In this document: piece by piece, positions 1 to 64,000 of the stretch | How positions within the stretch are numbered: position 1 is the stretch's first letter | Layout of the letters: every line of letters starts with the position of its first letter | Assembly: GCA_963785415.1 (NCBI GenBank) | Contig: CAWAVB010000001.1 | Location: forward strand, 483,579 to 547,578 | DNA: 64,000 bases | Reading direction: 5' to 3' | From: an uncultured Acidimicrobiaceae bacterium | GTDB taxonomy: Bacteria; Actinomycetota; Acidimicrobiia; Acidimicrobiales; Bog-793 | Position numbers and translations under genes: made by a program | The notes under the pieces: generated by a model | The model's input: the letters and a program-made list of their open reading frames with translations, nothing else | The model's database searches: none | Told to the model about the DNA's origin: nothing

Positions 1-156
1 CAGCCGCGCCGCCGTAACCGCGCCGTAGTCGAGCCCCTTCGTCACGGCGACGACCCGGACCCGTCCCGCGTCGCCACCGGCCGCCGCGATCCTCTCGCGC
101 ACCGCGGCCAGACGTGCCGGCACGTCGCCGAACGGCGCCCGTCCCGGGCCGCTCAC
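1..156 (-). CDS. PLP-binding YggS/YlmE family protein, N-terminal fragment running off the left edge
   Basis: Minus-strand reading from GTG at 156 gives VSGPGRAPFGDVPARLAAVRERIAAAGGDAGRVRVVAVTKG..., a typical YggS N-terminus in the usual position after ftsZ-pgeF. GTGA start/stop overlap with pgeF. Not in the ORF track because it is truncated by the window edge. Confidence 0.55.
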   Translation of the reverse strand, partial: MSGPGRAPFGDVPARLAAVRERIAAAGGDAGRVRVVAVTKGLDYGAVTAARL

Positions 157-841
157 GCCTCGTCCTCGAGCCACACGCCGAGCACGTGCCGGGAGCCGTC
201 ACGCCGCGCCCGGTGGCTGAAGTACGCCCCCGAGCAGGCCGTGCACACCCCGGCCTCGGCGACGAGCTCGACGTCGGCGGTGGCGAGGGCTTTCCGCACG
301 GCGGCCGGGAGATCGAGGGCGGGCGAGCCGTCGGCGGCCGTGCCGACCACCTCATCGCCGAAAAGCCCGGCGAGTCGCGCGAGCTCGCGCGCCCGAACGG
401 GTAGCACTCGGCGTGAATGCAGGCCGACACGACCGCCTCGACGCGGCCCGCGCCCATCGTCCGCATCATCGCGGCGGTTGCTCCGATGACGCCGGCGACG
501 AGCCCCCGCCAGCCGGCGTGGGCGACGCCGACGACGCGTTCCTCGCTCGCCAGCCCGACGAGCGCGCAGTCGGCGCCCAGCACACCGAGCGCCGTGGCCG
601 GAGACTTGGTGACGATGGCGTCCGCCTCGGCGAGCGAGTCCGCGGGCCCATCGACAACCAAGACATGGGCACCGTGCACCTGCCGGACGAAGGTCCACGG
701 CAGGTCCACCAAGCCGGCGAGCACGGCGTCACCAGGGGACGCGGGCTCGAGCCGCGCCGGGCGGGCGTCGCCGTCCGCCCGCGACGTGGTCGCGACGACC
801 GCCGGCCCGGAAAGCGGATAGAGCGTGGCCGAGACGGCCCC
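153..841 (-). pseudogene. pgeF: pgeF (YfiH/laccase-domain, purine nucleoside phosphorylase family) with an apparent -1 frameshift and no canonical start
   Basis: The C-terminus ...ARELARLAGLFGDEVVGTAADGSPALDLPAAVRKALATADVELVAEAGVCTACSGAYFSHRARRDGSRHVLGVWL is in the frame of ORF 153..698. The core FVRQVHGAHVLVVDG...AIVTKSPATALGVLGADCALVGLASEERVVGVAHAGWRGLVAG...CYPFG is read in a different minus frame. The junction is near 385-400. Confidence 0.65.
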
Positions 842-1963
842 TCAGCGGAGGAACGACGGGACGTCGAACTCGTCGTCGCCGAGGTCGAGGTCGTCGTCGG
901 CGGCGGCGAACGACTCGGCCTCGCCGTAGTTCTCGCCACCCCGCCCGAACTGGGCGCCACGACCGAAGCCCTCGTCGTACTCGCGGGCGACGTATCCGTA
1001 GCCGCCGTCGTCGAACGGCTCGAAGCCCGCCGCGATCACCGTCACGCGCACCGCGTCGCCGAGCTCGTCGTCGATCACGCTGCCGAAGATGATGTTCGCG
1101 TCGGGATGGGCGATGGCGTGGATCGCCTCGGCCGCCTCGTTCACCTCGAAAAGCCCGAGGTTCGGTCCGCCCGCGATGTTGAGGACGATGCCGCGCGCGC
1201 CGTCGATCGATCCGGACGACAGCAACGGGCTGGTGATCGCGTGGTGCGCCGCGGTCAGCGCGCGGCCCTCCCCGGAGGCGACACCGACGCCCATGATCGC
1301 CGACCCGGCGTCGTGCATGATCGTGCGCACGTCGGCGAAGTCGGTGTTGATGAGTCCCGGCATGTTGATGAGGTCGGTGATCCCCTTCACGCCCTGCAAC
1401 AAGATGTTGTCCGCCATCTTGAAGGCTTCCACCATCGTCGTGCTCGAGTCCGCCAGCGTGAGCAGCCGCTCGTTCGGGATGACGATCATCGTGTCGACCT
1501 GTTCGCGCAGCCGCTCGATCCCCTGCTCCGCCTGCATCGCGCGGCGGCGCCCTTCGAAGGCGAACGGCTTCGTGACAATCGCCACGGTGAGCGCCCCGAG
1601 ATCGCGCGCCACCTCGGCGACGACCGGCGCGCCGCCCGTGCCGGTACCGCCGCCTTCACCGGCGGCGATGAACACCATGTCGGCACCCTTCAGGGCCTCG
1701 CCGATCTCCACGGAGTGATCGAGCGCCGCGGCACGGCCGACCTCCGGGTCGCTCCCCGCCCCGAGGCCGCGGGTCAACTGGCGCCCGATGTCGAGCTTCA
1801 GGTCGGCCTCGCTCAACAGCAGCGCCTGGGCGTCGGTGTTCACGGCGACGAACTCGACACCCCGCAGCTCCGAGTCGATCATGCGGTTCACGGCGTTCAC
1901 GCCGCCGCCGCCGATCCCGACCACCTTGATGACGGCGATGAAACCCTGAGCTGTCTCGGACAT
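842..1963 (-). CDS. ftsZ: cell division protein FtsZ
   Basis: ORF 842..2125 trimmed to the ATG at 1963 (MSETAQGFIAVIKVVGIGGGGVNAVNRM). Tubulin signature GGGTGTGGAPVVA and C-terminal DDEFDVPSFLR tail. Confidence 0.97.
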   Translation of the reverse strand: MSETAQGFIAVIKVVGIGGGGVNAVNRMIDSELRGVEFVAVNTDAQALLLSEADLKLDIGRQLTRGLGAGSDPEVGRAAALDHSVEIGEALKGADMVFIAAGEGGGTGTGGAPVVAEVARDLGALTVAIVTKPFAFEGRRRAMQAEQGIERLREQVDTMIVIPNERLLTLADSSTTMVEAFKMADNILLQGVKGITDLINMPGLINTDFADVRTIMHDAGSAIMGVGVASGEGRALTAAHHAITSPLLSSGSIDGARGIVLNIAGGPNLGLFEVNEAAEAIHAIAHPDANIIFGSVIDDELGDAVRVTVIAAGFEPFDDGGYGYVAREYDEGFGRGAQFGRGGENYGEAESFAAADDDLDLGDDEFDVPSFLR

Positions 1964-2174
1964 CTGTGACGCTGCCTTCCTGCAACCAACCACGCCAGCG
2001 CCAGGGCTCCGGCCCCGACGACGACTCAGAGGTCCCGAGTCCCGCCTATGGTCCCCCAACTGCTTCCGACGCCCCCGAACGGCCACCGTCTGCCCACCGG
2101 CCACCTGCGGACCCCAGTAGACCACTGGAGCGCCCCAGGCAGGCGAGAGCCAGGCCGACCATAGGACTGGCGCC

Positions 2175-2995
2175 TCATGGGGTCAAGACCGGATCAGACG
2201 GTGCGCGCAGGTCGATTGTCGCAACACCGTTCAGCGAAACCTCGGCGAGCATCGTCGCCAGCGCGACGAACTTCGCCGGCAGATCGACGGTTGATCCGAG
2301 GATCACACGCGGCGCGGCGTGCAGTTCGGCGACGACCCCGAGGCCCCGCTCGACCCGCAACGCCGCGATCCGCCCGACGAGGCTCCGGGGCAGCGCCGCC
2401 GCGGCGACAAGGAGCGTGGCCGCGCCCCGGACCCTCCGACCCGGCGCCGGGGACGCGCCACGCCGGCGACGAGCACGATCCCCGCCGGCCGGCGGGGATC
2501 GTCGACGAGGACGCGTCCGGTCACGTCGACCACAGCGACGCGACCCGACCCCAAGGCCACCGCGGCGACCGGGCGCCGCTCGGTGACGACGACGCGCACG
2601 CTCGACGGGAACGAGACCGTCACCGACGCGCTCTTGATCCAGGGCAACCGCTCGATGGCGTGGGCATCCGCCACCGTGTTCACGTCGATGAGGGGCGGGT
2701 CACCGCCGAGCCCGCCCGCGGCGAGGATCTCGGTGCGGGTCGTGTGCACCGCCCCGGTGACGGTCACGTGACGCGCCGAGACGATCGGCAGGTGCGCCAG
2801 ACCGTAAAGACCGGCGGCGACCGCGACGACAACGATGACGACGACGGTACGACGCAGCCGCCGCCGGCCCGCCTCGCGGGCGACGGCGACGCGCCGCTCG
2901 GTCATTCTGTCCGGGGACCGCCGACGTCTCGAGCCTCCATGGCCCCCGGCGTCCCTGGACGGGCGGCCGCCGAACGGCGTCGGCGCCTCGCTCAC
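2175..2995 (-). pseudogene. ftsQ: cell division protein FtsQ, reading frame broken by an apparent -1 frameshift
   Basis: The N-terminal two thirds are in ORF 2303..3073 (TM segment VVVIVVVAVAAGLYGL, POTRA-like HVTVTGAVHTTRTEILAAGGL...IERLPWIKSASV). The C-terminal third reads only in another frame (GASPAPGRRVRGAATLLVAAAALPRSLVGRIAALRVERGLGVVAELH...VDLPAKFVALATML...IDLRAPSDPVLTP; ORF 2175..2360). Start taken at GTG 2995, in a GTGA overlap with the murB stop. The span is 821 nt, i.e. 2 mod 3. Confidence 0.75.
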
Positions 2996-3936
2996 GGGCC
3001 GAACCCCACGAGGCAGAGCTCGACCTGCAACTCGACGTCGCAGCGTTCGACGACGAGCCGCCGCACCTCGCACAGCAGGCGGTAGACGTCGTCGGCGGAG
3101 GCACCCGGGTCGGCCTGGATGAAGTTGGCATGGCGTCGGGCGACGCGGGCCTTGCCGATTCGCAGGTCCTTCAGTCCGGCGAGCTCGATCAGCCGCCCCG
3201 CCGAGTCACCCGGCGGGTTCTGGAAGACCGACCCGGCGTTGCGGCCGGCGGGCTGGTTGGCCCGGCGCCAGGCGACGATCTCGGCGATCGTGGCGGCCGA
3301 CTCGGCGGCGTCGCCGGGGGCGAGAGCGAAGCTCGCCGACACGACGATCTCGTCAGGGCGCACCCCCGAGCGCCGGTAGGAAAGGGCGAGGTCGCCGGGG
3401 CGGGCGGTGCGGTCCGTCCTTTCCCGCAGGTCGACGATGCGGGCGGCCACGAGGCGGTCGGTCGTCTGAGAGCCGTGGCCGCCGGCGTTCATCCGGACCG
3501 CGCCCCCGACCGACCCGGGGATCCCGACCGCCCACTCCATGCCTGTCAGCCCCGCCGCCGCGGTTCCGCGGGCGAGCGCCGGGTAGGCGACGGCACCCCC
3601 GGCGACGACGGCGTCGTCGCCGGTCGCCACCGTCTCGAAGCCACGGCCGAGGACGACGCAGAGCCCGGGATAACCCGTCTCGGCGACCAACAGGTTCGAT
3701 CCCCGCCCGACGACGAGCACCCCGACCCCGCTCTCGGCCACGGCATCGGCGACAGCGCCGAGATCGTCTTCGTCGTTCACGACGGCGAGGAGCGCCGCCC
3801 GACCGCCGAGGCGGTAGGTCGTGCGGGCGCCGAGGGGTGCGTCGCGCACGGCGAGGGGGCCGAGACGCGCCGCGGCGTCCTCCACCGCCGGGTCAGTGCG
3901 GGCGGCCCGGTCGCCGCGCGACCCGAGACGCCCCAT
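2992..3936 (-). CDS. murB: UDP-N-acetylenolpyruvoylglucosamine reductase MurB
   Basis: 314-aa ORF with MurB/FAD-binding motifs (TTYRLGG, VGRGSNLLV, RMNAGGHG, AGSVFQNP). Sits between murC and ftsQ. Confidence 0.93.
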   Translation of the reverse strand: MGRLGSRGDRAARTDPAVEDAAARLGPLAVRDAPLGARTTYRLGGRAALLAVVNDEDDLGAVADAVAESGVGVLVVGRGSNLLVAETGYPGLCVVLGRGFETVATGDDAVVAGGAVAYPALARGTAAAGLTGMEWAVGIPGSVGGAVRMNAGGHGSQTTDRLVAARIVDLRERTDRTARPGDLALSYRRSGVRPDEIVVSASFALAPGDAAESAATIAEIVAWRRANQPAGRNAGSVFQNPPGDSAGRLIELAGLKDLRIGKARVARRHANFIQADPGASADDVYRLLCEVRRLVVERCDVELQVELCLVGFGP

Positions 3937-5306
3937 CTAGCCCGCGGATCCGGCGAGGAGGTCCCCGGCGAGGCTCGTCAGGTCACCGGCGCCGAGCGTA
4001 AGGCAGCAGTCCCCGGGCCCGAGGGTGCGCCGCAAGTACTCGACGAGCTCGGCGCGCTGCGCGAGGTACGACACAGCGGCCTCCGGGTGAGCAGCGAGGA
4101 CGGCGTCGACGACGAGCTTGCCCGACACCCCGGGGCGGGGTTGCTCGCCGGCGCCGTAGACGTCGGTGACGACGAGCTCGTCGGCGTCGACGAAGGCGTC
4201 CGCGAAGTCGCCGGCGAGCGCCGCGATCCGGGAGTAGCGGTGCGGTTGGAAGACGCAGACGACGCGGCGCCAGCCCCCGCGGCGCGCCGTCGCCAGCGCC
4301 GCGGCGACCTCGCCGGGCAGATGGGCGTAGTCGTCGACCAGCGTCGCGCCCATCGCCTCGCCGCGGAACTCGAAGCGCCGCGCCACCCCACCGAAGCGGG
4401 CGAGGGCGCGCCGCGCCACGTCGAGCTCGACCCCGACGGCCGCGGCGGCAACGACTGCCCCCGCGGCGTTGAGGGCGTTGTGCCGACCCGGGACCGGGAG
4501 CGAGAGCGCGGTCTCGTCGCCCGACGCCGAGCGGAGGTCGAAGCTCACGTCGCTGCGGCCCCCGGAGAAGTGCGTGATCCTCCAGGTCGCCTCGGCGCCG
4601 AAGCCGTACGTCCTCGCGCCGGGGGCGCGAGGCGCGCCGCGACCGCGTAGTCGCTGCACACGACGGCCCCGGACGAGGCGGCCGCCAGGAACCGACCGAA
4701 GGCCTCGCCGAGGTTCTCGAACGAGCCGTAGTGGTCGAGGTGGTCGGGCTCGATGCTCGTCACGACGGCGATCTCACACTCGAGCTCGAGGAAGGTCCCG
4801 TCGCTCTCGTCGGCCTCGACGACGAGCCATTCGCCGTCGTCCCACACCGCTCCCGAGCCGATCTCGTTGATCTCGCCGCCGATGATGAACGACGGCGACA
4901 GCGCCGCCTCGACGAGGATGAGGGCGAGCATCGAGCTCGTCGTCGTCTTGCCGTGGGTGCCGGACACCGCGATCGTGCGTCGTAGTCGGCTGATCGCGCT
5001 CAGCACCTCGGCCCGGCGGTGCACGGTGACCCCCCGCCGGAGCGCCCCGACGACCTCGACGTTCGACGGCGGGATGGCGCTCGAGATGGCGAGGAACTCG
5101 GCCTCACCCAGGTTCGCCGGGTCGTGACCGATCGCGACGCGCACGCCCAGGGCCCGCAGCCGTTCCAGGGCCACGCCGTCTTTCAGGTCGCTGCCGCTCA
5201 CCTCGTGACCCATCTCGGCGAGCACCGTGGCGATCGCGCTCATCCCGGCACCGCCGATGCCGACGACATGCACCTTGCGCGGTCGGGAAAGATCCGGCTG
5301 GCTCAC
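3937..5306 (-). pseudogene. murC: UDP-N-acetylmuramate--L-alanine ligase MurC, split by an apparent -1 frameshift in a G5/C5 run
   Basis: The N-terminal half is in ORF 4545..5363 (HVVGIGGAGMSAIA, AVSGTHGKTTTSSM, EADESDGTF). The C-terminal half is in ORF 3937..4659 (TYGFG..., PGRHNALNAAGA, DDYAHLPGEV). Adding one C at approximately 4620-4624 restores ...AARLAPPGARTYGFG.... Start at GTG 5306, in a GTGA overlap with the murG stop. The span is 1370 nt, i.e. 2 mod 3. Confidence 0.88.
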
Positions 5307-6490
5307 GTTTCCTCCTGTCGTGCGGGGCCGAACTCCGCGGCGCCGGCGCGCCCCTCGCTCCATTGCCGGGCGGCGACTTCGCGGACGAGCGCCGCGACGG
5401 CGGCGGCGGCCTCCGGTCGGCCGACTTCGTGCGCGGCGCGACCCATCGCCTCGAGGCGCGCCGGGTCGGCGAGCAGTGCCGAGGCCTCGGTTGTGAGGCG
5501 GCCACCGGTCGCCTCGTCGTCGTCCACGACGATCGCGGCCCCCGCCGCGGATAGCAGCTCGGCGTTGCGCCGTTGATGGTCGGACGGGGCCCCGGGCAGC
5601 GGCACCAAGATGCTCGGCGTGCCGATCACGGCGAGCTCGGCGACCGTCGAGGCGCCGGCCCGGCCGACGACCAGGTCGGCCGCGGCAAACAGGTCGGCGA
5701 GGTGGTCCTCGTAGGCGACGACCCGGTACCCGCTCCCGCCGCGCTCGGTGAGCCCGGCCGCCGCGGCGGCGGCCCGCGCCCCGGCGAAGTCCCGCCGGCC
5801 CGAGACGTGATAGACGAACGCGCCCTTGTCCACGAGCCGCGTGGCGAGCTCGACCGCGGCCTCGTTCAGGCGCCGCGCCCCGAGCGAACCGCCGACGATC
5901 CCGACGAGCGGGCCGTCACCGCCCACCGCCAGGTTCTGCCTGGAGCGGTGACGACCCTCGACAGAACGCTCGACCGCGAGCACCTCGGTCCTCACCGGGG
6001 CCCCGGTGAGGACCGACCGCGGCAGCTCGGTTCCCGGGAACGCGACCGCGCAGGCCTTGGCAAAGCGGCCGATCATCCGGTTCGCCGCGCCCGGGACCGA
6101 GTCGACGTTCACCACGACGACCGGGATCCGCAGCACGAGCGCCGCGCACGAGCACGCGACCGCCCCGAACCCCCCGACGGCGACGACGACGCGGGGACGC
6201 CGGCGCACGAGCAGCGCGAGCGCGGCGGCGAAGGCGGCGGCGATCCCGCAGATCGCCGCGACGTTGCGCAGACTGAGGCGGCGCTCGACGCCCCGCCCGG
6301 GCAGGAGGGTGAGCGAGAACCCCGCCTCAGGGACGAGGCGGCGCTCGATCCCGCGACGCGCCCCGACGAAGTGGATGGCCGCCGGCGCGTACCCCGAGGC
6401 GACGAGAGCCCGGGCCACGGCGATCGCGGGCAACACGTGACCGGCGGTCCCGCCCCCCGTGACGATCACCTCGGCCCGGGTCGTCGTCAC
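5303..6490 (-). CDS. murG: undecaprenyldiphospho-muramoylpentapeptide beta-N-acetylglucosaminyltransferase MurG
   Basis: The C-terminal 395 aa of the 860-aa ORF 5303..7885 begin VTTTRAEVIVTGGGTAGHVLPAIAVA. GTG at 6490 overlaps the ftsW stop (GTGA). The upstream part of the ORF is Arg-rich junk overlapping ftsW. Confidence 0.92.
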   Translation of the reverse strand: MTTTRAEVIVTGGGTAGHVLPAIAVARALVASGYAPAAIHFVGARRGIERRLVPEAGFSLTLLPGRGVERRLSLRNVAAICGIAAAFAAALALLVRRRPRVVVAVGGFGAVACSCAALVLRIPVVVVNVDSVPGAANRMIGRFAKACAVAFPGTELPRSVLTGAPVRTEVLAVERSVEGRHRSRQNLAVGGDGPLVGIVGGSLGARRLNEAAVELATRLVDKGAFVYHVSGRRDFAGARAAAAAAGLTERGGSGYRVVAYEDHLADLFAAADLVVGRAGASTVAELAVIGTPSILVPLPGAPSDHQRRNAELLSAAGAAIVVDDDEATGGRLTTEASALLADPARLEAMGRAAHEVGRPEAAAAVAALVREVAARQWSEGRAGAAEFGPARQEET

Positions 6491-7812
6491 CGCCCCACCC
6501 GGGCGTGGGGGCGCTCGTATCGCTCCGCGGCGAACGAACCCGTCTTCACCCCGGGTTGGTGGGCGATCCTCACGAGCAACCCGGTCGCGGCGAGCAGCAC
6601 GACGAGCGACGAGCCCCCCGCCGACACGAACGGAAGCGGGATCCCCGTCTCGGGGATCGCTCCGATCACCCCGCCGATGTTGATGAGCGCCTGGAACACG
6701 ATCCAGGTCGTGACGCCGATCGCCACCAGCGAGGCGAAGCGGTCCTCGCAGCGCCGCGCGATCCGGATGCCGAGCCAGCCGATCACCAGGAACCCGCTCA
6801 GCACGCCGATCGCGCCGACGAGGCCGAAGTTGTTGCCGATGATCGCGAACACGAAGTCCGTGTTCGCGTTGGGCAGGAATCCCCACGCCGCCGGGGATCC
6901 GCCGAGACCGGTCCCGAACAAGTGGCCGGAGCCGAGCGTCACGAGGGACTGGACGACCTGGTATCCCGTCGTCGAGGCGTGGGCGAACGGGTTCCAGAAC
7001 GTGGCGAGCCGCGCCCTTCCGTACGGCTCGATGGCCAAGAACGCGCCGGCGGCGACGGCGAACAGCCCCACCATCCCCACGATCTTGCGGAACGGCGCGC
7101 CCGCGGCGTAGAGCAGCACCGCCCCGATCACCGCGATGACGACCGCCGTGCCGAGGTCGGGCTGGCGCACGATGAGGATCCCCAAGACGCCGAGCACGAT
7201 GAGCACCGGGCGCATGACGTTCGCCCGGGGGCCGGTCCGGCTGACGCGACGGGCGATCAGGTCGGCCACGAATAGCGCGACGGCGAACTTCGCGAACTCC
7301 GAGGGCTGGAGGCGGAGCGGACCGAGGTTGATCCAGCGGCTCGAGCCGGCCGTGACGGTGCCGACCCCCCGGACGAGCACTGCCACGAGCGCCACCACGG
7401 TGCACAAAAGGAACGGCACGGCGATGCGGCGCCAGAACTGCAGGGGCAGGCGCGCCGCCACGACGAACACGACGGCACCGAGGGCAAGCCACACCCCCTG
7501 GTGCTCGGCGGTCGACCAGGGCGATCCGTTGGCCGCGATCGACTCCACCGGCGAGGCCGAGAGCACGACGATGAGGCCGAAGACGCAGAAGGCGAAGACG
7601 AGCGCCGTGAGCGCCGCGGCGTCGCGCCGGGCGGCGGCGGTCGTCGTCAGCCGGCGTTCGACCGGGCGCTTCGGCTCCGTCGTCGCCTTCTCGTCGGGCT
7701 CGCCTCGCTCGAGCGTCGGGCCGCCGACGAGACGCAGCCGCGCCCGGTCCGACCCGTCGCGTCGACGCACGGGCCGGGTGGCCGGCCGGCGCTCGATGAC
7801 CCCGGTCGCCAT
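6487..7812 (-). CDS. ftsW: SEDS-family peptidoglycan glycosyltransferase FtsW
   Basis: ORF 6487..8304 trimmed to the ATG at 7812 (MATGVIERRP...). About ten predicted TM segments. Conserved RWINLGPLRLQPSEFAKF and PETGIPLPFVSAGGSS. Confidence 0.92.
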   Translation of the reverse strand: MATGVIERRPATRPVRRRDGSDRARLRLVGGPTLERGEPDEKATTEPKRPVERRLTTTAAARRDAAALTALVFAFCVFGLIVVLSASPVESIAANGSPWSTAEHQGVWLALGAVVFVVAARLPLQFWRRIAVPFLLCTVVALVAVLVRGVGTVTAGSSRWINLGPLRLQPSEFAKFAVALFVADLIARRVSRTGPRANVMRPVLIVLGVLGILIVRQPDLGTAVVIAVIGAVLLYAAGAPFRKIVGMVGLFAVAAGAFLAIEPYGRARLATFWNPFAHASTTGYQVVQSLVTLGSGHLFGTGLGGSPAAWGFLPNANTDFVFAIIGNNFGLVGAIGVLSGFLVIGWLGIRIARRCEDRFASLVAIGVTTWIVFQALINIGGVIGAIPETGIPLPFVSAGGSSLVVLLAATGLLVRIAHQPGVKTGSFAAERYERPHARVGR

Positions 7813-7814
7813 CG

Positions 7815-9197
7815 TCAGCCCCCGGCCTGCCGGGCGACCGCACGCGCCGAGAGCCTCCGCACCTCGCGCGTGAAGTCGTCGCCACGCGCCTCGAACGACT
7901 CGTACCAGTCGAACGAGGCGCAACCGGGTGAGAGCAGCACCGTGTCCCCGGGCCGCGCCAACTGCGACGCCAGCGACACCGCCTCGCCCATCGAGCCGGC
8001 GGTCGGGACCGCGTAGTCGGGGGCGAACGCCGCGACGACGTCGGGCGCCGCCTCGCCGATCGCGACGACGCCGCGGAGCGTGCAACCCAGCCCCCCGTCG
8101 ACGGCGCGACGCACCGCGGCCAGGTCGAGGCCCTTGTTGCGGCCGCCGAGGATCACGACGACCGAGGCAAAGCCCCGCAGCGCGGCGACGACGGCCGCGG
8201 GGGTCGTCGCCTTCGAGTCGTCGTAGTAGGCGACGCCGTTGACCGTCGCCACGTGCGTCAGGCGGTGAACCGGCGGCGCCGTCGTCCGCAGCGCCGCCCG
8301 ACACCCGTCGACCGACGCACCCGCCTCGCGCGCCGTGGCGAGCGCGCCGAGCGCGTTCTGGGCGTCATGGGGCAGGTTCCGGACGAGGTCGGCAGTCGAC
8401 GCGAGCACCTCCCCGTCCGGGGCGAGGAACCGGTTGTCGGCGAGGCGGTAGCCGGTACCGGTCGAGCCGAACGTCACCAGCCGCCCCGGAGACCGTCGCG
8501 CCTCGGCGGCGACGATGCGGTCGTCGAGGTTCGCCACCGACACGTCGTCGGAGTGCTGGTTCGCCCAGATGCGGGCCTTCGCCGAGACGTAGTCCGCGAA
8601 CGACCGGTGCCAATCGAGATGGTTCTCCACCACGTTCAACCAGGTCGCGATGTGGGGACGAAACGACGGGCTGAGCGCGAGCTGGAACGACGAGACCTCG
8701 GCGACCGCCACGTCGACCCCGCCGCCGGTCACCGACGAAATCAGCGGCTCACCGATGTTCCCGGACGCCTCGGCGCGCACGCCCGAGGCGACAAGCATCG
8801 CCGCCACGAGCGCCGTCACGGTCGTCTTGCCGTTCGTCCCCGTCACCGCGACGATCGGGACGGTCGACAGTCGCCAGGCGAGCTCGATTTCCGACACGAT
8901 CCGTTCCGGCTCGACGACGCGGAATACGGGGTGGCGCGGCGTCACGCCGGGGCTTACGACCACGAGCTCGCACCGCCCGACGGCGGCCGCGAGCTCTCCC
9001 TCGTCCGGAGCCATGACGAGTCCGATGCCGGCCGAGCGCGCGGCCGCCCGGCGCTCGGGGGTCGGCGCGTCCTCGACCGCGACGATCTCGAGACCCATCG
9101 CGCCGAGCACGCGTGCGACGGCCTGGCCCGTCACGGCGAAACCGATGACCGCCACAGGACCGTGCACAGCGCCGCCGGACACGGGACGCGCCGTCAC
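7815..9197 (-). CDS. murD: UDP-N-acetylmuramoylalanine--D-glutamate ligase MurD
   Basis: ORF 7815..9761 trimmed to GTG 9197 (GTGA overlap with the mraY stop). VAVTGTNGKTTVTAL P-loop, EVSSFQL, YDDSKATTPAA. Confidence 0.92.
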   Translation of the reverse strand: MTARPVSGGAVHGPVAVIGFAVTGQAVARVLGAMGLEIVAVEDAPTPERRAAARSAGIGLVMAPDEGELAAAVGRCELVVVSPGVTPRHPVFRVVEPERIVSEIELAWRLSTVPIVAVTGTNGKTTVTALVAAMLVASGVRAEASGNIGEPLISSVTGGGVDVAVAEVSSFQLALSPSFRPHIATWLNVVENHLDWHRSFADYVSAKARIWANQHSDDVSVANLDDRIVAAEARRSPGRLVTFGSTGTGYRLADNRFLAPDGEVLASTADLVRNLPHDAQNALGALATAREAGASVDGCRAALRTTAPPVHRLTHVATVNGVAYYDDSKATTPAAVVAALRGFASVVVILGGRNKGLDLAAVRRAVDGGLGCTLRGVVAIGEAAPDVVAAFAPDYAVPTAGSMGEAVSLASQLARPGDTVLLSPGCASFDWYESFEARGDDFTREVRRLSARAVARQAGG

Positions 9198-10228
9198 AAC
9201 AGCGCCCTCACGCCGAGGAAGTCTGCGTAGAAGATGCCCAGTCCGACCGCGGTGCACAGGGCCGAGAAAATCCAGAACCGCACGATGACGGTCGTCTCCG
9301 GCCATCCGACGAGCTCGAAATGATGATGGATGGGCGCCATCCGGAACACCCGGGTGTGGAAGACGCGGAAGCTGATCACCTGGATGACGACCGACATCGT
9401 GACGACGACGAACAGGCCGCCGAGGATCGGCAGGAGCAGTTGCACGTTCATCTCGATGGCGAGACAGGCGAGCGCCGTCCCGATCGCGAGGGACCCCGTG
9501 TCGCCCATGAAGATCTTGGCCGGGGCCGCGTTCCACCAGAGGAATCCCACGCAGGCGCCGGCGAGCGAGATCGCGACGAGGGCCAGGTCGAGCGCGGCGT
9601 GGACGTGGTAGATCTGCACGTGCCGGTACTGCCAGTAGCCGATGAGGGTCAGGCCGGCGAACGTGAAGGCCGAAGCACCCGCGGCGAGCCCGTCGAGGCC
9701 GTCGGTCAGGTTCACGGCGTTCGCCCCGGCGGTGACGATGAACGTGGCCCAGATGAGCCACACCGCCGTGCCGAGGACGACGCCGGGCACGCTCGCGCGG
9801 GTGAACGAGATCACCGTGCTCGCCGCAGCCCAGTGCTGGGCGGCGAGCGCGAAGCCGACCCCGACGAGGAGTTGCAGGACGATCTTGCCGCGCTTGTTCA
9901 GCCCGAGGCTGCGTTGGCGCCGCACCTTTAGCCAGTCGTCGGCGAACCCGATCGCCCCGGAGGCGACGAGCGCGAACATGACGAAGCCGCCCGCCCAGGT
10001 GAACCGGGCGCTGTTGTCGAGATGCCCGAGGAGGTACCCGGCGACGGCGGCGAGGATGATCGCCAACCCGCCCATCGTCGGCGTGCCCTCTTTCACGATG
10101 TGGATCGCCGGGCCGTCCCGGCGGACCTGCTGGCCGATCCGACGGTCCGCGAGCGCCCGCAGAAGGATCGGCGTCCCGAAGCCCGACACCAGCAAGGCGA
10201 CGGTGCCGGCCATGAAGATCGCGATCAT
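9194..10228 (-). CDS. mraY: phospho-N-acetylmuramoyl-pentapeptide transferase MraY
   Basis: 344-aa polytopic ORF with KEGTPTMGG, NAVNLTDGLDGLA, FMGDTGSLAIG. ATGA overlap with the murE stop. Confidence 0.96.
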   Translation of the reverse strand: MIAIFMAGTVALLVSGFGTPILLRALADRRIGQQVRRDGPAIHIVKEGTPTMGGLAIILAAVAGYLLGHLDNSARFTWAGGFVMFALVASGAIGFADDWLKVRRQRSLGLNKRGKIVLQLLVGVGFALAAQHWAAASTVISFTRASVPGVVLGTAVWLIWATFIVTAGANAVNLTDGLDGLAAGASAFTFAGLTLIGYWQYRHVQIYHVHAALDLALVAISLAGACVGFLWWNAAPAKIFMGDTGSLAIGTALACLAIEMNVQLLLPILGGLFVVVTMSVVIQVISFRVFHTRVFRMAPIHHHFELVGWPETTVIVRFWIFSALCTAVGLGIFYADFLGVRALL

Positions 10229-11748
10229 CTCGCCATCCCGCCCGTTCCGGGCGCGCGCCTCCTCGCCGACCGCCGGTTCGCCCGGTCGATCCAGTCGAGC
10301 TCGGCGCGAACGACCTCCCGGTCGTCGAACCGCAGGGTCACGTCGGCGAACTGCTGGGTCGTCTCGTGTCCCTTGCCCGCCACGACGACGACGTCACCGG
10401 GTCGCGCGGCGCGCAGCGCGCCAGCGATCGCGGTCCGCCGGTTCGGCTCGACGACGATCTTGGCGGGTCCCGCCATCCCGGCCCGGATCTCCTCGATGAT
10501 CGACTCCGGGTCCTCGCTCCGGGGATTGTCGGTCGTCAGCACGACGACGTCGGCGAGCCGCGAGGCGATCGCCCCCATCACCGGCCGCTTCCCGCGGTCG
10601 CGGTCCCCGCCGCAGCCGAAGACGACGATGACCCCCGGCTTGCCCGGGACGTCCGCCGCGGCCCGGTCGGCGCGTACCGCGGCGAGCATCTGCTCGAGGC
10701 CCGCCGGGGTATGGGCGTAGTCGACGATCGCGATGACGCCTCCCGCTCCCTCCACGGCCTCGAAGCGCCCGGGGACCCCCGCCGCCTGGCCGAGGCCCTC
10801 GACGATGGCGTCCGGCTCGACGCCGAGGGCACGCGCCGCGCTCGCCGCGGCCAGCGCGTTCGCCACGTTGAACGCGCCCCCGAGCCGCAGGTGCACCGAC
10901 CGCTTGCCGAGCCGGAAACTGGTCTCGGTCAGGCCGAGACTGAGCTCACGCACGTCGTCGAGCGAGTACGACACCGTCGGGATCTCGGCCCGGTCGAGCA
11001 GACGCCGGCCGAACTCGTCGTCGCGGTTCACGACGGCGAAACGGGCGCGATCGGGGGTGAAAAGACGTGCTTTCGCCGCGAAGTAGGCCTCGATCGTCTC
11101 GTGGTAGTCGAGGTGATCCCGCGAGAGGTTCGTGAAGACGGCGACGTCGAACCGGATCCCGTCGACACGGTGCTGAACGAGGGCGTGGGACGTCACCTCG
11201 ACCGCGGTCGCGACGATCCCGGCGTCGCGCATCTCGGCGAGCGCCCGCTGGAGGTGCGGCGACTCCGGCGTCGTGCGCGCCCCTTCGAGCGTTCCGATCA
11301 CCCCGGTCGGCCACCCGGCCCGTTCGAGGATCGACCGGAGCAGGTAGGTCGTCGTCGTCTTGCCGTTCGTGCCCGTGATCCCGACGCTGTGGAGCGCGGC
11401 CGCGGGATCCCCGTAGAAGGCGCACGCCGCCTTGGCCATCGCGATCCTCGCCGTGCCAGGGGGCACGACGAGTTGGAGCGCGTCGCCGACCTCGGGGCCA
11501 AGGGTGTGCTCGCAGATGAACGCGACGGCACCTTTCGCCGCCGCTTCGCCGGCGAAATCGTGTCCGTCGAGGCGGGTACCAACGAGGCAGCAGAACAGTG
11601 ACCCCGGCCGCACCTCGCGGTCGTCGAAGACGACGTCGGTGATCTCGATACCCCGGCGGTTGCCGAGCTCGACGAGCGGCCCGACGCGGTCGATGATCCG
11701 CGCGACGACGAGGTCGGCTCCCACGTCGTCCACCGCCGGGCTCGTCAC
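10225..11748 (-). CDS. murE: UDP-N-acetylmuramoyl-L-alanyl-D-glutamate--2,6-diaminopimelate ligase MurE
   Basis: 507 aa with GITGTNGKTTTTYL, the MurE-specific DNPRSEDP, and AGKGHETTQ. It is the only Mur ligase between ftsI and mraY. Confidence 0.9.
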   Translation of the reverse strand: MTSPAVDDVGADLVVARIIDRVGPLVELGNRRGIEITDVVFDDREVRPGSLFCCLVGTRLDGHDFAGEAAAKGAVAFICEHTLGPEVGDALQLVVPPGTARIAMAKAACAFYGDPAAALHSVGITGTNGKTTTTYLLRSILERAGWPTGVIGTLEGARTTPESPHLQRALAEMRDAGIVATAVEVTSHALVQHRVDGIRFDVAVFTNLSRDHLDYHETIEAYFAAKARLFTPDRARFAVVNRDDEFGRRLLDRAEIPTVSYSLDDVRELSLGLTETSFRLGKRSVHLRLGGAFNVANALAAASAARALGVEPDAIVEGLGQAAGVPGRFEAVEGAGGVIAIVDYAHTPAGLEQMLAAVRADRAAADVPGKPGVIVVFGCGGDRDRGKRPVMGAIASRLADVVVLTTDNPRSEDPESIIEEIRAGMAGPAKIVVEPNRRTAIAGALRAARPGDVVVVAGKGHETTQQFADVTLRFDDREVVRAELDWIDRANRRSARRRAPGTGGMAR

Positions 11749-13496
11749 CGCTTCGACGCGGGGCTCACGTTCGCGTCGAGTGCCGCGCCTGACGCCGGCG
11801 CGATGTCGAAGCGACGGAGCGCATACCGCATGATCTGGGAAAACACCGGGGCGGACACCGTTCCACCGTAGATCGGTGTCGGGTGGTTCAGTACGACGAT
11901 TCCCGAGAGCTGGGGATCCTCGGCCGGCACGAATCCGACGAACGTCGCGTTCCAGTCCCCCGCGACGTAGCCTGCCGCACCCGTGTCCGGGACCTGGGCC
12001 GTGCCCGTCTTGCCGGCCACGGTGTACCCGGGGATGTGGGCGAGCACGGCCGTCCCGTCCTGCACGACGCCTTCCAGCATCGGCACGAGCTCGGCGACGG
12101 TCGAGGCGGCCACCACCCGGACGCCCGACGACGCCGCCACGAGGTGCTCGGCCCCGTCACCCGTCACCGTGCCGGCGACGAGATGCGGCGGAACGAAGAC
12201 ACCGTTGTTCGCGATCGTGTTGTACGCATCGAGGATCTGGAGCGGCGTCACCGCGATGCCGGTGCCGATCGGGACCGCGGCGGCTGCCGAACCGAACCAC
12301 GTCGCCGGGGAGCCGACGATGCCGGCGGATTCCCCCGGCCAGTCGAGGCCCGTCAGGTGGCCGAAGCCGAGGGCGGACAAGCCCGCGGCGAGCCGGTCGA
12401 GCCCGAGCCGTTGCGCGATCTCGATCGTGCCGATGTTCGAGGACTGGGCGAGAATCTGGGCCACGGTGAGCTGCTCGGTCGGGTGGACCTCGGCGTCGGC
12501 GAACTGGTAGCCGCCGACGCTCAGCGTGTCGGGGACGGTGAGCACCGTCGAGGGCGTGATGATCCCCGCCTGCAGCGCCGCCATGATCGTGGCGAGCTTC
12601 ATCACGGAGCCCGGCTGGTACACGACCGTCGCCGCGAGATTCGAGGCCGCCGGCTTGACCTTGCCGTGCGGGCCGGCGACGAGGTCGACCATCGCGAGGA
12701 TCGCCCCCGTGTGGACGTCCATCACGACGGCGATGCCGGACCGTGCCCCGGTCGAGATGATCTGGGACGCGAGGTCCTTTTCCACCTCGACCTGGAGGGG
12801 TTCGTCGATCGTGAGGACGAGGCCCGTCCCCGCCTTCGACGCGGACACGTCGGAGGGCTTCGCCGGCAGCGCGTACCCGCCTGGGGCGAGGGCGACGAGC
12901 TCGCTGCCCGACTTGCCGGCGAGGAGCGAGTTCTCCGCCTCCTCGACGCCCGCGTCACCGGCCCCGGCGGCGTTTACGCCGCCGATCAGCGGCTGGAAGT
13001 CCTTGCCCCCGGTCGTCACGCGGACGCTGTCGGCTGCGAACGTCAGGCCGGCGAGGTCGCGACGCTCGATCGGGGCCACCGCGGCGTCTCTGAGGCCCCG
13101 GGCGAGCACGACGTAGCCGTTGTGCTCGCTCAGTTCGGCGACGAGACGGGCGACGGGGACCCCGAGGAGCGGGGCGAGCGTGTCCGCCTCGGTCCGGGGG
13201 GCCGTGATCTGGAAGTCATCCGCGATGACGTCGGTACGCGGCACCGAGACGGCGAGGACGTCCCCCGTGCTGTCGTAGATCGTGCCACGCGTCGCGGTGA
13301 GGGTCACCTTCTGGATGACCTCGGCCTTCTCGTAGGCCGCGTAGCGGGCGCCGTCGGCGACCTGGACGACCGCGAGCCGGACCACGAGTCCGAGCGACGC
13401 GACGACCATGACCGCGGCGACGACGTGCAACCGGGCCCGGCGGACGGGCGGTTCCGGGAGGCGGCGGTGGGGAGTTCGCCGCGCCGGACTCGTCAC
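11745..13496 (-). CDS. ftsI: penicillin-binding protein / peptidoglycan D,D-transpeptidase FtsI
   Basis: ORF 11745..14084 trimmed to GTG 13496 (GTGA overlap with the ftsL-like stop). N-terminal TM segment. Transpeptidase motifs SVMK (STxK-type), SSN, KTGT. Confidence 0.9.
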   Translation of the reverse strand: MTSPARRTPHRRLPEPPVRRARLHVVAAVMVVASLGLVVRLAVVQVADGARYAAYEKAEVIQKVTLTATRGTIYDSTGDVLAVSVPRTDVIADDFQITAPRTEADTLAPLLGVPVARLVAELSEHNGYVVLARGLRDAAVAPIERRDLAGLTFAADSVRVTTGGKDFQPLIGGVNAAGAGDAGVEEAENSLLAGKSGSELVALAPGGYALPAKPSDVSASKAGTGLVLTIDEPLQVEVEKDLASQIISTGARSGIAVVMDVHTGAILAMVDLVAGPHGKVKPAASNLAATVVYQPGSVMKLATIMAALQAGIITPSTVLTVPDTLSVGGYQFADAEVHPTEQLTVAQILAQSSNIGTIEIAQRLGLDRLAAGLSALGFGHLTGLDWPGESAGIVGSPATWFGSAAAAVPIGTGIAVTPLQILDAYNTIANNGVFVPPHLVAGTVTGDGAEHLVAASSGVRVVAASTVAELVPMLEGVVQDGTAVLAHIPGYTVAGKTGTAQVPDTGAAGYVAGDWNATFVGFVPAEDPQLSGIVVLNHPTPIYGGTVSAPVFSQIMRYALRRFDIAPASGAALDANVSPASKR

Positions 13497-13933
13497 GTCG
13501 CGGTCTTCGGTGCCGAGGACGCACCGGACCGGTTCGGATCGACGGGGACGAGATAGGTGACGTGGCTCGGCACCACCATCCCGAGCTCGTGCTCGGCAAA
13601 GGAGAGGATGCGGGTCGGCGATTCGAGCTGCGCCCGCGTGAGCTGGAGGTTCTGATCCTTGGCGACCGCCGTCGCGAGCTGCTGTTGCGCCCGGTCGAGG
13701 TGAACCTGCTGGGCGGAGACGAACGCCTGACCGGCGGCGACGATCACAAGCGCGGCGGCGACGCAGATGACCGCCACCATCCAGACGAACCTCGCCCTGC
13801 GCCGCAGGCGGCGCTCCTCGAGCTCGGCGCGGCCGAGGACCGTCAGACGGGTGCCGGCGGCGGCGTGGGCCGGTGCGACCGGTCGTTCGACAGGGACCGT
13901 CGCGGCGAGCCGGGCGGCCCGGGCCGGCGCCAT
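13493..13933 (-). CDS. FtsL/septum-formation-initiator-like bitopic membrane protein
   Basis: 146 aa with a single TM segment (FVWMVAVICVAAALVIVAAG) followed by a coiled-coil-like QQVHLDRAQQQLATAVAKDQNLQLTRAQLESP. Occupies the usual slot between rsmH and ftsI. Confidence 0.6.
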   Translation of the reverse strand: MAPARAARLAATVPVERPVAPAHAAAGTRLTVLGRAELEERRLRRRARFVWMVAVICVAAALVIVAAGQAFVSAQQVHLDRAQQQLATAVAKDQNLQLTRAQLESPTRILSFAEHELGMVVPSHVTYLVPVDPNRSGASSAPKTAT

Positions 13934-14904
13934 CAGCTCGCCTGCTCCCCGTCGTCAGCCCCGAGGCGCTCGACCGCCCGCAGACGGGCGGCTTCAGCGC
14001 GGGGGTTGCGCGCAACCTCCGCCGCCGCCGGGCGGCGGGCACCCCGGGTGACGAGGCGCGTGACGGGTCGTGCGCCACAGACACAGGGAAGCCCCGGCGG
14101 ACAGCTGCAGCTTCCCGTCGACCACGCCCGGAATCGCTCCTTGATCAGGCGGTCCTCCCCGGAGTGGTAGGCGAGGGTGACCAGGCGTCCCCCGGCGACG
14201 AGGCTCGCGAGTGCCGCGTCGAGGGCGACGGGCAGCACGTCGAGCTCGCCGTTGACGGCAACGCGCAGGGCCTGGAAGACGCGGCCCGCGGGGTTGCCCC
14301 GCCGACGGGCGCCGGCCGGAACGGCGGCGGCGACGAGATCGGCGAGCGCGGTCGTCGACGGGATCGGGCGGGCCCGGACGATCGACCGGGCGATGCGGTG
14401 GGCGAACCGCTGCTCGCCGTGGGCGGCGAACAGTCTCGCGAGGTCCTCCTCATCGAGGTTGTTCACGAGGTCCTCGGCGCGAGTCGGCCGCGAACGGTCC
14501 ATGCGCATGTCGAGCGGCGCGGCGAACCGATAAGAGAAACCCCGATCGGCGTCGTCGAGCTGGTGCGAGCTCACCCCGAGGTCGAAAAGCACCGCCGACA
14601 CCCCGCGCGACCACACGCCGTGCCGGGGAAGTTGCGCCGCGAGCAGGTCGGTGAGCGCGTCGAACCGGGCGTGGATCACCCGTGCCCGATCACCGAAGGG
14701 CGCGAGGCGCGCCGATGATTCCGCGACGGCGTCGGCGTCGGCGTCGATCCCGACCACGCCGAGGTCGGGACGACTCTCGAGGACCGCGACGGCGTGGCCA
14801 CCACCACCGACCGTCGCGTCGACGACGACGCCCGACGGCACGGCCCGCAGCAGTTCGACGACCTCGTCGACCATGACCGGCGTGTGGAAGGTCCCCTGGC
14901 TCAT
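13933..14904 (-). CDS. rsmH: 16S rRNA (cytosine1402-N4)-methyltransferase RsmH (MraW)
   Basis: ORF 13933..15309 trimmed to ATG 14904 (MSQGTFHTPVMVDEV). DATVGGGGHA, DLGVSSHQLD, SYHSGEDR-like LAYHSGEDRLIK. Confidence 0.94.
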   Translation of the reverse strand: MSQGTFHTPVMVDEVVELLRAVPSGVVVDATVGGGGHAVAVLESRPDLGVVGIDADADAVAESSARLAPFGDRARVIHARFDALTDLLAAQLPRHGVWSRGVSAVLFDLGVSSHQLDDADRGFSYRFAAPLDMRMDRSRPTRAEDLVNNLDEEDLARLFAAHGEQRFAHRIARSIVRARPIPSTTALADLVAAAVPAGARRRGNPAGRVFQALRVAVNGELDVLPVALDAALASLVAGGRLVTLAYHSGEDRLIKERFRAWSTGSCSCPPGLPCVCGARPVTRLVTRGARRPAAAEVARNPRAEAARLRAVERLGADDGEQAS

Positions 14905-15110
14905 CCGCAGCTCCCCGACTTCTGGCCGGGCGAGGGTCGCCCTGCAGAACGGATGGAGATCGGCGGAGAGGGGTTGATGCTGGCCATCCTTGGCCGCAGC
15001 CGAGGAGCTGCGGATGGACCAGGGGACGTTCCTCGGGGAGCGAGTCTGGCGACACGGGCGCGTCCGGCGCCGGCGGGGTCGGAGAAGCACACGGTCGGAC
15101 TCCGTCACGG

Positions 15111-15533
15111 TCACGCGACGGTCGTGGCGGCCGCGCCCGCCGGGTCGAGCGCCTTGGCGTTCCAGGCCGGCGGGGACCACAGCTCGACGTGGTCCATGAC
15201 GCCGACGATGACGACCTCGCGTTCGAGGCCCGCGTAGCTCCGCAGGTCCGTCGCGATGAGGATCCGGCCCTGGTTGTCGATCTCGATCTCGTCGATCGCC
15301 GAGCACCACTCGCGCACCTGGTTGCGCGACCAGGTGTCGACGGCGGACTGCTCCCGGGTGTCGATCTCGGCCTGGAAGGTCTCCGGCGTCCAGATCGCGA
15401 CGCAGCCCTCGAGGTGGGGGGTGAGGAAGCAGCGGGCGCCGAGGCGGGAGCGGATACGTGCAGGGAGGATCAGTCGACCCTTCGAGTCGAGCGAGTGGTC
15501 ATACCTCCCAAAGAAGCTGCTCTCAGGGCCCAA
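15111..15533 (-). CDS. mraZ: division/cell wall cluster transcriptional regulator MraZ
   Basis: 140 aa with two SpoVT/AbrB-like halves (LDSKGRLILP and IDNQGRILI). First gene of the dcw cluster. Confidence 0.93.
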   Translation of the reverse strand: MGPESSFFGRYDHSLDSKGRLILPARIRSRLGARCFLTPHLEGCVAIWTPETFQAEIDTREQSAVDTWSRNQVREWCSAIDEIEIDNQGRILIATDLRSYAGLEREVVIVGVMDHVELWSPPAWNAKALDPAGAAATTVA

Positions 15534-15606
15534 CGCGGTTGCCCTTCCTTCTCGTCACCACGGGTCGCCGTTCGGGTGACTCCGCTCCCCTGCCCTCCAT
15601 TTCGCG

Positions 15607-15641
15607 CCACTCTACGTATCAATCCCTCCACCGTCAACCAC
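15607..15641 (-). promoter_or_regulatory. putative mraZ promoter (-35 TTGACG, 17-nt spacer, -10 TAGAGT) overlapped by three GTGG repeats (candidate MraZ operator)
   Basis: The minus strand reads GTGGTTGACGGTGGAGGGATTGATACGTAGAGTGGCG, about 70-100 nt upstream of the mraZ start. GTGG occurs at offsets 0, 10 and 31. This is the most AT-rich patch of the intergenic region. Confidence 0.4.
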
Positions 15642-15923
15642 AAAGAGTTCGCAGCCGCCCGCGGCCTGCCCGAACGCGTGAAGCCCCCCCACCGACTTCC
15701 ACACGCCGGCGGCGAGACGCGGCCGATTCGCGGCCCGAAAAGGGCGCGGGCGCCGAGCGGGGACCGGATTCGCCCAGTTCGGCACCGCCGGGGCGTCAAC
15801 GGCCGCGATCCGGGGACGCGGTGGTGCGATGTGGGGCGGCGTCGAGGGGACGCACGGGCGCGGCGGCGCAGCGGGCGCGGGCACGAGTTGCCGCGCTCAG
15901 CGCGCAGCGGCCACCGTCTCGGC

Positions 15924-15948
15924 CCGGCGGGAGGGGGGTACCCGCCGG
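15924..15948 (-). terminator. GC-rich hairpin downstream of pntB (no U-tract)
   Basis: CCGGCGGG-9 nt-CCCGCCGG perfect 8-bp inverted repeat about 23 nt after the pntB stop. Confidence 0.3.
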
Positions 15949-15970
15949 AGCCGCTACGAATGACTCGTGG

Positions 15971-17398
15971 TCAGTCCACCCCGACGAGCGTCTTCACCGC
16001 GGCGATGATCGCCCGCAGGCCGGCCTGGGCGTCGGCAAAGAACATGCCGGTCTTCGGGTCGTTGTAGAGCTCGTTGTCGATCCCGGCGTAGCCGTGGCCC
16101 ATCGAGCGCTTGATGACGATGATGCTCTTCGCCTTGTCGACGTCGAGGATCGGCATGCCCGACACGGCGTTGCCGGGTCTGCGGGCCGCCGGGTTCGTCA
16201 CGTCGTTCGCCCCGATGACGAGGGCGACGTCGGCGCGGGGGAACTCGGGGTTGATCTCCTCCATCGTCTTGAGTTGCTGATAGGGAACCTCGGCCTCGGC
16301 GAGCAGGACGTTCATGTGGCCCGGCATCCGTCCGGCGACCGGGTGGATCGCGTAGGAGACCTCGATGCCCCGCTTCTCGAGCAAGTCGGCCAGCTCCTTC
16401 ACCGCGTGCTGGGCGTGCGCCGCGGCGAGCCCGTAGCCCGGGACGATGATCACCTTCTGCGCGTAGGCGAGCTGGATCGCGACGTCGTCGGCTCCGACCG
16501 AGCGCACCTGGCCGCCCGCACCGGCGCCGATGACGCTCGCCGTGTCGCCCGTGCCGAACCCGCCCGCGACGATGTTGAGGATCGACCGGTTCATCGCGTC
16601 GGCCATCAACTTCGTGAGGATGCTCCCCGAGGCGCCGACGAGCGCGCCGGCGATGATGAGGCCGACGCTGTTGATCACAAATCCAGCCATCGCAACGGCC
16701 GTGCCGGTGAAGGCGTTGAGCAGCGAGATCACGACCGGCATGTCCGCGCCGCCGATCGGCAGGACCATGATCACGCCCATGACGAGGGAGGCGATCGCGA
16801 TCCCGATCAGCGTGATGTCGCTGTTCGCCCCCGACAGGATGTACCCGGTCCCCGCGCACAGTGCCAGCGCGAGCACGAGGTTCACGATGCGCCCAGAGGG
16901 GACGACGATCGGCTCGGACGGGATGAAGCCCTGCAGCTTGCCCGCCGCGACGACCGAGCCCGAGAGCGTCACGGCGCCGATCACGACGTCAAGGACGCTC
17001 GTCACCGAAATGCGCGCCGCGATCGTCGGGGCGTGGAGGATCCCGGCGAGCCGGACGAAGTCGGCGATCGCGACGAGCGCCGCCGCCCCGCCGCCGACGG
17101 CGTTGAACAAGCTGACGAGCTGCGGCATCGCCGTCATCTCGACGGTCCGGGCGAGGTAGAGCCCGAGACCGGAGCCGAGCACCCCGCCCACGGCGAGCAT
17201 CAGCCAGCCGGTGGTCGAGATCGTCCCGTCGTGGGCGATGAGGGCGAGCGTCGCCGCCACGGCGACCGCCATGCCGAGCGCGGAGAGCCGGTTGCCGTGG
17301 TCCGCCGTCGGCGGGGCGTTCATGAGATGGAGCCCGATGACGAAGCACGTCGCCGAGGCCAGGTAGATGAGAGCGATGACGTCGTTGAAGGTGCCCAT
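15971..17398 (-). CDS. pntB: NAD(P) transhydrogenase subunit beta
   Basis: 475 aa. N-terminal polytopic membrane domain plus C-terminal NADP(H)-binding domain (IIVPGYGLAAAHAQH, VLLAEAEVPY, VIGANDVTNP). Confidence 0.95.
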   Translation of the reverse strand: MGTFNDVIALIYLASATCFVIGLHLMNAPPTADHGNRLSALGMAVAVAATLALIAHDGTISTTGWLMLAVGGVLGSGLGLYLARTVEMTAMPQLVSLFNAVGGGAAALVAIADFVRLAGILHAPTIAARISVTSVLDVVIGAVTLSGSVVAAGKLQGFIPSEPIVVPSGRIVNLVLALALCAGTGYILSGANSDITLIGIAIASLVMGVIMVLPIGGADMPVVISLLNAFTGTAVAMAGFVINSVGLIIAGALVGASGSILTKLMADAMNRSILNIVAGGFGTGDTASVIGAGAGGQVRSVGADDVAIQLAYAQKVIIVPGYGLAAAHAQHAVKELADLLEKRGIEVSYAIHPVAGRMPGHMNVLLAEAEVPYQQLKTMEEINPEFPRADVALVIGANDVTNPAARRPGNAVSGMPILDVDKAKSIIVIKRSMGHGYAGIDNELYNDPKTGMFFADAQAGLRAIIAAVKTLVGVD

Positions 17399-17724
17399 CA
17401 GGACTTGCCTCCGTCCTCGGTCGCCTCGCTCCGCGCCGCCGCCGGTCGGCGTTGGAACATCTTCAGCATGCGGTCGGTGACCGTGTAGCCCCCGACGACG
17501 TTCATGCCCGCGAACACCGCGGCGATGAAGGCGAGCGTGTAGCCCACCGCGTCGTGCGCCGTCGAGGCGATGAGGAACGCCCCGATGATGACGACGCCGT
17601 GAATGGAGTTCGCCGCCGACATCAACGGTGTGTGGAGCGTCTGGGGGACCTTGGAGATCACCTCGAACCCCACGAGAAGACTGAGCACGAAGATCGTGAC
17701 ATCAGTGATCAGACTCGTATCCAT
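17398..17724 (-). CDS. pntAB: NAD(P) transhydrogenase subunit alpha part 2 (membrane)
   Basis: 108 aa with three or four TM helices. LHTPLMSAANSIHGVV motif. One-nt overlap with the pntB start. Confidence 0.88.
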   Translation of the reverse strand: MDTSLITDVTIFVLSLLVGFEVISKVPQTLHTPLMSAANSIHGVVIIGAFLIASTAHDAVGYTLAFIAAVFAGMNVVGGYTVTDRMLKMFQRRPAAARSEATEDGGKS

Positions 17725-17728
17725 CGAC

Positions 17729-18967
17729 TCAAGCTCCGTTCACTAGAGACTTGCTTGCTGCCTGCCCCGCGAGTTCCGCCGTCGCGGAGTTGACCACCTT
17801 GCCCCCGGAGGTGATCACGACGCCCACCTGGATCTCGTCGGCGAGGTCGACGACGACCTTGCCGTCCTTCACGAGGTGCGTGAAGAGCGCGCAGATGTTG
17901 TGCGAATACGCCGTAGAGGCGCCGTTCGCCATCGTCGAGGCCAGGTTGCCCGCCCCGATGACCGTGACGCCGTTCGCGGTAACGACGGTCTCGTCGGGGC
18001 GGGACGCCTCGACGTTGCCGCCGAGGGAGCTCGCCGCCATGTCGACGATCACCGACCCGGCACCCATCGCCGATACGGCGTCGGCGGTGACAAGGAGCGG
18101 CGGGCGGCGTCCGGGCACCTGCGCCGTCGTGATCACGACGTTGTGCTGCGCGACGTACCCGTTCAGCTCCTCCTGCTGCGCCTTCGACTCCTCGGCGGTG
18201 AGAGCACGCGCATAGCCACCCTCGCCGACCGCCTCGGCGACCGATTTCAGCTCGACGAAGCGCCCGCCAAGCGACTCGACCTGTTCTTTCGCCTCGGGAC
18301 GGACGTCATAGCCCCGGACGATCGCCCCGAGCCGGTGCGTCGTCGCGATCGCCTGCAGACCGGCGACACCGGCGCCGAGGACGAGCACCTCCGCGGGTCG
18401 GACCGTCCCCGCCGCCGTCATGAGGAGCGGGTAGTAGCGCCCGTAGGCGTTCGCCGCGACGAGTGCCGCCTTGTAGCCGGCGATGTTCGCCTGCGAACTG
18501 AGGGCGTCCATCGACTGGGCGCGGCTGAGCGTGCGCGGCAGGGTATCGAGGCTCACGGCGGTGACGCCCCGATCGCCGAGACGCACGGCGAACCCGGGGT
18601 CGACGAGCGGGGCGAGCATGCCGATGACGACCTGGTCCGGCCTCAGCTTCTCCACGTCGGCATCGCTCGGGCGTCCGACGTAGAGCATCACGTCAGCGCG
18701 GGCGAGACACGTCGACCGGTCGACGACCTTCGCCCCCGCTCGGGCGTAGGCGTCGTCGAGGAACCACGCCCGCTTGCCGGCGTCCGCCTCGACGATGACG
18801 TCGAAGCCGGCGGACTGGAGCTTCGCCACGTCCCCCGGCACGAGCGCGACCCGGTGCTCGCCCTCGCCGGTCTCGGCGACGACCGCCACCACCGGCGCCG
18901 CGCCGACCGACGGCCTGTCCACCGTCTCTTCTGACGCCGCGGACGGTTCCACCCGATCTGCCATCAT
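17729..18967 (-). CDS. pntAA: NAD(P) transhydrogenase subunit alpha part 1 (NAD(H)-binding, alanine-dehydrogenase fold)
   Basis: ORF 17729..19129 trimmed to the ATGATG at 18967, preceded by a perfect AAGGAGG. VLVLGAGVAGLQAI Rossmann motif. Confidence 0.92.
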   Translation of the reverse strand: MMADRVEPSAASEETVDRPSVGAAPVVAVVAETGEGEHRVALVPGDVAKLQSAGFDVIVEADAGKRAWFLDDAYARAGAKVVDRSTCLARADVMLYVGRPSDADVEKLRPDQVVIGMLAPLVDPGFAVRLGDRGVTAVSLDTLPRTLSRAQSMDALSSQANIAGYKAALVAANAYGRYYPLLMTAAGTVRPAEVLVLGAGVAGLQAIATTHRLGAIVRGYDVRPEAKEQVESLGGRFVELKSVAEAVGEGGYARALTAEESKAQQEELNGYVAQHNVVITTAQVPGRRPPLLVTADAVSAMGAGSVIVDMAASSLGGNVEASRPDETVVTANGVTVIGAGNLASTMANGASTAYSHNICALFTHLVKDGKVVVDLADEIQVGVVITSGGKVVNSATAELAGQAASKSLVNGA

Positions 18968-19086
18968 CACCCTCCTTGGGTGGCCCGAGTCTCCCGGCCA
19001 CCCAACTGGTCGGGCCCGGGCGCACCGCGCGCCCCCGACCCCCGTCTTTCCGATCCAAAGTGGTGCCGCGCCGCAGCTGAATCCCT

Positions 19087-20715
19087 CTAGATCAGCTCCG
19101 GCACCATGACGATCGCACCGCAGGGGCACTCCGCGACGCAGATCCCGCAGCCCTTGCAGTAGTCGTAGTCAAAGGCGTACCGCTCTCCGGCTCCGAGCTT
19201 AGACACTGCGTTGTCGGGGCAGACTCCGTAACAGTTGTCGCACTCGAAACAGTTGCCGCAGGACATGCACCGGCGAGCCTCGAAGAGCGCGTTCGACTCC
19301 GTGAGCCCCCCGACGACCTCTTCGAAGCCGGTCTGGCGCCGTACGGCCTCGAGCTCGGGTTGGACCGTGCGCGGGGCATCCGCGTAGTACCAGGTGTTCA
19401 GGTCCTCGAACGGCGCGAGCTCGTGCCTTTCACCGGCGTGTTCTGGCTCGCCCGTCAGCCAGGCGTCGATCGAGCGGGCCGCCTTCTTGCCGTGCCCGAT
19501 CGCGACGGTGACGGTGCGCTCGGCGCGGACCATGTCGCCCCCGGCGAACACTCCCGGGCACCCCGTCATCATGTGGTCGTCGACGACGACGCCGCCGTCG
19601 TTGACCTCGACCCCCGCGAGGTCGCCGATCGGCGCGACATCGGCCTCCTGGCCGAGGGCGAGAATGACGCAATCGGCGCCGAGCTCGTCGTATTCGCCGG
19701 TCGGTTGGGGGAAACCGGCGGCATCGAGCTCCATCTTCTCGATAACGATCTTGTCCTCGTCGACGCGGGAGATCGTCGAGAGCCACCGCACACTCACTCC
19801 CTCGGCGAGCGCCTCCTCGACCTCGACGTCGTGGGCGGGCATCCGATCGCGGGTGCGGCGGTAGACGATGACCGCCTCGGCCGCGCCGAGGCGTCGCGCC
19901 GAGCGGGCGGCGTCCATTGCCGTGTCGCCACCTCCGTAGACGACGACGCGCCGCCCGATGGCGGCCGGCTCGGCCCCTTCGCTGCTGGCGAGGAACGCCA
20001 GGGCATCGAGGACACGGGCCGAATCGGCGGCCGGAATGTAAGCGCGACGGGACAGCTGCGCGCCGAACGCGAGGTAGACCGCGTTGAAGCCACCCTCTGC
20101 TTTCGCCGCGGCGATATCGGTGACGGCGCGGTTGAGCTCGAGCCCGACGCCGAGGTCGAGGATCGCGCCGATCTCGGCGTCGAGCACCGCCCGGGGCAAC
20201 CGGTAGGCCGGGATGCCGTAGCGCAGCATGCCGCCGGCTGCTGGCGCCGCCTCGTGGATGACGACCTCGTGCCCGAGCCGGGCAAGGTGGTAGGCAGCCG
20301 ACAGGCCCGCCGGGCCGGAGCCCACGACGAGGATCCGGAACTCCGAAGACGCCGCGGGCTCGGGCAGCCGCCAGCGGCCTGACGTTGCGGCATCGCCGAG
20401 GAAGCGCTCGACCGCGTGGATGCCGACCGCCTCGTCGAGACGCGCCCGGTTGCATGCCGTTTCGCAGGGGTGGAAGCAGACCCGGCCGCAGGTCGCCGGC
20501 AGCGGGTTGTCCTCGACAAGCGACCGCCACGCCGCCTCGTACGACCCGGCCTCCGCGTCGTACAGCCAGTGCTGGACGTTCTCCCCGGCCGGACAGGCGT
20601 CGTTGCAGGGGGGAAGGCGGTCGACGTAGACGGGTCGTTCGACGCGCCAGGATCCGGTCAGGTTCGCACGGCTCGACCCGGCCTCGAGCGTGACCGCGAA
20701 CGGGTGCTCGCTCAC
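19087..20715 (-). CDS. GltD-like NAD(P)H-dependent FAD oxidoreductase fused to a C-terminal 2x[4Fe-4S] ferredoxin (PorD-like) domain
   Basis: 542 aa. N-terminal Cys cluster (CNDACPAGENV...CGRVCFHPCETAC), two Rossmann motifs (ILVVGSGPAGLSAA, VVVYGGGDTAMD), and a C-terminal CMSCGNCFECDNCYGVCP...CKGCGICVAECPCGAI. 4-nt overlap with the upstream TPP subunit. Confidence 0.85.
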   Translation of the reverse strand: MSEHPFAVTLEAGSSRANLTGSWRVERPVYVDRLPPCNDACPAGENVQHWLYDAEAGSYEAAWRSLVEDNPLPATCGRVCFHPCETACNRARLDEAVGIHAVERFLGDAATSGRWRLPEPAASSEFRILVVGSGPAGLSAAYHLARLGHEVVIHEAAPAAGGMLRYGIPAYRLPRAVLDAEIGAILDLGVGLELNRAVTDIAAAKAEGGFNAVYLAFGAQLSRRAYIPAADSARVLDALAFLASSEGAEPAAIGRRVVVYGGGDTAMDAARSARRLGAAEAVIVYRRTRDRMPAHDVEVEEALAEGVSVRWLSTISRVDEDKIVIEKMELDAAGFPQPTGEYDELGADCVILALGQEADVAPIGDLAGVEVNDGGVVVDDHMMTGCPGVFAGGDMVRAERTVTVAIGHGKKAARSIDAWLTGEPEHAGERHELAPFEDLNTWYYADAPRTVQPELEAVRRQTGFEEVVGGLTESNALFEARRCMSCGNCFECDNCYGVCPDNAVSKLGAGERYAFDYDYCKGCGICVAECPCGAIVMVPELI

Positions 20716-21725
20716 GTCTGCCCCCCGTCCTCGTCGGTCCCGAGGAGACCGAACCGCCGGATGTTCCGGTCCGCGATCGCCTGGATGCGGGAGATGTCGT
20801 CGGTGCGCGGCGGATCACCGAAGAGGTGGGCGAACCGCCGCTGCGGCCGCAGGTACGCCTCGACCGGGAGGAGGTGGCGGATCGGCGTCGCCTGGAGGAT
20901 CTCGCCGTACGCCGCCTCGAACAACGGGAACAGACCCGTCTCGCAGGCGAGGCGGGCGATGCGGATCGTGTCCTCCGGGGCCGTGCCCCAGCCGAGCGGG
21001 CACGGGACGAGGACGTGGAGATAGCGCGCACCACGCAGGTCCATCGCGCGTCCGACCTTTGCCTCGAGGTCGTGCAGGTCGGCGACGGTGGCCGTGGCGA
21101 CGTAGGGGATCCCGTGCGCGACAGCGAGCAGTGGCAGGCTCTTGCCCTTCCCGAAGGCGTTTCCGGGTTCGCGTCCGACGGCCTCCGTCGTCGCGGTGCG
21201 CGCCGCGGCGGGCGTCGCGCCGGAGCGCTGCACGCCGGTGTTCATGTAGGCCTCGTTGTCGTAGCAGACGAACAGACAGTCGTCGTCACGTTCGAACATC
21301 CCCGACAGACAGCCGAATCCGATGTCCACCGCTCCCCCGTCGCCCGCCACGACGACAACACGGGTCTTCGTGTCACCGGCCGTCTTCAGCGCCGCGGCGA
21401 CCCCTGTTCCGACGGCGGCCGCGTTGCCGAACACCGAGTGGATCCAGGGAACCCGCCACGAAGACTCGGGGAACTGCGTCGAAAAAGCGACCAGACACCC
21501 GGTCGCGTTGACGACGATCATCTGCCCGTCCGTGGCCGCCATCGCGGCGTCGAGCACGTAGCGCGCACCCAGGGCCTGGCCGCATCCCTGGCACGCCCGG
21601 TGACCCGACGTGAGCGAGTTCCAGCGGCCGCGGTCGGACTGCACGGTGCGCTGCTGCGGGTCGACGAGCCGGTTGCCGACCGCGAAACTGCCCACTTGGT
21701 AGAACTTGATCGTCTGCTCTGTCAT
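20712..21725 (-). CDS. 2-oxoacid:ferredoxin oxidoreductase beta (TPP-binding) subunit, substrate unassigned
   Basis: 337 aa with SGHRACQGCG, GDGGAVDIGF, YDNEAYMNTG(V)Q TPP-binding signature. Confidence 0.9.
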   Translation of the reverse strand: MTEQTIKFYQVGSFAVGNRLVDPQQRTVQSDRGRWNSLTSGHRACQGCGQALGARYVLDAAMAATDGQMIVVNATGCLVAFSTQFPESSWRVPWIHSVFGNAAAVGTGVAAALKTAGDTKTRVVVVAGDGGAVDIGFGCLSGMFERDDDCLFVCYDNEAYMNTGVQRSGATPAAARTATTEAVGREPGNAFGKGKSLPLLAVAHGIPYVATATVADLHDLEAKVGRAMDLRGARYLHVLVPCPLGWGTAPEDTIRIARLACETGLFPLFEAAYGEILQATPIRHLLPVEAYLRPQRRFAHLFGDPPRTDDISRIQAIADRNIRRFGLLGTDEDGGQT

Positions 21726-21734
21726 CTCGATCCC

Positions 21735-22988
21735 CTAGACGATCCGCGCCGTCGGCGTGCGCAGGTCGCCGAACACGCGTCCGACGCTCGGTGGGGTGCT
21801 CAAGTCGGCCGCCATCCGGGCGAGCTCCCGGTCGACGGCATCCCGGTCGAGATCGAGGAAGCTCACCGCGCCGAGCTCGCCGCGGATCGCCTCCCCGAGG
21901 ACCCGACGTAGCGACCCTTCGGTGATCGCCCGTCCGCCCAGGCCAGCGACGACCGTGAAGGTTCTCGTCCCTCGATTGGTGACCAACGCGTCAACGTCGG
22001 CACCGAGGATGCCCCGGCTGCCGGCGGCGAGCGCCTTTTCGATGACGACGACCCGGTGGGCGCCTTCGAGCGCCTCGGCGAGCGCCGCCTCCGGGAACGG
22101 CCGGAACGTCGTGAGGTGGACCACGCCGATCTTCGTCCCCTCCTCGCGCATCTGGTCGACGACGTCCTTGGTCGTTCCCACGATGGAGCCCAGCGCGACG
22201 ACGATCGTCTCGGCGTCCTCGCAGCGGTAGGACGAGACGAGGCCCCCGCTCTGACGGCCGACGACACGGCCGAATTCGTCCGCGAGCTCCGGGATCCGGG
22301 CGAGCGCGCCAAGGTGACGCGCCTGGGTGAGGTAACGGGCTTCGGCGTAGGCCTCCGGTCCGACCACTCCCCCGATCGAGACCGGGTCCGCCGGGTCGAG
22401 GATCAGCCGTGGCTCGAACGGCGGCAGAAAGCGGTCGACCTGTTCCTGGGTCGGAATCTCGACCCGTTCCACGGCGTGGGTGAGGGTGAAACCGTCCATG
22501 CAGACCATCACGGGCAGGCTGAGTTCCTCGGCGAGGCGGAAGGCCTGGATGTGAAGGTCGACGGCGTGCTGGTTCGTCTCGGCGAACAGCTGGATCCAGC
22601 CGGCGTCCCGCAAGGCCATCGCGTCGGAGTGGTCGTTCCAGGAGTTGACCGGCGCCCCCACGGCCCGGTTGGCGACGGTCATCACGATCGGCAGCCCGAG
22701 CCCGGCGGCGTTGAAGACCGCTTCCGTCATGTAAAGCAGTCCCTGGCTCGACGTCGCGGTGTAGGTCCGAGCCCCGGTGGCCGAGGCGCCGATCAGCACG
22801 GAGATCGCCGCGAATTCGGACTCGACGTTGATGAATTCGCACGGCTTGAGCCGCCCGGATTTCACCAGCGTCCCGGCGCCTTCGATGATGTGGGTCTGCG
22901 GCGAGATCGGGTAGGCGCAAACGACCCGAGGGCGACACAAGGCAACCGCTTCCGCGACGGCGCGTGAGCCCTCAATCTGGCGAAGCAC
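21735..22988 (-). CDS. 2-oxoacid:ferredoxin oxidoreductase alpha subunit
   Basis: 417 aa with EGSRAVAEAV..., YPISPQTH, TATSSQGLLYM. Confidence 0.9.
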   Translation of the reverse strand: MLRQIEGSRAVAEAVALCRPRVVCAYPISPQTHIIEGAGTLVKSGRLKPCEFINVESEFAAISVLIGASATGARTYTATSSQGLLYMTEAVFNAAGLGLPIVMTVANRAVGAPVNSWNDHSDAMALRDAGWIQLFAETNQHAVDLHIQAFRLAEELSLPVMVCMDGFTLTHAVERVEIPTQEQVDRFLPPFEPRLILDPADPVSIGGVVGPEAYAEARYLTQARHLGALARIPELADEFGRVVGRQSGGLVSSYRCEDAETIVVALGSIVGTTKDVVDQMREEGTKIGVVHLTTFRPFPEAALAEALEGAHRVVVIEKALAAGSRGILGADVDALVTNRGTRTFTVVAGLGGRAITEGSLRRVLGEAIRGELGAVSFLDLDRDAVDRELARMAADLSTPPSVGRVFGDLRTPTARIV

Positions 22989-23592
22989 CGACGGTCCTCC
23001 TTTGACTTATTTGGTGCGCCACAAGTGCTTCCGGGCCGGCGCGCGTCTGGTTGAACGCCTCGGTCACCGCGGCGACGTTCCCGTCGCGCATCGCCCCCGA
23101 GAAGCGCTCCTCGATGGCGGCGATGACGGCCGCAAGTGAAACGACACCGGTCAACGCGGCAAGACCGCCGAGCATCACCGCGTTCGGTAACGGCCGACCG
23201 AGGTGTGCGATCGCGATCTCAGTTGCCCGGAGCGACAGGACGTGGTTGGCGGGCAGATCCTTGGCGATCCCCGCGACGCCGAGCTCTTCCAGGGTCTTCG
23301 CGGTATTGACGACCACGTAGCCTTGGGGTTTCAGACCCGAGAACAACCCCAGCCCGTGCAGCAGCGTCGCATCCTGGATTACGAGCGCGTCTGGTTCGTC
23401 GATCGGCGCGCGCGTCCTGATCTCGCGTTCACTGATCCGGCAGAACGACGCAACCGGCGCACCGCTGCGTTCTGCGCCGAAGCTCGGGAAGGCCTGGGCG
23501 TGACGGCCGTCGTTGAACGCCGCGACGGCCAACAGTTCCGCCGCGGTCACCACCCCCTGCCCACCGCGTCCATGGAACCGAACCTGGAACAT
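22972..23592 (-). CDS. 2-oxoacid:ferredoxin oxidoreductase gamma subunit
   Basis: 206 aa starting MFQVRFHGRGGQGVVTAAELLA, with SFGAERSGAP. Confidence 0.88.
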   Translation of the reverse strand: MFQVRFHGRGGQGVVTAAELLAVAAFNDGRHAQAFPSFGAERSGAPVASFCRISEREIRTRAPIDEPDALVIQDATLLHGLGLFSGLKPQGYVVVNTAKTLEELGVAGIAKDLPANHVLSLRATEIAIAHLGRPLPNAVMLGGLAALTGVVSLAAVIAAIEERFSGAMRDGNVAAVTEAFNQTRAGPEALVAHQISQRRTVGASPD

Positions 23593-23800
23593 CCGCAGCC
23601 TCGCCGTCCGCCCACTAGACGCCTAGCTCGAGCACCGCCCCTCGATCTGGTCGCTTCCTTGGCCCGATGGTCGCGTCGGCCAGCCGCGTTGACCAGGGCC
23701 GATGGTCACATGCCCCCCGGTGCTTTGGCCCGGAATCCCCTTCTCGGGAATGGGTCCACCGGCCCTTCCGTGGCGACGAGCCGCGCCCTAACGTGTCGGC

Positions 23801-24952
23801 GTGCCTTCCCCTGATGGTGTCGTCATCGATCCAGACGGGGTCGACTCGCTCATCGCATCGCTTCGGGCCCAGGGCTACCGCGTCGTGGGACCCGTCGTGT
23901 CCAACGGTGCCATCGTCCATCGCGAGATCCAGTCCGTCGAGGATCTCCCGAAGGGCTGGCATGACGAACAGCGACCCGGTTCGTACCGCATCAGTCACGG
24001 CGACGACCAGGAGCTGTTCGGATGGGCGGTCGGTCCCGAATCGTTCAAGCAGTCGGTCTTCCCCTCCCGGGCGGTGCTGTGGCGCGCCCGACGCGACGGA
24101 GGTGAGGTCGCGGTCGAGGCGGAGGTCGACGACGCCCCGCGCGAGGCGTTCTTCGGGGCCCGCCCGTGCGAGGTCGCGGCGCTCGACGTCCTCGGCGGCG
24201 TGCTCGCCGGGGCGGCCCGTCCCGATCCCGTCTTCACCCGCCGGCGCGACGCGGCCTTCGTCGTCACCGTGGAGTGTGGCACTCCCGCGGCGACCTGCTT
24301 CTGCACCTCGATGGGCTCCGGCCCCGCGGCTGGGGGGAACTTCGACCTCGCGCTCACGGAGCTCGCCGGGCCCGATCACCGCTTCCTCGTACACGTGGGA
24401 TCGGAGCGGGGCGGCGCCGTGCTCGCCGGGATCGCCTCGCGGCCCGCGACCGCCGACGACGCGAAGGCCCGCGACGCGGTCGTCGGCCGCGCTGAGTCCG
24501 CCATCAGCCGGACGCTCGACGCCGCCGCAGCCCCGGGGCTGCTCGCGCGCAACCTCGAGCACCCGCGCTGGGACGACGTCGCCAGCCGCTGTCTCGCCTG
24601 CGGGAACTGCACGCTCGTGTGCCCGACCTGCTTCTGCGCTGCCGTCGAGGAGAAGACCGACCTCTCCGGCACCGCTGAGCAGATCCGCCGCTGGGACTCG
24701 TGCTTCGACCTCGCCCACTCCTATCTACACGGCGGTTCGGTCCGCGTCTCGACGCGATCCCGCTACCGCCAGTGGATGACCCACAAGCTCTCGACTTGGG
24801 TCGACCAGTTCGGGAACTCGGGTTGCATCGGTTGCGGGCGCTGCATCACGTGGTGTCCGGTGGGCATTGACATCACCGAGGAGCTCGCCGCGATCGCGGC
24901 GAGCGACGGCGCGGTGAAAAAGGACGAACCCGCTGCGGTTCGGGACAGGTAG
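23801..24952 (+). CDS. hyhB: group-3b hydrogenase / sulfhydrogenase beta-type Fe-S subunit (AsrA-like)
   Basis: 383 aa with Cys clusters CGTPAATCFCTS, CLACGNCTLVCPTCFC and CIGCGRCITWCP. First gene of the hydrogenase operon. Confidence 0.8.
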   Translation: MPSPDGVVIDPDGVDSLIASLRAQGYRVVGPVVSNGAIVHREIQSVEDLPKGWHDEQRPGSYRISHGDDQELFGWAVGPESFKQSVFPSRAVLWRARRDGGEVAVEAEVDDAPREAFFGARPCEVAALDVLGGVLAGAARPDPVFTRRRDAAFVVTVECGTPAATCFCTSMGSGPAAGGNFDLALTELAGPDHRFLVHVGSERGGAVLAGIASRPATADDAKARDAVVGRAESAISRTLDAAAAPGLLARNLEHPRWDDVASRCLACGNCTLVCPTCFCAAVEEKTDLSGTAEQIRRWDSCFDLAHSYLHGGSVRVSTRSRYRQWMTHKLSTWVDQFGNSGCIGCGRCITWCPVGIDITEELAAIAASDGAVKKDEPAAVRDR

Positions 24953-24954
24953 GC

Positions 24955-25425
24955 GTGATGGAAGAGATGAGCGATCTCATCGCCAAGAATTCGTTGTTCG
25001 CCGGTCTCCCCGACTCGACGATCGAGCTCGCCGTCGGGTGCGCGCAGAACGTCGCGTTCGAGCCCGGAGCCCGCATCCTGGTCGAAGGCGAGCCGGCCGA
25101 CACCTTGTACCTCCTGCGGCGCGGACGGGTCGCCCTTCAGGTGCAGCGTCCGTCCGGCAAGCCCCTCGTCATCGAGACGATCGGCCCGAACAGCGTGCTC
25201 GGCTGGTCCTGGCTCGTTCCGCCGTACCGCTGGCAATTCGACGGCGTGGCGATCGACCCGGTCGGCGCCGTCGCCATCGACGGCACGTGCTTGCGCGCCA
25301 AGGCCGACGCCGACTCGGTGTTCGGCTACGCGCTCCTGCAGCGCATCAGCGGCGTCCTGCTCAGCCGCCTGCAATCGACACGCGTCCGTCTCCTCGACCT
25401 CTACGGGCACAGCCTTGATGACTGA
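24955..25425 (+). CDS. stand-alone cyclic-nucleotide-binding (cNMP/CAP effector) domain protein, no DNA-binding domain
   Basis: 156 aa. LFAGLPDSTIELAVGCAQNVAFEPGARILVEGEPADTLYLLRRGRVALQV...GPNSVLGWSWL follows the beta-barrel pattern of cNMP-binding domains. Starts 3 nt after the hyhB stop and overlaps the hyhG start. Confidence 0.75.
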   Translation: MMEEMSDLIAKNSLFAGLPDSTIELAVGCAQNVAFEPGARILVEGEPADTLYLLRRGRVALQVQRPSGKPLVIETIGPNSVLGWSWLVPPYRWQFDGVAIDPVGAVAIDGTCLRAKADADSVFGYALLQRISGVLLSRLQSTRVRLLDLYGHSLDD

Positions 25426-26263
25426 AGCCACACTGACGAAGCCCGGGCCGTTCGTGCCCTCCCGATACCGCGTCGTGGACCGCAAAGTGGAGACGTTCGA
25501 CATCACGACGCTGTGGCTCGAACCGGTCGATCAGCCGATCGACGCCTTCAAGGCGGGGCAGTTCAACATGCTCACGGCGTTCGGGGTCGGCGAGATCGCC
25601 ATCTCCATCAGCTCGGCGCCGGGCGCGCCGGGCGCGATCGAGCACACCGTCCGTGACGTGGGCGCCGTGAGCCACGCGCTCTCGCAGTCCGCGGTGGGTG
25701 ACATCGTCGGTGTGCGCGGACCGTTCGGCACCGACTGGGGTCTCGACACCCTCGACGGTGTCAACGTCGTCGTCGTCGCCGGCGGCATCGGACTCGCGCC
25801 GCTGCGCGGCGCCATGCGCTACCTCGCCGAGAACAAGTCGCCGAAGCGCGCCGTCGCCCTGCGCGTCGGGGCCCGGCTCCCGGACCAGATCGTCTTCCCC
25901 GACGAGATCGCCCGCTGGGGCGAGATGGGCCTCGACGTCGCGGTGACGGTCGATGTCGCCGACGCCGGGTGGACCGGCCAGGTCGGCGTCGTCACCCAGA
26001 TCCTCGCCGAGCTCCCCTTCGACGGTGCAGGCGCGATCGCACTCGTCTGCGGACCAGAGATCATGATGCGCTTCAGCGCGCGGTCCCTCGTCGACCTCGG
26101 CGTCGCACCGGAGAACATCCGGGTGTCGCTCGAGCGCAACATGCAGTGCGGCATCGCGATGTGCGGGCACTGCCAACTCGGGCCGTACCTGCTGTGCCGG
26201 GACGGGCCGGTCGTCCCCTATGCGCCGCTTGCGGCGGAGCTGATCACGGAGAGCGAACGATGA
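25415..26263 (+). CDS. hyhG: group-3b hydrogenase gamma-type subunit (FAD/NAD(P)-binding, PyrK-like, C-terminal 2Fe-2S)
   Basis: 282 aa with FNR-like fold motifs (AGQFNML, VVVAGGIGLAPL) and C-terminal CGIAMCGHCQLGPYLLC. Confidence 0.85.
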   Translation: MMTEATLTKPGPFVPSRYRVVDRKVETFDITTLWLEPVDQPIDAFKAGQFNMLTAFGVGEIAISISSAPGAPGAIEHTVRDVGAVSHALSQSAVGDIVGVRGPFGTDWGLDTLDGVNVVVVAGGIGLAPLRGAMRYLAENKSPKRAVALRVGARLPDQIVFPDEIARWGEMGLDVAVTVDVADAGWTGQVGVVTQILAELPFDGAGAIALVCGPEIMMRFSARSLVDLGVAPENIRVSLERNMQCGIAMCGHCQLGPYLLCRDGPVVPYAPLAAELITESER

Positions 26264-27033
26264 CGAGTCGACCGACGCTTGCGGTGTGGAAGTTCGCCTC
26301 GTGCGACGGCTGCCAGCTCGGCATCCTCGACTGCGAGGACGAGCTCCTCCAACTCGCGCAGGCCGTGCAGATCGCCAGCTTCACCGAGATGACGAGCGCA
26401 GTGATCGAGGGCCCCTACGACGTCTCGCTCGTCGAGGGATCGATCACGACCCCCGACGATGCCGACCGGATCCTCGCGGTGCGCGCCGCCTCGGGACTTC
26501 TCGTCACGATCGGGGCGTGCGCGACGGCCGGCGGGATCCAGGCGCTCCGCAACTACGCCAACGTCGGCGAGTACACCTCGACCGTCTACGCGCATCCGGA
26601 GTACATCTCGACCCTCGCCGAGAGCAGCCCGATCTCGTCATACGTCCAGGTCGACGTCGAACTGCGCGGCTGCCCGATCAACCGCCTCCAGCTCGTCGAG
26701 GTCGTCACCGCGCTGCTCGCCGGCCGCCGCCCGGTCATCCCCGGCTACAGCGTCTGCGAGGAGTGCAAGACGGCCGGCAATCTCTGCGTCCTCGTCGCCC
26801 ACGGGACACCGTGCCTCGGCCCGGTGACCCGCGCCGGGTGCGGCGCCCTCTGCCCGGCGGTGAACCGCGGCTGCTACGGCTGCTTCGGCCCGGCGAACAC
26901 GACGAACACCGGGTCGCTGTCGAAGCGGCTCGCCGATCTCGGCCTGTCCGACCGGGGGGTGTCGCGGATGTTCCGGACCTTCAACTCCGCCGCGACCGAG
27001 TTCTCAAAGGAGAGTCTCGAGCATGACGCCTAG
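26260..27033 (+). CDS. hyhS: NiFe hydrogenase small (delta-type) subunit
   Basis: ORF 25969..27033 trimmed to ATG 26260 (ATGA overlap with the hyhG stop). FASCDGCQL, GACATAGGIQ, and C-terminal Cys-rich CEECK...CLGPVTRAGCGALCP...CYGCFG. Confidence 0.9.
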   Translation: MTSRPTLAVWKFASCDGCQLGILDCEDELLQLAQAVQIASFTEMTSAVIEGPYDVSLVEGSITTPDDADRILAVRAASGLLVTIGACATAGGIQALRNYANVGEYTSTVYAHPEYISTLAESSPISSYVQVDVELRGCPINRLQLVEVVTALLAGRRPVIPGYSVCEECKTAGNLCVLVAHGTPCLGPVTRAGCGALCPAVNRGCYGCFGPANTTNTGSLSKRLADLGLSDRGVSRMFRTFNSAATEFSKESLEHDA

Positions 27034-28330
27034 CGGACCCAACGCGAACCGCACGATCGACGTCCACGGCCTTGCCCGGGTCGAAGGCGAAGGGTCGCTC
27101 CACGTCGCGATCCACGACGGGGCCCTCGAACGCGTCGAGCTCGAGATCTTCGAGCCGCCGCGCTTTTTCGAGGCCTTCCTCGTCGGCCGGGGCTACGAGG
27201 AGCCGCCGGACATTACGGCGCGCATCTGCGGGATCTGCCCTGTCGCCTACCAGATGTCCGCCTGCGCGGCAATCGAGGACGCCTGCGGCGTCACGGTCCC
27301 CGAGTCGATCGGCAAGCTCCGGCGCCTTTTGTACTGCGGTGAGTGGATCCAGAGCCACGCCCTCCACATCTACCTGCTCCACGCCCCGGACTTCTTCGGC
27401 TGCCGCGACGCCGTCGAGCTCGCCGCGCTGAACCCGGCCGCCGTCGAGCGCGGCCTGCGCCTAAAAAAGACCGGCAACCACCTCATGGAACTGGTCGGTG
27501 GACGGGCGATCCACCCCGTCAACGTCCGCATCGGGGGTTTCTACCGCTCCCCCGAACGCGCCGAGATCGCCGCGATGATCGAGCCGCTCCGACGCGCCCG
27601 GGAGGAGTCGCTCGAGACGATCGCCTGGGTCGCCGGCTTCGAGTTCCCCGAGATCGAGGCGGATTACCGCTTCGTGGCGCTTTCACACCCCGACCACTAC
27701 GCGATCGAGGCGGGCCGGGTCGTGTCCTCCGACGGGATCGACGCCACCCCCGGCGAGTTCACCGACGTGGCCGTCGAGGAGCACGTCGCCCGCTCGTCGG
27801 CGCTGCACTCCCGGCTGCGCGGTCGCGACCCATACCTCACTGGCCCGCTCGCCCGCTACGCGCTCAACGGGTCGAAGCTGCCCAAAGCGGCGCGTGACGC
27901 GGCCGCCGAGGCGGGTCTCGGTCCGGTGTGCGCGAACCCGTTCAAGAGCATCATCGTGCGGGCCGTCGAGCTCTACTTCGCCTGCGACGAGGCGCTGCGG
28001 CTCGCGACCGAGTACGAACCGCCCGAGCCCGCGGCCGTCCCGGTCCCGCCCCGGGCCCGCGTCGGAGCCGGGGCGACCGAGGCCCCCCGCGGCATGCTCC
28101 TGCAGCGTTACGAGCTCGACGCCGAGGGGACGATCCAATCGGCGCGCATCATGCCCCCGACGTCGCAGAACCAGCTGACGATCGAGTCCGACGTCCGCCA
28201 GGTCGTCGCCTCCGGCCTCGAGCTCGGCGACACCGAGCTCACGGCCCGCTGTGAGCTCGCCGTGCGCAACCACGATCCGTGCATCTCGTGCGCCGCCCAC
28301 TTCCTCGACGTGTCGATCGACCGCTCATGA
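27023..28330 (+). CDS. hyhL: NiFe hydrogenase large (alpha) subunit, group 3b-like
   Basis: 435 aa. N-terminal RICGICPVAYQ and C-terminal DPCISCAAH Ni-Fe ligand cysteine pairs. Overlaps the hyhS end by 11 nt. Confidence 0.95.
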   Translation: MTPSGPNANRTIDVHGLARVEGEGSLHVAIHDGALERVELEIFEPPRFFEAFLVGRGYEEPPDITARICGICPVAYQMSACAAIEDACGVTVPESIGKLRRLLYCGEWIQSHALHIYLLHAPDFFGCRDAVELAALNPAAVERGLRLKKTGNHLMELVGGRAIHPVNVRIGGFYRSPERAEIAAMIEPLRRAREESLETIAWVAGFEFPEIEADYRFVALSHPDHYAIEAGRVVSSDGIDATPGEFTDVAVEEHVARSSALHSRLRGRDPYLTGPLARYALNGSKLPKAARDAAAEAGLGPVCANPFKSIIVRAVELYFACDEALRLATEYEPPEPAAVPVPPRARVGAGATEAPRGMLLQRYELDAEGTIQSARIMPPTSQNQLTIESDVRQVVASGLELGDTELTARCELAVRNHDPCISCAAHFLDVSIDRS

Positions 28331-28773
28331 CCACGCGTGTCGTCGTCGCCGGGATCGGCAACGCCTTCCGCCGCGACGACGGTGCCGGGCCCGCCGTCGC
28401 CCAGGTCGTTGCCGCCTCCACCGGAGCGGTCGACATCGGCCCGATCGGCGAGCCCCTCGACCTCCTCGGCCGGTGGGAGACGGCGGACCTCGCCGTCCTC
28501 GTCGACGCGACCCGCTCCGACGCCGTGGCCGGAACGGTCCGGCTCGTTGAACTCGGCGACGCCGTCGACCGGCCGAGCCAGAGCACGCACGCCATCGGCC
28601 TCGACCGCGTCGTCCGGCTCGCCCAGGTGCTGCGGAGCGCCCCGGCCCGAGTCGTCGTCGTCGGCATCGAAGGGGAGGACTTCTCCGACGGGGAAGGCCT
28701 CTCCCCCGCCGTCTCCGACGCCGTGCCCGCGGCGGCACGCCGCATCGCCGAGCTCATCGCCGAGGCGTCATGA
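28327..28773 (+). CDS. hydrogenase maturation endopeptidase (HycI/HoxW family)
   Basis: ORF 28279..28773 trimmed to ATG 28327 (ATGA overlap with the hyhL stop). VVVAGIGNAFRRDDGAG matches the GxGNxxxxDDGxG signature. Confidence 0.85.
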   Translation: MTTRVVVAGIGNAFRRDDGAGPAVAQVVAASTGAVDIGPIGEPLDLLGRWETADLAVLVDATRSDAVAGTVRLVELGDAVDRPSQSTHAIGLDRVVRLAQVLRSAPARVVVVGIEGEDFSDGEGLSPAVSDAVPAAARRIAELIAEAS

Positions 28774-28786
28774 CCGGGGGCCGCCG

Positions 28787-29038
28787 ATGTGCATGAGCCG
28801 GCTCCACCGGGTCGTCTCGGTCACCGACGCCCGCGCGGTGCTCGCCGCAGACATCGACGGGAGCGAGCACGCGCTGTCGCTGCTCGCTTACGACGGCTGT
28901 GCGCCGCAACCGGGCGACTGGGTCGTGGCGCACAGCGGCTACGCGCTCGGCCCCGCCGACCGGGCCGAGGCGGAGGCGGTGCTCGCCGAGTACCGCGCCG
29001 CCAGCGCGGCGATTGACGAGAAAAGCAGTCCGAACTAG
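28787..29038 (+). CDS. hypC: HypC/HupF-family hydrogenase assembly chaperone
   Basis: 83 aa starting MC (MCMSRLHRVVSV...), with GDWVVAHSGYALGPADRAEAEAVL resembling the GDxVLVHxGxA core. It is the last third of the alternative-frame ORF 28337..29038. Confidence 0.72.
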   Translation: MCMSRLHRVVSVTDARAVLAADIDGSEHALSLLAYDGCAPQPGDWVVAHSGYALGPADRAEAEAVLAEYRAASAAIDEKSSPN

Positions 29039-29046
29039 GAGACGAA

Positions 29047-30009
29047 GTGGCCAACTCGAACACGACAACAGGCAAGACCCGCCTTCCCGGACTGTACGTC
29101 GCCGGCGCCACGGCGATCATCAGCGGCATCTCGGTCTTCACGAACAGCTACGGCGTAAAGAGCTTCGCCTCCCCCGCCGTCTACACGACGGCGAAGAACC
29201 TCGCGGCGACGCTCGTCATCGCCGCGTTCGTCGTCGTCGCCTGGCGGGCGACCCGTCGGCCGGCCGCGGCGTCGATCCCCGTGGTCCCGTCCGGGTCGGG
29301 CCCGCGCCCGCTCGCCGGTGCCGCCCGGCTCGCCGGCTTCGCCTACGTCGCCGCGATCGGCGGCGGCGCGGCGTTCATCTTCTTTTTCGACGGGCTCGCC
29401 CGCACCTCGGCGGTGCCGGCGGTCTTCCTCCACGACACGCTCGTCATCTGGGTCGCCCTCGCCGCGCTCCCGCTCCTCGGCGAGCGCGTCGGGCGCTGGA
29501 ATCTCGCGGCGATCGCCCTGCTCGTCGTCGGTGTCACGCTGACCTCGGGCGGCGTCGGCCACCTCGCACTCAACTCGGGCAACGCCCTCGTGCTCGGCGC
29601 GACGGTGCTCTGGGCGATCGAGACGGTCATCGCCAAGCGGCTGCTCCGCGGCGTCGGGCCGTCGACGCTCGCCCTCGTGCGGATGGGCGGCGGCGCCGTC
29701 GTGCTCGTCGGCTACCTCGCGGCGACGGGCCAGTTCCACGCGCTCGTCGGGCTCGATGCCGCCGAACTGCGCTGGGCGCTCGTCACCGGCTGCCTGCTCG
29801 GCGGCTACGTGGCGACCTGGATGACCGCGCTCAGCCGGGCCCGCGCCGTCGACGTCACCTCGGTCCTCGTCGCCTCCGCGGCGGTCACGCTCTTCCTCGA
29901 CGCCGCCATCCACCACTCCGGACTCGCCTCCGACACCGTCGGGCTCGTGCTGCTCGCCCTCGGCGTCGCCGCCGTCGTGCGGGCCTGGCCCCGAGTCGCC
30001 CGCGCGTGA
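29047..30009 (+). CDS. EamA/DMT-superfamily transporter (10 predicted TM segments)
   Basis: 320 aa. Two internally similar five-helix halves, hydrophobic throughout. Starts 8 nt after the hypC stop. Confidence 0.78.
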   Translation: MANSNTTTGKTRLPGLYVAGATAIISGISVFTNSYGVKSFASPAVYTTAKNLAATLVIAAFVVVAWRATRRPAAASIPVVPSGSGPRPLAGAARLAGFAYVAAIGGGAAFIFFFDGLARTSAVPAVFLHDTLVIWVALAALPLLGERVGRWNLAAIALLVVGVTLTSGGVGHLALNSGNALVLGATVLWAIETVIAKRLLRGVGPSTLALVRMGGGAVVLVGYLAATGQFHALVGLDAAELRWALVTGCLLGGYVATWMTALSRARAVDVTSVLVASAAVTLFLDAAIHHSGLASDTVGLVLLALGVAAVVRAWPRVARA

Positions 30010-30779
30010 CCCTGGGGCCGATCCTTTTCGCCCGGTACGCCTACCCACCGAACGCCCTCGGCTATTGCGGGCCGGCGGACCACGCGGCGCTGCTCGGCGC
30101 GGCGAGCGAGGGGGATGACCTGCGGGAGCTCACGTACCTCGCCTCGCGCTTCGAGGGTGCCTGGCCCTACCTCGAGCTCATCGCGGGGTGCAACGGCGTC
30201 GCCGACCCGCTCGACGAACGCGTCGTCGAGGCCTACTGGGTCGGCAACCGTCTGCTCGACCGCGTCCCTGCCGGCGCGCTCGTCGCCTCGCTCGACGAAC
30301 GGTTCGCCCGCCGCACCGGTCGGGACTTCGAGCCGATCGCCGCGGCCGTCCCCCTCGGCGGCGTGGCGCACCACAGCTTCCACGTCTTCGCGGTCTATCC
30401 CTGGCTCGGCCTGCTGCGGTCCGGAACGGAGGGTCCGGCGCTCGCCGTCCTCGACCGGTGCCGCATCCGGTGGGGCCGTGTTGTCACGGTGGAAGGCGAC
30501 ACCGTCGTCGTGCGGAACCGGACGCTCGAATTCCGCGACGACCGGCTCGTGCTTGGCGCGGCGCGGACCGAGCGGGTCCGCCGCGCCGTCGACGGCGTCG
30601 GCATCCTCGGGGACCTGCGCGCCGGGGAGGTCGTCTCCCTCCACTGGGACTGGGTCTGCGAGCGGTTGTCGCCGGGTCGCCTCGCCGCGCTGCGGCGGGC
30701 GAACGCGCGCAACCTTGCGGTCGTGAACGCCCTCCCCGCGCCCGGCCCCGTCGTCGCGGCCAACTCCTGGGGCGGCTAG
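30006..30779 (+). CDS. uncharacterised conserved-looking protein (257 aa) at the end of the hydrogenase operon
   Basis: The last 257 codons of ORF 28899..30779, from GTG 30006 (GTGA overlap with the transporter stop). Non-biased composition. N-terminal FARYAYPPNALGYCGPADH. The C-terminal segment GRVVTVEGDTVVV...LRAGEVVSLHWDWVCERL is reminiscent of HypC-type OB folds. Confidence 0.65.
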   Translation: MTLGPILFARYAYPPNALGYCGPADHAALLGAASEGDDLRELTYLASRFEGAWPYLELIAGCNGVADPLDERVVEAYWVGNRLLDRVPAGALVASLDERFARRTGRDFEPIAAAVPLGGVAHHSFHVFAVYPWLGLLRSGTEGPALAVLDRCRIRWGRVVTVEGDTVVVRNRTLEFRDDRLVLGAARTERVRRAVDGVGILGDLRAGEVVSLHWDWVCERLSPGRLAALRRANARNLAVVNALPAPGPVVAANSWGG

Positions 30780-30815
30780 GGAGCGACGGCCCGGGTCCCC
30801 GGGGGGAAGCGAACC

Positions 30816-31577
30816 CTAGCCGGGGAAGTGTCGCCAGATCCGCCGCGGCACGAGATGGACGAGCGGCATCAGCACCCGGAGCGCCCGGGGAGCCCAGACG
30901 ACGACGACGCCCGACCCGAGCGCCCGGACCACGTCGGCGGCGACGGCGTCGGCCGTCGTCGCGAGGGGCAGCGGGCGGCGTCCCGTCGTCATCTTCGTGT
31001 GGACGAACCCGGGACGCACGACGATCACCTCGACACCGCTCCCGACGAGAGAGTCGCCGAGCCCCCGAGCGAAAGCATCGAGGCCCGCTTTGGCGGCGCC
31101 GTAGACGAAGTTCGCGCGCCGCACCCGCACCGCCGCCGCCGACGAGAAGACGACGATGCACCCGCGCCCTTGGCGGCGCAGGACCCGCGCGAAGGCGACC
31201 ATCGCCGCGGCCAGCCCGGTGAAGTTCGTCGAGATCGTCTCGGCCGTGACACCCGCCGTGAGATCGTCGGGCCCGTCGAAGCTGAGGCGCCCGGCGGCGA
31301 CGATCACGAGGTCGATCGGCCCGACCCGGCGCGCGACCTCGTCGGCGAAGGCCTCGTGTGCTCCCGCGTCGCAGGCGTCGAACGTCGCCGTCTCCACGTC
31401 GTCGACGCCGAGGGCGGTGAGCTCACGTCCGACCGCTTCGAGGGCGCTCTGGTGCCGCCCCGCCAAGAGCACCTTCGAAAGGCGCTGCTTGGCGAGTCGT
31501 CGCAGCACGGCCGCCGCGAGATCGGAGGCCCCTCCGAGGACGACCACTGTCTCGGGCATTGCGGCCACGCCGTCCAT
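30816..31577 (-). CDS. short-chain dehydrogenase/reductase (SDR) family oxidoreductase
   Basis: ORF 30816..31697 trimmed to ATG 31577, preceded by GGGGGGAG. VVVLGGASDLAAA, FSSAAA, YGAAKAGLDAF (YxxxK). Confidence 0.85.
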   Translation of the reverse strand: MDGVAAMPETVVVLGGASDLAAAVLRRLAKQRLSKVLLAGRHQSALEAVGRELTALGVDDVETATFDACDAGAHEAFADEVARRVGPIDLVIVAAGRLSFDGPDDLTAGVTAETISTNFTGLAAAMVAFARVLRRQGRGCIVVFSSAAAVRVRRANFVYGAAKAGLDAFARGLGDSLVGSGVEVIVVRPGFVHTKMTTGRRPLPLATTADAVAADVVRALGSGVVVVWAPRALRVLMPLVHLVPRRIWRHFPG

Positions 31578-31774
31578 CCCGGCTCCCCCCGATATCGATT
31601 CGAACCCGCGCCCGCGAGCAAACCCGCAGGCCGGATCATCGCGCGCCGTGGCACGCGCGGCTTGTGAATCCGTCACCTGACACGAACTCGCAACCATCGC
31701 CCTCCGGCCCGGGTCGCGCGACTTCGGATGGCGGGTCGGATGCGATCCGGCGACGGAGACGGCACAATGCCGGG

Positions 31775-32191
31775 ATGCGGCGTCTCGCCTTGCCGGCCGG
31801 GATCGGGATCGCGCTGGCGGTCGTCGGGAGCTTCACGACCGCCTTCACCACGGGCTCGGAGATCGTCACCACGGTGGCGATCGCCGCCTTCGTCGCGGCG
31901 AGCCTCGTCGCCGCGCGCTGGCGCCCCGTCGCGGGGCCGCCGCCGGAGCCCGCCGGCGGCGGGGGGACCGAGCCTCCGAAAAGGGCGCCGCCCAGGGGGC
32001 GCGGCGCCCTTGTTTGGGTCGTCGCGGGCGGAGCCGCGATCGCCTTCGAGCTCTCCAACTACTTCCTGTCACCGCGGTACGCGCACCCGACCGTCAGTTA
32101 CTTCCTCAGCACAGCCGCCGGACACCAGTGGTCGCGCGGCATCCTTTTCGCGGCCTGGCTGACCCTCGGCGGCTACCTCGTCAGCCGATGA
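31775..32191 (+). CDS. hypothetical membrane protein
   Basis: 138 aa from ATG 31775 within ORF 31559..32191. Four hydrophobic segments. No recognised motif. Confidence 0.45.
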   Translation: MRRLALPAGIGIALAVVGSFTTAFTTGSEIVTTVAIAAFVAASLVAARWRPVAGPPPEPAGGGGTEPPKRAPPRGRGALVWVVAGGAAIAFELSNYFLSPRYAHPTVSYFLSTAAGHQWSRGILFAAWLTLGGYLVSR

Positions 32192-32388
32192 GCGATCACG
32201 CCCTCACGATCGTCGCCTGGATCGCCATCGCCGCGGTGTTCGCCGGGCTCGAGATCGTCGCGCTGTCGAGCCGACGTCGTTTCGCGGGGATCGGTGGGGC
32301 GCTCAGCCGGATCGGCGGGGCGCCGGTCGGGCGCCTAGTCTTCGCGCTCGCCTGGATGTGGCTCGGCTGGCACGTCTTCGCCCGGTGA
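32188..32388 (+). CDS. hypothetical small membrane protein
   Basis: 66 aa (MSDHALTIVAWIAIAAVFAGLEIV...LVFALAWMWLGWHVFAR). ATGA overlap with the previous gene. Confidence 0.4.
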   Translation: MSDHALTIVAWIAIAAVFAGLEIVALSSRRRFAGIGGALSRIGGAPVGRLVFALAWMWLGWHVFAR

Positions 32389-33084
32389 CCAGACACCGCC
32401 GAGACCGGCGGCGAGCGCCCTTTCGAGCTCCGCGGCCGGGCATCCGGCGACCGCCGTCTCCGCCTCGAGCGATGTCTCGATCTCCTCGGCCTCCCCGGCC
32501 TCGACGGCGAGAAGCGATGCCAACCGGTGCTGTTCGGGCCGGACGAGCGCCATCGTGAAGAACCACGCCCCGGTGCGGTCGCGTCGCTGGGCGAGCCCGG
32601 TCACCTTCCGCCCGCCACGCGTCAGCTCCCCCGGCCCGATCCCCGAGAAACAGATCCGGCGCGACCACGCCGTCTCGACGAGCCCGCTCGCGTGGACGGC
32701 TAGCCCGGCGGAGCTCCCCGTCGCGGCGACGAGTGCGTCACGCCACAGCGCGCCGACGAAGGACGAAGCCCGCACGACGTCGGTGTCGAACAGCTGATCC
32801 GACACCGGCACGAAAAGATCGAGCCAGACCTGCGCGCCGGGAAAGACGACCACCGCCCCGCCACCGCTCCTCCGCTTGACGAGCTCGAGCCCGGCGCGCG
32901 CACAGCGGTCGGCGTCGAACTCGGCCGGAGCCTGCGCGCTTCCGAGCACGACGGCACCGCCGCTTGGATGGGCCAGGCAGGCGAGCCGGCGACCGGCGGG
33001 GTCGGGGGGCGTTGCGACGAGCGTCGCGGGTGGGCCGTGGCGTTCCACCAACCGCCAATCGCCGCGCCAGGCCGGCTCCGGCAC
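32335..33084 (-). CDS. lipoate/biotin protein ligase (BPL_LplA_LipB) family protein
   Basis: The C-terminal 249 aa of ORF 32335..33432, from GTG 33084. VVLGSAQ, VKRRSGGGAVVV, GRKVTGLAQRR (catalytic-Lys context). Confidence 0.7.
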   Translation of the reverse strand: MPEPAWRGDWRLVERHGPPATLVATPPDPAGRRLACLAHPSGGAVVLGSAQAPAEFDADRCARAGLELVKRRSGGGAVVVFPGAQVWLDLFVPVSDQLFDTDVVRASSFVGALWRDALVAATGSSAGLAVHASGLVETAWSRRICFSGIGPGELTRGGRKVTGLAQRRDRTGAWFFTMALVRPEQHRLASLLAVEAGEAEEIETSLEAETAVAGCPAAELERALAAGLGGVWSPGEDVPAEPHPGERED

Positions 33085-33094
33085 GCCGGCGGCG

Positions 33095-33637
33095 CTAGCC
33101 CGCGGCGCGCTCGAAAAGTGGCGCCACGTACGGCTGCCAGTCGGCGCGCAGCTCGCCGGACGCGGCGAGCAGCCAGACGCGCGACCTGGGCGCGTGCGGG
33201 GCGCGGCGGAGCGTGAACCCCGCCTCTTCGAGGAGCCGGTCCTCTTTGAGGGAATTGCAGCGTCGGCACGCCGCGACGACGTTCTCCCAGATGTGCGCCC
33301 CGCCGCGGCTGCGCGGCGTGACGTGGTCGATGTTCTCGGCCTGGCCGCCGCAGTACTGGCAACGGTGCCCGTCGCGAGCGAACACGCTGCGACGGGTGAT
33401 GGCGATGCGCGCCGTGTACGGCACCCGGACATAGTGCGCCAGGCGCACGACCGACGGCTCGGGGAACGAGACCCGCGCGGAGCGGTAGAGCCGGCCCGTT
33501 TCGTGGATGAGCTCGGCCTTCTCCTCGATCACCAGAACGAGCGCCCGGCGCGAAGACACGACGCAGATCGGCTCGTACGTCGCGTTGAGAACGAGGGACC
33601 TCCCGTCCACGTCAGGCCCGATCGTCCCCGAAAACAT
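33095..33637 (-). CDS. HNH endonuclease family protein
   Basis: 180 aa with DGHRCQYCGGQAENIDHVTPRSRGGAHIWENVVAACRRCN (HNH/Zn-finger core). Confidence 0.85.
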   Translation of the reverse strand: MFSGTIGPDVDGRSLVLNATYEPICVVSSRRALVLVIEEKAELIHETGRLYRSARVSFPEPSVVRLAHYVRVPYTARIAITRRSVFARDGHRCQYCGGQAENIDHVTPRSRGGAHIWENVVAACRRCNSLKEDRLLEEAGFTLRRAPHAPRSRVWLLAASGELRADWQPYVAPLFERAAG

Positions 33638-33661
33638 TGCGCGCCGGCATCTGCGGCGAGG

Positions 33662-33970
33662 CTAGCGCGCCACCCGTCTGCGTGAGCGCCTTGTCCCTTG
33701 CAGCACGCGCATCTGGCGGGCCCATTCGAGATAATCGGCGAGATCCTCCGCCGAGGGGACCGCGGTCGCGGTTCCGTAGGCGACCTCCATGCGGAACGCG
33801 ATCCAGGCCGGGTCCGGCAGCGGGAGGAACGGGCGGTGGCGCCACCAGCGCCGCCGAACGAGGCTCAGCCCGAGCCGCGCCGCGGCGGGAACGAGTCGCG
33901 GCCGACGGACGACGACCGCGGCCATGGAACGGAACTGTGCCGCAAGGGCCGCCCGATCGGCCCGGTCCAC
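33662..33970 (-). CDS. hypothetical protein
   Basis: 102-aa ORF with non-shadow-like composition in its second half (PDPAWIAFRMEVAYGTATAVPSAEDLADYLEWARQMRVL). No motif recognised. Confidence 0.45.
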   Translation of the reverse strand: MDRADRAALAAQFRSMAAVVVRRPRLVPAAARLGLSLVRRRWWRHRPFLPLPDPAWIAFRMEVAYGTATAVPSAEDLADYLEWARQMRVLQGTRRSRRRVAR

Positions 33971-33975
33971 AGCGC

Positions 33976-34347
33976 TCAGCGCTCGCGACCGAATCGTGAC
34001 CGCAGGCGCCGACCGATCATCGACAGCTCCTCAGAAAGCACACGCGGCCTCGCTTGGCGGCCCGACGCGTCGGGGCGCCCGAAGACCTGATGGGCGCTGC
34101 GCTCGAAGAGCAGCGCCGCCATGAGCATGACGAGGAACCCGAAGGTCCCGATCAGCGTGGACGAGCGGAACGAGACGAGGAGCACGGCGAACCCGATGAG
34201 GAAGATCACCGCCGACCACCACATCGAACGGCCGGCGAGCGAGCGGGAGGGCTTCGTCCGGACGCGGCTCGCGAAGCCGCGGTCGTGCTCGAACAGCTTC
34301 TGTTCCATCTCGTGGAGAATGCGCTGCTCGTCTTCCGAAAGCGGCAC
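33976..34347 (-). CDS. DUF3040-like membrane protein
   Basis: ORF 33976..34731 trimmed to GTG 34347, preceded by GGGGGAGAAG. N-terminal PLSEDEQRILHEMEQKLFEHDRGFA followed by two TM segments. Confidence 0.68.
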   Translation of the reverse strand: MPLSEDEQRILHEMEQKLFEHDRGFASRVRTKPSRSLAGRSMWWSAVIFLIGFAVLLVSFRSSTLIGTFGFLVMLMAALLFERSAHQVFGRPDASGRQARPRVLSEELSMIGRRLRSRFGRER

Positions 34348-34492
34348 CTTCTCCCCCTTCTCTCCGCGGCGGCCAGCTGGCGCTGACCGGACCACGGCGG
34401 CTTCGTCCGTCTGCCACGCTAATCCCCCGGCAACTCCCCGCCGCGCGCGACCCGCTCCCGAGTCTGCCCGCGGTGAACCGCTCGATCGCTCC

Positions 34493-35812
34493 CTAGTGCC
34501 GTTTCCGGCCAGGTCGGCCGCCGCGCCGCGCCGTCCGGCGCCCGGCCGCCGCCGCCGAGGTGATGGCGTCTGGCCCGAAGCGGCGCCGGATCTCGTCCGC
34601 CGCCACCTCGACCTCGTCGCCCCGGCCGGCGGGCGTCGGGAGGTCCCGGCCGGCGGCGGCGTCGGCGAACAGGCCGAGCTGCACGGCGTGCTCGAGGTTC
34701 GACTCGCCGAGGTTCGACACCGACACGCCAAGGAGGCGCACCCCGCGGCCGGCGTCGACCGCCTCGAGCAACGCCGTCGCCACCTCGGCGATCTCGGCGG
34801 CCGAGGTCACCGGGCGGTCGAGCGATCGGGAACGGTCGATCGTCTCGAAATCGCCGAACCGCACCTTCACCGACACCGTCCTCGCCGCGACGCCCCGGGC
34901 CCGACAGCGCGCCGCGACCGAGACGGCGAGTTCGCGGGCCTTGCTGGCGAGCGACGCCGGGTCGTGGTCGTCGACGTCGAACGTCTGCTCGTGGCCGATC
35001 GAGCGCAGGACGCGGTCGGTCACCACGCGCCGGTCGTCCCGCCCGGCCGCGAGGTCGAACAGCGCCGCGCCGTGCGCCTCCCCGAACATCGCGACCAGTC
35101 GCTGGCGCCCGACAAGAGCGAGGTCCCCGACCGTCGTCACGCCGATGCGGCGCAGGCGTTCCGCCGTGGCGGGCCCGATCCCGGGAACGGCCCGGACGGG
35201 GTGGGCGTGGAGGAAGGAGAGCTCGTCGGCGGGGACGACGAGGACGACGCCGGCGCCCGGGTCGAATCCACCGGGCCGGACGCGGGGTTTCGCCGCTTTC
35301 GAGGCGAGCTTGGCGACGAGCTTGGTCCGGCCGATCCCGATCGCGCAGGCGAGCGCGAGCTCGTCGAGCACGCGTCGCCGCAGGTCCGTCGCGATCGTCC
35401 AGCTGTCACCGAACAGCTGGTGCGCCCCGGACACGTCGAGGAATGCCTCGTCGATCGAGATCGGCTCGACGATCGGCGTGACCTCGTGGCAGAGCCCGAC
35501 GAGGCGGGCGCTCACCTTCTCGTAGTCCTCGTGGTGCCCGGCGACGACGACGAGACCCGGGCAGCGCCGGCGCGCCTCGGCGATCGGCATCGCCGAGCGC
35601 ACGCCGAAGACCCGCGCCTCGTAGGACGCCGAGGACACGACCGAGCGGGGCCCGGAGCCCCCGACGACGACCGGACGGCCGACGAGCGACGGGTCGGCGC
35701 GGACTTCGACCGCGGCGAAGAACGAGTCCATGTCGAGGTGCAGCACGTCGGTCGCGTCGACTCCCGCACCGAGCCGCACCGACGCGGCGCCGGGTCGAGG
35801 GACTTCTGGCAC
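34493..35812 (-). CDS. dinB: DNA polymerase IV (Y-family)
   Basis: 439 aa with LHLDMDSFFAAVE, SIDEAFLDV, GIGRTKLVAKLAS, VPGIGPATAERL. Confidence 0.93.
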   Translation of the reverse strand: MPEVPRPGAASVRLGAGVDATDVLHLDMDSFFAAVEVRADPSLVGRPVVVGGSGPRSVVSSASYEARVFGVRSAMPIAEARRRCPGLVVVAGHHEDYEKVSARLVGLCHEVTPIVEPISIDEAFLDVSGAHQLFGDSWTIATDLRRRVLDELALACAIGIGRTKLVAKLASKAAKPRVRPGGFDPGAGVVLVVPADELSFLHAHPVRAVPGIGPATAERLRRIGVTTVGDLALVGRQRLVAMFGEAHGAALFDLAAGRDDRRVVTDRVLRSIGHEQTFDVDDHDPASLASKARELAVSVAARCRARGVAARTVSVKVRFGDFETIDRSRSLDRPVTSAAEIAEVATALLEAVDAGRGVRLLGVSVSNLGESNLEHAVQLGLFADAAAGRDLPTPAGRGDEVEVAADEIRRRFGPDAITSAAAAGRRTARRGGRPGRKRH

Positions 35813-35826
35813 GGGCGGGCTCTCGG

Positions 35827-36540
35827 TCAGGGCCCGAGCCAGACCCGGCGGAACGCTTCCGCGTACTCGACGCCGGCGACGCGGCCCGCCTCGGCGGCGC
35901 GCTCCTCCATCACCGGCCGGAACGACTCCCCGGCCTCCCCGAGCTGGCTGACGTGGCAGCAGACGGCGTCCGCCTTGCGGCCGACGGTCGCCGTCACGTC
36001 GACGTAGACGTTGGGCTCGAGCGAGCCCGACAGCAACGCGAACCCGACGGCGTGCGGGGGCCCAGCGTCGGGGAAGTACAGCGGCGACGCCGCGCCCGGC
36101 GCCGCGCCGTCGAGGGCGGCGAACCCGACGACCCGGTGGTCGCGGTGGTTGTAGTAGTGCTCGCCGAAGAACACGGCGAGCGGATCGGGACAGACCAGCA
36201 CCTCCGGGCGCAGCTCGCGCAACAACACGACGAGCTCACGACGGAGATCGGGATCGTTCTCGAACTCCCCGTCGGGACGTCCCAGCCGGTGCACGCCGGA
36301 CACCCCGAGGACGCCCGCCGCGGCCTCGATCTCGGCGACACGGGTCGCGACGAGCTCGGCGGGATCCTGCGCCGCATCCCTCGTGCCCTTGTCGCCGGCG
36401 GCGCACACCACGAGATCGACCACCGTCCCCGCGTCCGCCCATCGCGCGAGCGTCCCCCCGCACGAGACGTCGGAGTCGTCCGGATGGGCGTAGATGGCAA
36501 CGGCCCGGCGCGGTGCGTCGCTCAGCAGTTCGACGGACAC
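35827..36540 (-). CDS. PIG-L/LmbE family deacetylase
   Basis: 237 aa with AIYAHPDDSDVSCGGTLA and HRDHRVVG motifs. Confidence 0.85.
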   Translation of the reverse strand: MSVELLSDAPRRAVAIYAHPDDSDVSCGGTLARWADAGTVVDLVVCAAGDKGTRDAAQDPAELVATRVAEIEAAAGVLGVSGVHRLGRPDGEFENDPDLRRELVVLLRELRPEVLVCPDPLAVFFGEHYYNHRDHRVVGFAALDGAAPGAASPLYFPDAGPPHAVGFALLSGSLEPNVYVDVTATVGRKADAVCCHVSQLGEAGESFRPVMEERAAEAGRVAGVEYAEAFRRVWLGP

Positions 36541-36546
36541 GGCGCG

Positions 36547-37065
36547 TCAGCCCGGGGTCCGGGTCGCGCGCCGTGCAGCCGGCACGCCCTCGGGCGGGTG
36601 GTGCTGCTTCGGCGCCGTCGCCTTCGTCAAGAGCCCCGCTTCGCGCGCGAAGTCGCCGAGGCTCTCGAAACCCTTGTACACGCTGGCAAAGCGGATGTAG
36701 GCAACGTCGTCGAGGTCGCGCAAGCGGTCGAGCACCGCGACTCCGATCTGCTCGGTTGTCACGTCCCGACCCGAATGGGCGAGCTCGTTCTCGACGGCGA
36801 CGGCGAGCGCCTCGATCGCGTCCTCGTCGACCGGCCGGTTCTTGCAGGCCGCCCGGACCCCGGCCACGACCTTCTCACGACGGAACGGCTCCCGTTCGGC
36901 GGACCTTTTCACGACGAAGGTGACCGGACCACCGAGGCGCTCGAAGGTCGTGAAGCGGTAACCGCAGTTTCGGCACTCGCGGCGCCGACGGATTGACTCG
37001 CCGCGGTCGACCTCGCGCGAGTCGATGACGTGGTCATCGCCGGCCGAGCACCTCGGACAACGCAC
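36547..37065 (-). CDS. nrdR: transcriptional repressor NrdR
   Basis: ORF 36547..37596 trimmed to GTG 37065. VRCPRCSAGDDHVIDSR...CRNCGYRFTTFE zinc ribbon plus an ATP-cone. Confidence 0.93.
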   Translation of the reverse strand: MRCPRCSAGDDHVIDSREVDRGESIRRRRECRNCGYRFTTFERLGGPVTFVVKRSAEREPFRREKVVAGVRAACKNRPVDEDAIEALAVAVENELAHSGRDVTTEQIGVAVLDRLRDLDDVAYIRFASVYKGFESLGDFAREAGLLTKATAPKQHHPPEGVPAARRATRTPG

Positions 37066-37120
37066 CGCGGGAGAGTAGCGCTCCCAGGGCTTCGGCCCCG
37101 GTGCGTCGGGACACCGCCCG

Positions 37121-37531
37121 TCAGGACGAGGGGACGGTGAGAACAGTCCCGGGCCGGAGCGCGGCCCCATGGAGCTCGGCGGCGAGGGTCGCGACGACCT
37201 CGACCGGGTCGCCCGCCGGGTCGAGCCGCGTGGCAATCGCCCACAGGGTGTCGCCGGGACGGGCGACGTAGACGATCTCACGACCTCCGGCGCCGGCCGG
37301 GGCGTTCTGCGTCGCCCGTAGCGCCCCCGCGCCGAACCAGAGCCCGGCGAAGGCCACGAGCGCGGCCAGGGCGCCACCCACCTGGCGCCCGATCGCGGCG
37401 CGGGGCCGCGGGTCGATGAGACAACACGTCGCCCGGCCGCCGTCGCCTCCGACGAGCCCGAAGGACGCCTGCCCGGGATGCGGGACAAGACGGACCCTCG
37501 ACTCCCGGAGCGAACCGACCACCGCCGCCAT
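37121..37531 (-). CDS. LysM-domain protein (ChiZ/Rv2719c-like position between nrdR and lexA)
   Basis: ORF 37121..37648 trimmed to ATG 37531, preceded by GGAGG. One TM segment, then a C-terminal LysM (YVARPGDTLWAIATRL...LRPGTVLTVP). Confidence 0.75.
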   Translation of the reverse strand: MAAVVGSLRESRVRLVPHPGQASFGLVGGDGGRATCCLIDPRPRAAIGRQVGGALAALVAFAGLWFGAGALRATQNAPAGAGGREIVYVARPGDTLWAIATRLDPAGDPVEVVATLAAELHGAALRPGTVLTVPSS

Positions 37532-37603
37532 ATCTGCCTCCGAAGAAACGGAACCCGCCGGGCGTCCGTACGTACGTTCGGCTGCCCGGGGACCATCGTC
37601 GCA

Positions 37604-37661
37604 CGAACGTCTGTTCGGTGTCAACGACCGGGCGAACGGGTGTTCCACGAACGGATGTTTG
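37604..37661. promoter_or_regulatory. three tandem LexA (SOS) boxes of the actinobacterial CGAAC-N4-GTTCG type
   Basis: aCGAACgtctGTTCGg (approximately 37604-37617), CGAACgggtGTTCc (approximately 37633-37646), and CGAACggatGTTTg (approximately 37648-37661, one mismatch), in the divergent lexA / LysM-gene intergenic region. Confidence 0.7.
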
Positions 37662-37733
37662 CATCTGGGTGTGACACGGAGGTAACTTCGAGGTCAGGAC
37701 GTGGCCGCGGGCCGTTCGCGAAAGGCGGGGCAG

Positions 37734-38366
37734 ATGGCCGAAATCCAACTCTCGGGCAAGCGTCGTCAGATTCTCGAGTTCATCGAACGCGAGGTCCGCG
37801 AACGCGGCTACCCGCCGTCGGTGCGCGAGATCGGCGAGGCGGTGGGGCTCACCTCCTCCTCGACCGTCCACGCCCACCTGCAGATCCTCCAGCGCCAGGG
37901 CTACCTGCGCCGCGACCCGACGAAACCGCGCGCGATCGAGGTCTCCTTCGAGCCCTCGTCGGGCGCCGCGATCGGCGTGCGACCCGTCGCCCACGTGCCC
38001 CTCGTCGGTGACGTCGCCGCCGGCGTCGGCGTGCTCGCCCAGGAGAACGTCGAGGAGGTCCTGCCGGTGCCGGAGGACCTCACCGGACCGGGTGAGTTGT
38101 TCATGCTGCGGGTGCGCGGCGACTCGATGATCGGGGCGGGCATCCTCAACGACGACCTCGTCGTCGTGCGTCACCAGCCTGAAGCCGAGCCCGGCGACGT
38201 CGTCGTCGCCGGCATCCCGGACGGCGAGGCGACGGTGAAGACCTTCCGCCGCCGGCACGGTCACGTCGTGCTCGTGCCCGCGAACCCCGACTTCGCCGAG
38301 ATCGAGCTGCCGCCCGAGGAGGTCACGATCTACGGCAAGGTCGTGACCGTCCTGCGCCGCCTGTAG
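37734..38366 (+). CDS. lexA: LexA repressor
   Basis: ORF 37701..38366. ATG 37734 gives MAEIQLSGKRRQILEFIE... (wHTH), the VAAG cleavage region, and S24 peptidase motifs VRGDSMIGAGI and ATVKTF. GTG 37701 is an alternative start. Confidence 0.95.
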   Translation: MAEIQLSGKRRQILEFIEREVRERGYPPSVREIGEAVGLTSSSTVHAHLQILQRQGYLRRDPTKPRAIEVSFEPSSGAAIGVRPVAHVPLVGDVAAGVGVLAQENVEEVLPVPEDLTGPGELFMLRVRGDSMIGAGILNDDLVVVRHQPEAEPGDVVVAGIPDGEATVKTFRRRHGHVVLVPANPDFAEIELPPEEVTIYGKVVTVLRRL

Positions 38367-38371
38367 GCGGC

Positions 38372-39445
38372 TCAGGCCCCGGCGAGCAACGACCGGAGCA
38401 CCGAGTACGCCGCCTCGAGTTCCCGGCGGCTGATTCTCTCGTCCGGGTGGTGGCAGAGCAGCGGGTCCCCCGGCCCGAAGTTCGCTGCCGGCACGCCCCA
38501 CGCGGCGAAGCGCGCGACATCGGTCCACCCGAGCTTGGCGCGGGGTTTCGCCTTGCTCGCCGCGACGAGGGAGGCAAGGACGGGATGGCCGAGGTTCGGG
38601 GGCGCCGGATCCGAGACCTCCTCGACCTCGATCACGTCACCGGCCGCAGTGTCGAGCGCCGGTCCGAGAAGAGCGCGGATCGAATCGAGGGCCGCCTCGG
38701 CGTTCCGGTCCGGTGCGAAGCGGTGGCTGAGGAGCGCCACGGCTCGGTCGGGCACGACGTTCACTCTCGCGGTTGACCCCCCTTCGGCCCACACCGCCTG
38801 GAGTGACTCGTGGTACTCGCAGCCGTCGAGCACGGGCCGGCGCTCGTCGAACTCGCCGATGCGCCCGATCAGCGCGCCGAGGCGGTGGAGCGCGTTCTTC
38901 CCCATCCACGGGCGCGCCGCGTGGGCGGGCGAACCTCGCATCTTCACGATGAGCCGCATCGAGCCCTGGCAACCGGCTTCGACGACCGCACCGGTCGGCT
39001 CGAGCAAGAGCGCGGCGTCGGCGACGAGCAGGTCGGGCCGCGCCGCCTCGAGGGCGGCGAGGCCCGAGTAGCGCCGCTCGACCTCCTCCCCGCTGTAAAG
39101 GACGAAGGTGAGGTCGTAGACCGGCTCGGCGAGCTCGGCGACGAGCGCGACTATGACGGCGACTCCGCCTTTCATGTCGACCGACCCCAGCCCGTGGCAG
39201 ACATCGCCGTCGAGGCGCGACCCTTCGTTGCCGGCCGGCGGGACGGTGTCGAGGTGGCCGGCGAGCAGGACCCGCTCGGCGCGGCCGAGCGAGGTGCGGG
39301 CGACGACGTTGTCGGCGATGCGCGTGATGGTGAGCCCGCGATGACGCCGCAGCTCGGACTCCACGAAACCGGCGATCGCGGCCTCGTTGTGGCTCACCGA
39401 CGGAATGCCGACGAGCTCGGCGGTGAGTCCCAACAGGTCGGTCAC
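38372..39445 (-). CDS. dapE: succinyl-diaminopimelate desuccinylase (M20 peptidase)
   Basis: 357 aa with LLAGHLDTVPP, GLGSVDMKGG, SGEE. Adjacent to dapD. Confidence 0.88.
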   Translation of the reverse strand: MTDLLGLTAELVGIPSVSHNEAAIAGFVESELRRHRGLTITRIADNVVARTSLGRAERVLLAGHLDTVPPAGNEGSRLDGDVCHGLGSVDMKGGVAVIVALVAELAEPVYDLTFVLYSGEEVERRYSGLAALEAARPDLLVADAALLLEPTGAVVEAGCQGSMRLIVKMRGSPAHAARPWMGKNALHRLGALIGRIGEFDERRPVLDGCEYHESLQAVWAEGGSTARVNVVPDRAVALLSHRFAPDRNAEAALDSIRALLGPALDTAAGDVIEVEEVSDPAPPNLGHPVLASLVAASKAKPRAKLGWTDVARFAAWGVPAANFGPGDPLLCHHPDERISRRELEAAYSVLRSLLAGA

Positions 39446-39455
39446 GGTGTCACGT

Positions 39456-40283
39456 TCAGGGAGCGACGCCGGCGTCGCGCAGGATCTCGTTCAGCTGCGC
39501 CTTGTCGTGGCGCTCCCCCTCGGCGAGGTGCCGGACGACGAGCACGCACGGCAGGAAGAACTCCCCGCCGGGGTACTCGCGCCGACGCGACGCGCCGACG
39601 GCGACGGTCCAGGGCGGAACCCTCCCCCGGCTGATCTCCTCGCCCGTTGCCGCCTCGATGACCGGCACGGACCCCGTGAGGATCGAGCCCGCCCCGAGGA
39701 CGGCGCCCTCGCCGACCCGGGCACCCTCGGCGACGATCGAGCGGCTGCCAATTAGCGCGTCGTCCTCGACGACAACCGGAACGGCGTTCAGCGGTTCCAG
39801 CACTCCGCCGATGCCGACGCCGCCAGACAGGTGGACCCGCGCCCCGATCTGGGCGCACGAGCCGACCGTCGCCCACGTGTCGACGAGCGTGCCGGCACCG
39901 ACGCGCGCCCCGATGTTCACGTAGCTCGGCATGAGGATCACGCCGCGGTCGAGGAACGCCCCCCAGCGCGCCGAGGCGCCTGGCACGACGCGAACGCCCT
40001 TGGCAACGAAGTCCTTTTTCAACGGGATCTTGTCGGCGTACTCGAAGGGTCCGAGCTCCACGGTCGTGATCCGCGAGAGCGCGAACAGCAACAGGATCGC
40101 CTCGCGCAGCCACTCGTGGACGACGACGTCGCCTCCCGCGGCGATCTCGGCGACGCGGGCGGCTCCGGAGTCGAGCAGCGAGACCGCCTCGATGACCGTC
40201 TCGGCGGCCCCGTCGTCAGTCGCGGACAGCTCGCCGCGGTGCTGCCAGAGCTCGTGTACCGACTCCTCGAGACCGTCCATCAC
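39456..40283 (-). CDS. dapD: 2,3,4,5-tetrahydropyridine-2,6-dicarboxylate N-succinyltransferase
   Basis: 275 aa with left-handed beta-helix hexapeptide repeats (NIGARVGAGTLVDTWATVGSCAQIGARVHLSGGVGIGG). Confidence 0.88.
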   Translation of the reverse strand: MMDGLEESVHELWQHRGELSATDDGAAETVIEAVSLLDSGAARVAEIAAGGDVVVHEWLREAILLLFALSRITTVELGPFEYADKIPLKKDFVAKGVRVVPGASARWGAFLDRGVILMPSYVNIGARVGAGTLVDTWATVGSCAQIGARVHLSGGVGIGGVLEPLNAVPVVVEDDALIGSRSIVAEGARVGEGAVLGAGSILTGSVPVIEAATGEEISRGRVPPWTVAVGASRRREYPGGEFFLPCVLVVRHLAEGERHDKAQLNEILRDAGVAP

Positions 40284-40424
40284 GCCTCCCGCTGCGAGGC
40301 TAACGCGAGCCGACGTCGCGAATCTCCGGCTGGCAGTGAGGTTCCGTCCGAGCGGTGATTCTTGCTGACGAACCCAGGCAGGTTGCGCCCGCCGGGGGCA
40401 TCGCTACGAGCCTCTAATGGCCTC

Positions 40425-41633
40425 TCAGGCGCGACATCTTGGGTCCAACTTGTAGACAGCGATACCGGATTCCGAGGGGTTCGGGCCACGCGTCTCGGTC
40501 GCGGCAACGATGAGGTTGGACTCGTCGGCTGCCAAGAACCCCGGTGGCGTCGCATAGGGGATGTTGGTCGGACTAAAGGTGTTCGGCAGGCGCAGGCTCG
40601 CGTCGAGACGCCCCGTTTTGCCGGAGACGCACTCCAGGGGACTGCCGGCGAGCTGGAACCATAGGTCACCTATGTCAGGCACCGCCGTCCACGTGCCGTT
40701 CGGGCCGCCCCCTACAAAGCCAGCAGTCAAGGGTCTGAGGCTTTGTGCGGAGTAGGCCGTCACCTCGGACATGTTGCCTGCTGGTGGGCTGACCCAGAGG
40801 ACCTTGCCAGTCACGTCGGCCAGGGTGGACCCACCGAACAGATGAGGTTGGCGCGCGACTCGATGAGCACCGCTCACCGGGTTGTAGGTGGCGATCGCCG
40901 CCTCCGGGCTCTTCTGATTCTCGGCGACGAGGTACAGCTCGCTACCGGAGGACGTAACGCTGGCTGGACTGAGGCCGGCAGGAAGCCAGGACACGTCGGC
41001 CACCGAGACTCGCCCGTCTGCCGGGTTCAGTGTCTTCAATGAGAAGTTGTCGATGAACCAGAGACGCCCGGCGAACGGGATGGAGTCCCACGCAGTTTCT
41101 AGGTTGGCGAAACGATGCTCGACCCGCAGCGAGACAGGAGACAGCTGCATGAGGCTCGAGGCGGACGAGTCGGTCACCACCCAAATGTCGCCGAGACCCG
41201 CGAAAATCGACTGGCCTCCGGAAAGGGGGGCTGATCGCGTGACGGCGTAGGTGGTGAGGTTGACGCGGACGACCTCGGTGTTGGCGTTTTGGACGGGACC
41301 GACATCTTGAAGGATGAAGAGCGCTCCCCCGTCGATGACGCCAGTCCCCTTGAGTGTGCCTACGCATACGGTCCGGAGCCGGGCGAATGACTTGTGGCTG
41401 TCGAGGTCGACGATGGCCTCGTTGCCAGTCCTTGTGGACGAACACGTTGCCTTGGCGACCTGAGTCGCAGCTAACTTGCCGGCGGCCGAGGCTGTCGCTT
41501 GCCCTGTCAAGTTGGCAGCACCAAGGCCGAGAGCAACGACGCTCGCGACCAAGGGCGCGACCTTCGGGTGGCGGCGAAACAACCTCGATAGGGATGCTGG
41601 CCCAACTGTTGTGGTTGCACCAGTCTCGCCCAC
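40425..41633 (-). CDS. secreted repeat protein, probable beta-propeller (Vgb/NHL-like blades), function unknown
   Basis: 402 aa. N-terminal signal-like segment (VAPLVASVVALGLGAANLTGQATASAAG). A recurring motif about every 45 aa: GDIWVVTD, GRLWFIDN, SELYLVAE, GKVLWVSP, GDLWFQLA, SNLIVAAT. Visibly lower GC than its neighbours. Confidence 0.72.
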   Translation of the reverse strand: MGETGATTTVGPASLSRLFRRHPKVAPLVASVVALGLGAANLTGQATASAAGKLAATQVAKATCSSTRTGNEAIVDLDSHKSFARLRTVCVGTLKGTGVIDGGALFILQDVGPVQNANTEVVRVNLTTYAVTRSAPLSGGQSIFAGLGDIWVVTDSSASSLMQLSPVSLRVEHRFANLETAWDSIPFAGRLWFIDNFSLKTLNPADGRVSVADVSWLPAGLSPASVTSSGSELYLVAENQKSPEAAIATYNPVSGAHRVARQPHLFGGSTLADVTGKVLWVSPPAGNMSEVTAYSAQSLRPLTAGFVGGGPNGTWTAVPDIGDLWFQLAGSPLECVSGKTGRLDASLRLPNTFSPTNIPYATPPGFLAADESNLIVAATETRGPNPSESGIAVYKLDPRCRA

Positions 41634-41775
41634 GTTCTTTCCTTCCGTTCCTACCTCGGGTCGCAGGACACCGTGGTGCCATTTTCCACCGGCAGACGAC
41701 CGATGTCAGGCCGCCAACCTGGCGCTGGTTGGATGCCGCGGCAACCTGTGGCATTGAGGAAGGAGAGATGAGAGC

Positions 41776-41806
41776 GCGGGTGCGTGCCCTGTAACACAGC
41801 ACCCGC
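41776..41806 (-). terminator. hairpin downstream of hflX (no U-tract)
   Basis: GCGGGTGC-15 nt-GCACCCGC perfect 8-bp inverted repeat about 105 nt after the hflX stop, at the edge of the lower-GC segment. Confidence 0.25.
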
Positions 41807-41911
41807 AAACTGCATCATCAGACCAGAACGTCACGTTCGGCGACCCGACCCCTCGCCCCGGGTACACGCCGGGCCCGTCCGGCACCCTGGGGACACGAGC
41901 GCCGGCGGCGC

Positions 41912-43222
41912 TCACGGCTCGGCGCCGTCCCTGGCGGGCCCCGCCCCGGCGTCGCGGTCGGCCCGGGTCGTGAACTGGGCGAAGCGGCGCCGGCCGGCCT
42001 CATCGAGACGGACCCGGACGGACAGCCCGGACCCGGAGTCGTACTGGTCGAGCACCTCGCCTCCGCGGTGGAGGGCGGCGATCACATCGCCCCTGTCGTA
42101 CGGGACCGAGAGATCGACCGTCCGGTCGTGGGCGCGCAGCGCCTCTCCGATGGCCCCGAGCAGGTCGTCGAGGCCTTCGCCCGAAAGCGCCGAGCAGATC
42201 ACCGAATCCGGGTGCAACGCGTGGAGCCGGACCGTGGCCCGCCGCCCGCGGTCGCACTTGTTGAAGGCGAAGATCTCGGGCACCGAGTCAGCGCCGATCT
42301 CGGCGAGCACCGACCTCACGGCGGCGATCTGACTGTCGGGATCCGCCGCGGCGGCGTCGACGACGTGGACGAGAAGGTCGGAGTCCGCCACCGTCTCGAG
42401 CGTCGAGTGGAAGGCCGTGACGAGCTGGTGCGGGAGCTTGCGAACGAATCCGACCGTGTCCGAGCAGAGCACGGTCTCTCCTCCCGGCAGTTCGAGTCGG
42501 CGGGTCCTCGGGTCGAGCGTCGCGAAGAGGCGGTTCTCGACGATCACGTCGGCGGCGGTCAAGGCGTTGAGGAGCGTCGACTTCCCGGTGTTCGTGTAGC
42601 CAACGAGCGAAACGCTCCGCCGGGATCCGCGCCGACGGGCGCGGCGCTGGGTCTGTCGCGTCGACTCGAGGTTGGTGAGCACGACCTGCAACCGTTGGAT
42701 CCGCTGCGTGATGCGCCGTCGGTCGACTTCCAGCTGCGTCTCGCCGGGGCCCCGAGTGCCGATCCGACCGGCCTGCTGCGAAAGCGTCATCCCCCGGCCG
42801 CGCAGCCGCGGCAGCCGGTACTGCAGCAGCGCCAACTCGACCTGGGCGCGGCCCTCCTCGGTCCGGGCGTTCTGGGCGAAGATGTCGAGGATCACGGCGG
42901 TCCGGTCGATCGCCGTGCGCCCGAGGATCCCCTCGAGATTGCGCTGCTGGGCGGGATTCAGCTCGTCGTCGAAAACGACGGTGTCGGCGTCGACCGACTC
43001 GCAGAGCAGGTGGAGCTCCTCGGCCTTGCCGCGCCCGATGTACGTCGCCGGGTCGATCGCGTCCCGCGACTGGACGACCCGGGCCACCTCGTCGGCTCCG
43101 GCGGTGTCGATGAGCAGACTCAGCTCGTCGAGGCTCGCCTCGACCTCTCCTATCCCGCGCGGCCGCGTCACGACTCCGACGAGCACGATCCGCTCCCGAA
43201 ACCGGCGCTCGATGAGCGTCAC
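41912..43222 (-). CDS. hflX: GTPase HflX
   Basis: ORF 41912..43819 trimmed to GTG 43222 (GTGA overlap with the dapF stop). GYTNTGKSTLLNALT, DTVGF, FNKCD. Confidence 0.93.
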   Translation of the reverse strand: MTLIERRFRERIVLVGVVTRPRGIGEVEASLDELSLLIDTAGADEVARVVQSRDAIDPATYIGRGKAEELHLLCESVDADTVVFDDELNPAQQRNLEGILGRTAIDRTAVILDIFAQNARTEEGRAQVELALLQYRLPRLRGRGMTLSQQAGRIGTRGPGETQLEVDRRRITQRIQRLQVVLTNLESTRQTQRRARRRGSRRSVSLVGYTNTGKSTLLNALTAADVIVENRLFATLDPRTRRLELPGGETVLCSDTVGFVRKLPHQLVTAFHSTLETVADSDLLVHVVDAAAADPDSQIAAVRSVLAEIGADSVPEIFAFNKCDRGRRATVRLHALHPDSVICSALSGEGLDDLLGAIGEALRAHDRTVDLSVPYDRGDVIAALHRGGEVLDQYDSGSGLSVRVRLDEAGRRRFAQFTTRADRDAGAGPARDGAEP

Positions 43223-44057
43223 GCGACGCGGACCTTCTTTGTCGGGGCCGGCTCGATGTCGACGACGAGGCGCGCCACGCGACGTGCCGTCCCGACGAGG
43301 GTGGCCTCGACCCCTCCGTCGGCGGCCACCAGTTCGACGGCGAGATCGCCGCCCGGATTGTGCACGACGACGTTTTCGCCGACGAGGCCGACCGAGTGGG
43401 CGGCTGCGGCGGCTGCGGCGCTCCCGGAGCCGCACGCCAGCGTCAGGCCCGCGCCACGCTCCCAGACGACGAGGCCGATCTCGTCGCTCCCCTTCCGACA
43501 GGCGGCGAGCTCCACGTTCTGGCCGCCGGACACTGCCCGCTCGAGCTCGGGTCCGACGACTCCGAGATCGACACCGTCGAGGTCCGCGCCGAGCAGGACG
43601 AGGTGGGGATTGCCGGCATCGACCCGATAGGCCCGCCGCCCTTGCACCGGAGAGGTCGCCAACGGATCCACCCGGACGGTCCCCATCCCCACGTGCACCG
43701 TGACCGGGCCGTCGTTCTCGGGGGCGTCGAGCGCGACCGGGGCGTCGCCCGCCTCGGTCTCGACGACGAGCCGACCCGCGGCGACGAGCCCGGCGTCGCG
43801 GGCGCAGACGACGGCGCAACGCAGGCCGTTGCCGCTCGTCTCGGCCGGTGTTCCGTCGGCGTTGCGCAACTCCATCCGCAACGTGCCGCCCGCGCGGGGG
43901 CCGAGAGGCGGATCAGCCCGTCGGCCCCGACGCCGCGGTGCCGCTCGCAGAGCGACGCGGCGAGCTCGGCATCGAAGCGGCCCGCACCAGCCCAGTCGAC
44001 GACGATGAGGAAGTCGTTGCCCAGCGCCTCGTACTTCGCCAGTTCGAGCGATGCCAC
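43219..44057 (-). pseudogene. dapF: diaminopimelate epimerase DapF, split by an apparent -1 frameshift in a G5/C5 run
   Basis: The N-terminus VASLELAKYEALGNDFLIVVD...HRGVGADGLIRLSAP is in the frame of ORF 43443..44894. The rest, RMELRNADGTPAETSGNGLRC...ACGSGSAAAAA, is in ORF 43219..43881. Adding one C at approximately 43896-43900 restores LSAPRAGGTLRMEL. The span is 839 nt, i.e. 2 mod 3. Confidence 0.85.
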
Positions 44058-44061
44058 GGAA

Positions 44062-45057
44062 TCAGTCTCGCGCCCCGGTATCGCCGCGGTCCGCCGCGGC
44101 GATGGCGTCGTCGAGCGCGTCGTCGAGGTCCCGGCGTGCCGCGTCCAGCCAGACGATCCTCGGATCACGCCGGAACCACGACTCCTGGCGGCGGGCGAAA
44201 GACCGCGTCCGGCGCAGAATCGTCGCCCGGGCCTCGTCGAGCGTTGCGCGCCCCGCGACGTACTCGAGCAGCTCCCGGTAGCCGAGCGCCTGACGGGCGG
44301 TGCGCGACAGGCCCGGCGACCGTGCCGCGAGGCCGGTGACCTCGTCGACGAAACCGGCGGAGAACTGGGCCTCGAGCCGGGCCGCGATCCGGCGGTCGAG
44401 CTCGCCGCGGTCGAGCGTGAGCCCGACGAGGCAGAACCGCGTCGGCCCGTAGTGACGGAGGCCTGGCCCCGTCGCGCTGAAAGGCCGGCCCGAGCCGAGG
44501 ACGACCTCGAGCGCCCGGACGAGTCGGCGGCGGTTCGTTGGTTCGATCCGCGCCGCCGCCGCCGGGTCGAGCGCGACGAGGCGGGCGTGGAGGGCCCCCA
44601 GCCCGCCCGGGCCGTCGGCCTCGCCTTCGAGCTCGGCGGCGATCTCCGGGTAGCGCCCGGGCAGGTCGAGCTCGTCGACGACGGCCCGGTGATAAAGGCC
44701 CGTCCCCCCGACGAGGACGGCGCGGTGGCCTCGCGCCTCGATCCCGGCGATCGCGGCGTGCGCGTCGGCCTGGAAGCGGGCGACGCTGAACTCCTCGCCG
44801 GGATCGCACTCGTCAACGAGGTGCCAGGCGACGCCACGGCGCTCGTCGGGCGTCGGTTTGGCCGTGCCGACGTCGAGGCCGCGGTAGACGGCAATGGCGT
44901 CGACGGAGATGAGCTCGACGCCGCCGTGACGGCGGGCGAAGCGGACGGCGGCGGCGGTCTTGCCGGTCGCGGTCGGCCCGACGAGCGAGACGTGGCGCCC
45001 GCCCGGTGCCCGGCCCGGCCCGGCGGTCAGCCGGGAGCGGCTGACCTGGTCTTTGAC
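44062..45057 (-). CDS. miaA: tRNA dimethylallyltransferase MiaA
   Basis: ORF 44062..45216 with VSLVGPTATGKTAAAV P-loop and DVGTAKPT. The true start is uncertain (in-frame GTG candidates at 45084, 45057, 44991). The N-terminal part of the ORF is likely an over-extension. Confidence 0.88.
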   Translation of the reverse strand, partial: VKDQVSRSRLTAGPGRAPGGRHVSLVGPTATGKTAAAVRFARRHGGVELISVDAIAVYRGLDVGTAKPTPDERRGVAWHLVDECDPGEEFSVARFQADAHAAIAGIEARGHRAVLVGGTGLYHRAVVDELDLPGRYPEIAAELEGEADGPGGLGALHARLVALDPAAAARIEPTNRRRLVRALEVVLGSGRPFSATGPGLRHYGPTRFCLVGLTLDRGELDRRIAARLEAQFSAGFVDEVTGLAARSPGLSRTARQALGYRELLEYVAGRATLDEARATILRRTRSFARRQESWFRRDPRIVWLDAARRDLDDALDDAIAAADRGDTGARD

Positions 45058-45309
45058 CCCACACCCGCCCGCGGAGGAGGTGACGCCCCTGATGGCGGCG
45101 GTCGGTCGGGACCGACCCGGCGCCACCTGGTAGGGCACGCTTCGCTCCTTCTCCACGCGGCACCGTGCGGTGGCGCGTGGGCGGGGCTTACATCTAAGCC
45201 GCACCATGCTCAGCAACCACGGGTTGCCTTACGTGGGTCGTTTCGCCTGCGGCTGGCATCGACTTTCAACCACAGACCCGCTCCCGGCCTCGAACCAGCT
45301 TAGGGCGGG

Positions 45310-46713
<1,404 letters not shown>

Positions 46714-47790
46714 TCACCCCGGACGCCGGCGCCGGCGGACCGGGCCTTCGGGCGCGCCTTTCGGCGACTCGTCGATCGCCGGGGCCGGCCCGGGGTCGAC
46801 GCCCGCGGCCGCGGCGAGTCGCAACGAGACAAACTCCCCCACGACGACGAGGTCGACGAGCTGTGCGAGCGGCCCCGCCCCCTCGGCGTGCACGACAAGC
46901 CGGTCGGCGACGACCTCGGCAAGCAGCTCATCGACGCGCCCGAAGGCCCGGCCCGCCGGCGCCGGTTCGAAGTCCGACCGCAGCTCGATGAGCGTGAGGA
47001 CCTGGCGCGTGACGTCGCCCGCCTGGCCGAAGGCCGCGATCGTGTCGGCGAGGAGCTCCGGCACGCTCGCCACCACGGCGAGGGTGCGGGCGTTCGCGGC
47101 GATCTCGGACTGCCACCAGCGCGCCGCGGCAGCGCCGAGGCCCGATGCCCCACAGAGCATGGGGAACGTCCGGCCGATCCGGCGCGCGAGCTCGCCCGCG
47201 ACACCGCCACCCGCCGTGATGAGCGCGTCGCGACGGTGCGCCGCCTGGCGGCTCGCCGCGACGAGCGCGGCCCCCACCGGTTCGACGAGCCCCGCCCGCT
47301 CCAGGCCGACGAGCAACGCGACGACCATGGCGAGCAACGCGCCGCGCGCCCGCGGTGCGTCCGGGAGGGAGACGACCGGGGCGCCCGCCTCGGCGGCGAG
47401 GCGCCCGAGCTCTCCGCCGCGCGTGATCGCGACGAGGCGGGCTCCGCGCCTTACTGCGTCCCGGGCGGCGCTGCAGGCATCCGGTTCGTCCCCCGTGAAC
47501 GCCGTGACGAAGACGAGCGAATTCCGGCCGACGAAGCCCGGGAGGTCGCCTCCCGACACCCCGACGAGCGGCACCCGGGCCGTCGCCCCGACGACGGCGC
47601 CGACCATCTCGGCTGCGCCCCGCGCCGGCCCGTCACCCCAGGCGACGACGGCGCCGGTCGGGGAGGCGTCGAGGCGGCCGAGGCCCGCGGCGTCCTCGAT
47701 CGAGGAGTCGAGGAGCTCGGGAAGCGCCCCCGCCGCGGCGAACATCCCGAGCGAGTCGAGCGGCTGGTCCCCGCCGACCGCGCGGATCAC
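46714..47790 (-). CDS. SIS-domain sugar-phosphate isomerase (bifunctional PGI/PMI-like family)
   Basis: The C-terminal 358 aa of ORF 46714..49320, from GTG 47790 (GTGA overlap with the Trm112-like stop). Sits between phosphomannomutase and ahcY, as in the mycobacterial pmmA region. Confidence 0.75.
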   Translation of the reverse strand: MIRAVGGDQPLDSLGMFAAAGALPELLDSSIEDAAGLGRLDASPTGAVVAWGDGPARGAAEMVGAVVGATARVPLVGVSGGDLPGFVGRNSLVFVTAFTGDEPDACSAARDAVRRGARLVAITRGGELGRLAAEAGAPVVSLPDAPRARGALLAMVVALLVGLERAGLVEPVGAALVAASRQAAHRRDALITAGGGVAGELARRIGRTFPMLCGASGLGAAAARWWQSEIAANARTLAVVASVPELLADTIAAFGQAGDVTRQVLTLIELRSDFEPAPAGRAFGRVDELLAEVVADRLVVHAEGAGPLAQLVDLVVVGEFVSLRLAAAAGVDPGPAPAIDESPKGAPEGPVRRRRRPG

Positions 47791-48056
47791 CCTCCCTGCC
47801 GCTCCTCCGGTCGCGACGGCCCGGCAGGCCCGCCTCCGGTGACGACCGCCGCACGCTCGCGCGCGGTCAGCCGCGCCGCCTCGGCGTCGTCGACGCTTTC
47901 CGCCTCGGCGACGAGGAGCACCGGGATCCCGTCGCGCACCGCGTATCGCCGGCGAAGACGCGGGTTGTAAAGCGTCGACTCGTCGGCGAGGTACCACAGC
48001 GGTCCCTTGTCCTCCGGATCGACGAGGATCGACAGCAGGAACGGATCGAGACTCAT
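47787..48056 (-). CDS. Trm112/DUF343 family small protein
   Basis: 89 aa with LLSILVDPEDKGPL...YNPRLRRRYAVRDGIPVLLVAEA, the typical Trm112-like pattern. Confidence 0.72.
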   Translation of the reverse strand: MSLDPFLLSILVDPEDKGPLWYLADESTLYNPRLRRRYAVRDGIPVLLVAEAESVDDAEAARLTARERAAVVTGGGPAGPSRPEERQGG

Positions 48057-48065
48057 CGCGTCTCC

Positions 48066-49493
48066 TCAGTGGTCGTGCTCGGCATCCCGAATGAGCGCCT
48101 CGACCTCGGCGACGTGGCCGGCGCACGATCCGGCGTCGGCCGCCTCGACGTTCAGCCGCAGCAGCGGCTCGGTGTTCGACGGCCGCAGGTTGAACCACCA
48201 GTCCCCGGAGTCGACCGTCAGTCCGTCGAGATCGTCGACGGGCCGGCCGAGCCCGGCGTAGTGCTTGGCGATCGCGGCGATGACGCTCGACGTGTCGGCG
48301 ACACGCGTGTTGAGCTCGCCTGAGTCGGCGTAGCGCTCGAACGGCTGTCGCAGCTGGGAAAGGGGCACGTTCGCCCGGCAGAGCGCCTCGAGCACCGTGA
48401 CCGCGGCGATGATCCCCGAGTCCGCCCGGAAGTTGTCCCGGAAGTAGTAGTGCCCGGAGTGCTCGCCCGCGAAAACGGCTCCCGTCTCGGCCATCCGGGC
48501 CTTGATGAACGAGTGCCCGACCCTCGTGCGCACCGCCACCCCGCCGCACTCGCCGATCACCTCGGGGACGGTCTTCGAGCAGATGACGTTGTAAAGGATG
48601 GTCGCGCCGGGGTGCTTCTCGAGCATCGCCCGGGCGACGATCGCCGTCGTCGTCGACCCCGAGAGCGGCTCCCCGAGCTCGTCGACTAAGAACACGCGGT
48701 CGGCGTCGCCGTCGAAGGCAAGACCGACGTCGGCCTCCGTGGCGAGGATGCGGGCGCGCAGGTCGGCGAGGTTCTCCCGTTCGAGCGGATTCGCCGGGTG
48801 GTTGGGGAAGGTCCCGTCGAGCTCGCCGAAAAGGACGTCGAGCGTGCAGGGCAGGCCCTCGAAGACGCGGGGCGCGATGAGGCCCCCCATGCCGTTCGCC
48901 GTGTCGGCGACGACCCGCAGCGGCACAAGGCTCGAGACGTCGATGAAGGAACGGACGTGGCGGGCGAAATCTCCGACCCAGTCCCGGTCGTCGAGCGCCG
49001 TCGACACGGCGGGGACCCGTGGCGAACCCGCTGCGAGCATCTCCTCGGCCACGCGCTCGATCTCGGAAAGCCCGGTGTCCTGGGCGACGGGTTTCGCACC
49101 GCCGAGGCAGAACTTGATCCCGTTGTACTCGGGCGGGTTGTGTGAGGCGGTGAGCATCGCGCCGGGCGCTCCGAGAACGCCGGACGCGAAGTAGAGCAGG
49201 TCCGTCGAGGCGAGGCCGATGAAAACGACTTCGGCGCCTTCGGACTCCACGCCGGCGGTGAACGCGCTGGCGAGCTCGACTCCTGACGTCCGCATGTCGT
49301 GGGCGACGGCGAGGCGCCACGCGTCCTCTGCCCCACGGACGAACCGGGCGAAACTTGCCCCGATCGCGAAGCAGCGCGCGGCGTCGAGCTCGGTCGGCAC
49401 GATCCCGCGCACGTCGTAGGCCTTGAAGATCGCGCCGAACTCGCCGGAATCCGCCATGTCCACCGACAATACCCGTGCCGTCCCGGACCCCAC
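48066..49493 (-). CDS. phosphomannomutase/phosphoglucomutase
   Basis: 475 aa with TASHNPPEYNGIKF (active-site Ser loop), AFDGDADRV, GEHSGHYYF. ATG 49457 is an alternative start. Confidence 0.93.
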   Translation of the reverse strand: MGSGTARVLSVDMADSGEFGAIFKAYDVRGIVPTELDAARCFAIGASFARFVRGAEDAWRLAVAHDMRTSGVELASAFTAGVESEGAEVVFIGLASTDLLYFASGVLGAPGAMLTASHNPPEYNGIKFCLGGAKPVAQDTGLSEIERVAEEMLAAGSPRVPAVSTALDDRDWVGDFARHVRSFIDVSSLVPLRVVADTANGMGGLIAPRVFEGLPCTLDVLFGELDGTFPNHPANPLERENLADLRARILATEADVGLAFDGDADRVFLVDELGEPLSGSTTTAIVARAMLEKHPGATILYNVICSKTVPEVIGECGGVAVRTRVGHSFIKARMAETGAVFAGEHSGHYYFRDNFRADSGIIAAVTVLEALCRANVPLSQLRQPFERYADSGELNTRVADTSSVIAAIAKHYAGLGRPVDDLDGLTVDSGDWWFNLRPSNTEPLLRLNVEAADAGSCAGHVAEVEALIRDAEHDH

Positions 49494-49503
49494 GGCCCTT
49501 GGC

Positions 49504-50295
49504 CTAGAAATGGATCATGGCGATCGAGAAGAACGCCACGGCGTTGAACGTCGCGTGGGCGACGATCCCGGTTCCCAACCGCCCGGTTTTCGTCGCCAGG
49601 GCGCCGAGCACGATGCCGAAGCCGGCGAGCGCCGGGAACTCCAGCGCCTCGAAGTGCGCGAGCCCGAAGACGAGCCCGACGACGACGACCGCCACCGGGA
49701 CGGCGGCTGCCGCCGAGAAGGTCGCGAACCGCCCGATCAGCGCGCGTTGCAGCAGCCCCCGGAAGAACAGCTCCTCGACGAGGGGACTGCCGACGCAGAC
49801 GAGCAGGGCGAGCACGACGAGACCGGGACCGTGCACGTTGGCGATGAGCGAGCGTGCCGGCTGGTCGAGCCGGTGGAAAAGGTGCGGCACGAAGGGCTCG
49901 AGCGGCAGCTCCAGGAGCGCGACGAGGCCGAACTGCGCGACGACGCCGCAGGCGATCCCGACGGGTACGTCCGGCCAGACCCGGAAGGCGAGCCCGTACT
50001 CGCGGGCGAGCACGGACAGCGTGCGCCGGCCCGCCCGCCCCGGTTTCGACCAAGCGGCGCCGACCGCGGCGCCGGCGAAGCCGAGCCACAGCCCGGCGAG
50101 ACTGACGACGTCGCCACCGAACCCGCCCGACCCGTGGTGGAGCCCGCTCGCCGCGACGTAGGCGCTGACGGCAACGACGGAGCACAGGAACCCGGCGGCG
50201 ATGCCGCCGAGCGCCCAGCCGATCCCGTAGGGGTTCGCGCCCACGAGCCCGCGTCTCGCGACGTCGTCGACCCCGCGCGATTCAGCCACGTCCAC
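49504..50295 (-). CDS. CPBP-family intramembrane glutamic endopeptidase (CAAX protease-like)
   Basis: 263 aa, polytopic, with PLVEELFFRGLL, FGLAHF, AHATFNAV motifs. Confidence 0.85.
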   Translation of the reverse strand: MDVAESRGVDDVARRGLVGANPYGIGWALGGIAAGFLCSVVAVSAYVAASGLHHGSGGFGGDVVSLAGLWLGFAGAAVGAAWSKPGRAGRRTLSVLAREYGLAFRVWPDVPVGIACGVVAQFGLVALLELPLEPFVPHLFHRLDQPARSLIANVHGPGLVVLALLVCVGSPLVEELFFRGLLQRALIGRFATFSAAAAVPVAVVVVGLVFGLAHFEALEFPALAGFGIVLGALATKTGRLGTGIVAHATFNAVAFFSIAMIHF

Positions 50296-50348
50296 ACCCT
50301 GAGCGTCGCCCGCCCGGAACGGCAGGTCAACTCCCTCGACGCCGCGCC

Positions 50349-52448
<2,100 letters not shown>

Positions 52449-53889
52449 AGCTCGTCGGCCGCGACGACGGGCACGTCGCTCGTCACCCGCAGCGAAAGCC
52501 GCCCCGCCGCGCTAGCCAGGTCGGCGAGATCGACGACGACCGAGCCGTCGGCGGCGACCGTGAACGGGCCGAGGCCGGCGAACGAGCCCGCGATGGGGGT
52601 GATCTCGACCGTCGCCGGCACCGCACCGGTGTTCGTCACGGTGACGAGCTCCGAGATGTGCGCGTCACTCTGGCCGCCGGCGAGGATCCACTGCCTGGCC
52701 GCGCCCGGCACCCCGGTGGTGACGGTGAACCCGACGGGGAGCGACGGCAGGCGGAAAAGGGCCACGCGCCGGCGCGCCGCGGCGCTCCGCGCCCGCCGGG
52801 CGGCGACGTGGATCGGCGAGGCGACGGCGAGCTCACGTGCCGCGACGACCGGCTCGTCGTTTCTCGAGGTGATGCTCGCCCAGCGGAGGGCGGCGGCAGA
52901 CTCGTCTGGCGCCGGCGCGTAGCGCGTCGTCGCGCCGGGGCCGAGCGAGAGAGAGATCTCGCCGACCCCGCTCGGCCCGCCGAGGTGGATCTCGACCGAG
53001 GCGGTCCGTTTCCCGGGGTTCAAGATGTCGAAGGTCTGCTGCGCCGACGCCCCCGCCGGGGCCGCGGCGAAGAACCACCGCGCGGCCGGGCGGGCGATCG
53101 GGCCCTCGAGGGCCTCGAGCGTCATCGCCTGGTTCGTCACGATGTCGAGCGCCCCGGCGACGATCGCGCCCCCCGACGAACGCACCGTCGCCGACACGAA
53201 GCGCCGGAACGGAAGCGAGTGGGCGACATAGAGGACGACGACGTGACCCGCGGCAACCTGGACCCCCTGGAAGGCCGGGGGCGCTTGCGGTCCGATCGGC
53301 GTGGCGAACGTCACACTGGCGACCGCGGGGGTCGCGCCGGGGTCAAACAGCGCGATCGCGAGGTTGTCCTTCGCCTCCGTGCTCCCGGCCATGAGGTACT
53401 GGATCCCCGTCGCCTGCTCGGTGCACGGCGAGGCGTCCGGCCCGGCGGCGCCGTGGACGAGCTCGACGACCTCGACATCCCGCCCGTCGACGATCACCCG
53501 GGCCGCGGCGAACGACGAGGCGTGGATGTGCGAGAGCCCGAGGACCGACTCCGACGCCCCTGCCACGGCGAACGTCTCGGTCGTCGTCGCGCCCGAGACG
53601 AGGACGGTCGTGACGGACGCCGTGACCGGGGACGGGGCCCGGTTCACGATCGCGATCGACGCCGCCTCGTGGGGCGTCCCGACCGGCAACGGGCCCGCAC
53701 AGAACCACGCCGTCGAGGTCGCGCCCGGCTCGCCGCGCACCGCGGCGGCGACCGACCCCGAGGCCGGAGGCGTCGCGGCGGGATGGATGAGCGCGCTCGC
53801 CGCCCCGGCGAGCGCGAAGGCGGCGGCGACCGCGGCGATGAACGAGAGCCGACGGCGCTCGACGAACGCGACCCGGCCGTTCGTGGCGG

Positions 53890-56823
53890 TCACGACCGTG
53901 CCCCCACGAGCTCCGCTCCCTCAGGGGCGACGGGCGGGCTGGCCGGTGACGCCGCGGCGCGCCGCGACCGCCGGGCCCGCCGGCGCCGGGAGACTGCGAC
54001 CACGCCCGTGAACAACCAGCAGCCGATCGCCGCCGCGACCCCGATTTCGCGGAGTGGCACCGGGGTCCCGCCTCCCGGGACCGAAGGGGCCGCGACCTCG
54101 TCGGGTCGCCAGGACGTGTTCTCGAAGAAATACGTCCCTCCTTCGCTCGGCAGCTCCCGCAGGTCGAGCTGGCCGGCGAGCGTGGCGATGAGGTTGGCGG
54201 GCGGGGGCGCCGCGGCGGCGGATTGCACACCGGGCAGCACCGGCGCGAACGCCGTCGGCACGACGATCACCTTGACGCCGCCGGGCGCGAGGAGCTTCCC
54301 GAGCTCGACCGTGCGCCCGAGCTCGGCGTCGTCGACCGCCGCGGCCAGCCGCGCCGCGTCGCCGGGATTGGCGTTCGGCCAGAGCGCCGTGGCGTCCGGC
54401 AGACCGGTGACGGTCAGCGCCTCGGCGAAACCGGGGCGAACCTGCCAGCCGACGAGCGGCAGGGCGAGCGGCGCGCCGAGCCAGAGCTCGCGCCCCTGAC
54501 CCTTCTGGTTCCCGGTGGCGGTGAGGACCGAGTCGTAGCCGATCTGCGGGACATCCCATCGTCCCCCCCAGGCCGCCCCGAGCACCGGCAGCAGGCCCGC
54601 CAGGGCGACGACGGCGAAACCGATCGTCGCCAACTGACGCCAGCCGAGCCGCGAGCCGGACACCTCGCGGGCCATCGACGAGACACCCAGCCCGACGAGC
54701 ACCGCGACGCACGCCGCCGCCGGCACGAGAAGGACGCGAGCCGCTCCGCCCCCGGCGCCGAGCCAGCCCTCCCCCGCGGCCCAGGTGAAGGCGACAGTCG
54801 CCAACAGCGCGCCCCACAGCCGCACGCACCAGGCGAAGCGCTCTGCCGTCCCCACGACGACGACGAAGAGCGCCGCCACGACGAAGGCGTAGCTGATCGG
54901 GCCGGCGCCGATCGGGCCGAGGTCGAAGCGCAGAAGCGAGGCGAGATTCGGCACCCCTGCCCCCGACGACGTGACCCCCGTGATCGCGCTCCAGCGGGCC
55001 CCGGGCTGCAAGAACGTGACCGACCAGGGGAAGCACAGCAAAATGGCGACGACGGCCGAACCGCCGGCGACGACGAGGCTGCGCAACGACTGCACGCCCC
55101 GTGCGGCGCCCCGGAAGGCGAACGTGACCCCGACGAAGGCGACGGCGACGACGAGCATGGCGAGCACCGCCGCCGGCGCGAACGAGGCGACGACGGCGAC
55201 GATCACGCCCAGGCTGAGGCATTCCTCGACCGTCGCGCGCCCGACGACCGGCACCGGCTCGTCGGAGTACGGCGGGAGCGCGGTCGCCCGGGCGATCCGG
55301 GCGAGTATCCAGGGCATCCCGCCGTAGACGACGAGCGCCTGGAGGTCGCCCCGCGCGAGGTCGTTCCAGACGAGCGGGAGGAAAAGGTACGTGATCCCCG
55401 CGGCGAACGACGCGGCGCGGGGACCGAGCGGGCGGACGAGGCGCACGACGCCGAACACCCCGGCGACGACGGCAACGACCATGCCGACTTTCAGGACGAC
55501 GCCCATCGACCCCGCGGCGACGAAGCCCGCCAGGCCGAGGATTGCGAACGCCGGCGAGGCCGGTCCCGTCGGCTGGGTCCCCCGGTCCGTCGTCCCGCCG
55601 AGGTAGGTCGCGATGAGGTGGAACGGCTCCGGGATCGGCAGGTACCCGCCGACGAGGGGAAGATGGCCGACGAGGAGCAGCCGTGATCCGGCGACGGCGA
55701 CGAAGCCGGCGGCCAAGGCGCAGATCGTCATCCAACGCGGCCGGTGCCCCGCCTGCTCGCCCTCGGCCCGCAGGCGCTTCGGGCCGTGCCGGCGGCTCCA
55801 GCGCAGGACCACCGCCTCGACCCGGGAACGCGCCGCCCGCATCAACCGCGAGGACCGGCGCGCGACGAGGCGCAGCACGACCCGGTCCGGCACCCGACGG
55901 GTCGCGCCGACCGCGGCCCGGGCGCCGCCGAGGTCGCGGGCCGGCGCCAGATTCCAGCGCCAGGCGTCGATCACCTCCTTCGCCCGGCGGCGCCGGCCGA
56001 CCAGCGCGAAGTACACGACCTCCATAACGCTCAGCAACGCGAACTCGACGACGATCCGCGTCCGCCGGGTCGGCCCGTAGTTCTTGAGGACGGCGCGCAG
56101 CATGTGACGCCACTGCAGGGCGCGGGCGTCCGGCAGCGACCGGTGGCGCGCCGCCGTGGCCTCGAGGTGGGCCACCGTCGCGGCCGGCGTGACGACGACC
56201 CGGGCGCCGGCGATGCGGGCCCGCCACGACAGGTCGATGTCCTCGCCGAGCATCGAGATCTGGTCGTCGAAGCCCCCGATCGCGGCGAACAGGTCGGCGC
56301 GCACGAGGATGCAGCCGCCCGGGACGGCGAAGACCTCGCGGGGCTCGTCGTGCTGGGACTGGTCGAACTCCCGGCGCTCGACCCGGCGCACCGGCGCGCC
56401 GAAGCGGTCCATGTCCAGGCCGAGTTGCAGGATACGGTCCGGCTCAGCCTCGTCGACGAGCTTCGGGCCGACGATCCCGGCGTTCGAGCGCATCGCCTCT
56501 TCGACCATCACCCGAACGGCGTCGCGATCGAGGACGACGTCGTCGTGGCAGAACAGGTAGTAGGCCGCGCCGTGCACGACGTCGCGCGCCGCGTTCGCAC
56601 TCGGGCCGAAACCGGCGTTCTTCTCGAGCCGGACGACGTAGAAGCCCGGCGCGACCGCGGCGACGCGGGGCGCGAGGGGCTCGCCGCTTGCCGCATCGAC
56701 GACGAGCGTCGTCAGGTCCGAGTAGTCCTGCGCCAGAAGCGCGCTCAGGCACCTCTCGAACCACGGTCCAGAATCGGAGGCTACGACGACGGCGACGACC
56801 GGTGGCGCGTGATCCTCCGGCAT
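53890..56823 (-). CDS. GT2-family glycosyltransferase fused to a large polytopic membrane domain (about 977 aa)
   Basis: ORF 53890..56952 (1020 aa). Start more likely ATG 56823 (MPEDHAPPVVAVVVASD). N-terminal GT-A domain (LFCHDDVVL, GGCILVR, EDIDLSWR), then more than ten TM segments and a C-terminal extracytoplasmic region. Confidence 0.82.
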   Translation of the reverse strand: MPEDHAPPVVAVVVASDSGPWFERCLSALLAQDYSDLTTLVVDAASGEPLAPRVAAVAPGFYVVRLEKNAGFGPSANAARDVVHGAAYYLFCHDDVVLDRDAVRVMVEEAMRSNAGIVGPKLVDEAEPDRILQLGLDMDRFGAPVRRVERREFDQSQHDEPREVFAVPGGCILVRADLFAAIGGFDDQISMLGEDIDLSWRARIAGARVVVTPAATVAHLEATAARHRSLPDARALQWRHMLRAVLKNYGPTRRTRIVVEFALLSVMEVVYFALVGRRRRAKEVIDAWRWNLAPARDLGGARAAVGATRRVPDRVVLRLVARRSSRLMRAARSRVEAVVLRWSRRHGPKRLRAEGEQAGHRPRWMTICALAAGFVAVAGSRLLLVGHLPLVGGYLPIPEPFHLIATYLGGTTDRGTQPTGPASPAFAILGLAGFVAAGSMGVVLKVGMVVAVVAGVFGVVRLVRPLGPRAASFAAGITYLFLPLVWNDLARGDLQALVVYGGMPWILARIARATALPPYSDEPVPVVGRATVEECLSLGVIVAVVASFAPAAVLAMLVVAVAFVGVTFAFRGAARGVQSLRSLVVAGGSAVVAILLCFPWSVTFLQPGARWSAITGVTSSGAGVPNLASLLRFDLGPIGAGPISYAFVVAALFVVVVGTAERFAWCVRLWGALLATVAFTWAAGEGWLGAGGGAARVLLVPAAACVAVLVGLGVSSMAREVSGSRLGWRQLATIGFAVVALAGLLPVLGAAWGGRWDVPQIGYDSVLTATGNQKGQGRELWLGAPLALPLVGWQVRPGFAEALTVTGLPDATALWPNANPGDAARLAAAVDDAELGRTVELGKLLAPGGVKVIVVPTAFAPVLPGVQSAAAAPPPANLIATLAGQLDLRELPSEGGTYFFENTSWRPDEVAAPSVPGGGTPVPLREIGVAAAIGCWLFTGVVAVSRRRRARRSRRAAASPASPPVAPEGAELVGARS

Positions 56824-56882
56824 CGGAGACTTCACGCTAGCCGGGGTGGCGCGACGACGCTCGAATGCCGCGAAACCGGTGC

Positions 56883-57797
56883 CTAACTGCGCTCGCGCGC
56901 TGCGGCGAGGACGTCGACGAGCGTCTGACGCAGCGGGATCTCGGGCTTCCAACCGGTGAGGGCCGCCAGCCGGCTCCCGTCTCCGACGAGGAGCGGCAGG
57001 TCGACGGGCCGGGCGAGCGCCGGGTTGTCGACCGGCACGACCGGGCTCGCCGCGAGGGAGACGATCTCGTCGAGCACCGCGGCGATCGGGAGCGCGACGC
57101 CCGAGCAGACGTTGTAGACCTCGCCGGCGACGCCGAGGTCGGCGAGGAGGCGGTAGGCCCGGACGACGTCGCGCACGTCGGTGAAGTCGCGGGCGGGCGT
57201 GAGGTTGCCGACCCGGATCTCGGCCGACCCCGTGCGTTCCGCCTCGACGACGCGCCGGGCGAGCGCCGCGACGACGAAGGACTCCGCCTGGCCGGGCCCC
57301 ACGTGGTTGAACGGCCGGACCCGGACGACCTCGAGCCCGTGGCCGAGGAAGGCCTGGAGCCCCGCGTACTCCGCGGCGACCTTGCTCGACGCGTACGGCG
57401 TCACGGGCCGCAGCGGCGCGTCCTCGGTGACGGGGACGCTCCCGGCGATCCCGTAGACCTCGGCCGACGAGACGACGATGATACGGGGACGGGGTTCGAG
57501 CTTGCGCGCCACTTCGAGGAGCACGACCGTGCCGAGCGCGTTCACCCGGAAGGTCTCCGCCGGGGCCTCCCAGGAACGACCGACGTGGGTCAGCCCGGCG
57601 AGGTGGTAGATGACGTCCGGCCCGGCGATTTGCGCCTCGCGCCCCACCGCCGCCTCGTCAGCGATGTCGAACCCGTCGCGCATCGGGTAGACGGTGTCGC
57701 CGCACGCCTCGAGGTGGCGGGTGAGCCACGTCCCGACGAAGCCGGATGCACCGGTGACGAACGTCCGCAACGCGTCTCCTTCCCGCGGCCACGCTAC
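56883..57797 (-). CDS. NAD-dependent NDP-sugar epimerase/dehydratase/reductase (extended SDR)
   Basis: ORF 56883..57896 trimmed to GTG 57797 (TTG 57770 is an alternative). FVTGASGFVGTWL, PYASSKVAAE (YxxxK), RPFNHVGPGQ. Confidence 0.85.
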   Translation of the reverse strand, partial: VAWPREGDALRTFVTGASGFVGTWLTRHLEACGDTVYPMRDGFDIADEAAVGREAQIAGPDVIYHLAGLTHVGRSWEAPAETFRVNALGTVVLLEVARKLEPRPRIIVVSSAEVYGIAGSVPVTEDAPLRPVTPYASSKVAAEYAGLQAFLGHGLEVVRVRPFNHVGPGQAESFVVAALARRVVEAERTGSAEIRVGNLTPARDFTDVRDVVRAYRLLADLGVAGEVYNVCSGVALPIAAVLDEIVSLAASPVVPVDNPALARPVDLPLLVGDGSRLAALTGWKPEIPLRQTLVDVLAAARERS

Positions 57798-57813
57798 CCG
57801 CCGCGTCCCGGCC

Positions 57814-58944
57814 TCACGTTGGCCCGAGCCCGTCCCGGAACGCGTCGAGGTGGCCGGCGGCCGAGCGCTCCCATGTGAACTCCGCCGCCCGCGCAAGCCC
57901 CATGCGCCGGCGGGCGTCCGCCTCCGCCCCGCCGGAGAGCGCGAGCCCCAGCGCGACCCGCAGCTCGCCCGGATCGGCCGGGTCGACGGTGAGCGCCGCG
58001 GGACCGGCGAGTTCGGCCATCACGGTCCCGGCGGACGTGACGAGCGGCGCCCCGCACGCCAGCGCCTCGAGGGCCGGGAGGCCGAATCCCTCGTAGAACG
58101 ACGGGTAGGCGACGGCCGCCGCCCGCCGCAGGAGCGCCGGGACCCAGGCGGCGCCGACGTAGCCGAGCCGGACGACGCGGGCGCGGTGCCGGGCGGCACG
58201 GAGCGCGGCCGCGAGGTCCTTCGTCCCCCAGCCGTCCGGCCCGGCGAGCACGAGCGACAAGTCGGGGTGGTCGTCCGCGACCTCGTCGAACGCCGCGACG
58301 AGCGCGGGAACGTTCTTGCGAGGCTCGATCGTCCCCACGTGCAGCACGTAGGGCGCATCGACGCCCAACCGGCGCAGCGCGGCCGCGTCGGCACCCGGGA
58401 GCGGCTCGTCGGGGGTAAAGACGGCATGGTCGATGCCGTGCGGGACGACATGGACCGGGCCCCTGGGGTGGTAGATCTGCCGATACCGGTCGGCCGTCAT
58501 CTCGCTCACGCAGATCACCGCCGCGGCGTGGCGCGCGGCGCGGGCGAGGGCCCGACGGAAAAAAACGACCTTCGTGCCTTCGTGCCACTCCGGGTGGTCG
58601 ATCATCGAGAGGTCGTGGACCGTCACGACCGCGGGCACGGCGAGCCCCGCCGGCATCGAGTAGTGCGGCCCGAAAAAGACCGCCGCCGCCGGGCAGCGCC
58701 GGCGCACGGTCGCCCGCAGGCAGAGCTCGCCGTAGGCGACCCGGAGCAGGCGACGGTCGGGTGCCGAGGAAACGACGTGGGCGCCCGGGGCGACCTCGCG
58801 CCAGCGCGCCCCGTCCGAGCGCCGGGCGACCAAGTCGAGCACGACGTCGTCGCGGCGGGCGAGGGCGGCGACGACCGCGACCGTGTACTGCCCGGCGCCG
58901 ACCGGCGCGTCCGGCACAGCGGTGACGTCCACGGCGACCGCCAT
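57814..58944 (-). CDS. GT4-family (GT-B) glycosyltransferase
   Basis: The C-terminal 376 aa of ORF 57814..60621, from ATG 58944 (MAVAVDVTAV). HVGTIEPRKN, FYEGFGLPALEALACGAPLV (E-x7-E). Confidence 0.85.
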   Translation of the reverse strand: MAVAVDVTAVPDAPVGAGQYTVAVVAALARRDDVVLDLVARRSDGARWREVAPGAHVVSSAPDRRLLRVAYGELCLRATVRRRCPAAAVFFGPHYSMPAGLAVPAVVTVHDLSMIDHPEWHEGTKVVFFRRALARAARHAAAVICVSEMTADRYRQIYHPRGPVHVVPHGIDHAVFTPDEPLPGADAAALRRLGVDAPYVLHVGTIEPRKNVPALVAAFDEVADDHPDLSLVLAGPDGWGTKDLAAALRAARHRARVVRLGYVGAAWVPALLRRAAAVAYPSFYEGFGLPALEALACGAPLVTSAGTVMAELAGPAALTVDPADPGELRVALGLALSGGAEADARRRMGLARAAEFTWERSAAGHLDAFRDGLGPT

Positions 58945-58970
58945 CGGGCCGGGTGTGCCGAGCGGACCGC

Positions 58971-60104
58971 TCACGGCCCCGTCCCGACGACGCGTCGCCA
59001 CACGGCGAGGTGCCCCTCGGCCGCAGCCCGCCAGGTCAGCGGTCCGACGCGGGCGAGTCCTCGCGCGACGAGCCCGGCGCGCAGTGCCCCGTCCGAGGCG
59101 ACCCGGACCAGCCCGTCGGCGATCGCCTCGACGTCGCGCGGGTCGACCTCGTGGGCCGCGCCACCCGAGGCCGGGACCGCGCTGGCGACGACCGGGGCGC
59201 CGACGCGCATCGCCTCGACGACGGGGAGACCGAAGCCCTCGACGAGCGGCACGTAGGCCACGAGACGGGCCCTGCCGTAGAGCCCGGCGAGCACGCCATC
59301 GCCGACCTGCCCGGCGAAGACGACGCCCGCGGGTGCGGCCCCGGTCGCTGTCCCCCACCCCTCCGGGCCGACGACGACGAGCGGCAGCGGCTCGGCGAAC
59401 CGGGGCCGCGCGATCGCGTAGGCGTCGAAAAGCCGTCCGAGGTTCTTGCGCGGCTCGCGCGTCCCCACCGTGAGCACGAACTCGCCCCCCACGCCGAGCT
59501 GGGCGAGCGCCTCCTCCGTCGCCACGGGGTCGGCGGCAGCGAGGTGGTCGGAGCCCTCGGCGACGACCGCGATGCGGTCGTCGCCGACGCCGAGACCCGC
59601 CTCCCGCAGAGCCTGGGCGGTCGCCTCCGACGGGACGACCAGGCAGGCCGCCCGGCGGGCGGCCCGCCGCAGCGCCTGCTCGTGCCAACGGCGGCCCCGG
59701 GCCGGGAACGCCTCGGGGACGGCGCGCCAGGCCAGGTCGTGGACGGTGACGACGAGGGGGACGGTGGCGGGCGGCGCGGCGAGCGAGACGGCGTGGACGA
59801 GCGCGGCCCGGCGCCCGACGCGCCCGAGGCCGAACCCCCAGGCGCGCACCAGCGCCGCGTCCGGCCACCACGAGGTCTCGACGGGGAACCCGAGGTCGCC
59901 AAGCGGGTCCGGCGACACCCGGGACCGCGCGGCATATAGGCGGCATCGGGGGCGATCGGCCCCGTCGAGGGCGGCGAGGGCGCCGACGAGGCCGCGCGCG
60001 TACGTGCCGATACCCCCCGGGACGGCGCGGCGCAGCTGTTCGACGACGACGACGACACCCCGCTCGAGTGGCGGCCGCGGGCCGTCTCCGGGACGCGGGG
60101 TCAC
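58971..60104 (-). CDS. GT4-family (GT-B) glycosyltransferase
   Basis: The C-terminal 377 aa of ORF 58971..60545, from GTG 60104 (GTGA overlap with the cofE stop). GGIGTYARGL, VGTREPRKN, LVEGFGLPVVEAMRVGAPVV. Confidence 0.85.
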   Translation of the reverse strand: MTPRPGDGPRPPLERGVVVVVEQLRRAVPGGIGTYARGLVGALAALDGADRPRCRLYAARSRVSPDPLGDLGFPVETSWWPDAALVRAWGFGLGRVGRRAALVHAVSLAAPPATVPLVVTVHDLAWRAVPEAFPARGRRWHEQALRRAARRAACLVVPSEATAQALREAGLGVGDDRIAVVAEGSDHLAAADPVATEEALAQLGVGGEFVLTVGTREPRKNLGRLFDAYAIARPRFAEPLPLVVVGPEGWGTATGAAPAGVVFAGQVGDGVLAGLYGRARLVAYVPLVEGFGLPVVEAMRVGAPVVASAVPASGGAAHEVDPRDVEAIADGLVRVASDGALRAGLVARGLARVGPLTWRAAAEGHLAVWRRVVGTGP

Positions 60105-60805
60105 CGGAAGAGGTCCTCGCCGTACGGGCGGACGATCTCGGCCGCGACCGAGGACTCCCGCAGCCAGGAGCGGTCGACGCCCCGCACGATCGCGACCGGC
60201 ACGTGTGCAGACTTGCCCATGACGAGCTCGGCCGCGGCGGCGATCTCGTCGGCGACACACATCTCGGTCGCGGCGAGCATCCGCCCCGATCCGTCGAGGG
60301 TGCCGCGCAGATCGACGACGGCGGCGATGCCGGCGCACCCGATCGCCACGTCGACGAGGCCCCGGCGCCAGGCGCGTCCGAACGTGTCCGAGATGACGAC
60401 GCCGACCTCGAGGCCACGGAGCGCCCGCACGGCGTCGCGGATTCCCCGCGCCGAGCGGTCGGGATCGACCGGCAGAAGCACGGCGGACCCCGCCTCGACG
60501 TTCGACAGATCGACGCCCGAGTTCGCGCAGACGAACCCGTGGCACGTCTCGGTGATGACGAGGTCGCCACGACGGCGCAGGACCCGCGTCGCCTCGGACT
60601 CGGCGAGCCGGCGCTTCGCACCGGGATCGGACGGGTCGACCGCGACGACGCGGCCCTCGGCCTTCGACACGATCTTCTGGGTGACGACCACGACGTCGCC
60701 CGCCTCGAGCGGTGCGGTCGCGGCGAGCAGTTCGCCGAGCCGCGCCCCGGCGACGATCTCCGGGAGCCCCTCGACGCCGACGACGACGAGTGACGGCCGC
60801 GTCAT
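60101..60805 (-). CDS. cofE: coenzyme F420-0:L-glutamate ligase (CofE; FbiB N-terminal-domain-only form)
   Basis: The C-terminal 234 aa of ORF 60101..61486, from ATG 60805 (ATGA overlap with the cofD stop). VVVTQKIVSKAEGR, CANSGVDLSN, VISDTFGRAWRRG, GKSAHVPVAIVRG. Confidence 0.88.
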   Translation of the reverse strand: MTRPSLVVVGVEGLPEIVAGARLGELLAATAPLEAGDVVVVTQKIVSKAEGRVVAVDPSDPGAKRRLAESEATRVLRRRGDLVITETCHGFVCANSGVDLSNVEAGSAVLLPVDPDRSARGIRDAVRALRGLEVGVVISDTFGRAWRRGLVDVAIGCAGIAAVVDLRGTLDGSGRMLAATEMCVADEIAAAAELVMGKSAHVPVAIVRGVDRSWLRESSVAAEIVRPYGEDLFR

Positions 60806-61740
60806 GGCCGCTCCACCCCGACGCAGTCGAGGGCGAACCGGGCGAGCGACGCCGCGACCTCGGTCGTGCGCATCACCGTGTCGGTTACTTCGGCCCGCAT
60901 GCCGGTCGCGGTGACGGCGGCGGCGAGACCGGCGTCGGCCGTGTCGATGACCAGGCAGCCCGCGTACGGCCGGAGCAGGCGGGCCACGCCCACCGCCGAC
61001 GACTCGTGCCCGAGCTCGGCGAGGAGCCGGTCCGCCGGGCCCTTCAGCGCCCGCCCGGCCACGATCGGCGACACGGCGACGACGCGGTCCCGCCGGCCGG
61101 CAAGGGCGTCCCCGATCCCGGGCACGGCGAGAATCGGCCCGATCGACAGCACCGGGTTCGACGGCGCGATGACGACCGCCTCGGCTCCGGCGAGCGCGGC
61201 GAGCACGCCCGGCGCCGGTTCCGCCGACTCGGCCCCACCGTAGGCGAGCGATTCCACGACGACATCGTGGCGCAGCCGGACGAAGTACTCCTGGAAATCG
61301 ACCTCCTCGCCGTCGGCGAGGAGAAGGCGAGTCCCGACGACGTCGTCGGTCATGGGCAGCAACCGGAAACCGAGCCCCCAGGCCCTGGCGATCTCGGCCG
61401 TGACCTCGCTCAGGGTCGCGCCCGCCCCGAGGCGGGCGGTGCGGTACAGGTGCGTGGCGAGGTCGAGGTCCCCGAGACGGAACCACGTCGCCGCGCCATA
61501 GCGCTCGAGTGCCCCCATCGCCCGGAACGAGTCCCCGACGAGCCCCCAGCCCGTCTCCGGGTTCGCCGCCCCCGCCAGCGTGTAGATCACCGTGTCGAGG
61601 TCCGGGCTGACGTGCAGCCCGTGCAGGACGGCATCGTCACCGGTGTTGCCGATCACGGTGATCTCGCCCGCCGGCACGACGGTGACGAGCCCGGCGAGCA
61701 GACGCGCCGCCCCCACCCCGCCGGCAAGGACCGTAATCAT
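60802..61740 (-). CDS. cofD: 2-phospho-L-lactate transferase (CofD/FbiA)
   Basis: ORF 60802..61815 trimmed to ATG 61740 (MITVLAGGVGAARLL; ATGA overlap with the upstream stop). IGNTGDD, HGLHVSPDLDT, APSNPVLSIGPIL. Confidence 0.92.
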   Translation of the reverse strand: MITVLAGGVGAARLLAGLVTVVPAGEITVIGNTGDDAVLHGLHVSPDLDTVIYTLAGAANPETGWGLVGDSFRAMGALERYGAATWFRLGDLDLATHLYRTARLGAGATLSEVTAEIARAWGLGFRLLPMTDDVVGTRLLLADGEEVDFQEYFVRLRHDVVVESLAYGGAESAEPAPGVLAALAGAEAVVIAPSNPVLSIGPILAVPGIGDALAGRRDRVVAVSPIVAGRALKGPADRLLAELGHESSAVGVARLLRPYAGCLVIDTADAGLAAAVTATGMRAEVTDTVMRTTEVAASLARFALDCVGVERP

Positions 61741-62699
61741 CGCCGGGGACGGCCGCCCACCTGGCGGGCGACCGAGGCGAGGGTGGCCGCGACGCCCTCC
61801 TCGAGTGAGGTCCACGGTGCCCAGCCGAGGTGGAGCTTGGCCCGGTCCGGGTCGAGCGCGTTCGCCCGCAGGTCGCCGGGACGAGCCGGCCCGCGGACCG
61901 GTGGCTGCTCCGACCCCGCCTGCGACGCCATCGTGGCGTAGAGCTGCACGATGGAGGTCTGGACCCCCGTGCCGACGTTGAGGACCAGCCCACCACCACG
62001 CTCGATCGCGCGGCTGAAGGCGTCGACGACGTCGTCGACGAAAACGAAGTCGCGCGTCTGCTGGCCGTCGCCGTCGATCGTCGCCGGCCGGCCGGCGACA
62101 AGCTCGGCGGCGAAACGGGCGATGACGCCGGCCTCGCCATGAGCGTCCTGACGCGGCCCGTAGACGTTGGCGAGCGCGAGCGCGGTGAACTCCAACCCGT
62201 AGCGGTCACGGAACGCGGCGCAGTAGTCGATCGCGACTTTCTTCGAGATCCCGTAGGGCGAGATCGGCCGGAACGGATGGGTCTCGTCGACCGGGAGCTC
62301 ACGCGGCTCGACCTCGCCGTAAAGGGTGCCCCCGCTCGCGGCGTACACGATCTTGCGCACGTCGGCGCGCCGCGCCCCGTCGAGGACCCGGACGGACCCG
62401 ACGACGTTCACCGCGGCGTCGCGACCGGGGTCGCGCACCGACGCGGCGACGCTCGGCTGGCCGGCAAGGTGGAAGATGATCTCGGGCCGCCGACGTCCGA
62501 TTAGCGCGCCGACGGCCTCGTCGGTCACGTCGATCTGGTGGAATCGGAACGCGCCGCCCGAGGCGCGGGCCTGCGACAGGTTGGCGAGCGAGCCGGTCGA
62601 CAGGTCGTCGATGACGTCGACGGCATGACCCTCGGCGAGGAGACGGTCGACGAGGTTCGAGCCGATGAACCCCGCCCCGCCGGTGACGAGCGCGCGCAC
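61737..62699 (-). CDS. NAD-dependent NDP-sugar 4-epimerase (GalE-like extended SDR)
   Basis: ORF 61737..62987 trimmed to GTG 62699. LVTGGAGFIGSNLV, SPYGISKKV (YxxxK), NVYGPRQ. Confidence 0.87.
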   Translation of the reverse strand: MRALVTGGAGFIGSNLVDRLLAEGHAVDVIDDLSTGSLANLSQARASGGAFRFHQIDVTDEAVGALIGRRRPEIIFHLAGQPSVAASVRDPGRDAAVNVVGSVRVLDGARRADVRKIVYAASGGTLYGEVEPRELPVDETHPFRPISPYGISKKVAIDYCAAFRDRYGLEFTALALANVYGPRQDAHGEAGVIARFAAELVAGRPATIDGDGQQTRDFVFVDDVVDAFSRAIERGGGLVLNVGTGVQTSIVQLYATMASQAGSEQPPVRGPARPGDLRANALDPDRAKLHLGWAPWTSLEEGVAATLASVARQVGGRPRR

Positions 62700-62707
62700 G
62701 AGCGGCG

Positions 62708-63787
62708 TCAGTCGGGGCGACGCGCGCCGATGAGCACGTCGTCGTCGTCGACGACGCATCCCGCGCCGATCACCGTCGACGCGGAGAGTTGCGCGCCCTC
62801 GCCGATCATTGCCCCGGGACCGACGATCGAATCCTCGACCACCGCCTTGTCGGCGATGCGCGCGCCCGACAAAACCACCGAGCGGCGAACCGTGGCCCCC
62901 GACGACACCCGCGCCGACGCTCCCACAACGGCGTCCTCGACGAGCGCCCCCGATTCGACGACCGCACCCGCGGCGACGAACGCACACCCCAGCACCTCGC
63001 CGTCGAGCGTCGCGCCCGGTGCGACAAACACGTTCGGCCCGCGCCGCTCGTTGTCGGGCAGGATGACGTTCGGGCGCAGGCCGCGCAGGATGTCAAGCTG
63101 TGCTTGCACGTACCTTTCCGGCGTCCCCGTATCGATCCAGTAGGCATCGGAGGCGTAGGAGTAGACCTCACCCCGGCCGACGAAGAGCGGCAGGATCTCG
63201 CGCTCGACCGACACCGTGCGGCCGTGTGCGATCGCGGCGAGCACTCGGGGTTCGAATAGGTAGCTCCCGGCGTTGATGAGATTCGACGGCGCCTCGTCCC
63301 GCGGCGGCTTCTCGATGAAGCTGAGCACCCGCCCCGTCTCGTCGAGCGCCGCGACGCCGTACGGCGACGGGTCCTCCACGGCGGTCAGCGCGATCGTGAT
63401 CGCGGCCTGGCGCGTCCGGTGCAGGCGGACGAGCTCACCGAGGTCGAGATCGGTGAGGATGTCGCCGTTGAAGACGAGAACCGGCTCGTCGAGCATCTCC
63501 GCGGTCTCCGCGGCGAAAAGCACCGCTCCCGCCGTGTCGAGCGGATGCGGTTCGACCGCGTAGCACAGCTCCACGCCGGCCCAGGTCTCCCCGGGGAAGA
63601 CTTCAAGGAACGGCTCCGGCTGGTAACCGAGTGAGAGCGCGACCCTCGTCACGCCGTGCAGGCTGAGCCACTCGACGATCCGGGCGATGATCGGGCGCTC
63701 GACGATTGGCAGCATCGGTTTCGGGACGTCGTAGGTGAGGGGACGCAGCCTCGTCCCCTCCCCGCCGACGAGCACGATTCCCTGCAC
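62708..63787 (-). CDS. mannose-1-phosphate guanylyltransferase-type NDP-sugar pyrophosphorylase with C-terminal hexapeptide-repeat domain
   Basis: 359 aa with MQGIVLVGGEGTRLRPLT, FNGDILTD, EKP, and C-terminal left-handed beta-helix repeats. Confidence 0.9.
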   Translation of the reverse strand: MQGIVLVGGEGTRLRPLTYDVPKPMLPIVERPIIARIVEWLSLHGVTRVALSLGYQPEPFLEVFPGETWAGVELCYAVEPHPLDTAGAVLFAAETAEMLDEPVLVFNGDILTDLDLGELVRLHRTRQAAITIALTAVEDPSPYGVAALDETGRVLSFIEKPPRDEAPSNLINAGSYLFEPRVLAAIAHGRTVSVEREILPLFVGRGEVYSYASDAYWIDTGTPERYVQAQLDILRGLRPNVILPDNERRGPNVFVAPGATLDGEVLGCAFVAAGAVVESGALVEDAVVGASARVSSGATVRRSVVLSGARIADKAVVEDSIVGPGAMIGEGAQLSASTVIGAGCVVDDDDVLIGARRPD

Positions 63788-63824
63788 GTCAGCTGCTCCC
63801 TGTCGTATCCCCGATCACGACTAC

Positions 63825-64000
63825 TTACTTCTTCGCCGGCTGCGTCGTCGTCGTGGTGGTCGACGTCGTGGTGGTCGACGTCGTGGTGGTCGACGATCCC
63901 GACTTCCCGGTGAGCGCTTGCTCGAGCGTCGACCTCGTCGTGGCGGGCGGCGCCGGGATCCCGTTGCCCCGCGGGATGAACGCGAGCGTGATCATCTCGC
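63825..64000 (-). CDS. 3' end of an unidentified gene with a Thr-rich C-terminal tail (runs off right edge)
   Basis: The minus-strand reading ...EMITLAFIPRGNGIPAPPATTRSTLEQALTGKSGSSTTTTSTTTTSTTTTTTTQPAKK ends at a TAA at approximately 63825-63827. Not in the ORF track because it is truncated by the window edge. Confidence 0.4.
   Translation of the reverse strand, partial: EMITLAFIPRGNGIPAPPATTRSTLEQALTGKSGSSTTTTSTTTTSTTTTTTQPAKK
63850..63894. repeat. perfect 15-bp tandem repeat x3 (GTCGTGGTGGTCGAC)
   Basis: Three contiguous identical units read directly from the sequence. On the minus strand they encode the (STTTT)n tail of the partial CDS. Confidence 0.75.

What the first reader, a model, noticed from the sequence alone, without database searches (positions are those of the whole stretch)
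24955..25425. Stand-alone cyclic-nucleotide-binding-domain protein embedded inside the NiFe hydrogenase structural operon
A 156-aa protein sits between the Fe-S subunit hyhB and the FAD/NAD(P) subunit hyhG. It consists only of a cNMP/CAP-effector-type beta-barrel (LFAGLP...FEPGARILVEGEPADTLYLLRRGRVAL...) and has no helix-turn-helix. It starts 3 nt after the hyhB stop, and its stop overlaps the hyhG start, so it should be co-translated with the enzyme subunits. That position suggests a ligand-sensing accessory subunit or allosteric regulator of a soluble NAD(P)-linked hydrogenase rather than a transcription factor. I know of no biochemical characterisation of such a subunit.
Basis: partly seen in the sequence, partly recalled or inferred. 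Interest (0 to 1): 0.62.

Follow-up and report, generated by a model that had tools for sequence, protein, structure and literature searches.

The report
Fifth subunit candidate of bacterial hydrogenase
A small sensor-like protein with no DNA-binding part is encoded inside the operon of an NAD(P)-linked hydrogenase in hundreds of bacterial species and is sometimes fused to one enzyme subunit, so it is very probably an overlooked, uncharacterised accessory subunit rather than a gene regulator.

Summary
Window 24955/24958-25425 (+) encodes a 155-156 aa protein that is only a CRP-type cNMP-binding domain plus a long C-helix, with no helix-turn-helix. It lies between hyhB and hyhG of a group 3b [NiFe]-hydrogenase operon. 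It is not a local oddity. At least 595 species genomes carry a relative. In 76 of the 80 best loci, from about 14 phyla, the order is hyhB-cNMP-hyhG-hyhS-hyhL. Where hyhB and hyhG are fused, a sister cNMP gene sits directly upstream (7 of 7 loci). Natural fusions exist on many independent contigs: cNMP-HyhG and cNMP-cNMP-HyhG. This argues for a dimeric accessory subunit on the HyhB/HyhG diaphorase module. The canonical cyclic-nucleotide contacts (Glu and Arg-Ser/Thr of the phosphate-binding cassette) are replaced by a GWSWLxPPYRWxFDARA motif, so cAMP or cGMP is an unlikely ligand. The closest known analogue is HoxI of the Cupriavidus necator soluble hydrogenase, a characterised cNMP-domain dimer and NADPH activation site. 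HoxI is no closer in sequence than E. coli CRP, so the recruitment looks convergent. Three papers mention the gene in passing; none characterises it. Interest is moderate: a new variant of a known kind.

The parts
23801..24952 (+). hyhB: Fe-S (AsrA/HydB-like, beta) subunit of the diaphorase module
   Evidence: Pfam Fer4_22 at E=5e-31. Best PDB match is sulfhydrogenase 1 subunit beta, 9nez_B, at E=1.6e-33. NCBIfam ShyB/HydB/AsrA are the best hits but fall below their cutoffs.
24955..25425 (+). Stand-alone CRP-type cNMP-domain protein with no HTH, 155-156 aa. The probable start is ATG 24958. Family motif G83-W-S-W-L-V-P-P-Y-R-W-Q-F-D-G-V-A99; C-helix R138-L-Q-S-T-R143...D148-L-Y150.
   Evidence: PF00027 at E=6.7e-11. 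AF2 pLDDT 90.8, barrel plus helix 121-150. Foldseek to GlxR and Mtb CRP effector domains. 1879 homologues of about 155 aa. Conserved motif.
25418..26263 (+). hyhG: FAD/NAD(P)-binding, [2Fe-2S] (AsrB/HydG-like, gamma) subunit. Its start overlaps the stop of the cNMP gene.
   Evidence: Pfam NAD_binding_1 plus DHODB_Fe-S_bind. NCBIfam AsrB and sulfhydrogenase gamma are the best hits. A 100% identical protein is recorded in an Acidimicrobiales MAG.
26260..27033 (+). hyhS: hydrogenase small (delta) subunit. ATGA overlap with hyhG.
   Evidence: Pfam Oxidored_q6 at E=3e-21. NCBIfam ShyD/HydD are the best hits. The 246-aa ORF at 26286-27026 is an Arg-rich ORF in another reading frame of this gene.
27023..28330 (+). 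hyhL: [NiFe] large (alpha) subunit, group 3b type
   Evidence: Pfam NiFeSe_Hases. PDB sulfhydrogenase 1 alpha, 9nez_D, at E=7e-63. NCBIfam ShyA/HydA are the best hits.
28279..28773 (+). Hydrogenase maturation endopeptidase (HycI/HyaD-like), the last gene of the operon core
   Evidence: Pfam HycI at E=1.2e-10. Found after hyhL in most related loci.
23593..23800 (.). 209-bp divergent intergenic region between the hyh operon and the minus-strand por / gltD-like / pnt genes. It is the presumed promoter region (inferred only).
   Evidence: Gene coordinates. No sigma-70 consensus match was found.

Best explanation
The gene encodes a non-catalytic accessory subunit of the bacterial group 3b (Hyh, NAD(P)-linked) [NiFe]-hydrogenase. 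It is a CRP-type effector domain that has lost the DNA-binding domain. It most likely forms a homodimer through its long C-helix, as CRP and HoxI do. It most likely docks on the HyhB/HyhG diaphorase module, at or near the N-terminus of HyhG. Its pocket keeps the C-helix side of the CRP ligand site (R138, L139, Q140, T142 align with CAP R123, L124, Q125, T127). The cyclic-phosphate and ribose contacts are replaced by a Trp-rich motif. I therefore infer that it binds a small molecule other than cAMP or cGMP. The most economical guess, by analogy with HoxI, is an adenine-containing redox nucleotide such as NAD(P)H. On this view it tunes activation, direction or stability of the enzyme after translation. 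Shown: domain identity, lack of HTH, operon position, conservation, fusions, loss of the canonical cNMP residues. Inferred: physical binding, dimer stoichiometry, ligand, regulatory effect.
For: 1. Synteny. At least 595 species genomes encode a relative. In 76 of the 80 best loci the order is hyhB-cNMP-hyhG-hyhS-hyhL, in about 14 phyla.
2. Junctions. A start codon lies within 20 nt of the upstream stop in 63 of 73 hyhB/cNMP junctions and 68 of 73 cNMP/hyhG junctions. The modal arrangement is a 4-nt overlap.
3. Conservation. The protein is as conserved as the diaphorase subunits: mean identity to the window is 49% for cNMP, 51% for HyhB and 49% for HyhG.
4. Retention across architectures. In operons where HyhB and HyhG are one polypeptide, a 156-161 aa sister cNMP gene sits immediately upstream in 7 of 7 loci examined: Sorangium, Chloroflexota, Exilibacterium, Limnocylindrales, Planctomycetes and two metagenomic contigs, one of which (L088) is called fused to hyhBG, probably through a frameshift error. 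These score 109-133 bits against the family profile.
5. Fusions to HyhG. cNMP-HyhG fusions are recurrent: P0426 has 30 member sequences on 7 contigs; P0269 occurs in two JGI samples with 1406 of 1407 nt identical, flanked by hyhB and hyhS; P0453 is more divergent and has a different linker.
6. Double fusion. P0391 is cNMP-cNMP-HyhG. It occurs on 12 contigs from ENA, NCBI and Logan, in two of the three places shown inside intact hyhB-...-hyhS-hyhL operons (in the third the genes after it are called differently), which implies two cNMP domains per HyhG.
7. Fold. No HTH; CRP effector fold with a long C-helix.
8. Precedent. [quoted passage not shown]
Against: There is no direct biochemical evidence.
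- AlphaFold2 of the natural cNMP-HyhG fusion gave two confident domains joined by a roughly 30-residue low-confidence linker. pTM was only 0.65, so no interface is predicted.
- Archaeal sulfhydrogenase is known as a four-subunit enzyme, and only its hydrogenase subunits turned up in the PDB searches. The M. smegmatis Hyd3 cluster, as annotated, has beta and gamma as adjacent genes. The subunit is therefore dispensable for the core chemistry.
- About 5% of family members are orphans away from any hyh gene: 4 of 80 loci, plus a Streptomyces plasmid copy in a dormancy-like neighbourhood.
- HyhB-cNMP fusions are only singletons in loci that lack hyhS and hyhL, and several apparent triple fusions are frameshift artefacts.
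- The ligand proposal rests on analogy and on residue substitutions only.
Confidence: 0.6

Rival explanations
1. It is a purely structural scaffold. The cNMP-like domain is a ligand-less 'fossil' that only dimerises or stabilises the HyhB/HyhG module, for example by bridging two HyhBGSL protomers through a C-helix coiled coil. It has no sensing role.
For: The canonical cNMP-binding residues are lost throughout the family. Tandem cNMP-cNMP and cNMP-cNMP-HyhG fusions emphasise dimer formation. The most conserved residues include the C-helix.
Against: The replacement motif in the former binding cassette (G-W-S-W...P-P-Y-R-W-x-F-D) is itself the most conserved part of the protein. G83, S85, W86 and P90 are invariant in 49 diverse sequences. 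The C-helix Thr that contacts adenine N6 in CAP is retained. That pattern fits a remodelled pocket or interface better than a decayed one.
Confidence: 0.2
2. It is a genuine cAMP or cGMP receptor subunit that couples hydrogenase activity to second-messenger levels.
For: The Pfam cNMP_binding hit is above threshold. The closest solved structures are cAMP-binding CRP/GlxR proteins. Several loci lie in dormancy or hypoxia-type gene neighbourhoods where cAMP signalling is plausible.
Against: The Glu that binds the ribose 2'-OH is Trp, Leu, Val, Ala or Ile in the 229 sequences whose motif could be read. Of the 229 sequences where the family motif could be read, none has Glu there. A separate pattern search of the same set found a canonical GE[LIVMF][ASG] cassette in four sequences; I did not check whether those four are true family members. 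The Arg-Ser/Thr that binds the cyclic phosphate aligns with Trp93-Gln94 in the Mtb CRP alignment, or Gln94 and a gap in the E. coli CRP alignment. The neighbouring Arg92 is not invariant.
Confidence: 0.08
3. It is a transient assembly or maturation factor, or a detachable regulator, for the diaphorase module and is not part of the mature enzyme.
For: [quoted passage not shown] The core enzyme works without it in archaea. The gene stays a separate polypeptide even where hyhB and hyhG have fused.
Against: Covalent fusion to HyhG in several lineages, including a double-domain fusion, means the domain stays attached to the mature subunit there.
Confidence: 0.08
4. It is a transcriptional regulator or co-regulator of the hyh operon, as its database names suggest ('CRP/FNR family transcriptional regulator', or 'small transcriptional regulator' in the Frankia paper).
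For: Source annotations and PMC11879354 use such names. Orphan copies exist away from hyh genes.
Against: There is no DNA-binding domain: the protein ends with the C-helix. The gene lies between two structural genes with overlapping stop and start codons. It is fused to the FAD/NAD(P) subunit in several lineages.
Confidence: 0.04

Closest known systems
HoxI of the Cupriavidus necator (Ralstonia eutropha) H16 soluble NAD+-reducing [NiFe]-hydrogenase (group 3d; pHG1, L001:14836-15339)
   Same: Both are small proteins (167 aa against 156 aa) made of a cNMP-binding domain only. Both are encoded in the operon of a cytosolic NAD(P)-linked [NiFe]-hydrogenase. HoxI is a homodimer bound to the diaphorase module and provides an NADPH activation site (PMC3702609, PMC3189943). 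The cNMP-cNMP-HyhG fusion suggests the same two-copies-on-the-diaphorase arrangement here.
   Different: They are not orthologous. BLASTP gives E=0.61. The Hyh-family profile scores HoxI at 40 bits, the same as E. coli CRP at 38 bits, against 109-224 bits for hyh-linked proteins. HoxI keeps the Gly-Glu of the binding cassette; the Hyh family has Gly-Trp. hoxI lies after the protease gene, not between diaphorase genes. Its partner is the Complex-I-like HoxFU, not the AsrAB-like HyhBG. HoxI has not been reported beyond some group 3d enzymes (the Hydrogenophaga enzyme lacks it). The Hyh protein is present in at least 595 species genomes.
CRP/FNR-family transcription factors (E. coli CAP, M. tuberculosis CRP, C. 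glutamicum GlxR)
   Same: They share the effector-domain fold and are the closest sequence and structure matches: phmmer E about 4e-11, Foldseek E about 3e-12, TM about 0.75. The C-helix motif RLQxT is shared.
   Different: There is no winged-helix DNA-binding domain. The cAMP-contacting Glu and Arg-Ser/Thr are replaced. The gene is embedded in, and sometimes fused to, enzyme subunit genes.
Pyrococcus furiosus sulfhydrogenase I (HydBGDA) and M. smegmatis Hyd3, the studied group 3b enzymes
   Same: HyhB, HyhG, HyhS and HyhL of the window are their homologues.
   Different: Both are treated in the literature as four-subunit enzymes, and the solved sulfhydrogenase chains found here carry the alpha and beta names. 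The M. smegmatis cluster, as annotated, has beta (MSMEG_3931) directly followed by gamma (MSMEG_3930). The window's type has a fifth conserved gene.

Membership tests
Pfam PF00027 cNMP_binding / CRP-type effector-domain fold | Significant match to the family HMM above the gathering threshold | tested here: met
   42.5 bits against a cutoff of 27.5, E=6.7e-11, residues 34-115.
Pfam PF00027 cNMP_binding / CRP-type effector-domain fold | Eight-stranded beta-barrel with a short cassette helix, followed by a long C-helix | tested here: met
   AF2 model with pLDDT 90.8, strands 30-109, helix 84-87, helix 121-150. Foldseek probability 1.0 to GlxR, CRP and PKA domains.
Functional cyclic-nucleotide receptors (CAP, PKA-R, CNG/HCN type) | Phosphate-binding cassette with Gly-Glu (ribose 2'-OH) and Arg-Ser/Thr (cyclic phosphate) | tested here: not met
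   Glu is replaced by Trp84 (W in 201 of 229 sequences, otherwise L, V, A or I). The Arg-Thr of Mtb CRP aligns with Trp93-Gln94.
CRP/FNR transcription factors | C-terminal winged helix-turn-helix DNA-binding domain | tested here: not met
   The protein ends 6 residues after the C-helix. There is no HTH Pfam hit, and homologues are uniformly about 155 aa.
HoxI (soluble hydrogenase accessory subunit) | Specific sequence relatedness to C. necator HoxI | tested here: not met
   BLASTP E=0.61. The family profile scores HoxI at 40.0 bits and E. coli CRP at 38.1 bits.
HoxI (soluble hydrogenase accessory subunit) | Small cNMP-domain-only protein encoded with the structural genes of a cytosolic NAD(P)-linked [NiFe]-hydrogenase | tested here: met
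HoxI (soluble hydrogenase accessory subunit) | Homodimer physically bound to the diaphorase module | tested here: inconclusive
   The evidence is indirect only: recurrent cNMP-HyhG and cNMP-cNMP-HyhG fusions. AF2 of a fusion did not give a confident interface (pTM 0.65). Biochemistry is needed.
HoxI (soluble hydrogenase accessory subunit) | Confers NADPH-dependent activation of the oxidised enzyme | not testable with these tools
   This needs enzyme assays with and without the subunit.
Group 3b [NiFe]-hydrogenase (the operon it belongs to) | Large and small subunits closest to sulfhydrogenase alpha and delta, with an AsrA/AsrB-like beta/gamma diaphorase pair | tested here: met
   PDB 9nez alpha at E=7e-63 and beta at E=1.6e-33. 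NCBIfam Shy/Hyd A, B, D, G are the best hits but below their equivalog cutoffs.
Group 3b [NiFe]-hydrogenase (the operon it belongs to) | HydDB classification by the L1/L2 motifs of the large subunit | not tested
   HydDB is not available here.

The most novel reading that the evidence does not exclude
Bacterial group 3b hydrogenases are, as a rule, five-component enzymes. A dimer of a remodelled CRP-type domain, recruited independently of HoxI, sits on HyhG/HyhB. It acts as a post-translational metabolite or redox-nucleotide switch, using a ligand other than cAMP or cGMP, that gates activation or direction of H2/NAD(P)H exchange. If so, two unrelated soluble hydrogenase classes (3b and 3d) converged on the same regulatory solution, and the 'hyhBGSL' model taken from archaea and M. 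smegmatis is incomplete for most bacteria.
Probability: 0.35. Interest if true: 0.65.

Novelty: new variant of a known kind. Interest (0 to 1): 0.5.

Why it matters
Group 3b hydrogenases are among the most widespread cytosolic hydrogenases in soil and sediment bacteria. They are invoked for fermentative H2 release under hypoxia and for H2-driven NAD(P)H supply. They are modelled on the four-subunit archaeal enzyme. A fifth, near-universal bacterial component with a sensor fold would change how these enzymes are purified, since HoxI-like subunits fall off easily. It would also change how they are modelled and how they are engineered for NAD(P)H recycling. It would give a concrete handle on how their activity is controlled after translation. 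In addition, it corrects a common annotation ('CRP/FNR transcriptional regulator') and the assumption that the protein is a HoxI orthologue.

Tried and rejected
1. HoxI orthology, as stated in PMC12319191, is rejected: BLASTP E=0.61, and the family-profile score equals that of E. coli CRP.
2. HyhB-cNMP and triple fusions are not usable as fusion evidence for physical association. P0121, P0122, P0169, P0358 and P0436 show garbled junctions typical of frameshift errors in long-read assemblies. P0129 and P0231 have clean junctions, but each is a singleton in a locus that lacks hyhS and hyhL. I gave them little weight. Only the recurrent cNMP-HyhG fusions are used.
3. AF2 on the natural fusion P0426, run to see whether the domains dock, was inconclusive: pTM 0.65 and a disordered linker at 152-181.
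4. A Fe-S or FNR-like sensor is rejected: the two Cys residues (C29, C112) are not conserved in diverse members.
5. No dedicated NCBIfam model exists; all hits are far below their cutoffs.
6. Conserved neighbours were sought around the four orphan copies; none are shared.
7. The promoter and terminator scan of the operon found nothing above chance.
8. Some resources were unavailable. The AFDB50 fold library was not on the machine. The original HoxI paper (Burgdorf 2005) is not held. No paper on the sulfhydrogenase structure was found.
9. The 49-sequence alignment was too diverse for the locus scan, so a 10-sequence alignment was used instead.

Full report
OBSERVATION. The window is 72% G+C. 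On the + strand there is a run of genes with high third-position GC:
- hyhB, 23801-24952 (Fer4_22 Fe-S protein);
- the finding, 24955-25425;
- hyhG, 25418-26263 (NAD_binding_1 plus DHODB_Fe-S_bind);
- hyhS, 26260-27033 (Oxidored_q6);
- hyhL, 27023-28330 (NiFeSe_Hases);
- a HycI-type protease, 28279-28773.

The large subunit's best solved relative is P. furiosus sulfhydrogenase I alpha (E=7e-63). HyhB matches the sulfhydrogenase beta subunit (E=1.6e-33). The operon is therefore group 3b-like.

The 156-aa product hits PF00027 at 42.5 bits (cutoff 27.5) and nothing else. The closest homologues start at MEEM, so ATG 24958 is the likely start. The hyhB stop lies 2-5 nt upstream. The hyhG ATG overlaps the stop of the cNMP gene.

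THE PROTEIN. AlphaFold2 with 66 homologues gives a confident model (pLDDT 90.8). It has an N-terminal helical turn, a beta-barrel, a short cassette helix (84-87) and one long C-helix (121-150), after which the chain ends. Foldseek and phmmer place it next to the effector domains of GlxR and M. tuberculosis CRP at about 25-29% identity. No winged-helix domain is present.

The family has a sharply conserved signature, G-W-S-W-[LIV]-x-P-P-Y-R-W-x-F-D-A-R-A, where canonical receptors have G-E-L-...-R-[ST]-A:
- The Glu that binds the ribose 2'-OH is Trp in 201 of 229 sequences, otherwise Leu, Val, Ala or Ile.
- The Arg-Thr of Mtb CRP aligns with Trp93-Gln94.
- The adjacent Arg92 is frequent but not invariant.

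In contrast, the C-helix stretch R138-L-Q-x-T142 aligns with CAP R123-L-Q-V-T127. That this Thr contacts adenine N6 in CAP is from my own knowledge of CAP; the alignment is. I read this as a remodelled pocket, not a decayed one. cAMP or cGMP is an unlikely ligand. The two Cys residues are not conserved, so an FNR-like cluster is excluded.

DISTRIBUTION AND CONTEXT.
- Homologues are numerous and uniform in length: 1879 hits among the scored candidates of the 5.8-billion-protein collection, and 75 representative clusters at E<=1e-30.
- Of the 80 best loci, 76 have hyhB immediately upstream and hyhG immediately downstream, followed by hyhS, hyhL and usually the protease wherever the contig allows. 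Going by the record titles these come from Actinomycetota, Pseudomonadota, Dormibacterota, Armatimonadota, Bacteroidota and Ignavibacteria, Zixibacteria, Binatia, Acidobacteriota, Chloroflexota, Verrucomicrobiota, Nitrospinota, Planctomycetota, Gemmatimonadota and Clostridia.
- The same order is annotated on Burkholderia, Paraburkholderia, Pandoraea and Rhodococcus plasmids.
- A start codon lies within 20 nt of the upstream stop in 63 of 73 and 68 of 73 junctions. The mode is a 4-nt overlap.
- The protein evolves at the pace of the diaphorase subunits: 49% mean identity to the window, against 51% for HyhB and 49% for HyhG. HyhS (64%) and HyhL (59%) are more conserved.
- Four of the 80 loci are orphans with no shared neighbours. 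A Streptomyces plasmid copy lies among universal-stress-protein, CBS-domain and GAF-kinase/response-regulator genes.

A SECOND ARCHITECTURE. Searching with a concatenated HyhB+cNMP+HyhG query showed that many bacteria fuse HyhB and HyhG into one polypeptide of about 650 aa without a cNMP domain. I looked up seven such loci:
- Sorangium;
- two Chloroflexota (one of them Limnocylindrales);
- Exilibacterium;
- Planctomycetes;
- two metagenomic contigs.

All seven carry a 156-161 aa cNMP_binding gene directly upstream, usually overlapping the hyhBG start, and are followed by hyhS and hyhL. These proteins are a sister subfamily: 28-43% identity to the window protein and 109-133 bits against the family profile. 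They share the G-W-S and the C-terminal RLxxTRLQLxDxxG motifs. The partnership therefore survives a change of gene order. That is hard to explain unless the protein works with the HyhB/HyhG module.

FUSIONS. A second concatenated query (cNMP+HyhG) recovered a clade of genuine cNMP-HyhG fusion proteins:
- P0426: 466 aa, 30 member sequences, 7 contigs.
- P0434: 19 member sequences.
- P0269: found in two JGI samples whose genes differ at 1 of 1407 nt, flanked by hyhB and hyhS.
- P0453: more divergent, with a different linker.
- P0391: cNMP-cNMP-HyhG, 613 aa, on 12 contigs from ENA, NCBI (GCA_003164475.1) and Logan, within hyhB-[fusion]-hyhS-hyhL-hycI-hypC.

Stand-alone tandem cNMP-cNMP proteins also exist. 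These fusions are the strongest available evidence that the domain is physically part of the HyhG-containing complex, and that the functional unit contains two copies.

By contrast, apparent HyhB-cNMP or triple fusions are unreliable. Several show garbled junctions typical of frameshift errors in long-read assemblies. The two clean ones are singletons in loci without hyhS or hyhL. An AF2 run on P0426 gave two confident domains joined by a disordered linker of about 30 residues (pTM 0.65). No interface can be claimed from it.

MECHANISM.
- Best-supported: a non-catalytic, probably dimeric accessory subunit docked on the diaphorase (HyhB/HyhG) module.
- Inferred: its remodelled pocket binds a non-cyclic ligand. 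By analogy with HoxI this could be NAD(P)H or another adenine nucleotide. It would modulate activation, direction or stability.
- Dispensable for the core chemistry: archaeal sulfhydrogenase is treated as a four-subunit enzyme, and the M. smegmatis Hyd3 cluster is annotated beta-gamma-delta-alpha without an intervening gene.
- Rivals: a ligand-less scaffold, a true cNMP receptor, a transient assembly factor, and a transcription (co)regulator. They are weighed in the dedicated fields. The last is essentially excluded by the missing HTH and the fusions.

COMPARISON WITH WHAT IS KNOWN. The nearest functional precedent is HoxI of the C. necator soluble hydrogenase (group 3d). HoxI is a cNMP-domain homodimer bound to HoxFU, an NADPH activation site, and is lost at high ionic strength (PMC3702609, PMC3189943). 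I retrieved hoxI from pHG1. It is not specifically related: BLASTP E=0.61, and the family profile gives 40.0 bits against 38.1 for E. coli CRP. HoxI also keeps the Gly-Glu that the Hyh family lacks. The resemblance is functional and probably convergent. The protein is not a HoxI family member.

The gene's presence has been mentioned in passing for Frankia ('small transcriptional regulator', PMC11879354), Rhodococcus equi (PMC13332983) and an alphaproteobacterial methanotroph (there called HoxI, PMC12319191). I found no comparative or biochemical study in the searchable library, and there is no dedicated NCBIfam model.

VERDICT. The feature is real, conserved and widespread. The 'cyclic-nucleotide' ligand is doubtful, and the claim that nothing comparable has been characterised is wrong because of HoxI. 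I rate it a new variant of a known kind. Interest is about 0.5: not a major surprise for specialists, but a concrete, testable gap in the standard model of a very common enzyme.

Noticed in passing
window 15971-23592 (minus strand): Head-to-head with the hyh operon lies a redox-balancing gene set. It comprises 2-oxoacid:ferredoxin oxidoreductase gamma, alpha and beta (22972-23592, 21735-22988, 20712-21725), a GltD/NfnB-like Fer4_20+Pyr_redox_2 protein with an extra 2x[4Fe-4S] tail (19087-20715), and the transhydrogenase genes pntAA, pntAB and pntB (15971-19129). The por plus gltD-like block also neighbours hyh in L015, L028 and L066, and pnt does so in L045. The link is recurrent but not universal.
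   Followed up: partly
window 29047-30009; L007, L008, L012, L016, L017, L022, L025, L026, L033, L042, L045, L055, L057, L078, L080; L088: An EamA-family transporter gene follows the hydrogenase protease in the window, in 15 of the 80 related loci (going by the record titles, mostly Actinomycetota) and in L088. A DUF6390 gene follows hypC in L088 and L095-L097. Their function in this context is unknown.
   Followed up: partly
L002 3392-5848, L004 1859-4168, L087 1686-4448: A PEP synthase / PPDK-like gene sits just upstream of the hyh operon in Burkholderia, Rhodococcus and Sorangium, three distant lineages.
   Followed up: no
L011, L013, L018, L085 (match at about 7001-7460 in each); L003 7001-7453: Orphan copies of the same cNMP family (46-58% identity to the window protein) occur away from any hyh gene in Acidimicrobiales and other Actinomycetota, with no shared neighbours. 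A Streptomyces plasmid copy (158 bits against the family profile) lies among USP, CBS-domain and GAF-kinase/response-regulator genes. Whether they serve a hydrogenase encoded elsewhere is unknown.
   Followed up: partly
proteins P0241, P0248, P0310, P0385 (no locus fetched): A related family has 2-5 tandem cNMP-like repeats (motif GWGAVVEPHVYTASAWT) followed by a conserved C-terminal region of unknown function.
   Followed up: no
L005 6001-8437; L006 6001-8340: Two loci carry a HyhB-cNMP fusion followed by hyhG, but no hyhS or hyhL was detected. One is followed by small ORFs without Pfam hits, the other by an integrase gene. They may be decaying or rearranged loci, or a stand-alone diaphorase module.
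   Followed up: partly
L089 8869-9998: In a Chloroflexota MAG a second hyhBG-fusion gene begins right after the first hydrogenase operon, so the hyh modules are duplicated in tandem.
   Followed up: no
window 26286-27026 (+) and 24763-25506 (-): Long ORFs in wrong frames overlap real genes: an Arg-rich 246-aa ORF inside hyhS and a 247-aa antisense ORF across the cNMP gene. I take them to be non-coding ORFs of the kind high-GC DNA produces.
   Followed up: yes
P0121, P0122, P0169 (L088), P0358, P0436; loci L016, L030, L037, L056, L078: Many hyh genes from some metagenome assemblies (long-read ones, judging by their contig names) are broken or artificially fused, apparently by frameshifts. These can mimic domain fusions in protein databases.
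   Followed up: partly
window 33095-33637, 34493-35812, 11745-15533: Elsewhere in the window are an HNH endonuclease gene, a DinB/ImpB-type polymerase gene, and the start of a division/cell-wall gene cluster (mraZ, mraW, a PBP transpeptidase). They are unrelated to the finding.
   Followed up: no

Follow-up and report, generated by a model that had tools for sequence, protein, structure and literature searches.

An EamA permease and a DUF6390 protein form a conserved accessory pair at the end of a group 3b [NiFe]-hydrogenase operon

The window analyzed herein, that is, the whole 64-kb stretch of DNA, carries a group 3b [NiFe]-hydrogenase operon of nine translationally coupled genes, in which an EamA permease and a DUF6390 protein are encoded by the final two cistrons. 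Reading of the sequence placed the nine plus-strand genes between positions 23801 and 30779 with intergenic distances of -11 to +13 nt, in the order HyhB, cNMP-binding protein, HyhG, HyhS, HyhL, endopeptidase, HypC, EamA, and the 257-aa DUF6390 protein, and the tight coupling spans the whole operon, not merely its final genes.

23801..24952, plus strand: HyhB-like Fe-S subunit, 383 aa, first gene of the operon (Pfam Fer4_22, 5.4e-31)
24955..25425, plus strand: 156-aa protein consisting of a cyclic-nucleotide-binding domain only (Pfam cNMP_binding, 6.7e-11)
25415..26263, plus strand: HyhG-like NAD(P)/FAD subunit, 282 aa (Pfam NAD_binding_1 and DHODB_Fe-S_bind)
26260..27033, plus strand: [NiFe]-hydrogenase small subunit (HyhS), 257 aa (Pfam Oxidored_q6, 3.1e-21)
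27023..28330, plus strand: [NiFe]-hydrogenase large subunit (HyhL), group 3b-like, 435 aa (Pfam NiFeSe_Hases)
28327..28773, plus strand: hydrogenase maturation endopeptidase, 148 aa (TIGR00072, 7.8e-29; Pfam HycI)
28787..29038, plus strand: HypC, 83 aa, beginning MCMSRL, stop codon TAG (Pfam HupF_HypC, PF01455, 33.8 bits, cutoff 28.5)
29047..30009, plus strand: EamA/DMT permease, 320 aa (PF00892, two repeats, 71.1 bits, cutoff 28.2)
30006..30779, plus strand: DUF6390 protein, 257 aa (PF19927, 308.1 bits, cutoff 25, E 5.5e-92)

The assignment to group 3b was in agreement with the Pfam domains of HyhB, HyhG, HyhS, and HyhL and with the large subunit being nearest to the sulfhydrogenases, its best NCBIfam matches being ShyA (1e-70) and HydA (6e-67), both under their equivalog cutoffs; the C-terminal motif of HyhL is DPCISCAAH. 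The 156-aa cNMP-binding protein, in which Pfam detected no HTH, is encoded at the same position in 67 of 80 related loci and also in L087, L088, and L141, and the HyhB-like gene is likewise kept in 67/80. The start codons of the small subunit and the endopeptidase overlap the stop codons of HyhG and HyhL, respectively (ATGA in both cases), and HypC includes the stretch GDWVVAHSGYA. The EamA gene starts with GTG at 29047, 8 nt past the hypC stop and just 3' of a GGAGA, and its TGA stop (30007-30009) is overlapped by the GTG start of the DUF6390 gene at 30006 (GTGA). These junctions, the 257-aa ORF, and the identities of the endopeptidase, HypC, and EamA are as an earlier sequence-only reading had described them. 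A promoter/terminator scan of 23300-31200 returned no plus-strand sites and is uninformative at a G+C content of approximately 72%.

The permease belongs to the EamA/DMT family, as its two-repeat match to PF00892 exceeded the gathering score, and approximately eight strong helices, compared with about 10 for the family, were counted on the basis of crude hydropathy. In the Pfam and NCBIfam searches it matched EamA/DMT alone, with no membership in NiCoT, NikABCDE, NikMNQO, or HupE/UreJ and no specific NCBIfam assignment. The subfamily alignment revealed T47, T48, K50, N51, E146, E192, R212, and R264 as invariants, and neither an invariant His, Cys, or Asp within the membrane helices nor a His/Cys motif was found therein. 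Since such residues are lacking, transport of bare Ni2+ is disfavored, and a bare-Ni2+ channel was considered unlikely.

The 257-aa protein, which had been regarded as unknown, was revealed to be a member of the Pfam family DUF6390, with residues 3-243 matching positions 4-240 of the 244-position profile. Our literature search found no paper mentioning DUF6390 or PF19927. The family comprises approximately 1,300 clusters at 50% identity. The AF2 model was of high confidence (pLDDT 94.5, pTM 0.92) and divided the protein into two domains.

30006..30458, plus strand: N-terminal all-helical domain of the DUF6390 protein, residues 1-151 (helices in the AF2 models)
30459..30728, plus strand: HypC-like OB barrel and C-terminal helix of the DUF6390 protein, residues 152-241 (AF2, Foldseek, and hhalign)

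In the alignment of 70 DUF6390 sequences, Cys21 (encoded at 30066-30068), His123 and His126 (both within HHSFHV), Cys152 (30459-30461), His213 (30642-30644), and the following Cys218 were all invariant. Both the N-terminal Cys motif YAYPPNALGYCGP and the C-terminal stretch GRVVTVEGDTVVV...AGEVVSLHWDWVCERL singled out in the sequence-only reading are present. The C-terminal domain was modeled as beta strands spanning residues 154-220 followed by a helix at 223-241. Because the helix bearing His123 and His126 was confidently predicted only when the OB domain was present, the AF2 models suggest that this helix packs on the OB domain; DUF6390 is predicted to be a two-domain cytoplasmic protein whose helical domain is packed on a HypC-derived OB barrel. 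No PDB fold match was obtained for the N-terminal domain model using Foldseek (best E 2.3, TM <0.2), and the full model gave no whole-protein match in the PDB, only OB-fold matches to ribosomal uS17 and HypC. Moreover, hhalign detected no similarity of the N-terminal domain or the full family to a 236-aa mycobacterial HypC fusion, to a recurrent 394/405-aa protein, or to a mycobacterial 280-aa neighbor.

The resemblance of the C-terminal part to HypC, which had been noticed from the sequence, held up in three kinds of comparison. The three best PDB sequence matches of the DUF6390 family profile were all HypC, with weak E values of 0.3-0.6; Foldseek superimposed the C-domain on HypC 2z1c_B with a target-normalized TM of 0.66 over 88 columns; and hhalign aligned DUF6390 with HypC at a probability of 92.6% (E 4.5e-7), pairing Cys152 with HypC Cys2 and His213 with the conserved HypC His. 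PF01455 itself gave no match to the DUF6390 protein at E<=0.01. As in HypC, HybG, and HupF, an OB barrel is followed by a C-terminal helix in the DUF6390 model, a Cys opens the first strand, an invariant His (His213) lies in the GDxVxxHxG strand, and the gene is located in hydrogenase/hyp clusters, usually right after hypC. Cys2 of HypC is a ligand of the Fe(CN)2CO unit (PMC8692609), and by this alignment the DUF6390 barrel retains both residues by which HypC holds the cofactor iron, namely Cys152 and His213. Unlike HypC, in which the Cys is exposed at the N-terminal position 2, DUF6390 has its equivalent at the internal residue 152 of 257, behind a helical domain of 150 residues; it also has additional invariants (Cys21, His123, and Cys218) and a hairpin insertion, and occurs fused to HTH domains and to EamA, whereas no such fusions were found among the HypC proteins examined.

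The genomic context of DUF6390 showed that EamA and DUF6390, as a conserved and hitherto unstudied accessory pair, accompany [NiFe]-hydrogenase genes in many soil bacteria. Among the 69 related genome loci for which 5 kb or more of upstream sequence was available, 68 showed the order hydrogenase-protease-HypC-(EamA)-DUF6390. Of the 24 divergent metagenome loci that were collected using a narrow alignment as query and had 5 kb or more upstream, 18 contained hydrogenase or hyp markers near DUF6390. The gene order recurs in divergent Chloroflexota, Actinomycetota, and Sulfobacillus, and DUF6390 adjoins not only group 3b-like operons but also other hydrogenase classes. An EamA orthologue lies directly upstream of DUF6390 in 71/76 genome loci and 20/39 metagenome loci, while four Acidimicrobiales loci have HypC-DUF6390 without EamA. 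DUF6390 genes with no hydrogenase nearby were also found (L171, L080, L104, L105, L163, and L168), and recurrent neighbors of 394 aa, 453 aa (a membrane protein), 280 aa, and 358 aa received no Pfam or NCBIfam assignment. Given this synteny across phyla and hydrogenase classes, and given that no paper on DUF6390 and none joining hydrogenase, EamA, and hypC was found, the proposal of an undescribed hydrogenase-linked module is supported, and its link extends beyond group 3b.

As had been noted, hypA, hypB, hypD, hypE, and hypF are missing from the window: six-frame tblastn of the 64 kb with Sulfobacillus and Mycobacterium HypA/B/D/E/F queries gave no match at E<=1e-3, and Pfam identified none of them among the approximately 39 ORFs, although a small divergent HypA could be missed by these searches. 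The idea that the pair sits where hypD/hypE would be expected did not survive, as group 3b operons are commonly devoid of hyp genes and rely on copies elsewhere in the genome, e.g., Frankia synton-4 (PMC11879354). DUF6390 coexists with hypF, C, D, and E as well as hypA and B in Sulfobacillus and Mycobacterium, several metagenome loci contain it along with hypA, B, E, or F, and it adjoins hypA/hypB/hypC in L148, L130, and L172; in Mycobacterium, as seen on an M. intracellulare plasmid, it lies next to hypD with a 4-nt overlap. DUF6390 thus represents an addition to the hyp set rather than a HypD/HypE substitute.

The transporter next to DUF6390 varies among lineages, being EamA, a Nik/Opp-type ABC importer, or an Fbp/Pot-type ABC importer. 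The tally was 17 loci with an adjacent EamA, 8 with a downstream SBP_bac_5 ABC system, none with both, and 8 with neither (Fisher p=0.0009), and this mutual exclusion suggests that EamA and the ABC importer operate in the same direction. That ABC importers of either type can take the place of the adjacent transporter makes a role in supply plausible. In L083, the SBP_bac_5 protein matched nikA best and the first permease a nickel permease, whereas the SBP_bac_5 protein of L082 scored slightly higher with GsiB than with nikA. The second permease of the system was closest to an oligopeptide permease, and all of these matches were below the curated cutoffs. The Fbp/Pot-type partner was closest to 2-aminoethylphosphonate and polyamine importers, again below every curated cutoff. 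With all the ABC partners below the cutoffs and one type nearest to importers of organic compounds, the substrate could be organic, and the mixed best matches do not allow assignment of a metal. The earlier suggestion of a metal- or ligand-supply or maturation module is plausible as to supply.

DUF6390 was also found fused to other domains. EamA-DUF6390 fusions occur in P0229, L104, and L105, and homologues carrying an HTH domain of the GntR, PadR, XRE, MarR, or ArsR type were found (P0123, P0169, P0192, P0211, P0161, and P0378). GntR-DUF6390 genes lie directly upstream of the Fbp/Pot-type ABC importer, near hypC and hydrogenase genes, and the GntR-fused domain shares up to 68% identity with stand-alone proteins; a PadR-DUF6390 gene lies directly upstream of the Nik/Opp-type ABC system, which is followed by a hydrogenase small-subunit-like gene; and a PadR-DUF6390 paralogue adjoins the stand-alone HypC-DUF6390 pair in L106. 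As DUF6390 is fused to five kinds of DNA-binding domain, a sensing role is indicated. Of 150 listed DUF6390 representatives, only a few extend beyond one domain, and six are fused to an HTH domain or to EamA; the protein of the window consists of DUF6390 alone, with no DNA-binding domain detected by Pfam.

Taken together, the pair probably handles a metal needed to build the hydrogenase. For this EamA-DUF6390 pair, metal binding, transport direction, hand-off, and the kind of metal involved are inferred in what follows, and we tentatively prefer, as a distinct though by no means assured possibility, that the pair constitutes an importer and a Cys/His metal-binding acceptor or gatekeeper feeding hydrogenase cofactor assembly. 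Cys21, His123, Cys152, His213, and Cys218 would bind a metal species at the interface of the two domains, and DUF6390 would, on the cytoplasmic side, accept or gate what a dedicated importer brings in, this importer being the EamA permease in the window and a Nik/Opp-type or Fbp/Pot-type ABC importer in other lineages. It would then hand the metal to, or report on, the maturation complex of HypC and the large subunit, and where DUF6390 is fused to a DNA-binding domain, it would provide the sensing part of a regulator encoded next to these importers. The candidate metal would be nickel or a nickel chelate first, and iron second. Since other genomes encode HypA and HypB alongside DUF6390, a role as nickel chaperone would be redundant or auxiliary. 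The more specific proposal, that DUF6390 represents a new class of hydrogenase metallochaperone/sensor, in which a helical domain unlike any solved structure caps a HypC domain, and EamA an unrecognized DMT-type importer of Ni or Fe, probably as a chelate, dedicated to the [NiFe] cofactor, is possible but should be taken as doubtful. Against the importer-acceptor reading stand the absence of invariant His, Cys, and Asp from the membrane helices of the EamA subfamily, which speaks against bare Ni2+, the frequent function of DMT proteins as exporters, and the location of some DUF6390 genes away from hydrogenases.

Parallels to this proposed arrangement exist among known metal systems. Like the NikABCDE/NikR and HypA/HypB systems, DUF6390 neighborhoods join maturation genes to an SBP_bac_5 ABC importer (best matched by nikA in L083), and like the NikR systems, the Cys/His-rich cytoplasmic protein also occurs as a DNA-binding fusion upstream of an importer. 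DUF6390 has no homology to NikR, HypA, or HypB, coexists with the latter two, and is a candidate metal binder; its ABC partners match below the curated cutoffs. The EamA of the window resembles CntI in being a DMT permease with two EamA domains. CntI serves metal acquisition by transporting pseudopaline, a nickel/zinc metallophore (PMC5719457), and in staphylopine systems the corresponding import is carried out by an SBP_bac_5 ABC transporter. CntI, however, is an exporter, and its gene belongs to an operon for metallophore biosynthesis that also contains cntL and cntM, whereas no genes resembling either were found in the loci annotated here; unlike in the CntI systems, EamA and the ABC importer exclude each other at DUF6390 loci.

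The resemblance to HypC also allows DUF6390 to be regarded as a specialized HypC paralogue, i.e., a chaperone or scaffold that carries or protects Fe(CN)2CO or docks on the large subunit, with no functional tie to transport and with EamA as a separate passenger. Such a role would be similar to that of HupK/HoxV with HupF/HoxL in aerobes, lineage-specific extra proteins that accompany a HypC paralogue in oxygen-exposed organisms; HupK/HoxV resemble the hydrogenase large subunit and are not known to have any sequence or fold relation to DUF6390 or any link to a transporter or regulator. The Cys-His dyad kept in the OB fold, the position of the gene, in most cases overlapping hypC or immediately after it (hypD in Mycobacterium), and the four Acidimicrobiales loci lacking EamA all agree with such a paralogue, and the host lineages, Actinomycetota, Chloroflexota, and Sulfobacillus, are largely aerobic. 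It does not account, however, for why DUF6390 is fused to EamA and to HTH domains of five families, why EamA and ABC importers exclude each other as neighbors, or why EamA-DUF6390 occurs at loci without a hydrogenase, and the Cys that is N-terminal in every HypC is internal in DUF6390; we consider this explanation unlikely, albeit a serious one.

The independent fusions to GntR, PadR, XRE, MarR, and ArsR domains, the location of fused forms directly upstream of importer operons, and the PadR-DUF6390 paralogue beside the HypC-DUF6390 pair in L106 could instead be taken to mean that DUF6390 has a sensory or regulatory function only, e.g., in responding to metal, redox, or O2 through an Fe-S or metal center, and has no part in maturation, the stand-alone form modulating expression or transporter activity through protein-protein contact. 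Three Cys together with one or two His may be reminiscent of cluster-binding sensors, and the close identity of the GntR-fused domain to stand-alone proteins also speaks for this view. Nevertheless, HTH and EamA fusions together make up six of the 150 listed representatives, the protein of the window has no DNA-binding domain, and its fixed, translationally coupled position after the maturation genes fits a stoichiometric partner. A purely sensory role, which is in any case compatible with supply rather than exclusive of it, appears rather improbable.

That EamA and DUF6390 are metabolic passengers, a drug or metabolite exporter and an unrelated enzyme at the operon end, would fit with EamA proteins being generic metabolite transporters, the missing NCBIfam assignment, and the DUF6390 genes away from hydrogenases, yet it is strongly disfavored by the synteny across phyla and hydrogenase classes (68/69 and 18/24 loci), the overlapping stop and start codons of the two genes, and the HypC-like C-domain. 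Least credible of all is replacement of HypD/HypE (or HypA/HypB) by the pair for this hydrogenase, which draws on the lack of hypA/B/D/E/F in the 64-kb window and was rejected, as DUF6390 coexists with these genes in Sulfobacillus, Mycobacterium, and several metagenome loci, hhalign gave probabilities of at most 1.1% against each of HypD, HypE, HypA, and HypB, and group 3b operons usually use hyp genes elsewhere in the genome (PMC11879354).

PMC10847431 describes the origin of the cofactor iron as unresolved. If DUF6390 traffics or senses nickel or iron, a metal route to the Hyp machinery would become testable, as would the question of whether a DMT permease can import a metal or its chelate. 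The maturation of [NiFe]-hydrogenases is known mostly from E. coli and Ralstonia, and in soils the enzymes of Actinomycetota, Chloroflexota, and related groups drive the uptake of atmospheric H2 and redox balancing. DUF6390 is a widespread accessory protein, with no publication found, that is linked to hyp genes and interchangeable importers, and the M. intracellulare plasmid orthologue overlapping hypD offers a concrete genetic target in Mycobacterium. Were the proposed role true, the protein would be a hitherto missing part of the maturation machinery in Actinomycetota and Chloroflexota, two phyla that are known to scavenge atmospheric H2.

The window has a G+C content of 72%, and its best protein matches were labelled Acidimicrobiales metagenome-assembled genomes. 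The hydrogenase operon comprises nine genes on the + strand (23801-30779), as follows.

Gene 1, + strand, HyhB (Fer4_22)
Gene 2, 24955-25425, + strand, 156-aa protein with a cyclic-nucleotide-binding domain only
Gene 3, + strand, HyhG (NAD_binding_1 and Fe-S domain)
Gene 4, + strand, hydrogenase small subunit
Gene 5, + strand, hydrogenase large subunit (best NCBIfam matches, sulfhydrogenases ShyA and HydA)
Gene 6, + strand, maturation endopeptidase
Gene 7, + strand, HypC
Gene 8, + strand, EamA permease
Gene 9, + strand, 257-aa protein (DUF6390)

The operon is tight, with spacings of -11 to +13 nt and ATGA overlaps at the HyhG/HyhS and HyhL/protease junctions. The junctions described in the sequence-only reading, namely the 8-nt gap before EamA (with GGAGA inside it) and the GTGA overlap of the EamA stop with the start of the 257-aa ORF, were borne out, and both motifs quoted there were found in the 257-aa protein. 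By its matches to ShyA and HydA, the large subunit is group 3b-like. As that reading had also stated, no hypA/B/D/E/F was found in the window: tblastn with Sulfobacillus and Mycobacterium queries gave no match within the 64 kb, in agreement with the Pfam annotation of ~39 ORFs. The cyclic-nucleotide-binding protein between HyhB and HyhG, which has no HTH, was kept at the same position in L087, L088, L113 and L141 as well as in 67 of 80 related loci, and these group 3b enzymes may have in it a regulatory subunit that has so far gone unrecognised.

The annotated ORFs are otherwise ordinary chromosomal genes, including a division/cell-wall cluster, PntAB, 2-oxoacid:ferredoxin oxidoreductase, SOS genes, diaminopimelate genes and FtsH. 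Divergent from the operon, the cluster at 15971-23592 (-) encodes PntAB transhydrogenase, a GltD-like Fer4_20/Pyr_redox_2 oxidoreductase and the gamma, alpha and beta subunits of 2-oxoacid:ferredoxin oxidoreductase; together with the operon it forms a neighbourhood for NAD(P)H and ferredoxin balancing, and its oxidoreductase genes were also present in ~20 of the 80 related loci. The murC-like Mur-ligase gene at 3937-5363 (-) is split into two overlapping ORFs (4545-5363, catalytic and middle domains; 3937-4659, C-terminal domain), which could reflect a frameshift or an assembly error. Downstream of the operon, the genes at 33095-38366 (HNH endonuclease, DinB-type polymerase, PIG-L deacetylase and LexA) are ordinary SOS/repair genes with no relation to the hydrogenase-DUF6390 finding.

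The 257-aa protein matches Pfam DUF6390 over its full length (308 bits) and belongs to that family, which numbers 5,267 proteins in a 90% clustered database (E<=1e-5) and falls into 1,306 clusters when grouped at 50% identity; neither 'DUF6390' nor 'PF19927' occurred in the literature searched. In an alignment of 70 sequences with identities to the window protein down to ~40%, the invariant residues included Cys21 (in LGYCGP), His123 and His126 (in HHSFHV), Cys152-Arg153 (in CRIxWG), and His213, Trp214, Trp216 and Cys218 (in HWxWxC), along with numerous aromatic and charged positions. Cys21, His123, Cys152 and His213 were still invariant in a broader set containing fusion proteins.

The AlphaFold2 model built with this alignment is confident (pLDDT 94.5, pTM 0.92) and consists of helices (residues 4-152), a beta-barrel (154-220) and a further helix (223-241). 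Foldseek found no whole-protein match in the PDB, and the partial matches were OB folds, namely ribosomal uS17 and the Thermococcus kodakarensis HypC 2z1c_B, the latter with a target-normalised TM of 0.66. When the DUF6390 profile was searched against all PDB sequences, the best three matches were HypC chains (E 0.3-0.6), with GDvvslHWdWvCdrl aligned on GDWVIVHTGFAIEKL. Furthermore, hhalign of the C-terminal domain (residues 152-241) with HypC sequences from DUF6390 loci gave a probability of 92.6% (E 4.5e-7); controls against HypD, E, A and B stayed at or below 1.1%. In the alignment, which extends over 81 columns at a relaxed threshold, Arg151-Cys152 falls on HypC Met1-Cys2 and His213 on the His conserved in HypC; HypC Cys2, with HypD Cys41, is the proposed ligand of Fe(CN)2CO (PMC8692609). 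The HypC-like C-terminus proposed earlier was thus right at the domain level. The Pfam HypC model did not match the 257-aa protein, which falls outside the strict HypC family because its Cys is internal (residue 152), whereas that of HypC is at position 2. DUF6390 is a two-domain protein, whose HypC-derived barrel retains the HypC Cys/His dyad and which has additional Cys and His residues that are invariant. When the N-terminal domain was modelled by itself (pLDDT 84), it had no fold match in the PDB; the helix bearing His123/His126 was confident only in the full-length model, suggesting that it packs on the OB domain.

A second case of a HypC barrel starting internally is a 236-aa protein of the M. 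intracellulare plasmid NZ_CP012886 (locus L170, 10076-10786), with the HypC domain at residues 187-235 only and no assigned family N-terminal of it. In addition, HypCs with Ala, Asp or Glu in place of the conserved His were found at L081 8785-9048, L082 9706-10008 and L169 18000-18242, adjoining DUF6390 or hydrogenase structural genes; DUF6390 keeps its own His, and the two proteins may share out the work between them.

Among 80 close-relative loci (56-93% identity, mostly Acidimicrobiales), 69 had 5 kb or more of upstream sequence, and 68 of these contained the hydrogenase large subunit. EamA lay directly upstream of DUF6390 in 71 of 76 and HypC upstream in 73 of 76, while in four loci HypC-DUF6390 stood without EamA. 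The hydrogenase-linked pattern was retained in divergent members (~40-58% identity). In Dehalococcoidia locus L081 the hydrogenase is of another class (its large subunit has 568 aa and its small subunit carries SSU_C) and is followed by HycI, a HypC-like 87-aa protein, EamA and DUF6390; L087 and L088 repeat the whole group 3b operon; L173 reads HycI-HypC-DUF6390-EamA; and Thermomicrobiales locus L172, with a 595-aa large subunit, ends in HycI-...-HypB(cobW)-HypC-DUF6390-405 aa-SBP_bac_5. In a set of 80 divergent metagenome loci, 24 had 5 kb or more of upstream sequence and 18 of these carried hydrogenase/hyp markers; in several loci hypA, hypB, hypE or hypF adjoined DUF6390. The association of DUF6390 with hydrogenase and hyp genes is conserved from phylum to phylum and from one hydrogenase class to another. 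A smaller share of the DUF6390 genes lie away from hydrogenases, such as those of Pseudonocardiaceae (L171, L080), the EamA fusions of L104 and L105, and L163 and L168.

In annotated records, a Sulfobacillus acidophilus plasmid carries hypF-hypC-hypC'-hypD-hypE-tatA-DUF6390, then hydrogenase genes, a b-type cytochrome subunit among them, and hypA-hypB, and a Mycobacterium intracellulare plasmid carries hypF-hypC-...-hypE-hypC-hypD-DUF6390, with hypD and DUF6390 overlapping by 4 nt. Since hyp genes lie beside DUF6390 in these records and in metagenome loci, DUF6390 is a companion of the Hyp machinery and not a substitute. The earlier view that the pair stands where hypD/hypE would be expected was not upheld, as both plasmids carry both genes and group 3b operons without hyp genes are normal (PMC11879354).

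The putative importers beside DUF6390 are interchangeable. Among divergent loci with enough flanking sequence, 17 had an adjacent EamA, 8 a downstream SBP_bac_5 ABC system, none both and 8 neither (Fisher's exact test, p=0.0009). The best models, all below curated cutoffs, were nickel transporters for the L083 SBP_bac_5 protein and first permease (nikA, nickel permease), GsiB marginally ahead of nikA for the L082 SBP_bac_5 protein, and an oligopeptide permease for the second permease. In several loci the gene between DUF6390 and SBP_bac_5 encodes a 394-405-aa protein that neither Pfam nor NCBIfam matches (L083 2466-3650, L172 8790-10007; L130 and L147 by tblastn), a further uncharacterised member of the neighbourhood. 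The EamA subfamily has invariant T47, T48, K50, N51, E146, E192, R212 and R264 and no invariant His, Cys or Asp, a pattern that looks more like that for an organic or chelated substrate than for a bare cation; an EamA/DMT protein is known to transport the nickel/zinc metallophore pseudopaline (PMC5719457).

DUF6390 is also re-used as a C-terminal extension of EamA (protein P0229, L104, L105) and in one-component regulators, where it is the half that does not bind DNA (GntR-, PadR-, XRE- and ArsR-DUF6390; DUF6390-MarR). PadR-DUF6390 lies directly upstream of a 394-aa unassigned protein, an SBP_bac_5 protein, two permeases and a hydrogenase small-subunit-like gene. GntR-DUF6390 is flanked on one side by hypC or hydrogenase genes and on the other by an Fbp/PhnS2/Pot-type ABC system, a third kind of importer. 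Its DUF6390 domain reaches 68% identity with stand-alone proteins, and thus both forms probably share a ligand. A stand-alone form and a regulator form appear to occur together at L106 (396-3692), where a HypC-DUF6390 pair precedes an opposite-strand PadR-domain gene that matched DUF6390 in tblastn.

Our preferred reading, held tentatively and at somewhat less than even probability, is that DUF6390 would bind a metal species at its domain interface and, in the cytoplasm, serve a dedicated importer for cofactor assembly as its acceptor, gate or sensor. The first candidate for the metal is nickel, possibly as a chelate, and the second is iron, in view of the retained HypC dyad and of the cofactor-iron source, described as unresolved in PMC10847431. 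A HypC-like scaffold or chaperone with no tie to transport seems less likely, and a sensor with a regulatory role alone, perhaps containing an Fe-S centre, slightly less likely still. That EamA and DUF6390 are passenger genes is highly improbable in view of their conserved linkage, and their replacing HypD/E is scarcely credible, as DUF6390 coexists with hypD and hypE elsewhere. The preferred and rival readings partly overlap, and under all of them except that of passenger genes the pair would be an accessory of [NiFe]-hydrogenases that has yet to be studied.

The families of both genes are already catalogued, and operons of this type are known. The DUF6390-hydrogenase link, the HypC-derived domain and the coupling to alternative importers and regulators were absent from the literature searched. 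The undescribed hydrogenase module proposed at the outset stands as regards its conserved hydrogenase/hyp linkage, and a part for it in metal supply is plausible. DUF6390 would join the hydrogenase maturation accessories and, with a putative mechanism and metal, offers specialists a clear, testable lead.
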